A stretch of DNA of 37,481 bases from Clostridia bacterium (GTDB lineage Bacteria; Bacillota; Clostridia; DUPQ01). Both the position numbers and the translations under genes were made by a program. The stretch's first letter is position 1. Every line of letters begins with the position of its first letter. Below the pieces are notes generated by a model that saw only the letters and a program-made list of their open reading frames with translations, was not told the DNA's origin and did no database searches. The stretch spans positions 1 through 37,481 of the forward strand of contig JAQVAJ010000001.1 in assembly GCA_028690885.1 (NCBI GenBank), in the 5' to 3' direction. This document shows, in pieces, positions 1 through 37,481 of this stretch.

Positions 1-1034
1 TAGCTTCAAGATACAGGATTATTGATTTTATTTTATCATCAATGGTCAATTCAGGAATAACTAATGTTGGAATAATAACTCAGAAAAACTACAAATCACT
101 AATGGATCATCTTGGTACAGGAAAAGAATGGGACCTTAACAGGAAAATAGGCGGATTGCTTCTGATACCGCCATTCTCTTCAAGAGATACAATGAGCAAT
201 GAGAATGGAGATTTGTCTGACCTGGCAGGAGCTCTGGATTTTTTAGAAAAGTCACCTCAAAAATATGTTGTACTTTCTAAAAGCCATTTGATTTGTAATT
301 TGAATTTTGATGATGCATTTGAAAAACATGTTAATACTAACTCTATTGTTACAATTTTCTATCAGAATCTTGAACCAAGAGGTGAGGTAAGCGGATTGAA
401 GAACAGGTTCTTCTTAAATCTCGATGAAGATGACAGAGTTAATCAGATTAAGGCTTATTCCTCTACTAATCTTAGTAACAAGATATCACTTGACATATAT
501 ATAATTAATAAGGAGTTTTTAATATATCTAATTCGAGATGGATTAGCATCTGGGGAAAAAGGGTCTCTAAGTGAGATACTGTCTAAAAGAGTAGATCACA
601 TGAGAATGACCGGTTATATCGCAAAGGATTTTGTTGCAAGAATTGATTCCATTAAAACCTTTTATCAGGCAAATATGGTTATACTGAATAAGGATATCAG
701 GGAGAGACTATTTTTCAGACCTGGAAGGATTTATACGAAAGTAAAAGATGAAGCACCAACTAAATATATGGATTCTGCAGTAGTTAAAAACTCTTTAATA
801 GCAGATGGATGTGTTATAAACGGATATGTTGAAAACAGCATAATATTTAGAGGTGTCAAAATCGAAAAAGGAGCAAAAGTTATAAATTCGATAATAATGC
901 AGAACTCAGAAGTTATGGAAGATGCGATATTGGAACATGTCATTCTTGATAAGGAAGTCATTATTAGAAAAGATATCAGACTTACAGGGCAACAGTCATA
1001 TCTTGTATTGATTAACAAAGGAGCGATTGTGTAA
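1..1034 (+). CDS. glgD: Glucose-1-phosphate adenylyltransferase subunit GlgD (non-catalytic), 5' partial; frame is open from nt 3, so the gene starts upstream of the window
   Basis: Translation from nt 3 gives ASRYRIIDFILSSMVNSGITNVG, the nucleotidyl-transferase motif of GlgC/GlgD. It lacks the GlgC-type W-x-DVGT signature (has ARIDSIKTFYQANMVIL). The C-terminus is a left-handed beta-helix repeat region (VINGYVENSIIFRGVKIEKGAKVINSII). The stop overlaps the glgA ATG (TAATG). Confidence 0.8.
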   Translation, partial: ASRYRIIDFILSSMVNSGITNVGIITQKNYKSLMDHLGTGKEWDLNRKIGGLLLIPPFSSRDTMSNENGDLSDLAGALDFLEKSPQKYVVLSKSHLICNLNFDDAFEKHVNTNSIVTIFYQNLEPRGEVSGLKNRFFLNLDEDDRVNQIKAYSSTNLSNKISLDIYIINKEFLIYLIRDGLASGEKGSLSEILSKRVDHMRMTGYIAKDFVARIDSIKTFYQANMVILNKDIRERLFFRPGRIYTKVKDEAPTKYMDSAVVKNSLIADGCVINGYVENSIIFRGVKIEKGAKVINSIIMQNSEVMEDAILEHVILDKEVIIRKDIRLTGQQSYLVLINKGAIV

Positions 1035-2479
1035 TGAAAATTTTATATGTATCAACTGAAGGAACACCTTTTGCAAAGGCTGGAGGATTAGCTGATGTCA
1101 TTGGAGCTCTGCCGTATTCTGTAGCTGCGAAAGGGCACGAAACAGCGATAATTCTACCATACTATAAAAGCATTAGAGATAAATGGAAATATGAAGCGAA
1201 GTTTCTTACTAGTACCATTGTAACTGTTGGATGGAGAAAACAGTATGCTGGAATACTAACCTTAAAACATAAAGGAATCACCATATATTTTATTGATAAT
1301 GAATTTTATTTTGGTTCCGATAAAATATACAGTTATGGCGATTATGAAGCGGAAAGAATGGCTTTTTTCAACAGAGCTGTTTTAGAATCACTTAAACTTA
1401 TTAATAAATCATATGATATCCTGCATCTTAATGACTGGCAGACTGCTATGATAGCTCTGTTACTTAAGGACCAGTATATAAAGAATCCAGTCTATAATGG
1501 CTTCTACGATAACTTAAGGACTGTTTTCACTATACATAATTTAAAGTATCAGGGAATTTATGAGTCCTCTGTTCTTCCTGACCTTTTTAATTTATCAATG
1601 GATTATGCAGTAATAGACAAACTAGAATTTTTTGGAAGAATCAATTTTATGAAAGCAGGGCTTATCTATTCAGATAAGATAACTACAGTCAGCAATACAT
1701 ATAAAGAAGAGATAAGAAATCCATTTTTTGGAGAGAATTTAGATGGTGTTATAAATCAAAGGAATCTGGACCTTTATGGAATCGTTAATGGTCTTGATGA
1801 AGAAGAATATGATCCTAAAACTGACAAGTTCATTTATCAGACTTTTGGTATAAGGGATATCGAAAAAAAGAATACCAACAAAATGATGCTACAAAAACAG
1901 CTAGACCTTGATGTTAATGAAAAGATACCGATAATTGCTATGATATCCAGACTGGTTTCTCAAAAGGGCTTGGATCTGGTGAGAAGAGTATTTGATGACA
2001 TTATGTCTTTTAATGTTCAATTTGTTGTTCTTGGTACTGGTGAGGAACAATATGAGCAGTTTTTCCAATCTACACATGCAAGATATTACGGCAAGGTAGC
2101 ATCTGTTATCAGATTTGATGAACAGATGGCGAGAAAAATATATGCTGGTGCTGATATGTTCCTAATGCCTTCATTATCAGAACCTTGCGGAATAAGCCAG
2201 CTTATTGCAATGAAGTACGGTACTGTACCTATTGTTAGAGCGGTCGGAGGCTTGAGAGATACTGTAATTCAATATGACCCGCAGAAAGACACAGGAAACG
2301 GATATCTTTTCCAAAACTATAATGCTCATGAGATGGCTCATACAATATATCTTGCATGCCAGACATATAAAGATAAGGAGAAATGGACAAAACTTGCAAA
2401 AAGGGCTATGAAAACGAATTTTTCATGGGATACAGCAGCACAACAATATATTACGGTTTATGAAAGGGCTTTGGCATAA
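1034..2479 (+). CDS. glgA: Glycogen synthase (ADP-glucose type, GT5)
   Basis: N-terminal MKILYVSTEGTPFAKAGGLADVIGALP (KxGGL motif). C-terminal PSLSEPCGISQLIAMKYGTVPIVRAVGGLRDTV is typical of GlgA. 481 aa. AAAGGAG RBS at 1017-1023. Confidence 0.93.
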   Translation: MKILYVSTEGTPFAKAGGLADVIGALPYSVAAKGHETAIILPYYKSIRDKWKYEAKFLTSTIVTVGWRKQYAGILTLKHKGITIYFIDNEFYFGSDKIYSYGDYEAERMAFFNRAVLESLKLINKSYDILHLNDWQTAMIALLLKDQYIKNPVYNGFYDNLRTVFTIHNLKYQGIYESSVLPDLFNLSMDYAVIDKLEFFGRINFMKAGLIYSDKITTVSNTYKEEIRNPFFGENLDGVINQRNLDLYGIVNGLDEEEYDPKTDKFIYQTFGIRDIEKKNTNKMMLQKQLDLDVNEKIPIIAMISRLVSQKGLDLVRRVFDDIMSFNVQFVVLGTGEEQYEQFFQSTHARYYGKVASVIRFDEQMARKIYAGADMFLMPSLSEPCGISQLIAMKYGTVPIVRAVGGLRDTVIQYDPQKDTGNGYLFQNYNAHEMAHTIYLACQTYKDKEKWTKLAKRAMKTNFSWDTAAQQYITVYERALA

Positions 2480-2481
2480 CT

Positions 2482-3357
2482 ATGAAGTTTGGTATTTATT
2501 ATGCTTTCTGGGAAAAACAGTGGGGAGCAGATTATGAAGGATATATAAAAAAAGCAGCAAATCTTGGATTCGATATATTAGAAATATCCTGTGCTTCCTT
2601 GGATGAGGTTTCAAGTGATGATGTCAAAGCTCTGTATGAAGCCAAAGAGAAATACAAAATTAGCCTTACAGCCGGTTATGGTCCAAAGCCTACTCAGAAT
2701 ATTGCATCAGAAGATTCTAAAGTAGTAAATAACACGCTGCATTTCTGGGAAAAGGTTTTCAAAGTATTAAAAGCTTTGGATATTGATACAGTCGGAGGAG
2801 GTTTATATTACTATTGGCCTGTAGATTACACTAAACAGATAAATAAACCAAGTGACTGGGAACGTTCAGTCAAGGGAGTTTCAAAGTTGGCAGATCTAGC
2901 TGCTGATTACAATATTAATATTTGTATGGAGTCTCTAAATAGACATGAGGGATTTTTAATAAATACTGCTTTAGAATGCGTATCTTTCGTAAAGCAAGTT
3001 GGCAAAAAAAATGTAAAAGCAATGCTGGACACTTATCATATGAATATGGAAGAAGATGATATGAGAGAAGCTATACTGCAGACAAAAGGTTATTTAGGTC
3101 ATTTTCATGTTGGCGAGAATAATAGAAGGCTTCCTGGACAGGGGAAAATAATAAACTGGCTTGAGATCGCGAAAGCATTAAAGAATATAGATTATAGCGG
3201 TGCTGTTGTAATGGAGCCTTTTGTGCTTACAGGAGGCAAAGTGGGAAACGATATAAAGATATGGCGAGATATGTCAGATAATGCTACTGGCGAAATGCTG
3301 GATATTCAGGCAGCTGAATCTGTCTCATTTCTTAAAGAGATATTCAAAAAAGCATGA
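2482..3357 (+). CDS. Ketose 3-epimerase family protein (D-allulose/D-psicose or D-tagatose 3-epimerase-like, xylose-isomerase-like TIM barrel)
   Basis: MKFGIYYAFWEKQWGADY...LGFDILEI closely resembles the N-terminus of characterised clostridial D-psicose 3-epimerases as I recall them. The metal/catalytic positions look conserved: E in CMESLNRHE, D in MLDTYHMN, H in GHFHVGENN, E in VVMEPF. It starts 2 nt after the glgA stop. Confidence 0.75.
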   Translation: MKFGIYYAFWEKQWGADYEGYIKKAANLGFDILEISCASLDEVSSDDVKALYEAKEKYKISLTAGYGPKPTQNIASEDSKVVNNTLHFWEKVFKVLKALDIDTVGGGLYYYWPVDYTKQINKPSDWERSVKGVSKLADLAADYNINICMESLNRHEGFLINTALECVSFVKQVGKKNVKAMLDTYHMNMEEDDMREAILQTKGYLGHFHVGENNRRLPGQGKIINWLEIAKALKNIDYSGAVVMEPFVLTGGKVGNDIKIWRDMSDNATGEMLDIQAAESVSFLKEIFKKA

Positions 3358-3362
3358 AATAG

Positions 3363-3391
3363 TTGCTAAATAAAAATCTTTTTCGTATAAT
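3363..3391 (+). promoter_or_regulatory. Putative sigma-A promoter for glgP and the GH13 gene
   Basis: TTGCTA (3363-3368), 17-nt spacer, TATAAT (3386-3391), located in the 40-nt gap upstream of glgP. Confidence 0.45.
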
Positions 3392-3418
3392 ATCAGATTG
3401 GTGAAGGAGTACCCTTAT

Positions 3419-5851
3419 TTGAAAAAAACATTAAATAGTGAAAATACAGTAATAAAAGAAATAAGTGAAACATTAAACAGAACATTCGGTAAATCCATTG
3501 AAACAGCCAGCCAAAGTCAGATTTATAAGGCATTTGCAATAACGGTTAAAAATGAGATAATGCAGAAGTGGGCTGCTTCAGAAAGAAAACCTGATAAAAA
3601 ACAGGTTTATTATCTTTCCATAGAGTTTTTAATGGGTAGAGCATTATCTAATAATATATTGAACATCGGTAGATATGATGAATATCTACAGGCATGTAAA
3701 GAACTGGGATTGGATTTTATGTCAATTGTATCATCTGAACCTGATGCAGGACTTGGCAATGGGGGATTAGGACGTTTAGCGGCCTGTTTTATCGACTCTT
3801 TAGCAACACTGGATCTTCCTGCACAAGGATGCGGTATAAGATATGAGTATGGATTGTTTAAGCAGAAGATAATTGACGGTTATCAGGTTGAGTATCCTGA
3901 TGCATGGCTTGAAGATGGAAATGTCTGGGAGGTTGAAAGACCAGAGGAAAAAATGGAAGTCCATTTTGGAGGACAGATATTAGAATCATGGGAAGGTGAC
4001 AAATTGAGATTTGTCCATAGTGATTATACTACAGTACTAGCCGTTCCATATGATATGCCTATAATTGGATATATGAATGACAGGGTTAATTCTTTAAGGC
4101 TCTGGAAAGCAGTATCTCCAAAGCACCTAGATATGGTCAGCTTCAATAAAGGAGAGTATCTTAAGGCAGTAGAAGAAAGAGAAATGGCAGAAGTGCTTTC
4201 ACATATCTTATATCCAGAAGACAGACATTATGAAGGGAAATCTTTAAGACTGAAACAGCACTATTTCTTTGTTTCTGCAACCTGTCAGATGATAGTATCT
4301 AAATTTTTAAAAACCAATCAACCTATTGAAAAACTGCCTCAAACCGCAGTAATTCATATTAATGACACACATCCTGCGTTAGCAATCCCTGAGCTTATGA
4401 GGATATTAATGGATGAACAGGGATTAGGATGGGAGCAAGCTTGGGAAATAACCTCAAGAATGTTTGCATATACTAATCACACGATAATGGCTGAAGCTTT
4501 AGAAAAATGGCCAGAGAATCTTTTCATGCAGGTACTGCCAAGAATATACAGTATAGTTAAAGAGATTAATGAGCGTTTCTGTTCAATGATTTATAAGGAT
4601 TTTCCTGAGAAAAGAAATGATATTCACAAAATGGCAATAATTGCATACGGTCAAATAGCTATGGCTCCATTATGTATAGCAGGGGCATATTCGATAAACG
4701 GAGTATCACAACTTCATTCAAATATAATAAAAGAAGATACATTCAAAGATTATGCTGACATATTTAAGGATAAGTTTACAAATGTAACTAATGGAGTTAC
4801 ACATAGAAGATGGCTTATGTTATCTAATAAGGATTTATCTGATCTGATTACATCTAAAATAGGTAAAGAGTGGATTAGTGACACAATGAAACTTAAGAAA
4901 CTTGAAGAGTATGCTGACAATAAGGATTTTTCAGATAAGTTTGATAAGATAAAAAGAAATAACAAAAAGAAGCTTGCTGAATATATTAGAAACACTACAG
5001 GTATAGCTGTAAGTGAAGACTCTATATTTGACGTTCAGGCAAAAAGGCTCCATGAATATAAAAGGCAGTTGATGAATATCATAAGGATACTATACAACTA
5101 TATAGAAATAATTGAAGATCCTGATAAATACAGAGAAGCCAGACCTATAACATGTATATTTGCTGCGAAAGCAGCGCCAGGATATAACAGAGCGAAAACT
5201 ATAATTAAGCTAATTAATGATGTAGCAAATCTTGTTAATAATGATACTAGGATAATGGATAAGATTAAGGTTGTCTTTCTTGAGAATTATTCAGTTTCAT
5301 TAGCACAGATGATATTTCCTGCAAGTGACATATCAGAACAGATTTCAACTGCCTCTAAAGAAGCGAGCGGGACTGGAAACATGAAATTTATGCTTAATGG
5401 TGCATTAACACTTGGTACTCTGGATGGTGCAAATGTAGAAATACATGAAAGTGTCGGTGATGAAAACATATACATTTTCGGATTTGATTCAAAAACTGTA
5501 CAGCAGATTTACGAAACAGGATTGTATGATCCTAGAATATATTTAAATGAGGATCCGAAACTTAAAAAAGCATTGGATATGCTTATAGACGGATCTATAA
5601 ATTCTGAAAGGCTTAACCTGTATAAAGAGATATATGATTCTTTGCTTTCATGTAGATCATCAATGAGCGATCAGTATCTTATCATGGGTGATTTCAAATC
5701 ATATAAAGAAACGCATGACAAAATGGTTGCTGATTATGAAGACAGAAACAGCTGGAATAAAAAGGCTATTATAAATGTGGCAAATGCCGGAAGATTCTCA
5801 TCAGATATTAGTATTGCAAATTATAATAAACGGATTTGGAAACTTAAATAA
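3419..5851 (+). CDS. glgP: Glycogen/maltodextrin phosphorylase (GT35)
   Basis: Family motifs LGNGGLGRLAACFIDS and the PLP-lysine region EASGTGNMKFMLNGALTLGTLDGANVE. The ORF track starts at TTG 3398, but the only good RBS (GAAGGAG, 3404-3410) sits inside that extension. It is 8 nt upstream of the in-frame TTG at 3419, so 3419 is the preferred start. Confidence 0.93.
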   Translation: MKKTLNSENTVIKEISETLNRTFGKSIETASQSQIYKAFAITVKNEIMQKWAASERKPDKKQVYYLSIEFLMGRALSNNILNIGRYDEYLQACKELGLDFMSIVSSEPDAGLGNGGLGRLAACFIDSLATLDLPAQGCGIRYEYGLFKQKIIDGYQVEYPDAWLEDGNVWEVERPEEKMEVHFGGQILESWEGDKLRFVHSDYTTVLAVPYDMPIIGYMNDRVNSLRLWKAVSPKHLDMVSFNKGEYLKAVEEREMAEVLSHILYPEDRHYEGKSLRLKQHYFFVSATCQMIVSKFLKTNQPIEKLPQTAVIHINDTHPALAIPELMRILMDEQGLGWEQAWEITSRMFAYTNHTIMAEALEKWPENLFMQVLPRIYSIVKEINERFCSMIYKDFPEKRNDIHKMAIIAYGQIAMAPLCIAGAYSINGVSQLHSNIIKEDTFKDYADIFKDKFTNVTNGVTHRRWLMLSNKDLSDLITSKIGKEWISDTMKLKKLEEYADNKDFSDKFDKIKRNNKKKLAEYIRNTTGIAVSEDSIFDVQAKRLHEYKRQLMNIIRILYNYIEIIEDPDKYREARPITCIFAAKAAPGYNRAKTIIKLINDVANLVNNDTRIMDKIKVVFLENYSVSLAQMIFPASDISEQISTASKEASGTGNMKFMLNGALTLGTLDGANVEIHESVGDENIYIFGFDSKTVQQIYETGLYDPRIYLNEDPKLKKALDMLIDGSINSERLNLYKEIYDSLLSCRSSMSDQYLIMGDFKSYKETHDKMVADYEDRNSWNKKAIINVANAGRFSSDISIANYNKRIWKLK

Positions 5852-7590
5852 TGCTCGAAATTTTTTACAATAGCAGGGATACTGTATATAAATCTATATT
5901 TGGAGCTGTGCAGTGTGCTACATTGATTAAATTCAGAATTGATGTAAGATGTGATGCTCCTGTCAAAGCAGCCATCATAATTAACCACATAAGTCATGAA
6001 ATGCAGATAGACAGTCTTACTGGGGATCTATCTGTTTTTACATTATCATTGCATTCATTGCACAAACCAGGCTTGATGTATTATCATTTTGAAGTATCAA
6101 CCCCTTACCATACCGTTTATTATGGTAATGATATGGATATGTTACAGGGTATAGGAAAAAAATACGATAAAAAGCCTTTGGACTATCAAATAACAGTATA
6201 TGACAAATTTAATACTCCTGATTGGATTAAAGGAAGAGTCATGTATCAGATTTTTCCTGACAGATTCTATAAAGAAAATATAAAGCAAAGTCCGTACTGG
6301 GACCGCTATTTTCATGAAAGTTGGTATGAAGACCCGTATATAGAAGATGATTTTAAAAGCGGTACTATGGAGTGTTCCGACTTCTTTGGAGGGAATTTAG
6401 ATGGAATTATTAAGAAACTGGATTATATAAAATCATTAGGAGTTGGAGTAATTTATCTTAATCCAATATATCTGGCTTATTCAAATCATAGATATGATGT
6501 AGCAGACTACATGTCAGTAGATGATACTTTAGGTGAAGAGAACGATTTGAGAATATTATGTGAAGAAGCTAAAAAAAGAGATATATACATTATTCTTGAT
6601 ATGGTATTTTCGCATACTGGTAGTGACAGTGTGTATTTTAATAAAAATATGACATTTGGATATCAGGGTGCTTTTAATGACAAGCAATCTGAGTATAGAA
6701 GCTGGTACGTCTTTAAAAAAGATAATACATATGAATCATGGTGGGGAATTGAAACTTTACCAAATACTATTGAAACAAATCCGTCATTTATGAGTCACAC
6801 ATTATCTTCTCTTGAAAAATGGATGAATCTTGGTATAAAAGGATTTAGGCTTGATGTCGCAGATGAACTTCCTGATGAATATATTAAAGCATTAAGAAGT
6901 AAAATTAAAAGTATAGATAACCAATCAGTATTAATAGGAGAAGTATGGGAAGATGCATCAAACAAGTCAAGTTATGGCAAAAAACGGGAGTATCTGTATG
7001 GATATGAATTGGATTCAGTCATGAATTACCCTTACAGGGATGCCCTTATAAACTATACTTTAGGCAAAATAGATGCGAAAACTTTTTGTAGAAAAATTGA
7101 AATAATTCGTGAGAACTATCCTAAGCAGGTATATGAATGTCTTATGAATATGCTAAGTACACATGATGTTTCCAGAATACTTTCTGTACTAGGAGGAAAA
7201 TCAGATTTTGAAAATATACCGAGAAATCAGCAAAAGAATATTTATCTAAATAAGGAGGAATATGAAATTGCTGTTAAGCGTTTGAATTTTATCATATCTC
7301 TTCTTATATGTCTTCCAGGAGTTCCGACAATTTATTATGCAGATGAAGCAGGCAGTCAAGGGTTAAAAGACCCTTTTAACCGAAGGACGTATCCATGGGG
7401 TAAAGAAGATTTAAGAATTTTTGAGATTTATAAAGGTTTCCTTAATCAAAGAAGTTCGAATGAACTGCTTAGATATGGGACATTCTCTATATCGGAAAAA
7501 GAAGATAATATTCTTATCAAAAGAGAATATGGTCAAGAAGTAAGTACTTTCATTTTCAATAACACCAAATTGTCATATATAAAGATATAA
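5851..7590 (+). CDS. Cytoplasmic GH13 alpha-amylase-family glycosidase (neopullulanase/cyclomaltodextrinase-like, with an N-terminal Ig-like domain)
   Basis: GH13 conserved regions: DMVFSHT (I), GFRLDVADE (II, nucleophile D), IGEVWE (III, acid/base E), LSTHDVSR (IV). No signal peptide. The ATG overlaps the glgP stop (TAATG). Confidence 0.85.
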   Translation: MLEIFYNSRDTVYKSIFGAVQCATLIKFRIDVRCDAPVKAAIIINHISHEMQIDSLTGDLSVFTLSLHSLHKPGLMYYHFEVSTPYHTVYYGNDMDMLQGIGKKYDKKPLDYQITVYDKFNTPDWIKGRVMYQIFPDRFYKENIKQSPYWDRYFHESWYEDPYIEDDFKSGTMECSDFFGGNLDGIIKKLDYIKSLGVGVIYLNPIYLAYSNHRYDVADYMSVDDTLGEENDLRILCEEAKKRDIYIILDMVFSHTGSDSVYFNKNMTFGYQGAFNDKQSEYRSWYVFKKDNTYESWWGIETLPNTIETNPSFMSHTLSSLEKWMNLGIKGFRLDVADELPDEYIKALRSKIKSIDNQSVLIGEVWEDASNKSSYGKKREYLYGYELDSVMNYPYRDALINYTLGKIDAKTFCRKIEIIRENYPKQVYECLMNMLSTHDVSRILSVLGGKSDFENIPRNQQKNIYLNKEEYEIAVKRLNFIISLLICLPGVPTIYYADEAGSQGLKDPFNRRTYPWGKEDLRIFEIYKGFLNQRSSNELLRYGTFSISEKEDNILIKREYGQEVSTFIFNNTKLSYIKI

Positions 7591-7598
7591 CACAGTTT

Positions 7599-7628
7599 TT
7601 GATGTTGTACAGTATTACTATGTATGAT
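7599..7628 (+). promoter_or_regulatory. Possible promoter for the GH4 gene
   Basis: TTGATG (7599-7604), 18-nt spacer, TATGAT (7623-7628). RBS GAAGGGAG at 7648-7655. This is a weak call in AT-rich DNA. Confidence 0.3.
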
Positions 7629-7661
7629 AGCATTTAACCAGATTTATGAAGGGAGATTATT

Positions 7662-8990
7662 ATGAGCAAAATAACTTTTATGGGGGCAGGTAGTTCTGTA
7701 TTTGTAAAAAACGTAATAGGTGACTGTATGTGTACGCCTGTTTTAGCTGATTCAGAGTTTGCATTGTATGATATTGATGAACAACGATTAAATGATTCAA
7801 AACTTCTTGTTGATACTCTTAATAACAATATTAATAATAACAAGGCTACTATTAAGTCTTATCTTGGAGTAGAAAACAGAAAAGACGCACTAAGAGATGC
7901 TGATTTTATCGTTAATGCAATTCAGGTAGGTGGATATGAACCATGTACTGTAATTGATTTCGAGATACCAAAAAAATATGGAATTAATCAGACCATTGCT
8001 GATACTTTGGGAATTGGCGGGATTATGAGAGCATTGAGGACTATTCCAGTTATGAAAGAGTTTGCTACTGATATCGAGCAGGTATGTCCTAACGCTTTAT
8101 TATTGAATTACACTAATCCAATGTCAATGTTGGCAGGATATATGCAAAGATATACAAAGGTTAAAACTGTCGGTTTATGCCATTCAGTACAGGTATGCTC
8201 TGAAGCTGTACTAAACGGAGTTGGAATGCAAGACAAACTTGAAGGCAGAGTAGATTTTATTGCAGGAATTAATCATATGGGCTGGCTTCTTGATATAAAA
8301 GATAAGGATGGAAATGATCTTTATCCTGAAATTAGAAAAAAAGCTGCTATTAAGAACAAAACAGAAAAGCACAAAGATATGGTAAGGTTTGAGTATATAA
8401 AACATCTTGGGTACTACTGTACTGAATCAAGTGAGCATAATGCTGAGTACAACCCTTGGTTTATAAAACCTAATTATCCAGAATTAATTGAAAAATTTAA
8501 TATTCCGCTGGATGAATATCCCAGACGCTGCAGAAAACAAATTAGCAGATGGGCTGAACAAAAACAAGAACTTTTAAATAATGGCAGGATAGACCATGAA
8601 AGAAGCAGGGAATATGCATCATACATAATGGAAGCAGTAGTAACAAACAAACCATTTAAAATTGGCGGTAATGTAATGAATACAGGATTAATTGAGAATC
8701 TGCCTGCTGATGCATGTGTTGAGGTTCCATGTATGATAGATGGGAACGGAATAAATCCATGTCATGTAGGCAGGCTTCCTGTGCAGTTAGCTGCAATGAA
8801 TATGACTAATATAAATGTTCATCTTCTAACAATTCAAGCTGCGATAACAAAGAAGAGAGAAGACATATATAGGGCTGTAATGCTTGAACCTAGATGTGCA
8901 GCTATTTTGTCTGTGGATGATATTATAAAGATGGTAGATGAGTTAATTGAAGCACATCAGAGAGTTGGATTTATGACTGAATATAAATAA
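7662..8990 (+). CDS. GH4 family NAD+/Mn2+-dependent glycosidase (alpha-galactosidase/alpha-glucosidase, MelA/AglA-like)
   Basis: N-terminal Rossmann motif KITFMGAGSSVF. Conserved GH4 Cys-His (VGLCHSVQ) and GINHMGW motifs. 442 aa. Confidence 0.85.
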   Translation: MSKITFMGAGSSVFVKNVIGDCMCTPVLADSEFALYDIDEQRLNDSKLLVDTLNNNINNNKATIKSYLGVENRKDALRDADFIVNAIQVGGYEPCTVIDFEIPKKYGINQTIADTLGIGGIMRALRTIPVMKEFATDIEQVCPNALLLNYTNPMSMLAGYMQRYTKVKTVGLCHSVQVCSEAVLNGVGMQDKLEGRVDFIAGINHMGWLLDIKDKDGNDLYPEIRKKAAIKNKTEKHKDMVRFEYIKHLGYYCTESSEHNAEYNPWFIKPNYPELIEKFNIPLDEYPRRCRKQISRWAEQKQELLNNGRIDHERSREYASYIMEAVVTNKPFKIGGNVMNTGLIENLPADACVEVPCMIDGNGINPCHVGRLPVQLAAMNMTNINVHLLTIQAAITKKREDIYRAVMLEPRCAAILSVDDIIKMVDELIEAHQRVGFMTEYK

Positions 8991-9005
8991 TCCATCTTTA
9001 TATCA

Positions 9006-9034
9006 TTGACTTAAGTTGCGTTTTATTATATATT
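9006..9034 (+). promoter_or_regulatory. Putative sigma-A promoter for the oadG-like/oadB-like pair
   Basis: TTGACT (9006-9011), 17-nt spacer, TATATT (9029-9034). GGAGG RBS at 9052-9056. Confidence 0.45.
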
Positions 9035-9062
9035 TATTGAGATAGCGAATTGGAGGTGGACC

Positions 9063-9413
9063 ATGGAAAATGCATTATTACAGACTATAACAGGATTCCT
9101 TGTAGTAATTATAGGGATGCTCATATTGACAGCTGTTATAATCTTATTTTCAAAATTAATGGGTAAGAATAGCACTAACAAAACAGCTGTAGTCAAACAA
9201 GTTGAAAAGCCTGTTACACCTGTTGCTGAGATATATGCAGATTCTGATGATGAAGAAGAAATTGCAGCTGTATTAGCATGTATAGAAACATACCTTCAGC
9301 AGAATAATATAAAGAATGTTTGTAAAATAGTGGTTAGACCTTTAGTTAGAACAGTATCTTCGTCATCTTGGAGTCAAGCTGGCAGGATGAATCTTGTAAA
9401 TAAGAAAATTTAG
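9063..9413 (+). CDS. OadG/GcdD-family small membrane subunit (gamma) of a Na+-translocating decarboxylase
   Basis: Single N-terminal TM helix (ITGFLVVIIGMLILTAVIILF) is followed by a linker and an acidic stretch, DSDDEEEIAAVLACIE, typical of the OadG family. It lies directly upstream of the beta subunit gene. Confidence 0.75.
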   Translation: MENALLQTITGFLVVIIGMLILTAVIILFSKLMGKNSTNKTAVVKQVEKPVTPVAEIYADSDDEEEIAAVLACIETYLQQNNIKNVCKIVVRPLVRTVSSSSWSQAGRMNLVNKKI

Positions 9414-9426
9414 GGCAGGTGTAAAT

Positions 9427-10593
9427 ATGTTACTCGAAAGTTTAAAAGATTTATTTAATCAATCAGCATTTGTAAATATCACTTGGCAGCAAGGCATACT
9501 TATAGTAGTATCTCTTGTGCTGTTATATTTAGGAATAGTTAAGAAATTCGAGCCTCTTCTGCTTGTACCTATAGCTTTCGGTATGTTAGCTACGAATCTT
9601 CCTGGTTCAAACGTTTTTAATCCTGAATTATGGGAAAATATGAAGAATATTAATTATGGTGATGTCTTAAGAAATGGCGGATTACTGGATATATTATATA
9701 TTGGAATAAAAGTTGGTTTATTCCCACCACTTATATTTATGGGCATAGGAGCTATGACCGATTTCGGTCCTCTGATTGCTAATCCAAAAAGCTTTATACT
9801 AGGAGCATCAGCACAGTTTGGTATATTCTCTGCATATTTCTTAGCAACAAAATTGGGATTTACTGCAGCAGAATCAGGAGCGATTGGAATAATTGGCGGA
9901 GCAGACGGACCTACTGCCATTTATACTGCATCCATCTTGGCCCCACATCTTTTAGGAGCCATTGCTGTTGCGGCATATTCATATATGGCCTTAGTCCCAG
10001 TTATACAACCTCCGTTTATGAAGATGCTCACTACAAAAAAGGAAAGAGCAATTGTCATGGAGCAATTAAGACCTGTAAGTAAAACAGAGAAGATAATATT
10101 CCCTATACTAGTTACAATCGTTGTTGCATTCTTAATTCCAAGCGCAGCTGTTCTTGTCGCATCTTTAATGGTTGGAAACTTGCTTAAGGAAAGTGGTGTT
10201 ACTGATAGATTGTCAAAAACCTTGCAAAATGAATTTATTAACATTATAACTATTTGTCTCGGCCTTGCTGTGGGAGCTACAGCAACAGCATCTAATTTCT
10301 TAAAAGCAGAAACGCTTAAGATTCTTGGTCTTGGAGTATTAGCTTTCATATTCGGAACTATTACAGGAATACTGTTTGCTAAATTAATGAATGTTTTCAG
10401 TAAGAAAAAAATCAATCCTTTGATTGGTTCTGCCGGAGTTTCTGCAGTTCCTATGGCAGCAAGGATATCTCAGAAAGTTGCACAAAGCGAAAATCCGAAT
10501 ATATTCTTATTGATGCATGCGATGGGACCTAATGTTGCAGGAGTTATTGGTTCAGCCATTGCTGCGGGAGTTTTAATTTCACTTCTTGGATAA
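9427..10593 (+). CDS. Na+-translocating decarboxylase beta subunit (OadB/GcdB/MmdB family)
   Basis: 388-aa polytopic membrane protein. Family-typical segments include GGLLDILYIGIKVGLFPPLIFMGIGAMTDFGPL, IIGGADGPTAIY and IGSAGVSAVPMAARISQKV. Confidence 0.9.
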   Translation: MLLESLKDLFNQSAFVNITWQQGILIVVSLVLLYLGIVKKFEPLLLVPIAFGMLATNLPGSNVFNPELWENMKNINYGDVLRNGGLLDILYIGIKVGLFPPLIFMGIGAMTDFGPLIANPKSFILGASAQFGIFSAYFLATKLGFTAAESGAIGIIGGADGPTAIYTASILAPHLLGAIAVAAYSYMALVPVIQPPFMKMLTTKKERAIVMEQLRPVSKTEKIIFPILVTIVVAFLIPSAAVLVASLMVGNLLKESGVTDRLSKTLQNEFINIITICLGLAVGATATASNFLKAETLKILGLGVLAFIFGTITGILFAKLMNVFSKKKINPLIGSAGVSAVPMAARISQKVAQSENPNIFLLMHAMGPNVAGVIGSAIAAGVLISLLG

Positions 10594-10654
10594 AAGAATA
10601 ACCTAATCTAATAGAGTTGAAAGAGTAAAAATATAAAATATAGAACATAGAATG

Positions 10655-10678
10655 ACAGGGGAAACCCTGTTATTTTTT
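10655..10678 (+). terminator. Rho-independent terminator after the oadB-like gene
   Basis: ACAGGG-GAAA-CCCTGT hairpin (10655-10670) followed by TATTTTTT. Confidence 0.75.
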
Positions 10679-10681
10679 AAA

Positions 10682-10719
10682 ATTAACATATTGAAAATAT
10701 TATAAACATATGTTAATAT
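10682..10719 (+). promoter_or_regulatory. Putative gdhA promoter bracketed by a perfect 10-bp inverted repeat (candidate operator)
   Basis: -35 TTGAAA (10691-10696), 17-nt spacer, -10 TAATAT (10714-10719). The inverted repeat is ATTAACATAT (10682-10691) and ATATGTTAAT (10708-10717). Confidence 0.45.
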
Positions 10720-10764
10720 AACTAAAATGATTTTTGTTTAATGAAATAATGCAAAAAATACTAA

Positions 10765-12138
<1,374 letters not shown>

Positions 12139-12165
12139 TAATATTCGTTTTTTAATATGCAAATT

Positions 12166-12196
12166 TAGAACTGTTCTAAACAGTTCTATTTTTTTG
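12166..12196 (+). terminator. Rho-independent terminator after gdhA
   Basis: TAGAACTGTT / AACAGTTCTA, a 9-10 bp stem with a 3-5 nt loop, followed by seven T residues (12189-12195). Confidence 0.85.
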
Positions 12197-12243
12197 CAGA
12201 ATTCAATTTTTACTAATTTTTAATGATCGTTTTAAAAATTTTA

Positions 12244-12271
12244 TTGATATTTTCTGATAATATGATAGAAT
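12244..12271 (+). promoter_or_regulatory. Putative sigma-A promoter of the pheST leader
   Basis: TTGATA (12244-12249), 16-nt spacer, TAGAAT (12266-12271) with an extended -10 TG at 12263-12264. Confidence 0.55.
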
Positions 12272-12284
12272 ACTGTAAACACTA

Positions 12285-12511
12285 TGAAGAAAGAAAGTAC
12301 CCTTATCTGATTTTTCAAAGAGAGACAATGCCTTGGCTGAAAGCGTTGTAAAGAGCAATTTGGGGAAGTTCCTTTTGGAGTGGTCCGGTTGAAAATTATA
12401 TGTAGGCTGGAACGGATGGACACCGATAGAAGTCTCTAGCATTGTTGGATGCGTAGTCTCATGGTTTGAATCAGCTTTCGCCCTATTGGGATGAAGGCTT
12501 TATTTATATTT
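12285..12511 (+). promoter_or_regulatory. pheST 5' leader, probable T-box riboswitch (Phe) ending in an intrinsic terminator
   Basis: Stem I hallmarks appear in the correct order. They are GAAAGTA (12293-12299), the AG bay AGAGAG (12319-12324), and helix ACAATGC/GCGTTGT enclosing the distal loop CTTGGCTGAAA (12325-12349). A UUC Phe codon sits in GGGGAAGUUCC (12369-12371). A terminator hairpin precedes the RBS. A canonical GGGTGGTACCGCG T-box motif is not clearly placed, which lowers confidence. Confidence 0.65.
12473..12511 (+). terminator. Leader (attenuator) terminator upstream of pheS
   Basis: AGCTTTCGCCC-TATT-GGGATGAAGGCT forms about 11 bp with one bulge and G-U pairs, followed by TTATTTATATTT. 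It ends 3 nt before the GGAGGA RBS (12514-12519). Confidence 0.7.
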
Positions 12512-12527
12512 ACGGAGGAAAAGAAAA

Positions 12528-13544
12528 ATGTTACAGCTGGATAATATGTTAATAACAGCACAAAGCGAGATTTCTTCAGCAAAAGACATGAAGAGGATTG
12601 AAGAACTGAAGGTTCAATACTTAGGAAAAAAAGGAGAACTTACTCAGATATTAAGAGGTATGAGTTCTCTTTCACCTGAAGAAAGACCTGCAGCTGGAAA
12701 AGCTGCTAATGAAGCACGCGAAAAACTGAATATGCTGTTTGATGAGATGGAGCAAAAAATCCAGTATAACGTACTTAATGAAAGACTGGAAAAAGAGACT
12801 ATTGATGTTACAATGCCGGGAGTAAAAAATGAAATTGGTTCTATGCATCCTCTTTCACAAGTTATACAGAAAATAGAGGATATATTTATTGGATTAGGAT
12901 ATCAGATTGCAGAAGGTCCAGAAATTGAAACTGTTCATTATAATTTCGATCAATTAAATACACCGGAAAATCATCCATCAAAAGATGAACAGGATACATT
13001 CTATTTTGATGCACAAAAGCTTTTAAGGACACAGACCTCTCCTGTTCAAGCAAGGGTAATGGAACGTACAAATCCACCCATTAGAATAATATGTCCTGGA
13101 AGAGTATACAGATCTGATGAGATTGATGCTACTCATTCACCTTTATTCCATCAGGTAGAAGGACTTGTTGTTGATAAGGGAATAACAATGGGGAATCTGG
13201 TTGCGACTTTAAAATTATTTGCAAAAGAACTATTTGGGGAGTTTACAGAGATAAGGCTTCGTCCTCATTACTTTCCATTCACTGAACCAAGCGCAGAAGT
13301 TGATGTAAGCTGCTGGGTATGTAAAGGTAAAGGTTGTCCTGTTTGTAAGTATGAGGGATTTATTGAAATACTAGGTGCAGGTATGGTACATCCAAATGTT
13401 TTGAGAAACTGCGGGATTGATCCTGACATTTACACAGGCTTCGCATTTGGATTAGGTGTTGAGCGTACAGCTATGGCGGTATTTGGTATAAATGATTTAC
13501 GCTTATTATATGAAAATGACATGAGATTCTTGTCTCAATTCTAG
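12528..13544 (+). CDS. pheS: Phenylalanine--tRNA ligase alpha subunit
   Basis: Class II aaRS motifs: RTQTSPVQAR, PGRVYRSDEIDATHSPLFHQVEGLVVD, FPFTEPSAEVDV and GFAFGLGVERTAM. 338 aa. Confidence 0.97.
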   Translation: MLQLDNMLITAQSEISSAKDMKRIEELKVQYLGKKGELTQILRGMSSLSPEERPAAGKAANEAREKLNMLFDEMEQKIQYNVLNERLEKETIDVTMPGVKNEIGSMHPLSQVIQKIEDIFIGLGYQIAEGPEIETVHYNFDQLNTPENHPSKDEQDTFYFDAQKLLRTQTSPVQARVMERTNPPIRIICPGRVYRSDEIDATHSPLFHQVEGLVVDKGITMGNLVATLKLFAKELFGEFTEIRLRPHYFPFTEPSAEVDVSCWVCKGKGCPVCKYEGFIEILGAGMVHPNVLRNCGIDPDIYTGFAFGLGVERTAMAVFGINDLRLLYENDMRFLSQF

Positions 13545-13554
13545 GAGGATATAT

Positions 13555-15933
13555 ATGAAAACACCAATAAGCTGGTTAAGAGATTTTGTTAAAATAGATA
13601 GAGATATAAAAAGTTTTTGTGATTTAATGACAATGAGTGGAACAAAAGTTGAAGGTTATTCAATTGTTGGAAAAGAGATAAATCGTGTTGTTACTGGAAA
13701 AATTCTAGAATTATGGAATCATCCTGATTCTGATCATCTGCTAATTGCAAAAGTTGATGTTAAAGAATCTGTTCTTCAGATTGTTACAGGTGCTCCAAAT
13801 GTCAAGGTAGGACAAATAGTACCTATAGCTTTAGATAATTCAACTCTGCCAAAAGGTAAAATAATCAGAAAAGGTAAATTAAGAGGAGAATTATCTGAGG
13901 GTATGATGTGTTCTGTTCAGGAACTTAATCTTACAAAACATGATTATCCTGATGCTTGCGATGATGGAATATGGATTTTAAAAGAAGACACTCCTATCGG
14001 AATGGATATTAAAAAATATGCAGGTCTTGACGATACTGTTGTTGAATTTGAAATAACTCCGAACAGACAGGATTGTTATTGTATTAAAGGTATTGCAAGA
14101 GAAGCATCGGCTGCTCTCAATGTTCCAATAAAAGAAAAACAAATTGCATTAAAAGAGCAGGGAAAAGGAAAATCTTCTGATTATATAAAAATAACTATAT
14201 CAGCATACGATTTATGTTCAAGATATTGTGGCAGGATTATAACTGATGTTGTAATCGAGCCATCTCCTGAATGGATGCGTCAAAGACTTAGAAATGCTGG
14301 AGTAAGACCTATAAATAACATAGTTGATATCACTAATTATGTTATGCTGGAATTAGGGCAGCCAATGCATGCATTTGACTTAAACTATATTGAAGGTGGT
14401 CTTATAAATGTAAGAAGAGCATATAATGATGAATTAGTTATTACTCTAGATGAAAAAGAAAGAGAACTTGACAGTTCTATGCTAGTAATATCAGATGCTA
14501 AAAAAACTGTTGCTGTAGCAGGTATTATGGGAGCTATGAATAGCGAAGTAAATGAGAACACTAAAACAGTTCTTTTTGAATCTGCTATGTTTAATCCGAC
14601 AAGCATTAGAATAACTGCAAAGAAGCTTGGCATGCGTACAGATTCATCTGCTCTTTTTGAAAAAGGACTTGATGCAAATAATACTTTGACTGCTATCAAC
14701 AGAGCATGTGAGCTAGTTGAGATGATTGGTGCAGGTAAAGTATCAAAGGGAATAATTGATGTACATAAAGAATTGCCAATGCCAAATAGTGTATTGCTTG
14801 ATTCAGATAAGATAAATACTCTTTTAGGTACTGACATTAAGATAAATGATATGAAGTCAATACTTACAAGATTAGGTATGAGTATTAAGTCAGATAATAC
14901 AGTAGTTGTTCCGACTTTCAGACCAGATGTTTCAACATATGCTGATCTTGCAGAAGAAATTGCTAGGTTATATGGTTACAACAAAATAGTACCTTCTCTG
15001 ACATTGGGACAATCGGTAACTCAAGGAGCAAGAACGCATATTCAAAATGTCAGAAAAACTATTAGTGAAACATTAGTTTGTTGCGGATTGTATGAAATAA
15101 TGACTTATTCGTTTATCAGCCCTAAGAATTTCGATAAGCTTGGATTAGATATGAATAATCCTCTTAGAGATTGCATGGTTATAAAAAATCCATTGGGGGA
15201 AGATTTTTCAGTTATGCGAACAACTACTATACCAGGAATGCTAAAGGTATTATCTTACAATAGCAACAGAAATTTACAAAAAGCAAGATTTTTTGAAATT
15301 GGAAAAACATATCATCCTAGTGATAATTTAGCAAAAGAAATCGACTATATAACTGTTGGCATGTATGGCTCATGTGATTTTTACGATATAAAAGGAGTTG
15401 CAGAAAGTGTGCTGAAAAGATTAGGGATAACAGATGTTTTTTATAGCACGAATATGGAAAATGAAGTATTTCATAAAGGAAGATGTGCTGACATAATCCA
15501 TGATGGAAGCAAAATTGGTATTCTTGGACAGATAGATTACAAAGTCACTGAAGCTTTTGATGCTCCTGATGAATCATATATCCTTATTATGCCGATTGAA
15601 GAGTTAGCTCAAAAGACTGATTTTTCCAGAAACTTCAAGTCTTTACCTAAGTATCCTTCATCACAGAGAGATCTTTCAGTAGTAGTTAATAAATCTATTT
15701 TGTCTGCAGATTTACTGAATGAGTCAAGGAAGGTTGCCAAGGATATTTTAGAAGATGTTCAGTTGTTTGACATGTATACAGGAGGCCAGATTGAAGAGGG
15801 CTATAAGAGCCTCTCATATGCGTTCACATTCAGATCAATTGAAAGAACTCTTGAAGAAGATGAAGTTAATAAAGCAATGTCTGATATTATAAATATTTTA
15901 GAAAAGAAATTTGATGCAAAGATAAGATGTTAG
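13555..15933 (+). CDS. pheT: Phenylalanine--tRNA ligase beta subunit
   Basis: 792 aa. N-terminal MKTPISWLRDFV and a tRNA-binding (EMAP-like) domain (HPDSDHLLIAKVD), followed by B3/4, B5 and ferredoxin-fold anticodon-binding regions. AGGAGG RBS. Follows pheS by 10 nt. Confidence 0.97.
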   Translation: MKTPISWLRDFVKIDRDIKSFCDLMTMSGTKVEGYSIVGKEINRVVTGKILELWNHPDSDHLLIAKVDVKESVLQIVTGAPNVKVGQIVPIALDNSTLPKGKIIRKGKLRGELSEGMMCSVQELNLTKHDYPDACDDGIWILKEDTPIGMDIKKYAGLDDTVVEFEITPNRQDCYCIKGIAREASAALNVPIKEKQIALKEQGKGKSSDYIKITISAYDLCSRYCGRIITDVVIEPSPEWMRQRLRNAGVRPINNIVDITNYVMLELGQPMHAFDLNYIEGGLINVRRAYNDELVITLDEKERELDSSMLVISDAKKTVAVAGIMGAMNSEVNENTKTVLFESAMFNPTSIRITAKKLGMRTDSSALFEKGLDANNTLTAINRACELVEMIGAGKVSKGIIDVHKELPMPNSVLLDSDKINTLLGTDIKINDMKSILTRLGMSIKSDNTVVVPTFRPDVSTYADLAEEIARLYGYNKIVPSLTLGQSVTQGARTHIQNVRKTISETLVCCGLYEIMTYSFISPKNFDKLGLDMNNPLRDCMVIKNPLGEDFSVMRTTTIPGMLKVLSYNSNRNLQKARFFEIGKTYHPSDNLAKEIDYITVGMYGSCDFYDIKGVAESVLKRLGITDVFYSTNMENEVFHKGRCADIIHDGSKIGILGQIDYKVTEAFDAPDESYILIMPIEELAQKTDFSRNFKSLPKYPSSQRDLSVVVNKSILSADLLNESRKVAKDILEDVQLFDMYTGGQIEEGYKSLSYAFTFRSIERTLEEDEVNKAMSDIINILEKKFDAKIRC

Positions 15934-16319
15934 AGGATGTATATAAAAGATTTGAAAATGACAGGTTTGCTTATGGCCTTCTGAACTGTGAAATTGTTGA
16001 GATTTCAGAGGGGAAGGCCTCAGCTTCACTTATGGTAAAGAGAGACCATTTGAATGGTGTTGATCTTTGTCAGGGAGGTGTTATATATTCACTTGCTGAT
16101 TTTTCTTGCGCAATGGCTGCGAATTCATATGGTCCGGTCTGTGTAACACTTGAAAATAATATTATATATAAGAAGTCAGTTAAAGAAGGGGAAATCATGA
16201 TTGCCTCATCCTTGGTTATTGAAAGAATGAAGAAAATACTAATATGTGAATGTGTAATCACCGTAAATTATGAGATCAGGGTAATAATGAAGTCCAAGTT
16301 GTTGAGTGTTGAGCAATAA
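15927..16319 (+). CDS. PaaI/YbgC-like hotdog-fold thioesterase
   Basis: 130 aa. N-terminal F..LG..I.E...G.A...M motif (FAYGLLNCEIVEISEGKASASLMV) and the HGG-like stretch LCQGGVIYSLADFSCAMAA typical of PaaI-type thioesterases. The ATG lies inside the last codons of pheT (7-nt overlap). Confidence 0.75.
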   Translation: MLEDVYKRFENDRFAYGLLNCEIVEISEGKASASLMVKRDHLNGVDLCQGGVIYSLADFSCAMAANSYGPVCVTLENNIIYKKSVKEGEIMIASSLVIERMKKILICECVITVNYEIRVIMKSKLLSVEQ

Positions 16320-16360
16320 TGTAATATACTTTACATTAAAGAAGATGAAAGGCATTGTTG

Positions 16361-17485
16361 ATGTTCAATAAAATCAGCGTCAGGACATTTTTTAAAAAGT
16401 TTGATTATATTCTTTTAGGATTAGTCTTAGCTTTAACAGCAATAGGTATTGTTGCTATGCCTAGTGTTGTTGATACTATGAATTCCGGTCCGTCAATTCT
16501 TAAAACGCAATTATTCAGTATAGCTTTAGGATTATTTTTGTGCTTGGGATTTTCCATATTGGATTACTCATTTTTGCGCTACTGGGGTATTGCATTCTAT
16601 ATAATAGGTTTATTAATGCTTATGTATGTTATTCCATTCGGATATGGCAGAGATAATGTTAATATTGGATCGAATAGCTGGATAGATTTATTCGGAGTAT
16701 TCAGTTTTCAACCTTCTGAACTAATGAAAGTAGCATATATGATGTTCCTTCCTTCTCAATTTGAGCTGCTTAAAGAGGAATTTTCCCTAAAAAGACTTAT
16801 ATTTATTGCAATATCAGGAATTCTACCTATAGGTCTTATCCTTATGCAGCCAGACTTAGGAACTGCAACTGTTTTTGCTTTTTCTTTTGCAGTACTAATA
16901 TTTGTATATGGTATTAAATACAGATATATAATTTTATCTGTACTGGCTTTGGGTATTTCCTTGCCTTTTATTTGGATGTTTTTGGATGACTGGCAAAAAA
17001 ATAGGATTCGTGTTTTTATTGATCCGACTTTTGATCCTACTGGTGCAGGATATCAGACATCAAAATCTATCGTTGCTTTAGGTAGCGGAGGATGGTCTGG
17101 AGCAGGTCTTTTTAATGGTATTCAAACTCAGGGTAATGGAATACCCATTAAAGAATCAGATTTCATTTTTTCTGCAATTGGAGAAGAATTGGGATTCATA
17201 GGATGTGCTGCTATAGTGTTATTAGCCTTTGGGATTATTATCAGATGTATATACATTGCATCAAAATGTGCAAGTTATTATGGTCAGTTCATAGTTGCAG
17301 GTATGTCTGCAATGATAGCTTTCCATTTTATAGAAAATATTGGAATGAATATAGGACTTCTTCCTGTAACGGGAATACCTCTGCCATTTATATCTGCAGG
17401 AGGCACAAACCTTATAGGAAGTTTTGCAATGATTGGAATAATAATATCTGCTTCAATCAGAAGAGAACAGGTTAAAAGGTTGTAA
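16361..17485 (+). CDS. SEDS-family peptidoglycan glycosyltransferase (RodA/FtsW/SpoVE family)
   Basis: About 10 TM helices. Motifs FQPSELMKV, QPDLGTA, SDFIFSAIGEELGFIG and GIPLPFISAGGT. The ORF track starts at TTG 16355. ATG 16361 is better spaced (8 nt) from GAAAGG at 16347-16352. Confidence 0.9.
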   Translation: MFNKISVRTFFKKFDYILLGLVLALTAIGIVAMPSVVDTMNSGPSILKTQLFSIALGLFLCLGFSILDYSFLRYWGIAFYIIGLLMLMYVIPFGYGRDNVNIGSNSWIDLFGVFSFQPSELMKVAYMMFLPSQFELLKEEFSLKRLIFIAISGILPIGLILMQPDLGTATVFAFSFAVLIFVYGIKYRYIILSVLALGISLPFIWMFLDDWQKNRIRVFIDPTFDPTGAGYQTSKSIVALGSGGWSGAGLFNGIQTQGNGIPIKESDFIFSAIGEELGFIGCAAIVLLAFGIIIRCIYIASKCASYYGQFIVAGMSAMIAFHFIENIGMNIGLLPVTGIPLPFISAGGTNLIGSFAMIGIIISASIRREQVKRL

Positions 17486-17506
17486 ATAATATAAAGAGTG
17501 ATTTTG

Positions 17507-17539
17507 AAGACGTCTCTGATAGAGGCGTTTTTTTATTTT
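17507..17539 (+). terminator. Rho-independent terminator after the SEDS gene
   Basis: ACGTCTCT-GAT-AGAGGCGT hairpin (17510-17528) followed by TTTTTTATTTT. Confidence 0.8.
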
Positions 17540-17568
17540 GAAAATGTAAAAAAAGTGTGAAAATAGTA

Positions 17569-17598
17569 TTGACAAAGGCAGGAAATGAGGTGTAAAAT
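17569..17598 (+). promoter_or_regulatory. Putative dcw-cluster (mraZ) promoter
   Basis: TTGACA (17569-17574), 18-nt spacer, TAAAAT (17593-17598) preceded by TG. Confidence 0.6.
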
Positions 17599-17604
17599 GT
17601 AGGC

Positions 17605-17644
17605 AAGTGGTTACAAAGTGGTGTATAAGTGGTTATTTAGTGTA
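17605..17644 (+). promoter_or_regulatory. Array of direct repeats, candidate MraZ operator
   Basis: AAGTGGT occurs at 17605-17611, 17616-17622 and 17627-17633, with a degenerate TAGTGTA at 17638-17644. The period is exactly 11 bp. The array lies between the -10 element and the mraZ RBS (GGAG, 17647-17650). Confidence 0.6.
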
Positions 17645-17658
17645 TTGGAGATAAGCTG

Positions 17659-18132
17659 ATGGCAATGTATGGTGAATTTACACATAGGGTGGATGATAAG
17701 GGCAGAGTGATTCTTCCAGTATCTATGCGTGAAGTTCTCGGAGACAAATTTGTAATTGCTAAAAGTTCTGACAGTACATTGAAAATTCTATACCTTTACA
17801 CAAGAGAAGATTGGGAAAAAATAATTGAAGCTGGTGCAAGAATAGCAGCAAAAGACAGAAGTAAAGCAACATATGTAAGACAACTATCTGCAAGTGGTAA
17901 AGACACTGAACTTGATAGTCAGAACAGGGTACTGATTCCAATTGAATTGAGAAATTACGCAAACATAGGTAAAGAAACAGTTTTATTAGGATTAGGAAAC
18001 AGAGTTGAGATTTGGAATAAGGAATCTTATTACATTAATCATCCTGATGAAACAGAAGTAACTAAAGAAAAAGCTCAAGAAGATGCTGATAAAGTAGCTT
18101 CACTTCTTGAAGAAATAGCACTACTGCAATGA
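17659..18132 (+). CDS. mraZ: Transcriptional regulator MraZ
   Basis: Two SpoVT-AbrB-like half-domains carrying the DxxGR motif (VDDKGRVILP and LDSQNRVLIP). 157 aa. First gene of the dcw cluster. Confidence 0.95.
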   Translation: MAMYGEFTHRVDDKGRVILPVSMREVLGDKFVIAKSSDSTLKILYLYTREDWEKIIEAGARIAAKDRSKATYVRQLSASGKDTELDSQNRVLIPIELRNYANIGKETVLLGLGNRVEIWNKESYYINHPDETEVTKEKAQEDADKVASLLEEIALLQ

Positions 18133-19073
18133 AAGAGTATTCACACGAATCGGTAATGGCCGATGAATGTATTGAATATCTGAATATTGACAAAAGAGGA
18201 ACTTACATTGATTGCACTGCCGGAGGAGGCGGTCACTCAGTAAGAATATACGAAAGATTAAACGAGGATGGATTGCTTATAGCCTGTGATCAGGATATCA
18301 AAGCATGTGAAGTAACAAAAGAAAGACTCGAAAAGTACAACAGAAAAACGAAATTTATAGTATTACATGAAAATTTCGTGAACATTGACAAGGTAATATC
18401 AGAATATTGTCCAGAAGGTGCAGATGGAATACTACTTGATTTGGGAGTTTCCTCATATCAGTTGGACAACGAAGAAAGAGGCTTCTCGTATCATATGGAT
18501 GGACCATTAGATATGAGAATGGATCAGACAAAGGATAAAACCGCATATGATGTGGTAAATAATTACACTAAAGAAGAACTTTCCCAAATACTATTTGAAT
18601 ATGGGGAAGAAAAACACTCAAGAAGAATAGCAGAAGCTATAGTACACAAAAGAAAAGATGAACTGATAAGTACAACAAATCAGCTTGCAGAAATAATTAA
18701 AGAAGCATATCCAGCAAAAGAAAGATTTAAAGGTAAGCATCCTGCAAGGAAAACATTTCAAGCGATTCGTATAGAAGTTAACGATGAGCTTACAGTTTTA
18801 AAGCAAATGTTACCAAAAGCAGCATTTTCACTAAAGAGTAAAGGCAGGTTAGCAGTTATAACATTCCATTCTTTGGAGGATAGAATTGTTAAAAATGCTT
18901 TTAAGGAGTTAATTGATCCGTGTACTTGCCCGAAATCCTTTCCGGTATGTGTTTGTAACAAAGTGGCTCAGCATAAATTAATTGTTAAAAAACCGCTTGT
19001 ACCGAAAAGTGAAGAAACACAAAAGAATTACAGATCGAGAAGTTCTAAGCTAAGAGTGCTTGAAAGAACTTAA
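18129..19073 (+). CDS. rsmH: 16S rRNA (cytosine1402-N4)-methyltransferase
   Basis: HESVMADECIEYL, SAM motif DCTAGGGGHS, DLGVSSYQLD, and GRLAVITFHSLEDRIVK. ATGA overlap with mraZ. Confidence 0.95.
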   Translation: MKEYSHESVMADECIEYLNIDKRGTYIDCTAGGGGHSVRIYERLNEDGLLIACDQDIKACEVTKERLEKYNRKTKFIVLHENFVNIDKVISEYCPEGADGILLDLGVSSYQLDNEERGFSYHMDGPLDMRMDQTKDKTAYDVVNNYTKEELSQILFEYGEEKHSRRIAEAIVHKRKDELISTTNQLAEIIKEAYPAKERFKGKHPARKTFQAIRIEVNDELTVLKQMLPKAAFSLKSKGRLAVITFHSLEDRIVKNAFKELIDPCTCPKSFPVCVCNKVAQHKLIVKKPLVPKSEETQKNYRSRSSKLRVLERT

Positions 19074-19145
19074 AGATATACACTAAAGATAAAGCGTTTA
19101 CGCTAAAACACTCAAGAAATCTTAAAACACTAAAGAAAAGGAAAG

Positions 19146-19177
19146 CCGGTTGTAAAAATTCCCCCTTTTACAACCGG
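19146..19177 (+). other. Strong intergenic hairpin between rsmH and ftsL, without a U-tract
   Basis: Perfect 12-bp arms CCGGTTGTAAAA / TTTTACAACCGG with the 8-nt loop ATTCCCCC. It is followed by a small GGTC-TTT-GACC hairpin, not by a T run. Confidence 0.6.
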
Positions 19178-19201
19178 TAGGTCTTTGACCTTGAATGAAG
19201 A

Positions 19202-19621
19202 ATGGAAATTGAAAGAAGAAATGAAAATAATATAATTGGTAAATTGAAGGCTGTGATACTGCTTATGCTTGTATTCACAGCTTTATTTTTAATAATTTTC
19301 AGATATGGCGAGATGATAAACCTGAATTATGATATTACCAGACTTAATAATGAATTGAGAGAAAAAACGGGTATCAATTCTGCTTTGTATGCTGAATTGG
19401 ATAAACAGGTTACTATTAATGATATCAAGTACACTGCCGAAACTAAACTTGATATGAATAAACCAAGAAATGATCAGATAATATACATAAATACCAAATT
19501 AAGTGATGATTATAATTCACAAGAAAAAGATAACTTCTATACTATGACTTCTTCTGTTTATGAAAGAATAAATCATACCTTTAAAAATATAGTTGAGATA
19601 TTTAAGGGTTCAAATGAGTGA
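19202..19621 (+). CDS. ftsL: Cell division protein FtsL-like (bitopic membrane protein)
   Basis: 139 aa with one TM helix (AVILLMLVFTALFLIIF) followed by a coiled-coil-like stretch. It occupies the conserved slot between rsmH and the class B PBP. The call rests on position and architecture rather than sequence similarity. Confidence 0.6.
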   Translation: MEIERRNENNIIGKLKAVILLMLVFTALFLIIFRYGEMINLNYDITRLNNELREKTGINSALYAELDKQVTINDIKYTAETKLDMNKPRNDQIIYINTKLSDDYNSQEKDNFYTMTSSVYERINHTFKNIVEIFKGSNE

Positions 19622-19657
19622 AAAAATATTGTATGATTCAATAAGCGGTTTAATAAT

Positions 19658-21877
19658 ATGAATGATATAGAAAACAAAAGAAGTAATAAAAAAGAAAATG
19701 TAAAAACTGAAGTTGTATACAATAATAATCTAACTAGAAAAAGGCTATTAGTTCTTATGGCAGTTTTCATTATAATTGCAATGGTTATTGCAGGATATAC
19801 AGGATATATTCAGCTTGTTTGGGCAACAGAACTTAAAGTAAAAGCATATGAGCAACAAAATCAAGATAGAACAATAAAAGCAAGTAGGGGAACAGTTTAC
19901 GATTGCGAAGGAAATGTTCTTGCAATATCAATAAGTGTAGATACTATTTCAGTAAGCCCTGTAACAGTGCAGAAGAATAAAGATATAACTGTTGAAGAAA
20001 TAGCTTCAGATTTAAGTAACATATTGAATCTTGAATATGAATCAACACTTAATAAATTGAAAAGTGAAAGCCAATATCAGCTTATTGCATCAAAAGTTGA
20101 CAGACAAATTGGTGATGTTATAAGAGATTATATTAAAACTAATAGTGTTGCTGGCATTTATGTACAGCAAGATAGTAAACGATATTATCCATATGGCAGC
20201 CTCGCTTCACATGCAATCGGATTTGCAGGTGATGATAATCAGGGATTATTTGGTTTGGAACTTTCTTTAGATAAGTATTTAAAAGGCACTGATGGTAAGA
20301 TTTTGACAGAACTAGATGTTGCAGGTACAGAATTGCCATTTGCTTTTGAATCACGAATAGAAGCCATAGACGGATTTGATGTAATCACAACACTTAATAC
20401 AGATATTCAGAGAATAGCAGAAAAGATAGTAGAACAAGCAATTGAAGACAATAAGTCTGAAGATGGTGCAGTTTGTATAGTATCAAACAGTAAGACTAGT
20501 GAAATTCTTGCAATGGTATCTAGTCCTGGATTTGATTTGAATAATCCTCGATTATTACGTGAAGGATACACAATAGAAGGGTGGACTGGACTTCGTTCTT
20601 CTGATGTTCAGCTTCTGTATAGTACAGTTTGGCGAAATAAAGCACTCATGGATACATATGAGCCTGGTTCAACATTTAAATCTATTACAACAGCAATGGC
20701 ACTAGAAGAGGACATAGTTGAACTTGATACTATTGTCGATGACTTTCCTGTAACAGTATTCGGCTCAACAATACATTGCTGGTCTAAAGAATATCCTCAT
20801 GGAACAGAAACATTTCTTCAAGCAGTATATAACTCATGTAATCCTGTTTTTGTTAAAATTTCGCATCTTATCGGAATAAAGACTTTTTATGAGTATGTCG
20901 AAGCTTTTGGATTTAAAGATAATACAGGAATAGAGCTCATAGGAGAAGGAACAAGTATTTTTCATGATGAACCAACAAAACTGGATATGTCAGTTGCTTC
21001 TTTTGGACAGAGATTTCAAATTACACCTATACAAATGGTCGCCGCTTATAATGCTATTGCAAATGGCGGTTATTTGATTGAACCCAGTTTGACAGATGCT
21101 GTTATTGACAAGCAAGGTAATACTGTTTACGATTTTGAACCAAAAGTGGTTAGGCAAGTTATTTCCCAGGATACCTCAGATCAGTTGAGAATGGTTCTTG
21201 AGGGAGTCGTAAAAGAAGGAGGAGGTAAGAATGCTTATGTTGAAGGATATAGGGTTGCTGGAAAAACAGGAACAAGTGAAACTATTGTAGATGATGTTTA
21301 TATATCATCATTTATTGGTTTCGCTCCTGCCGATAATCCAGTTATAACTGTTTTATTCATTGTATTTAATCCTCAAGGTGATTCTTATTACGGAAGTCAG
21401 GTTGCAGCACCTTATGCAAAATTAGTATTTGAGGAATCTTTAGGAGTTCTTGGGGTAGAAAAAGATGGAGTTGTTAATAATGTAAATTCAGTTTATGTTC
21501 CTAATCTGAACGGTTTTAATGTTGAAAAGGCAACTCAAAAATTGAAGAGTTATGGATTAAGTTACCAAATAGAAGGTAGTACAGCTGGAGAAGATGTAAC
21601 AATTATGTACCAATATCCAGAAAGCGGAACGAAAATTAACCAAGATGGTGTTATAATACTTTATACATATGTGCCTGAGAATAAGAAAACTGTAAGAATT
21701 CCGTATCTTATTGGAAAGCAGGAGCAGGAAGTTATAAAAACATTGAAAGATCTTGGGCTTAACGTTAATGTTGATGGTAATGGAACATGTATTTCAGTAC
21801 AGTATCCTGCAGGAGCATATGTAGAAAAAGGAACTATTGTGAATATTACATTCAGATATACAGATTATCTTGATTAG
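19658..21877 (+). CDS. Class B penicillin-binding protein (FtsI/PBP2B/SpoVD type) with two C-terminal PASTA domains
   Basis: Transpeptidase motifs STFK (GSTFKSI), SCN (YNSCNP) and KTG (AGKTGTSE). N-terminal TM anchor. Two PASTA-like repeats (VPNLNGFNVEKATQKLKSYGL and IPYLIGKQEQEVIKTLKDLGL). Confidence 0.92.
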   Translation: MNDIENKRSNKKENVKTEVVYNNNLTRKRLLVLMAVFIIIAMVIAGYTGYIQLVWATELKVKAYEQQNQDRTIKASRGTVYDCEGNVLAISISVDTISVSPVTVQKNKDITVEEIASDLSNILNLEYESTLNKLKSESQYQLIASKVDRQIGDVIRDYIKTNSVAGIYVQQDSKRYYPYGSLASHAIGFAGDDNQGLFGLELSLDKYLKGTDGKILTELDVAGTELPFAFESRIEAIDGFDVITTLNTDIQRIAEKIVEQAIEDNKSEDGAVCIVSNSKTSEILAMVSSPGFDLNNPRLLREGYTIEGWTGLRSSDVQLLYSTVWRNKALMDTYEPGSTFKSITTAMALEEDIVELDTIVDDFPVTVFGSTIHCWSKEYPHGTETFLQAVYNSCNPVFVKISHLIGIKTFYEYVEAFGFKDNTGIELIGEGTSIFHDEPTKLDMSVASFGQRFQITPIQMVAAYNAIANGGYLIEPSLTDAVIDKQGNTVYDFEPKVVRQVISQDTSDQLRMVLEGVVKEGGGKNAYVEGYRVAGKTGTSETIVDDVYISSFIGFAPADNPVITVLFIVFNPQGDSYYGSQVAAPYAKLVFEESLGVLGVEKDGVVNNVNSVYVPNLNGFNVEKATQKLKSYGLSYQIEGSTAGEDVTIMYQYPESGTKINQDGVIILYTYVPENKKTVRIPYLIGKQEQEVIKTLKDLGLNVNVDGNGTCISVQYPAGAYVEKGTIVNITFRYTDYLD

Positions 21878-21891
21878 CAGAAAGGTAGTAT

Positions 21892-23385
21892 ATGGATATA
21901 CATCAATTATTGTCTAAAACAGATTATATCAAAGCATCTCATTTAAAGGATGTTATAATATCAGGAATTTCATTTGATTCAAGAAAAACAAAAAAAAATG
22001 ATATTTTTGTTGCGATTGATGGGGCAGACGAAGACGGTCACAAATACATAGATAATGCGATTCAAAAGGGAGTTGCTGCTATTGTTATCACAAAGGAATA
22101 TGATTTTTACAGAAGTAAATATCCACAAGTAGCAACTATATTAGTTGAAGATTCAAGAATATTTTTGGCACAGTCATCGGCTTTGTTTTTTGATTATCCA
22201 TCCAAAAATATGAATATCATTGGTATTACAGGTACAAAAGGAAAGTCTACTATTTCTTATATGATTAAAAATATATTTGATAAAGCAGATTTAAAAAGCG
22301 CTGTAATTGGAACTATTGGTATAAGTTACAATAATAAATTAATTGAGACAAATACGACTACACCTTCATCATACGAGCTAAATCAAATTTTTTCCGATAT
22401 AAGAAATGAAAAAATATCTAACTGCATAATGGAGGTTTCATCAATTTCAATGAAGATGAACAGAGTATATGGGTTACATTTTAATATAGGGATGTACACT
22501 AATCTTACACAAGCTCATATAACTCAAAGAGAGCATCCTACATTTGAAGATTACTATAATTCTAAAAAAAAGATTTTTGAAAAAAGTAAAGTAATGTTGG
22601 TAAACATTGATGATGAGAATGTGGAAAAAGCACTTAATGAATATTTAGTTAGTGATCATTATATAAAAACAGATAACAGAATAATATCAATCGGTATAGA
22701 TAAAAAAGCTGATATTATCGCTGAAAATATAGTTTATAAAAATGATAAAAGCAGTTTTACATACAAAGGGCTGAATAAGTGCTTTGATGTCTTGATTGAT
22801 ATACCTGGACGGTTTAATATTTATAACAGTTTATTTGCTATTACAGCAGCATTATTAAATGATGTAGACATAATTCACATACAAAATGGACTTTCTGATG
22901 TTCAAGTAAGAGGAAGATGTGAGAAGGTAGATATTGGTAAAGATTATACTATGATGATTGATTATGCACAAACTCCTGATAGCCTGTTAAAGATTCTACA
23001 GGCAGTAAGAGAAACAAAAACATCAGGAAGGATTATAACTTTATTCGGTTGTGGAGGTGACAGAGATAAATCAATGAGACCAATGATGGGTAAAATTTCA
23101 GGTGAAAATTCTGATTTTACTATAATAACTTCTGACAATTCCAGGACAGAGAAGCCTGAAAAAATTATTAGTATGATTGAAGACGGAATAAAACAGACTA
23201 ATGGTCAATACATATGTATAACTGATAGAACAGAAGCAATTAGATATGCGATGAAGATAGCAAAAAAAGATGACATAGTGATACTCGCCGGTAAAGGAAA
23301 TGAGACATATCTTGATGTTATGGGAGTGAAAACACATTATGATGAAAGGGAAGTTATATTTGGTATTTTGGAAGGAAAAATATGA
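21892..23385 (+). CDS. murE: UDP-N-acetylmuramoyl-L-alanyl-D-glutamate--2,6-diaminopimelate ligase
   Basis: Mur ligase P-loop GITGTKGKST, GCGGDRDKSMRP, and DNSRTE in place of the DNPR motif. The Arg associated with meso-DAP specificity is retained. Confidence 0.92.
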   Translation: MDIHQLLSKTDYIKASHLKDVIISGISFDSRKTKKNDIFVAIDGADEDGHKYIDNAIQKGVAAIVITKEYDFYRSKYPQVATILVEDSRIFLAQSSALFFDYPSKNMNIIGITGTKGKSTISYMIKNIFDKADLKSAVIGTIGISYNNKLIETNTTTPSSYELNQIFSDIRNEKISNCIMEVSSISMKMNRVYGLHFNIGMYTNLTQAHITQREHPTFEDYYNSKKKIFEKSKVMLVNIDDENVEKALNEYLVSDHYIKTDNRIISIGIDKKADIIAENIVYKNDKSSFTYKGLNKCFDVLIDIPGRFNIYNSLFAITAALLNDVDIIHIQNGLSDVQVRGRCEKVDIGKDYTMMIDYAQTPDSLLKILQAVRETKTSGRIITLFGCGGDRDKSMRPMMGKISGENSDFTIITSDNSRTEKPEKIISMIEDGIKQTNGQYICITDRTEAIRYAMKIAKKDDIVILAGKGNETYLDVMGVKTHYDEREVIFGILEGKI

Positions 23386-24734
23386 ATATAAAGTTAAGTT
23401 CTATATATAATATATTTCAAAACTTATTTTGCAAGGATATAGATAAAAACATTACTGGAGTATCTATTGATACAAGAACGCTAAAAGAAAATGATTTATT
23501 CTTCGCAATTAAAGGAGACAATTTCGACGGACATTGTTTTGTTAATAAAGCAATTTCTTTGAATGCTGCAGCAGCTGTTTGTTCTAAAGAAGATAATTAT
23601 AATGGTGATGTAATCTATGTAAATGATACAACAGAAGCGTTACAGGACTTTGCAAGGTATTACAGAAATATGTTTGACATTCCATTTATAAGCATAACAG
23701 GCAGTAATGGTAAAACAACAACTAAAGAATTAATAAATACTGCAATATCTACTGAAATGAAAACCTGCTACACAATAGGTAACTTAAATAATCAGACAGG
23801 CGTTCCTCTGACTTTGTTTTCACTCAATGAAAATACTCAAGCAGCAGTTATAGAAATGGGTATGAATAGTATTGGTGAAATCAGAAAGTTATCATATATA
23901 GTTAAACCCAAAATTGCAGTAATTACAAATATAGGAACCAGTCATATAGGCATGCTTGGTAGTAAAGAGAACATTTTTAAAGCAAAAACGGAGGTTCTTG
24001 ATTATGTTGATAATGGTTATCTTGTAGTTAATGGTGATGATGATTTTCTTTCATCAATCAAAGATTCTGATAATTACAAAGTAATAAAAGTTAGCATTTA
24101 CAATAATGATGCAGATTATATTGCTCAAAATATTGTTCAAAATGAAGATAATACTTATTCATTTACTGTTAATAGTAAAAATATCAATCTTTCAATCCCA
24201 GGATTTCATAATATTTATAATGCCCTATGCGCATTTGCAGTTTCTGATTTACTTAAGGTAAATACTGATAAAGCATCTAAAGCAATAAGTGAATGCAAGA
24301 ATCAGAAAATGAGAACCCAAATAAGTGTTATTAATGGATATACTGTCATTAATGATGCATATAATGCGAATTATGACTCCATGAAAGCATCTTTAGAATT
24401 ATTGGGAAACTACAATAAGCGAAAAGTTGCTATATTAGGAGATATGCTGGAGTTAGGCGATTATGAAAAGTATTTTCATATTAAGGCAGGTGAGATTGTA
24501 ACAGATAACAGTATAGATGTCTTGATTGCTATAGGCAAAAATGCTGATAATTATTATCAAGGAGCTGTAGATTCCGGCATGAGAAGCGCTTGTATTTACA
24601 GGTATGCCAGCATAGAAGAATCAAAAAATACTATTAAAGATATAATACAAAAAGATGATGTAATATTGCTTAAAGGCTCAAGAGGTTCTGCAATGGAAAA
24701 GTTAATGGATATATTTGAAGAGGAGATTATATGA
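23382..24734 (+). CDS. murF: UDP-N-acetylmuramoyl-tripeptide--D-alanyl-D-alanine ligase
   Basis: ITGSNGKTTTKE P-loop, NDAYNANYDSMKASLELL, GDMLELG. ATGA overlap with murE. Confidence 0.93.
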   Translation: MNIKLSSIYNIFQNLFCKDIDKNITGVSIDTRTLKENDLFFAIKGDNFDGHCFVNKAISLNAAAAVCSKEDNYNGDVIYVNDTTEALQDFARYYRNMFDIPFISITGSNGKTTTKELINTAISTEMKTCYTIGNLNNQTGVPLTLFSLNENTQAAVIEMGMNSIGEIRKLSYIVKPKIAVITNIGTSHIGMLGSKENIFKAKTEVLDYVDNGYLVVNGDDDFLSSIKDSDNYKVIKVSIYNNDADYIAQNIVQNEDNTYSFTVNSKNINLSIPGFHNIYNALCAFAVSDLLKVNTDKASKAISECKNQKMRTQISVINGYTVINDAYNANYDSMKASLELLGNYNKRKVAILGDMLELGDYEKYFHIKAGEIVTDNSIDVLIAIGKNADNYYQGAVDSGMRSACIYRYASIEESKNTIKDIIQKDDVILLKGSRGSAMEKLMDIFEEEII

Positions 24735-25684
24735 TAATTGCTGCTATTGTTACTTTTGTATTGACGGTTATATTAGGAATACTTATGCTTCCTGTATTAA
24801 AAAAAATGAAAATTGGTCAAGTTGTTAGAGATGACGGTCCTAAAGAACATCTTAAAAAAACTGGAACTCCTACAATGGGAGGAATTATATTCATCATTCC
24901 AATTTTAGCTTGCACCTTATTTGTCGGATGGAAGGATCCTCTAGTTCTTGCTTCTTGTGCTTTAATTCTAGTATCATCAATAGTAGGCTTTATTGATGAT
25001 TTCTTGAAGATAAGAAAGAAGAATAAAGATGGTCTTAAACCTATATTTAAAACGATATTTTTTATAGTAATATCACTACTGTATGCAATATTTATTGTGT
25101 ATTTTACTGATATCGGTTCAGATATAATAATACCTTTTACAAATACATCAAAGATATTTTATGTTCCTGGATGGATATATGTTATTTTTATAGTTCTGTT
25201 CTACAATGCGGTCATTAATGCAGTTAATTTTACTGATGGAGTTGATGGGTTATGTGCTTCTGTGACTTCTGCAGTCTTTATTTTCTTTGCAGTATCTTCG
25301 CAGATAATTTTTAAAAATGAAAACATGACCTATCTTTCAATTATAGTTATTTTTGCTATGATAGGCTATCTTGTATTTAATGTTCATCCTGCAAAATTAC
25401 TTATGGGTGATACCGGTTCACTAGCTCTAGGAGGAGTAGTCACTGCAATCTCAATCAACCTTAGAATTCCGTGGATTATATTAATTGTCGGCATTATATA
25501 TGTTATAGAAATATTATCTTCTGTAATACAGGTTATGCATTATAAGAGGACAAAAAAAAGGATTTTCTTAATGGCTCCAATTCATCATCATTTTGAGCTT
25601 ATGCACTGGAGCGAGAATAAGATAGTTATTATATTTACAGCAGTAACACTCGCAGGGGGTATACTTGCATTTTTAATGATTTAG
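24731..25684 (+). CDS. mraY: Phospho-N-acetylmuramoyl-pentapeptide transferase
   Basis: KKTGTPTMGG, IDDFLKI, NAVNFTDGVDGL, MGDTGSLALGG and MAPIHHHFEL motifs. ATGA overlap with murF. Confidence 0.96.
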   Translation: MIIAAIVTFVLTVILGILMLPVLKKMKIGQVVRDDGPKEHLKKTGTPTMGGIIFIIPILACTLFVGWKDPLVLASCALILVSSIVGFIDDFLKIRKKNKDGLKPIFKTIFFIVISLLYAIFIVYFTDIGSDIIIPFTNTSKIFYVPGWIYVIFIVLFYNAVINAVNFTDGVDGLCASVTSAVFIFFAVSSQIIFKNENMTYLSIIVIFAMIGYLVFNVHPAKLLMGDTGSLALGGVVTAISINLRIPWIILIVGIIYVIEILSSVIQVMHYKRTKKRIFLMAPIHHHFELMHWSENKIVIIFTAVTLAGGILAFLMI

Positions 25685-25727
25685 AGGAGGAGTATGAACA
25701 GCCACTGACTGCATCATACAAGGGATT

Positions 25728-26846
25728 ATGTTAAGGAGTAATGGCAGAAATAAAACTGATTTTGTAATTTTCTTATTTGCGCTTGGATTGACCGCCTTTG
25801 GTTTATTGATGATTTTCAGCGCTGGTGCTCCTTATGCGAAAAGCAGATTTAACGATATATATTATTTCATAAAAGACCAGATGTTTGCTGCAGTAATTGG
25901 ATTAGTATTAATGCTTATAGCTTCGAGTGTAAGTTATAAATTGTATAGAAAACTCAGCTGGATTATATTTCCAATAGGATTAATACTACTGATTTTAACT
26001 TATATACCTGGTATTGGAGTAGCATACAGTGATGCAAGAAGATGGATAAATATCGGATTTGAGTTCCAACCATCAGAAATATATAAATTAGCTTTTATTG
26101 TTTTTCTCTCAAAAATAATTCTTGATTTTAAGAAACTGGATAAACCATTAATAGGATACTTTGTAACTATGGGTATCACTTTATCATCTGCACTTATAAT
26201 CTTTTTTCAGCCTCACTTAAGTGCTGCAATAATAATCACTTTGGTAGGATTCGTAATTATTTTTATTGGAGGTACAAAAATAAAATATCTCGTTCTTACT
26301 GTATTACCTGTAATCACATTGGCAGTTATTGGTGCATTTACCTATGATTACATGAAAGAAAGGATAATGACTTGGCTGGACCCTTTTGCATATCCTACTG
26401 ATTTAGGATATCAGATAATACAGTCGCTATATGCAATAGGCTCGGGGGGGCTTTTTGGAGTCGGACTCGGTAAGAGCACACAGAAATTTTTATATATTCC
26501 AGAACCGCAAAATGACTTTATATTTGCTATTCTTGCAGAAGAATTAGGATATATTGGTGTATTTTTAGTAATTGCGATGTTTTGTATGTTGTTATGGAGA
26601 GGGATAAGGATAGCAATATATTGTGAAGATATGTTTGGAACACTTCTTGCTACTGGAATTACTTCATTAATCTTTATTCAAGCTGCTCTAAATATCGCTG
26701 TTGTAACGGGCCTGGTTCCGAATACAGGTATTACACTTCCATTTTTCAGTTTTGGAGGAACCAGTCTGGTAATGTTTTTAACGCAAATCGGTATATTGTT
26801 GAATATTTCTAAACAATCTGTAGATAAAAGGGAGTTGAATGTATGA
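25728..26846 (+). CDS. ftsW: SEDS-family protein FtsW/SpoVE (dcw-cluster copy)
   Basis: FQPSEIYKL, QPHLSAA, NDFIFAILAEELGYIG and TLPFFSFGGTS motifs. 372 aa. Position between mraY and murG. Confidence 0.9.
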   Translation: MLRSNGRNKTDFVIFLFALGLTAFGLLMIFSAGAPYAKSRFNDIYYFIKDQMFAAVIGLVLMLIASSVSYKLYRKLSWIIFPIGLILLILTYIPGIGVAYSDARRWINIGFEFQPSEIYKLAFIVFLSKIILDFKKLDKPLIGYFVTMGITLSSALIIFFQPHLSAAIIITLVGFVIIFIGGTKIKYLVLTVLPVITLAVIGAFTYDYMKERIMTWLDPFAYPTDLGYQIIQSLYAIGSGGLFGVGLGKSTQKFLYIPEPQNDFIFAILAEELGYIGVFLVIAMFCMLLWRGIRIAIYCEDMFGTLLATGITSLIFIQAALNIAVVTGLVPNTGITLPFFSFGGTSLVMFLTQIGILLNISKQSVDKRELNV

Positions 26847-27940
26847 AGATTCTGATTGCAGGCGGAGGTTCTGCAGGACATATAAATCCAGCTATATCAA
26901 TTGCAAAGGAGATTGTAAAACACAAACCTGATTCAAAAATTTTATTTATTGGATCACAAAAAGGTCTTGAGAAGGACCTTGTGCCACGAGAAGGCTTTGA
27001 TATTAAATTTATAGAAATTGAAGGGTTTAAAAGACCTCTAACATTTAAATCCATTAAAACAGTTTTTATAATGATAAAAGGATTTTTTCAAGCGAATAAA
27101 ATTGTTCGTGAATTTAAACCTGACATATCCATTGGAACAGGAGGATTTGTATCAGGACCTGCTATTTTTGCAGCATATCTTCATAAATCAAAAATAATGA
27201 TTCATGAACAGAATGCTTATCCAGGTGTAACCAATAGAATGTTAAGCAGATATTCAGATGTAGCAATGACAAGTTATGAGTCAGCTTCAAAATTTTTTAT
27301 CAAATCAAAAAAAACTGTACTTACTGGGAATCTTATTGATGATTGCTTTTCTTCAATGGAAAAGTATAAACCAACAGAAGGTAAAAAGACTATAGTAATA
27401 ATAGGCGGTAGTCAAGGTGCAATGACAATTAATAATGCAGTTATCGGAATGATAAATGATCACATGAATAAGGATGATTTTAATCTAATATTTGCTCCTG
27501 GAAAAAAGTATTTTCAGCAAGTAGTAAGTAAAGTAATAAATAAACTGAACAATGTTATGATTCATGACTATATTTATGAAAGAAATACTATATATGCAAA
27601 AGCTGACTTAATGGTTATTCGTGGTGGTGCAATATCTATAAGCGAGATACTTGCTATGGGTAAACCTGCTATAGTTATACCATCTCCTTATGTACCAGAT
27701 CATGCACAAGAAAAAAATGCACAAATGATTTATAATAATGGAGCTTGTGAGATAATGTATGATAACGAAACCTTAACATCACATGCTTTGTATGAGAAAA
27801 TTTATAGTTTACTTAATAATAATCAAAGACTAATAGAAATATCAAAAAAAGCTTATTCTCTTGGTATACGAGATGCTAATGAAAGGGTATATAAAGAATT
27901 TTTGGAGGTATCTGATGAAATTAACAGTGTTGGGAAATAG
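26843..27940 (+). CDS. murG: Undecaprenyldiphospho-muramoylpentapeptide beta-N-acetylglucosaminyltransferase
   Basis: MKILIAGGGSAGHINPAISIA G-loop, GTGGFVSGP, IIGGSQGA and RGGAISISEILAMGKPAIVIPSP. ATGA overlap with ftsW. Confidence 0.95.
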   Translation: MKILIAGGGSAGHINPAISIAKEIVKHKPDSKILFIGSQKGLEKDLVPREGFDIKFIEIEGFKRPLTFKSIKTVFIMIKGFFQANKIVREFKPDISIGTGGFVSGPAIFAAYLHKSKIMIHEQNAYPGVTNRMLSRYSDVAMTSYESASKFFIKSKKTVLTGNLIDDCFSSMEKYKPTEGKKTIVIIGGSQGAMTINNAVIGMINDHMNKDDFNLIFAPGKKYFQQVVSKVINKLNNVMIHDYIYERNTIYAKADLMVIRGGAISISEILAMGKPAIVIPSPYVPDHAQEKNAQMIYNNGACEIMYDNETLTSHALYEKIYSLLNNNQRLIEISKKAYSLGIRDANERVYKEFLEVSDEINSVGK

Positions 27941-28619
27941 CGGTCCATATCCAAGTGCTGAAAGACCGTGTTCTGGATATGTTGTTGAACTAAACAATAA
28001 GTTAATAATTCTTGATCTTGGAAGTGGAACTCTTATGAACTTTCAGAAAAGTTATAATATCGAAGATATTTCTTTTGTTATCCTATCCCATCTTCATTTT
28101 GACCACATGTCAGATATTCTGGTTTTACGCTATGCATTACAAGTTAAAAAAATGAAAATTGATTTATATTTACCAAAACAGCCCAAAAACATATCTTCAG
28201 TTTTAGCGTGTGATGAGTTTAATTTAATATTCATCAATCAGAACACTAGTATAAAAAGAGATGGATTTGATATTTCTTTTACAAGGACTACACATCCTGT
28301 TGAAACTTATGCAATTAAAGTTAATAATAGATTTGTTTACTCTGCAGATTTATCAGAACCCGATGATTTAGATGAATTTGTATATGGTGCTGATACCTTA
28401 TTAATTGATTCTGCTTTTTTAACAATTCAAAAAGGTAATAAAAAATTATTTCATTTATCTGCAACTGAATGTGCAATGATCGCAAGCAGACACAGGATAA
28501 AGAATTTACTACTTACTCATCTACCTCCTGATGCAAAACAAGCAGTGTATATTGATGAAGCTAAACCTTTTTTTGATAATGTAAGTGTTGTTCAAGTGAT
28601 GCAAAAAATTGATATGTAA
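27915..28619 (+). CDS. MBL-fold metallo-hydrolase
   Basis: HxHxDH motif (SHLHFDHMSD) plus downstream H/D ligands (TTHPVE, LLLTHL). The ORF track starts at 27861. GGAGG at 27904-27908 lies 6 nt before ATG 27915 (MKLTVLGNSGPY), which is the more credible start. The gene still overlaps the murG 3' end by 26 nt. Confidence 0.8.
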   Translation: MKLTVLGNSGPYPSAERPCSGYVVELNNKLIILDLGSGTLMNFQKSYNIEDISFVILSHLHFDHMSDILVLRYALQVKKMKIDLYLPKQPKNISSVLACDEFNLIFINQNTSIKRDGFDISFTRTTHPVETYAIKVNNRFVYSADLSEPDDLDEFVYGADTLLIDSAFLTIQKGNKKLFHLSATECAMIASRHRIKNLLLTHLPPDAKQAVYIDEAKPFFDNVSVVQVMQKIDM

Positions 28620-28711
28620 TTCTAATATTTTATATGGTTTTTATAACAATTCTATTAAAATGCTTTATAATATAAAAAATATGGTCTATTATATTGTCTG
28701 AAGGAAATGAA

Positions 28712-29704
28712 ATGAAAAAGAAAATAGCTTTCTTCTTAACAGTTTTTATATTATTACTTTTATTAACAGGATGTATGTCTTTATTTCCCCAAGAAGATGA
28801 GATGCTCAGCATGCCTGTACCAACATTTGTTCAAGTTGAATACAGAACAATAAAACCTCAAAGAGGTGATATTATAAAAAGGGTTAATGTCTTAGGAACA
28901 GTAGTTGCTGATTATCATGAGTCTATTGATATGAAATTTAATGTTGATGGATATATAAATGAAATATTTGTCGAAAATGAGCAGTATGTTGAGGAAGGCG
29001 AAATAATAGCCACCCTTAAGGAACCGGACAATAAGGAAAAAATTGAACAAGAATATACTGAATCATTGAATAGTTATCTGAATATACAGGAAAATTATTC
29101 TCAAAACAGAGCTACTGAATATGATTTAAGAAAAGCAGAGATAGCATATGAACATGCAAAAGAGAAATATGATGAGCTGCTTTATTATTTAGAATCATTA
29201 CAATTAAAAGCGCTAAAATCAGGATATATAGTTTCATTAAAGGAAATGCAAGAATCCGACCTTATTGGAAAAACACTCACTGTTTGTGCAATAGCAGAAA
29301 AAATTGATAAAATGGTTCAAGCAACAACAACTACTGATAATGTATCAAAATTACCTACAGGTACAGAAGTAACACTTGTGATAAAAGATACTGAATATAA
29401 AGGATATGTATCAAACTCAAGTGGAAACACATTAAGATTTAAATTGTTTGAAGATATGACATTTATGCAAAATGGAGATATTATTGAAGTTTATTTGGTT
29501 CTAGAAACTGCATATGATGTTCTGATGGTTCCTTCAACTGTTATAACATTTACTGAAGATAATAAAGGCGATATAAGAGTTTTGTCTGATGGTGCTCCAG
29601 TAACATATAGTATTACTTTTGGTTTAAGATCGGACACACATGTAGAAATTTTTCCTGACCAGGGTATTACGGAAGATACATTGATTATAACGGGGGTTAG
29701 ATAA
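28712..29704 (+). CDS. Lipoprotein, membrane-fusion (HlyD/MacA-like periplasmic adaptor) protein 1
   Basis: Signal peptide plus lipobox (MKKKIAFFLTVFILLLLLTGC). Lipoyl-like half motifs GYINEIFVENEQYVEEGEIIATL and LKALKSGYIVSL flank a predicted coiled coil. C-terminal VLMVPSTVI ... THVEIFPDQGITEDTLIITG. The ORF track TTG at 28694 has no RBS. GAAGGA at 28700-28705 serves ATG 28712. Confidence 0.75.
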   Translation: MKKKIAFFLTVFILLLLLTGCMSLFPQEDEMLSMPVPTFVQVEYRTIKPQRGDIIKRVNVLGTVVADYHESIDMKFNVDGYINEIFVENEQYVEEGEIIATLKEPDNKEKIEQEYTESLNSYLNIQENYSQNRATEYDLRKAEIAYEHAKEKYDELLYYLESLQLKALKSGYIVSLKEMQESDLIGKTLTVCAIAEKIDKMVQATTTTDNVSKLPTGTEVTLVIKDTEYKGYVSNSSGNTLRFKLFEDMTFMQNGDIIEVYLVLETAYDVLMVPSTVITFTEDNKGDIRVLSDGAPVTYSITFGLRSDTHVEIFPDQGITEDTLIITGVR

Positions 29705-29708
29705 GAGT

Positions 29709-32540
29709 ATGCTACGTCTGATTATTAGAAAAATGTTTAATAACAAATGGATGGTAGCATGTTTGATTATAGGTTGCGCATTTGCCATTGCTGTCGCATC
29801 AGCTATACCAATGTATTCAGCTGGAATTTATGATAATCTTCTAGTAAATGAGTTTAAAAATCAACAGCAAAGGGATAATACATTTCCCTTTAGAATGTGG
29901 TACAATGCCACTTTCTTTGGGCTAGATAATTCATCGTCTAAAGTGAATTTCGATCAATTGGATAATATATTTTATGATGATTATATTAAAAACATGCCTT
30001 TGGATACAGTGTTTGAGTATAAAAACACCACTACAAAAGTATATTCTGTATTTGATCAGCAGAACTACCTTCTTAAACAGCAGGCAATAGAAAAAGGAGA
30101 GACTTTATCTTATAGAAATCTCAATGTTAAAGCAGATTATTCAATAACAGCAGCCGCTAATGGTGAAAATATGGTTGTGATTGAAGCAGGAAGGATATTT
30201 GAGAAGAGTACGGAAGATGATGTGATAGAAGCTGTCATAACGCAGCGATCTGCTGCCTTGTTCAGATTATCAGTAGGAGATTACTATTATCTTTATAACC
30301 GGCCAGTTGATGAACAAGTTGCCGCGAAGATAAAAATTGTAGGTATTGCTAAAGTTAGCGAAGAAGCATCTTCATTCTTTACTCTTTCTGATAAAACATT
30401 CTTAATAAGTTTTGAAAAGATGGAGGAGCTTATATCAAATTCGAAAATTACGCTCCAACAGGCAAATTGGTTTGCAGCATTTGACTATACTAAAATAAGT
30501 ATTCTAGATACCGATTCAATACTAAGCGCTTCTGCTGTACTTAAGCAGGATTTTCAAAATTCAGGATTATTACTTTCTTCATCAAATAATTATGTGGAAT
30601 TAATAAAGACATACGAGAGTAACACCTTGGTAATGCAGAGGATTTTTCTTCTTTTAATAATACCTGTTATATTAATGATAGCTATGTATGTTGTAATGAT
30701 TTCTCAGCTTATGATGGAGAGAGAAAAATCAGAAATAGCTACACTTGAAAGCAGAGGAGCATCAAGAGGACAGATATTTAAAATATATTTTGGACAAGGT
30801 ATTATTCTGTCCTTAATTTCTCTTGTACTGGGAATTCTACTTGCAAGGGGAATATGTCGTTTATTAGGAGCTTCAAATGGGTTTATGGAATTTGTAAACA
30901 GAACCGCAATTGATGCAAAATTCAGTATGACTTCCTTTATTTATGCGCTTATTTGCTGTCTTATTTACATGATTATGATTTTAATACCTGCGTATAAAGC
31001 CTCAAAATATTCAATAGTACAGCATAAGCAAAATATTGCCAATGGTTCAAAAAAATCATTCTGGCAAGTTATTTTTCTAGATTTGATCTTGTTAGCGATC
31101 TCCATTTACTTCTTGTATTCATATAACGAGATTAGTGATTATCTTAAAAATTCAGAACAGTCATTCATTGATTTTACATTATTCATAGCTGTCACATTAT
31201 TTGTAATGGGATTAGGTTTATTGTTTATAAGACTATTTCCTTATCTCATTAAATTTATATTTTTTATTGGAAAAAGATTATGGAGACCTGCATCATATAC
31301 TGCCTTTACTCATGTTGCCAGAGGAGGTAACTATAAGCAGTTTATTATGATTTTCTTGATACTAGCAATTAGTATCGGTATATTTAATGCGAACACCGGT
31401 AGAACCATAAACGATAACATTGAAGACAATATAAGATACAGAATAGGCGCGGATGCATTAGTAATAACTGGAAAAGAGCATTTCGATCCAGTTACAGGCA
31501 CAACAAGGATAATTGAAGATTCGGGTAGAGAACTGGAAATTATGGCTGATAAAATATGCGAATCTGAATATGTTGATAATTATTGTGTTATATATCAAAG
31601 CAATATGGAATTAACACAATCTCAATCACAGATACCAACAGAATTTATAGGAATAAACCCATATACATTCGGTAAAACTACAAGTTTACGCAATGATTTG
31701 AATGGTGGATTCCATCTAAACTATTATCTAAATTTATTATCTACTTATCCACAAGGTGTAATTATTTCGAAAAAGTTAGCCGATGAATATGAAGTAACTC
31801 AAGGAGATTATTTTAATTATGAGTACTCTGCCTTTTCAGAACAGATATTTATGGAAAATATTTTGGTAGTCGGAATAGTTGATTATTGGCCAGGTATAAT
31901 AGGGGATAGTTTCATTGTTTTAACAGAAGATAGTTATATTACAATGAAATATATTTCGATGAGAGGAAAAATTCTTCTTGACAAAAAGGACGGATATCTC
32001 GATAGTATACTGTTGGAAGATTTAAAAACCTATTTAGGTCATGGTGAATATATTTATAGTAGCGCATTTACTGATTACGAGCTGACACTTGAAAAGAAAA
32101 ATTCAATTCTAAACGGCATGAATGGAATATTAACATTAGATTTTCTTATATCCATGATAATCTGCTGCGTAGGATTTATAATTTTCTGGATTATATCTGT
32201 TAGACAAAGAGTCCTTCAATTTGGTATATTCCGTGCTATGGGAATGAAGAAAAGTGAGTTATATAGAATGATTTTCTTTGAGCAGCTTATGGTATCTTTT
32301 GTATCAGTTATAATGGGTATTGTTATAGGAGGGTTGACTACTCAGTTATTCTTACCACTGATAGAAAGACTATTTAAATTAGGTGAACTTGTAGTTCCAT
32401 TTACAGCATATCAAGATGGAATAGATTATATAAGAATTTATGTAATAACAGGGTTATCTTTAATAGTAGGATTATCAGTACTTCTAAGGTTTATATCCAA
32501 ATTGAAGATAGATCAAGCATTGAAGTTAGGGGAGGATTAA
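29709..32540 (+). CDS. Fused MacB/FtsX-type ABC transporter permease (two FtsX repeats, about 10 TM helices, two large extracytoplasmic domains)
   Basis: 943 aa. TM1 is followed by a hydrophilic domain of about 270 aa and then 3 TM helices. Two linker TM helices follow. TM7 is followed by a hydrophilic domain of about 230 aa and then 3 TM helices. This is a 4+2+4 layout like YbbP-type fused FtsX permeases. Confidence 0.85.
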   Translation: MLRLIIRKMFNNKWMVACLIIGCAFAIAVASAIPMYSAGIYDNLLVNEFKNQQQRDNTFPFRMWYNATFFGLDNSSSKVNFDQLDNIFYDDYIKNMPLDTVFEYKNTTTKVYSVFDQQNYLLKQQAIEKGETLSYRNLNVKADYSITAAANGENMVVIEAGRIFEKSTEDDVIEAVITQRSAALFRLSVGDYYYLYNRPVDEQVAAKIKIVGIAKVSEEASSFFTLSDKTFLISFEKMEELISNSKITLQQANWFAAFDYTKISILDTDSILSASAVLKQDFQNSGLLLSSSNNYVELIKTYESNTLVMQRIFLLLIIPVILMIAMYVVMISQLMMEREKSEIATLESRGASRGQIFKIYFGQGIILSLISLVLGILLARGICRLLGASNGFMEFVNRTAIDAKFSMTSFIYALICCLIYMIMILIPAYKASKYSIVQHKQNIANGSKKSFWQVIFLDLILLAISIYFLYSYNEISDYLKNSEQSFIDFTLFIAVTLFVMGLGLLFIRLFPYLIKFIFFIGKRLWRPASYTAFTHVARGGNYKQFIMIFLILAISIGIFNANTGRTINDNIEDNIRYRIGADALVITGKEHFDPVTGTTRIIEDSGRELEIMADKICESEYVDNYCVIYQSNMELTQSQSQIPTEFIGINPYTFGKTTSLRNDLNGGFHLNYYLNLLSTYPQGVIISKKLADEYEVTQGDYFNYEYSAFSEQIFMENILVVGIVDYWPGIIGDSFIVLTEDSYITMKYISMRGKILLDKKDGYLDSILLEDLKTYLGHGEYIYSSAFTDYELTLEKKNSILNGMNGILTLDFLISMIICCVGFIIFWIISVRQRVLQFGIFRAMGMKKSELYRMIFFEQLMVSFVSVIMGIVIGGLTTQLFLPLIERLFKLGELVVPFTAYQDGIDYIRIYVITGLSLIVGLSVLLRFISKLKIDQALKLGED

Positions 32541-32541
32541 T

Positions 32542-33213
32542 ATGTCTGAATTGATAAAAGCAACTAAAATCTGCCGCGACTTCAAACAGGGAAGCAATAT
32601 AATACATGCATTATCTGATGTAAACATTTCAATAAATTCTAAAACGCTAACGATGCTTGCTGGTCGTTCCGGTTCAGGTAAGACTACCTTGATGAATATA
32701 GCAGGTGCACTCGATAGGCCTACTTCAGGAAAAATATATTTCGACAGTATCGATTTAACAGATTTAAGTGAAAGTAAGAAAGATGATATAAGAAGGAAGA
32801 ATATTGGGTTTGTTTTTCAGTCAGTCGCATTAATTTCTGTTTTAAATGCATATGAGAATGTAGAATTCGGTTTAAGAATGGCAGGTGTTAATCCAAAATA
32901 TTGGGACGACTTAGTAAGAGAATCACTTAAATTCGTTGGATTGGAAAAAAGAATGAAGCATAAGCCTCATCAGTTATCAGGCGGAGAACAGCAAAGGGTT
33001 GCTATAGCCAGAGCTATTGTCTCCAGACCAAAACTTATTTTTGCAGATGAACCTACAGCTGAACTGGATACCAAGTCAGGTTTGAAAATTGTAAATCTTT
33101 TCAGACATCTTGTTGATGAAGAAAATATGACAATAGTTATGACAACGCATGATCCGAGCATGATTGAGCTTTCTGATGATGTAATAAAACTGGAAGATGG
33201 GAGGGTTATATGA
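32542..33213 (+). CDS. ABC transporter ATP-binding protein (MacB/LolD-type NBD), copy 1
   Basis: Walker A GRSGSGKTT, Q-loop FVFQS, signature LSGGEQQRVAIARA, Walker B LIFADEPT, H-loop TTHD. GGGGAGGA RBS. Confidence 0.93.
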   Translation: MSELIKATKICRDFKQGSNIIHALSDVNISINSKTLTMLAGRSGSGKTTLMNIAGALDRPTSGKIYFDSIDLTDLSESKKDDIRRKNIGFVFQSVALISVLNAYENVEFGLRMAGVNPKYWDDLVRESLKFVGLEKRMKHKPHQLSGGEQQRVAIARAIVSRPKLIFADEPTAELDTKSGLKIVNLFRHLVDEENMTIVMTTHDPSMIELSDDVIKLEDGRVI

Positions 33214-34241
33214 AAATAGCTGATTTAAAAAGAAAGTTATTAACGATAATTCGTCCAAAAAAGTCAATAACTAGGGACATTACTGCAAAGAATTTTTATG
33301 GTAAGGATGATTCAGAAATACCTGGCTATACACCTGATCATATAATATTTTGTGATGGATTAGTTAAAATATATAAATCCAAAGATACTGAAGTAGTAGC
33401 ATTACAGGGTCTTGAACTGGAAATCAAAAAAGGCGAAATGATGGCTATTATAGGAAATAGTGGAAGTGGAAAGTCTACATTAATGAATTTATTAGGAGGG
33501 TTAGACAGACCATCTGCAGGAATACTAATTGTTGATGGTAAAAACCTTCTACGAATGAGGAAAAATGAAATTTTAGAATATAAAAAAAAGAAGGTAGGCT
33601 TTGTTTGGCAGAATAACGCAAGAAACCTTATACCTTATCTTCCTGCACTCCATAATGTTGAATTACCAATGCTTCTAGCAGGTAAAAAAAATGCAAGAAA
33701 AAAAGCAACAGAACTTCTTGAAATAATGGGGCTTAAGGACCGGATGCATAACCGATTATCACAATTATCAGGAGGTGAGCAGCAAAGAGTAGCAATTGCA
33801 ATTGCTATGGCGAATGATCCGGTTATCTTACTTGCTGACGAACCCACTGGAGCAGTTGATACTGCTACAGCTGAAATTATTTATAATATTTTCAGAAAAC
33901 TCAATAAAGAGTTTGCAGTTACTATAATAATTGTAACTCATGATAGAGCGGTAGCTAAAAATGTTGACAGGGTAGTTACTATAGTTGATGGACGTACTGG
34001 AAGTGAATATATCCGTAAAAAATCATATAAAGAGCAGATACAGGAATTAGACAGAATGTCAGGTGTTGAAGAATCAGAGACACATGAGGAAATGATTGTA
34101 GTTGATAGGCAGGGAAGATTGAAAATTCCAGAAGAGTATCTTGAACTTGCTAATATCCCAAATAACAGCAAAGTCAGGTTAAAAATGCAAGATGACAAGA
34201 TACTGATATATGGCAAGGATGAAAATGAAGAAGATGTTTAA
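33210..34241 (+). CDS. ABC transporter ATP-binding protein, copy 2, with an N-terminal extension of about 45 aa and a C-terminal AbrB/SpoVT-like domain
   Basis: Walker A GNSGSGKST, Q-loop FVWQN, signature LSGGEQQRVAIAIA, Walker B ILLADEPT, H-loop VTHD. The C-terminal IVVDRQGRLKIPEEYLELANIPNNSKVRLKMQDDKILI matches the swapped-hairpin pattern (compare AbrB VDELGRVVIPIELRRTLGI...IYVDDEKIIL). ATGA overlap with copy 1. Confidence 0.9.
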   Translation: MKIADLKRKLLTIIRPKKSITRDITAKNFYGKDDSEIPGYTPDHIIFCDGLVKIYKSKDTEVVALQGLELEIKKGEMMAIIGNSGSGKSTLMNLLGGLDRPSAGILIVDGKNLLRMRKNEILEYKKKKVGFVWQNNARNLIPYLPALHNVELPMLLAGKKNARKKATELLEIMGLKDRMHNRLSQLSGGEQQRVAIAIAMANDPVILLADEPTGAVDTATAEIIYNIFRKLNKEFAVTIIIVTHDRAVAKNVDRVVTIVDGRTGSEYIRKKSYKEQIQELDRMSGVEESETHEEMIVVDRQGRLKIPEEYLELANIPNNSKVRLKMQDDKILIYGKDENEEDV

Positions 34242-35334
34242 AGCGAAAAAAATACTAGTATTATTAATGTTTCTGTTATCAGTATCTGTACTATCTGGAT
34301 GTACATATTTTTATCCTGCTGAGCAAAAAATATACATACCTGAGCTCATTGAACCTGAAAAACCTGATTTACTTATAATCGAAATTCAAAAAGGTGACAT
34401 TGTTAAGGGTTACTTACTTGGTGAGGATGATCAGACTTTTTGTGAATTTGTTAATGATCCAACAAAGACTACATTTGTAAATGCTGACATTGAAGAGGCT
34501 TATGTAAAGCAGATATATGTATCTGAAGGTGATTTTGTTAAAGAAGGAGATATTCTTATTGAGTACGAGTATGAATTTGATAAGGATACTGAATTCCTAT
34601 TAAATATTGATAAAAGAAGAGCAGAATTAAAATATGAAAAAGCAGTAACACAATTAGAACAAGGTAAACTCTCATCAGAAGCTTTGGAACTTTATAGAAA
34701 TGCATACTCAACAGCAACTAGTAAATTAGATGAGTTTTACGCACTTGAGGAAAAATATACATTAAGAGCACCTTGTGACGGTACAATTGTTGAGATTGAA
34801 GGATATTCTGTTTCTTCAAATGACAAACATAATGTTACTTTCCAAATTAGTAACATAGAAGATGGAATCATTATTATTTATGCTGACAGTAACAATGATG
34901 TTGCCGCCTTTCCTTTGTACATTTTTTCTAAAGGTTCAAAAGCAAGAATTTCAAATGAAGAACTCGGAATCGAAGCAAATGCATATGTTAAATACAATAA
35001 CACCGATTTTAAGAAAAACTATGAAGGGTATTTAGATACAATACACGGAAGTAATATGGTTTACATGGAGCTGGAGTTTGAAGAAAGCAGTTTTCCAGAA
35101 TCAATTAATTTCAATCAAACATTTACAGTATCACTTATACAAAAAGAAATTTATGATGTTGTATTAGTACCAAGAAGTGCTGTTGAAGAAACTGCATGGG
35201 ATCAGTATTATGTATATAAGCTAAACGAGAATAATGACTTAGAAAAAGTAATAATTGAAATTGGTGAAAACAATGAAAATTACTACGAGGTTAAAGAGGG
35301 ACTGGAAGAAGGAGATAAGGTGTTAATACGATGA
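34210..35334 (+). CDS. Lipoprotein, membrane-fusion (HlyD/MacA-like) adaptor protein 2
   Basis: Lipobox LSVSVLSGC. Lipoyl-like motifs VKQIYVSEGDFVKEGDILIEY and LRAPCDGTIVEIEG flank a coiled coil. C-terminal VVLVPRSAV ... YYEVKEGLEEGDKVLI. The start is ambiguous among ATGs at 34210, 34219, 34225 and 34234. ATG 34225 is best placed after AAGGA (34215-34219). The gene overlaps the end of ATPase 2. Confidence 0.75.
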   Translation: MARMKMKKMFKAKKILVLLMFLLSVSVLSGCTYFYPAEQKIYIPELIEPEKPDLLIIEIQKGDIVKGYLLGEDDQTFCEFVNDPTKTTFVNADIEEAYVKQIYVSEGDFVKEGDILIEYEYEFDKDTEFLLNIDKRRAELKYEKAVTQLEQGKLSSEALELYRNAYSTATSKLDEFYALEEKYTLRAPCDGTIVEIEGYSVSSNDKHNVTFQISNIEDGIIIIYADSNNDVAAFPLYIFSKGSKARISNEELGIEANAYVKYNNTDFKKNYEGYLDTIHGSNMVYMELEFEESSFPESINFNQTFTVSLIQKEIYDVVLVPRSAVEETAWDQYYVYKLNENNDLEKVIIEIGENNENYYEVKEGLEEGDKVLIR

Positions 35335-36431
35335 GAAATATTAAAATCACAAAAATAATACGAATTTTCATCATATTATTTGCTACATTAATGTTGTCTT
35401 CCTGTGTAAATAAGGTTAAACCATATGATATACCTGTATTTAATATTCGTAATGAGATATATGAAACAGTTGAATTAAAAAAACAGAGTGTTCATGATTT
35501 TGTACAATTTAAACTTGTGCTCGACACTCTTTCTGGAACTAGATTTTCTTTCGATTATTCACAACAGGAGCAATGTGAGATTATTATTGATGAATCAGGC
35601 ATTTATGTAAAAGAAAATGATGTATTAGCTATAAAACACTCTAAAGAATTACAGAATGAGTTAAGGCTTAAAAATGAGAATCTTGAACTTAAGCAGTTAT
35701 ATTATAATCAATTATACGAAAAATATATAAACTCTAGTCAAGGATATATTGATGTTCTGCTTGCAGAACTGGATGTTCAAGAAGCAGAATATTCTGTTGA
35801 AAAAACTTTAGATAAAATCGAAGACCTTAAGGTTAGAGCACCAAAGGATGGTGTAATTGAAAAGGTTGTTGAAACATACACAAATGTGACCGATGAATTT
35901 GGGAATGTCAGCAAAGTATTTACTGTTACTTACACATATGAGATTGATAATTATGTTATGAGATTGAATATTAACAATCAAGATGCAGTAACAAGTATTC
36001 TCAACAGAATATGGGAAGGCGAATATCCAATTATTCAGATATATGATGTTAATGGAGTATATTATGATACAAAAGTAAAGGATGTTTCTGTTTCTGGTTT
36101 TTATAATTACAGAACAGCAAGTTACGACAGAGCACTAACTGTGCTGCTAGAGTTTGTAAAACAAGAAGGAGTTGATTATTCATCAGTAGTAAGGTATGCA
36201 CTTTATTATGACCAGATACTAAAAGAACTTGATGATGCAATTGTAATTAATACAGATTGTGTGTATGGCGGGACAGATGATTTAAAATATGTGTATATTC
36301 TTGTTGATGGAAAAAAGATGACTAGATATGTAACTTTGGGAAATGAAGTATATAATTCAACGTCAGTAATTGTACTCGATGGATTATCTGAAGGAGACTT
36401 GCTGATAACAGATATTACACTTGAGCAGTAG
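35331..36431 (+). CDS. Lipoprotein, membrane-fusion (HlyD/MacA-like) adaptor protein 3
   Basis: Lipobox ATLMLSSC. Motifs GIYVKENDVLAI and LKVRAPKDGVIEKVV flank a coiled coil (ELRLKNENLELKQLYYNQLYEKY). C-terminal VTLGNEVYNSTSVIVLDGLSEGDLLIT. ATGA overlap with adaptor 2. Confidence 0.7.
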   Translation: MRNIKITKIIRIFIILFATLMLSSCVNKVKPYDIPVFNIRNEIYETVELKKQSVHDFVQFKLVLDTLSGTRFSFDYSQQEQCEIIIDESGIYVKENDVLAIKHSKELQNELRLKNENLELKQLYYNQLYEKYINSSQGYIDVLLAELDVQEAEYSVEKTLDKIEDLKVRAPKDGVIEKVVETYTNVTDEFGNVSKVFTVTYTYEIDNYVMRLNINNQDAVTSILNRIWEGEYPIIQIYDVNGVYYDTKVKDVSVSGFYNYRTASYDRALTVLLEFVKQEGVDYSSVVRYALYYDQILKELDDAIVINTDCVYGGTDDLKYVYILVDGKKMTRYVTLGNEVYNSTSVIVLDGLSEGDLLITDITLEQ

Positions 36432-36433
36432 AG

Positions 36434-37336
36434 TTACTCCAAAGACATGCAAAAGTCAATAATCGTTTCTTCGTCTTCGTATAAATAGTCGGGAACTATT
36501 CCTATAGAATGTATCGAGTTCTGATTAGGTGTGAGTACTAAAAATGTTGTTGCTTTAACATGAAATCCATTTTTTATGCTATATGTAGTCTGACCAATAC
36601 CTTTACCGAAAGATTTAACACCTACAGTAATTACATTATTAAGATTTTCCTTAAGTGCATTAATAAATATTTCTGAAGCAGAGGCAGTATTATTATTTTG
36701 AAGGATAATAATTTTCTGAAAATCTAATATTTTATTAGATTTGACAATAGCAGGTTCCAGTTTGTCTCTGTATTTAATTATATATGAAATATCATCAGGA
36801 TTAAGAAAATATGAGGATAATTCATATGCCTCATCAAGACCACCTCCTGTATTGTCTCTTAAGTCAATAATAATTCTGCTGTAGTCATTAATTGTTTTTA
36901 CAGATTTTTTGAAAATATCCATGCTTTCATCGGAGAAATTCGTATATTTAAGAAGTATCGCATTTTCATTTAATAATTCAGTATGTGTCATATTAGCTTT
37001 TTCAGAACGATTTTCAATATATGAACTATACTGAGATGGAGTATACTGATAGGTATAAGGATCATTTCCTGTAGTTTTTATTTTTTCAGAAATAAGACTG
37101 ATAGCAATATTATCAAAATACTTGTAGTATTCTTTTTCAGATTTTATATCTACTGATAATGTATCTTTATACATTTTGTCTAAAGTATCAGTAAATATGT
37201 AGTCCTTGCTAATAAAAAACTTGAAGAATATGTAGTCATAGTTCATCCATATTACACTAGCCATAGCAATGACAATAATACACAATCCTATTACTATTCC
37301 TATTAATATATTATTCTTTAACTGATACTTTTTCAT
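36434..37336 (-). CDS. Membrane-anchored S41-family serine peptidase (C-terminal-processing-protease-like, apparently without a PDZ domain)
   Basis: N-terminal TM helix (ILIGIVIGLCIIVIAMASVIW). S41 motifs IIDLRDNTGGG, NNTASASEIFINAL (Ser nucleophile region) and KSFGKGIGQT (Lys region). Only 300 aa. RBS AAGAGG lies upstream on the minus strand. Confidence 0.85.
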   Translation of the reverse strand: MKKYQLKNNILIGIVIGLCIIVIAMASVIWMNYDYIFFKFFISKDYIFTDTLDKMYKDTLSVDIKSEKEYYKYFDNIAISLISEKIKTTGNDPYTYQYTPSQYSSYIENRSEKANMTHTELLNENAILLKYTNFSDESMDIFKKSVKTINDYSRIIIDLRDNTGGGLDEAYELSSYFLNPDDISYIIKYRDKLEPAIVKSNKILDFQKIIILQNNNTASASEIFINALKENLNNVITVGVKSFGKGIGQTTYSIKNGFHVKATTFLVLTPNQNSIHSIGIVPDYLYEDEETIIDFCMSLE

Positions 37337-37381
37337 TCTTTACCTCTTTGTTCATCTTATTTCAATAATTATTTGTTATAT

Positions 37382-37410
37382 TATATATCAGCCTAAGTAG
37401 AAAGAATCAA
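37382..37410 (-). promoter_or_regulatory. Putative promoter of the S41 peptidase gene (minus strand)
   Basis: Read on the minus strand: TTGATT (37410-37405), 17-nt spacer ending in TGA, TATATA (37387-37382). Confidence 0.4.
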
Positions 37411-37424
37411 ATTGCAGATAAATA

Positions 37425-37481
37425 TTCATAAAATTAAGATTTGTTGTATAATATGTATTACGTAAATTAACGGAGGAGAAA
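37425..37481 (+). promoter_or_regulatory. Putative promoter and Shine-Dalgarno for a + strand gene that begins just beyond the window
   Basis: TTCATA (37425-37430), 16-nt spacer, TATAAT (37447-37452). GGAGGAG at 37472-37478 lies 3 nt from the window end. Confidence 0.35.

Follow-up and report, generated by a model that had tools for sequence, protein, structure and literature searches.

What kind of machine is built from one fused permease, two different ATPases and three different lipoprotein adaptors? The question is raised by six open reading frames on the plus strand at positions 28694-36431 of a 37,481-nucleotide stretch of DNA from a Clostridia bacterium (contig JAQVAJ010000001.1; the whole stretch analysed is called the window), which encode, in this order, adaptor 1, permease, NBD1, NBD2, adaptor 2 and adaptor 3. 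An earlier note on this DNA had proposed such an operon and this gene order, and both were recovered, two small coordinate errors aside. All six proteins fit the families it had proposed, as judged by Pfam, NCBIfam and profile-profile comparison. The features are as follows.

28643..28671, plus strand: candidate sigma-70-type promoter, ATAACA-17 nt-TATAAT (consensus scan, 10/12 matches)
28712..29704, plus strand: adaptor 1, lipoprotein membrane-fusion protein (MFP); reading frame opens at TTG 28694; lipobox LTGC
29709..32540, plus strand: fused type VII permease (FtsX x2), 943 aa, 10 TM (Pfam, hydropathy, AF2)
32542..33213, plus strand: NBD1, canonical MacB/LolD/DevA-type ABC ATPase, 223 aa (ABC_tran 1.1e-31)
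33210..34241, plus strand: NBD2, ABC ATPase, 343 aa (ABC_tran 4.8e-31)
34083..34223, plus strand: SpoVT/AbrB/MazE-like swapped-hairpin domain, NBD2 residues ~292-338 (motif HEE..V.D..GRL.IP.)
34225..35334, plus strand: adaptor 2, lipoprotein MFP; reading frame opens at ATG 34210; lipobox LSGC
35331..36431, plus strand: adaptor 3, lipoprotein MFP, the most divergent of the three; lipobox LSSC

The genes are tightly packed. Gaps of 4 nt and 1 nt separate adaptor 1 from the permease and the permease from NBD1, and ATGA overlaps join NBD1 to NBD2 (33210) and adaptor 2 to adaptor 3 (35331), all as described previously; the supposed gap between NBD2 and adaptor 2 is instead an overlap of 32, 17 or 8 nt, depending on whether adaptor 2 starts at ATG 34210, at ATG 34225 (which is preceded by AAGGA) or at ATG 34234. 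The close spacing and overlaps suggest translational coupling, and the ATGA overlaps suggest equimolar co-translation. The operon had been taken to begin at TTG 28694, which does open the reading frame, but adaptor 1 likely starts at ATG 28712, behind GAAGGAA. The intergenic space 5' of the operon measures 74 nt, and the candidate promoter is offered as a suggestion, as the scan yields no more sites than it does in shuffled sequence.

Two stretches of the permease match Pfam FtsX (8.9e-21), bearing out the proposed fusion of both FtsX halves in one chain, while hydropathy and the AF2 model (pLDDT 78.5) place ten hydrophobic segments, not eight, in a 4+2+4 layout. The topology is TM1-ECD-TM2-4 and TM7-ECD-TM8-10, with two large extracytoplasmic domains (ECDs) at about residues 34-311 and 564-812, and thus displays the hallmark of type VII permeases, an FtsX-type four-TM bundle with a large ECD between its first two helices. 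In Foldseek searches the model is matched best by E. coli YbbP (9ge7_A, 4e-23, 995 columns), followed by BceB, LolE and MacB and then by Spr0695, HrtB and YtrF; among the matches listed, type VII permeases extend to rank 42, with weaker AcrB-type RND chains below. Searched against PDB sequences, the permease profile finds LolF and LolC as its best matches and does not match YbbP. The coupling helices of the two halves differ, and each is conserved in its own right (EIA...SRGAS vs LQFGI.RAMG). The YbbP/BceB-type ten-TM topology had not featured in the earlier note.

Both ATPases belong to the MacB/LolD/FtsE class. Their best NCBIfam matches, drawn from DevA, LolD, FtsE and MacB (DevA and LolD for NBD1, LolD and MacB for NBD2), all lie below cut-off, and matches among PDB sequences include LolD, MacB, YbbA and BceA. 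NBD2 has an N-terminal extension of about 45 residues and an extra C-terminal domain; in its AF2 model (pLDDT 77.5) the core matches the NBDs of MacB, LolD and YbbA with a TMt (Foldseek TM-score normalised to the target) of about 0.9, and Spr0694 is matched too. Walker A, LSGGE, the Walker B D-E and the H-loop are present in both proteins, which are 38% identical to one another, and conservation of every catalytic motif reaches 95% or more across 52 NBD1 and 45 NBD2 orthologues. Neither ATPase is degenerate, and the claim of two intact, non-identical NBDs stands.

The two ATPases are also conserved as a pair. Of about 82 loci, 45 have NBD1 followed by NBD2 beside the gene for the permease, and in 44 of these the pair comes immediately after it; none of the ~82 has only NBD1 or only NBD2 except where the contig ends; in single-permease loci they are always paired, in fixed order. 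Other lineages carry covalent fusions in both orders, NBD1-NBD2 (P0130, P0131) and NBD2-NBD1 (P0145, P0165), and one such fusion gene stands directly 3' of a permease gene. The two distinct coupling helices are accompanied by two distinct conserved Q-loop grooves, FQS.ALI in NBD1 and WQNNARNLIPYL in NBD2. This co-occurrence, the fusions in both orders and the differing helices and grooves support an obligate NBD1-NBD2 heterodimer, the asymmetric motor suggested earlier, with the docking of each ATPase predicted from these sequence patterns.

The C-terminal tail of NBD2 was assigned to the SpoVT/AbrB/MazE class, defined by a match to PF04014, PF02381 or an AbrB N-domain together with a beta-beta-alpha-beta-beta fold. 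Its motif is kept in 45/45 NBD2 orthologues, with Pfam MazE_antitoxin (PF04014) found in 28/45 (best 8.6e-7) and MraZ in 19/45; the copy in the window matches MraZ at 6.9e-4 and 20 bits, under the cut-off of 23. The tail profile matches the AbrB N-domain structures 2k1n and 1z0r (4e-4), and in the AF2 model a beta-beta-alpha-beta-beta unit (pLDDT ~80) follows a disordered linker. We know of no type VII ATPase of solved structure that bears a SpoVT/AbrB/MazE-type domain, and as an accessory to an ABC motor the tail is of a new kind. The earlier note did not mention it, and nothing else in the operon resembles a regulator.

The three adaptors proved, as had been claimed, to be mutually divergent lipoproteins: pairwise alignment gives 21-26% identity, yet they are homologous end to end. 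The lipobox cysteine is invariant in the orthologue alignments of each. The earlier note had made its finding depend on their recognition by adaptor HMMs. Direct Pfam searches fall mostly below threshold, but profile comparison establishes homology with one another and with MacA. Adaptor 1 gives sub-threshold matches to Pfam HlyD_D23 (5.1e-7) and to NCBIfam RND_mfp and MacA; adaptor 2 matches Pfam Biotin_lipoyl_2 at 29.9 bits (cut-off 29.8) and RND_mfp at 1.6e-18; adaptor 3 has no match in Pfam and matches RND_mfp at 4.3e-8. Homologues of the adaptors match Pfam YknX_C and BSH_YknX. In hhalign all three adaptor pairs match over their full length with 99.9-100% probability, the value reported for adaptor 1 against adaptors 2 and 3 being 100%. 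The orthologue profile of adaptor 3 aligns with MacA structures (4dk1, 5.5e-19; 5nik_D, 2.5e-13) over profile positions 41-329, and this alignment contains the lipoyl, alpha-hairpin, beta-barrel and membrane-proximal regions of an MFP. The hairpin between the lipoyl halves spans 65 residues in adaptor 1, 68 in adaptor 2 and about 68 in adaptor 3 (counted from the adaptor profile-profile alignment).

The arrangement had been presented as an oddity, a view that the gene neighbourhoods overturn. The core order adaptor-permease-NBD1-NBD2 recurs across Clostridia, including the cultured Ruminiclostridium herbifermentans, and the operon is an expanded form of this widespread, uncharacterised MacB/FtsX-class family, whose members are frequent in Clostridia of the gut, the rumen and digesters and form about 716 clusters at 50% identity. 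Only particular lineages have added the two further adaptors to the core. Across the family an operon has between one and four adaptors, and the extra ones are retained in clades whose permeases are just 37-39% identical to that of the window, which we count as a sign of selection. In a sister clade with eight genes, one NBD1/NBD2 pair is accompanied by two permeases and four adaptors, and several complexes may be assembled from a single operon. At 25 Ruminococcus-type loci adaptor and permease stand alone with no NBD gene nearby, indicating that the NBDs can be supplied in trans.

The surroundings of the operon are much less constant. In the window it lies directly 3' of the dcw genes and converges with a minus-strand S41 peptidase gene 2 nt away, a layout shared by a 64%-identical relative, and a cell-wall role had been read from this adjacency. 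That reading is weak: dcw and S41 adjacency is limited to certain lineages, with murG adjoining the operon in 9 of ~82 loci (in more than one subclade) and the S41 gene missing from beside the operon in the more distant loci inspected, those of 37%- and 33%-identical relatives. Further neighbours are unrelated (enolase, GH26, BioY). The window contains no regulator or precursor gene, and no histidine kinase or response regulator was found in its 37 kb; nor do the family loci have conserved neighbours for a substrate, immunity, a precursor or a dedicated regulator. The lack of a substrate gene, remarked on before, is thereby upheld, as is that of a regulator at the level of genes, but the NBD2 tail is itself regulator-like.

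Taken together, we think it somewhat probable that the operon encodes a single multi-subunit type VII ABC machine with a YbbP-like permease, an NBD1-NBD2 motor and an adaptor sheath, working in outward transport. In this monoderm Clostridium-class host, the single ten-TM permease would supply both FtsX halves, and each of its two differing cytoplasmic coupling helices would dock a different ATPase, making the motor an obligate heterodimer that is active at both of its ATP sites. When ATP drives the NBDs shut, the movement would travel along the long TM stalk helices and reach both ECDs, the kind of mechanotransmission used by MacB, LolCDE and YbbAP. The three adaptors, which are anchored by lipid and have alpha-hairpins equal in length, may cover these domains with a sheath or channel, a mixed oligomer being its most plausible form. 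An amphiphilic molecule taken up from the wall space or the outer leaflet would be driven through this sheath and away from the membrane. On the cytoplasmic face, the AbrB-like tail may serve in regulation or oligomerisation. AbrB-type domains usually function as dimers, and a heterodimeric motor carries just one copy, a point against this model; others are the 25 NBD-less Ruminococcus-type loci, the two-permease eight-gene relatives and the lack of a conserved substrate gene.

A more ambitious version, which we hold only tentatively, is that the operon represents an undescribed type VII class combining the fused permease and obligate active heterodimer with AbrB-type coupling and a 2:2:2 adaptor hetero-hexamer. 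Each adaptor paralogue would then take one of three symmetry-distinct positions around the twofold transporter, and the AbrB-type domain might link transport to gene regulation or pair two complexes.

An alternative that we consider possible, albeit rather unlikely, concerns the cargo: the machine may serve envelope biogenesis instead of detoxification, drawing its cargo from the outer leaflet and passing it outward, be it a lipoprotein, a lipid, a glycolipid or a wall precursor linked to lipid. Its models would be LolCDE, DevBCA or YbbAP-TesA, which handle lipoproteins, heterocyst glycolipids and lipid extraction, respectively. The best NCBIfam matches of the NBDs (DevA and LolD), the best PDB sequence matches of the permease profile (LolF and LolC) and the position 3' of murG in nine loci all point this way, and YbbP, the closest fold, is reported to extract hydrophobic compounds (PMC12646458). 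Against it, every NCBIfam match is far under its family cut-off, most loci lack murG and have unrelated neighbours, and there is no linked gene for an esterase, for a LolA-like protein or for glycolipid synthesis.

It is improbable that separate NBD homodimers power the permease or permeases under differing conditions, with the adaptors as alternative homo-oligomers of three specificities. Such an arrangement would suit the eight-gene relatives, in which two permeases and four adaptors share the same two NBD genes, and the Ruminococcus-type loci, where the permease is encoded away from the NBDs, and an NBD2 homodimer would give the AbrB-like domain its partner copy; the fixed pairing of the NBDs, their fusions in both orders, the matching sets of coupling helices and grooves and the co-translation suggested by the ATGA overlaps all argue for the heterodimer. 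Equally hard to credit is an FtsEX-like mechanotransmitter without a substrate, in which ATP would turn an extracellular enzyme on or off as wall synthesis proceeds, for example the adjacent S41 peptidase or a hydrolase of the cell wall. Pure mechanotransmitters such as FtsEX do exist among type VII systems (PMC7668044) and would fit the dcw-S41 layout shared with the 64%-identical relative, but full MFP adaptors alignable with MacA typify conduit-forming pumps and not FtsEX, no EnvC-, PcsB- or CwlO-like coiled-coil hydrolase activator is present, and neither the dcw nor the S41 link is general.

What makes the operon notable is mainly the pairing of one fused, lopsided permease with two ATPases, one of them AbrB-tailed, and up to four adaptors. 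To our knowledge all solved type VII systems (MacAB, LolCDE, FtsEX, YbbAP, BceAB, HrtBA and YtrEF) have one ATPase species. If both ATPases are required, the family would offer a natural system for asking how ATP sites and ECDs share work in mechanotransmission; that a monoderm encodes several adaptors together is relevant to the role of adaptors where there is no outer membrane, and the AbrB-like tail bears on the regulation of an ABC motor.

The possibility that the architecture belongs to a named, characterised family, raised beforehand, was not borne out: the YbbP, MacB, MacA, ADOP and LolCDE models all score below cut-off (for the ADOP duplicated permease, TIGR03434, 39.5 bits vs 622.3). 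The best structural match, E. coli YbbAP (PDB 9GE6-9GE8), resembles the window's permease in its ten-TM fusion and two ECDs, and its NBDs are of the same MacB/LolD/YbbA class. YbbP is a fused ten-TM permease with two Porter/Sabre-type domains after TM1 and TM7, and binds two copies of its single ATPase, YbbA, together with TesA, an esterase of the periplasm, at a ratio of 2:1:1 (PMC12646458). The Clostridial family differs in having a pair of unlike ATPases and between one and four MFP adaptors, and in lacking an esterase. A YbbAP-type identity is rejected on the two paired NBD genes, the lack of an esterase in the operon and the MFP lipoproteins as partners; sequence similarity is negligible (YbbP equivalog NF041854, 12.9 bits vs a cut-off of 999). 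BceAB, an antimicrobial-peptide resistance system of Firmicutes whose BceB is second in the structural ranking, shares the ten-TM fused FtsX-type permease. BceB has a single ECD (TM7-8), works with a BceA homodimer and a BceRS two-component partner, and lacks an adaptor (PMC12646458); the two ECDs, the adaptors and the absence of a two-component system from the 37-kb window exclude this identity. LolCDE is likewise an asymmetric type VII machine, but its asymmetry is reversed, with two permease subunits, one ATPase and no MFP adaptors as opposed to one permease and two ATPases here; the single fused permease chain, the lolCE score (26.6 bits vs 362) and the LolD equivalog scores of the NBDs (199 and 224 bits vs 307.75) set it aside. 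MacAB-TolC, Spr0693-0694-0695 of S. pneumoniae and YknWXYZ of Bacillus share the type VII permease fold and a membrane-fusion adaptor. MacAB-type pumps consist of a homodimer of four-TM half-permeases with a single ATPase species, fused or separate, and a single kind of adaptor, whereas here the permease is fused and has two extra TM helices, and there are two ATPase species and three adaptor paralogues. A MacAB identity is dismissed on the 943-residue ten-TM chain and the two NBD genes, and NCBIfam scores fall under cut-off (MacB 34 bits vs 966; MacA 32 bits vs 342). For non-identical MFP paralogues the precedent is TriABC-OpmH of Pseudomonas (PDB 6VEJ), whose chain 6vej_P is matched by the adaptor 3 profile; it differs in having an RND transporter, a diderm host, two adaptors and an outer-membrane channel, and its TriA and TriB co-assemble in one pump.

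ORF calling resolved six consecutive genes on the forward strand of the window, encoding a lipoprotein membrane-fusion adaptor (A1), a fused permease (P), two ATPases (N1 and N2) and two further adaptors (A2 and A3):

28694-29704, + strand, adaptor A1 (ORF, 336 aa)
29709-32540, + strand, fused permease P (ORF, 943 aa)
32542-33213, + strand, ATPase N1 (ORF, 223 aa)
33210-34241, + strand, ATPase N2 (ORF, 343 aa)
34210-35334, + strand, adaptor A2 (ORF, 374 aa)
35331-36431, + strand, adaptor A3 (ORF, 366 aa)

Gaps of 4 nt and 1 nt separate A1 from P and P from N1, whereas the other neighbours overlap, N1/N2 and A2/A3 each by an ATGA. The six-gene arrangement reported in the earlier note stands, while two of its boundaries had to be redrawn. 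What had been read as a gap between N2 and A2 is an overlap, its extent depending on the start codon of A2 (32 nt with the first ATG, 17 nt with ATG 34225, preceded by AAGGA, or 8 nt with ATG 34234), and the TTG at 28694, given as the start of A1, is merely where the ORF opens, the ATG at 28712 behind GAAGGAA being the likelier start codon. Scans for promoters and terminators yielded no more than they did in shuffled sequence.

The two ATPases both belong to the MacB/LolD/DevA/FtsE class and are 38% identical to one another. Walker A, LSGGE, the Walker B D-E pair and the H-loop are all present in both proteins, and conservation of the catalytic motifs reaches at least 95% across 52 N1 and 45 N2 orthologues, which rules out that either is a degenerate or pseudogene product. 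Wherever ATPase genes are linked to the permease they occur as N1 plus N2 in fixed order, a lone ATPase gene being seen only at a contig end. Fusions of the two genes exist in both orders. Two homologues, P0130 and P0131, have N1 followed by N2 with its C-terminal AbrB-like domain (see below), and two others, P0145 and P0165, have N2 with this domain, a linker and then N1; the latter are compositionally different and apparently come from a high-GC lineage. P0131 lies directly downstream of a permease gene, and the permease context of the reverse-order fusions is cut off at the contig end (L088 and L090 are among the fusion loci). The P0131 junction could reflect read-through at a gene overlap, an explanation that cannot account for the N2-N1 fusions because of their long linker. 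N1 and N2 differ in the conserved sequence that follows the Q-loop and makes up the coupling-helix groove (GF.FQS.ALI..M.AYENVEF vs GF.WQNNARNLIPYL.A..NVE.PM, respectively), and the conserved coupling helices likewise differ between the permease halves (EIA...SRGAS vs LQFGI.RAMG). Taken together, the co-occurrence, intact motifs, fusions and distinct grooves and coupling helices provide evidence, at the level of sequence, that N1 and N2 form a single heterodimeric motor.

In the window clade N2 is also extended at its N-terminus by about 45 aa (33210-33345, aa 1-45), which AF2 models as a short helix leading into coil of low confidence; this extension is shorter or absent in more distant orthologues. 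The C-terminus is extended too, by about 80 aa, a feature that had been overlooked. Across the 45 N2 orthologues this tail contains the motif HEE..V.D..GRL.IP..Y and, behind it, a strand pattern of alternating hydrophobicity; 28 of the orthologues match the Pfam family MazE_antitoxin (PF04014, SpoVT/AbrB family; best 8.6e-7) and 19 match MraZ, the window copy doing so at 6.9e-4. A profile of the tail aligns with structures of the AbrB N-terminal domain (2k1n and 1z0r, 4e-4) over VDxxGRxxIP...kixl, and the AF2 model has a disordered linker (aa 265-293) leading into a beta-beta-alpha-beta-beta unit with pLDDT of about 80. In Foldseek comparisons of N2 no solved type VII ATPase covers this domain, the matches reaching at most about 260 columns; longer alignments (up to 293 columns) were obtained only with MetN, whose C-terminal domain is unrelated. 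A full-text literature search found no description of an AbrB-type domain on an ABC ATPase. The tail is the sole regulator-like element of the operon and may serve in motor regulation, in the pairing of two complexes or in DNA binding.

The permease matches Pfam FtsX twice (8.9e-21), and its hydropathy profile contains ten segments in a 4+2+4 arrangement with large loops at approximately aa 34-311 and 564-812. Judged by its sequence it is remote from all solved structures. It scores under the cut-off of every curated NCBIfam model (ADOP, 39.5/622 bits; MacB, 34/966; lolCE, 26.6/362; YbbP, 12.9/999), and a permease profile searched against PDB sequences gave only weak matches to LolF, LolC, PsdB and MacB, the best of which (LolF/LolC, 1e-7) is confined to the TM helices. 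YbbP was not found by this profile search, and fold comparison was therefore needed. An AF2 model built from 16 homologues (pLDDT 78.5, pTM 0.65) has the same layout as the hydropathy profile, with mixed alpha/beta extracytoplasmic domains, and its best PDB fold match is E. coli YbbP (9ge7_A; E 4e-23, 995 aligned columns), followed by BceB, LolE, MacB, Spr0695, HrtB and YtrF.

All three adaptors have signal peptides and lipoboxes (LTGC in A1, LSGC in A2 and LSSC in A3), and the lipobox cysteine is invariant in the orthologue alignments. Pfam is a weak guide here, with HlyD_D23 at 29.6 bits on A1 (cut-off 30), Biotin_lipoyl_2 at 29.9 bits on A2 (cut-off 29.8) and no Pfam match to A3, so orthologue profiles were used and these settled the adaptor identity. 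All three pairs of profiles align over their full length in hhalign with 99.9–100% probability, and the A3 profile runs end-to-end along MacA structures (4dk1, 5.5e-19; 5nik_D, 2.5e-13) and also matches the TriA-TriB fusion 6vej. The assignment of all three lipoproteins as adaptors is thus borne out despite the weak Pfam scores, as is their mutual divergence, with pairwise identities of 21–26%. The alpha-hairpin, taken as the segment between the lipoyl half-motifs, spans 65 aa in A1, 68 aa in A2 and approximately 68 aa in A3 (counted from the hhalign alignment).

The permease is a member of a discrete protein family (length about 930-1000 aa), comprising 716 clusters (50% identity, E <= 1e-30) among 1.84 billion representatives and at least 508 relatives among GTDB species representatives. 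Nearly all are from Clostridia (Ruminococcus, Oscillospiraceae, Christensenellales, Hungateiclostridiaceae, Caldicoprobacter and many MAGs). Four family members (L035, L041, L070 and L072) come from bins assigned to the diderm Spirochaetes or Spirochaetia and could reflect horizontal transfer or mis-binning. ORFs were called in the window and in 87 fetched loci (88 sources, about 82 non-redundant loci) and classified by phmmer comparison with the six proteins of the window. N1 followed by N2 is found beside the permease gene, in any form, at 45 loci. The plain four-gene order A-P-N1-N2 is complete at 23 loci, cut by a contig end at 7 more, and present in the cultured Ruminiclostridium herbifermentans (CP061336.1, around 531.5-537.2 kb). 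At least two extra downstream adaptors occur at 10 loci, window included, and 3 of these have an eight-gene order, A-P-N1-N2-A-A-P-A, whose two permeases are paralogues of 33% identity. In these eight-gene loci (L005, 14618-18708; L015; L019) the extra fused permease of about 1000 aa and a fourth adaptor follow the six genes, and there is a single N1/N2 pair despite the two permeases. A further 25 complete loci and 4 cut by a contig end hold only adaptor and permease genes with no ATPase gene nearby (Ruminococcus and Faeciplasma types). Such members from Ruminococcus, Faeciplasma and Oscillospiraceae (L001/L002 from Ruminococcus albus, L007, L036 and about 20 others) have no ATPase gene within 10 kb, and often an OmpR/HisKA two-component system nearby. 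The six-gene form is shared by the close relatives of the window (permease 52–66% identical) and a sister clade at 37–39%, so that retention of the extra adaptors spans considerable sequence divergence. The family with four genes is common and unstudied, and the layout with six is a lineage-specific elaboration of it.

A cell-envelope role for the machine is possible, and had been suggested from the genes on either side of the operon. Upstream are mraZ, mraW, a PASTA-containing PBP gene, murE, murF, mraY, ftsW/spoVE, murG and an MBL-fold hydrolase gene, themselves preceded by glycogen, oxaloacetate-decarboxylase, gdh and pheST genes; the flanking features are:

16355-28000, + strand, dcw cluster (mraZ-mraW-139-aa ORF-PBP-murE-murF-mraY-ftsW-murG), ending at murG
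27861-28619, + strand, MBL-fold hydrolase, likely start ATG 27915, directly after murG and overlapping its end
36434-37336, - strand, S41 peptidase (Peptidase_S41 match; 300 aa, N-terminal hydrophobic segment)

The 139-aa ORF lacks a Pfam match and is possibly ftsL, a second SEDS (RodA/FtsW-family) gene immediately precedes mraZ, and no ftsQ, ftsA or ftsZ follows murG in the window. The hydrolase, conserved beside murG in seven related loci, has as its best NCBIfam match a cyclic-nucleotide-degrading phosphodiesterase model (118.9 bits, cut-off 400), and its homologues give weak matches to Pfam Anti-Pycsar_Apyc1. The S41 gene is convergent with the operon, 2 nt downstream, and has no detectable PDZ domain. 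It recurs beside the operon in the 64%-identical relative, the closest inspected, and is absent from the 37% and 33% relatives inspected; we therefore rejected it as a family-wide partner. The murG gene adjoins the operon in nine loci (window, L003, L005, L009, L011, L019, L029, L039 and L048), the MBL hydrolase gene flanks it in seven, and an OmpR-type regulator with a HisKA/HAMP kinase occurs in 11, mostly of Ruminococcus type. The remaining neighbours, enolase, GH26 and BioY among them, are unrelated housekeeping genes. All of these are lineage-bound and were rejected as functional clues. With murG at nine loci and the S41 gene only with a close relative, the dcw/S41 adjacency is more readily attributed to common descent of closely related genomes than to a functional link, and the basis for the function previously read from the dcw cluster is weak. 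Genes for a regulator, a two-component system or a peptide precursor are absent from the window, and clustering of 786 flanking ORFs found only lineage-bound neighbours and no conserved substrate or regulator gene, in keeping with the earlier remark that no substrate gene was visible.

The structural inferences of the earlier note mostly held. The complete adaptors favour a pump or extractor that forms a conduit over a signal transmitter of the FtsEX type. In the mechanism we prefer, ATP would close the N1-N2 heterodimer, and the movement, relayed via the stalk helices, would reshape two non-equivalent extracytoplasmic domains, such that an amphiphilic molecule from the outer leaflet or wall space would be expelled through a lipid-anchored adaptor sheath. 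The adaptors would form a mixed oligomer, an arrangement favoured by their equal hairpin lengths and tight translational coupling. On our reading of the MacA6-MacB2 geometry, a twofold transporter ringed by six adaptors offers them three positions distinct by symmetry, and the three paralogues may be specialised for one position each.

The operon combines a YbbP-like permease, MacA-like adaptors, a two-species motor and an accessory AbrB-type domain. Database labels for its products are generic ('FtsX-like permease family protein', 'ABC-type lipoprotein export system ATPase subunit'). Literature searches, including full text, found no description of this four-element combination, and nothing relevant on a two-ATPase FtsX system. 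The system is directly testable and should be of note to specialists in ABC transporters and efflux. It falls outside the YbbAP, MacAB/YknXYZ, BceAB, LolCDE and ADOP families, since each fails at least one of the defining features tested. LolCDE has two permeases and one ATPase, and the machine described here is the reverse, with one fused permease and two ATPases. In YbbAP one YbbP binds two copies of YbbA (PMC12646458), whereas this operon encodes two different ATPase species.
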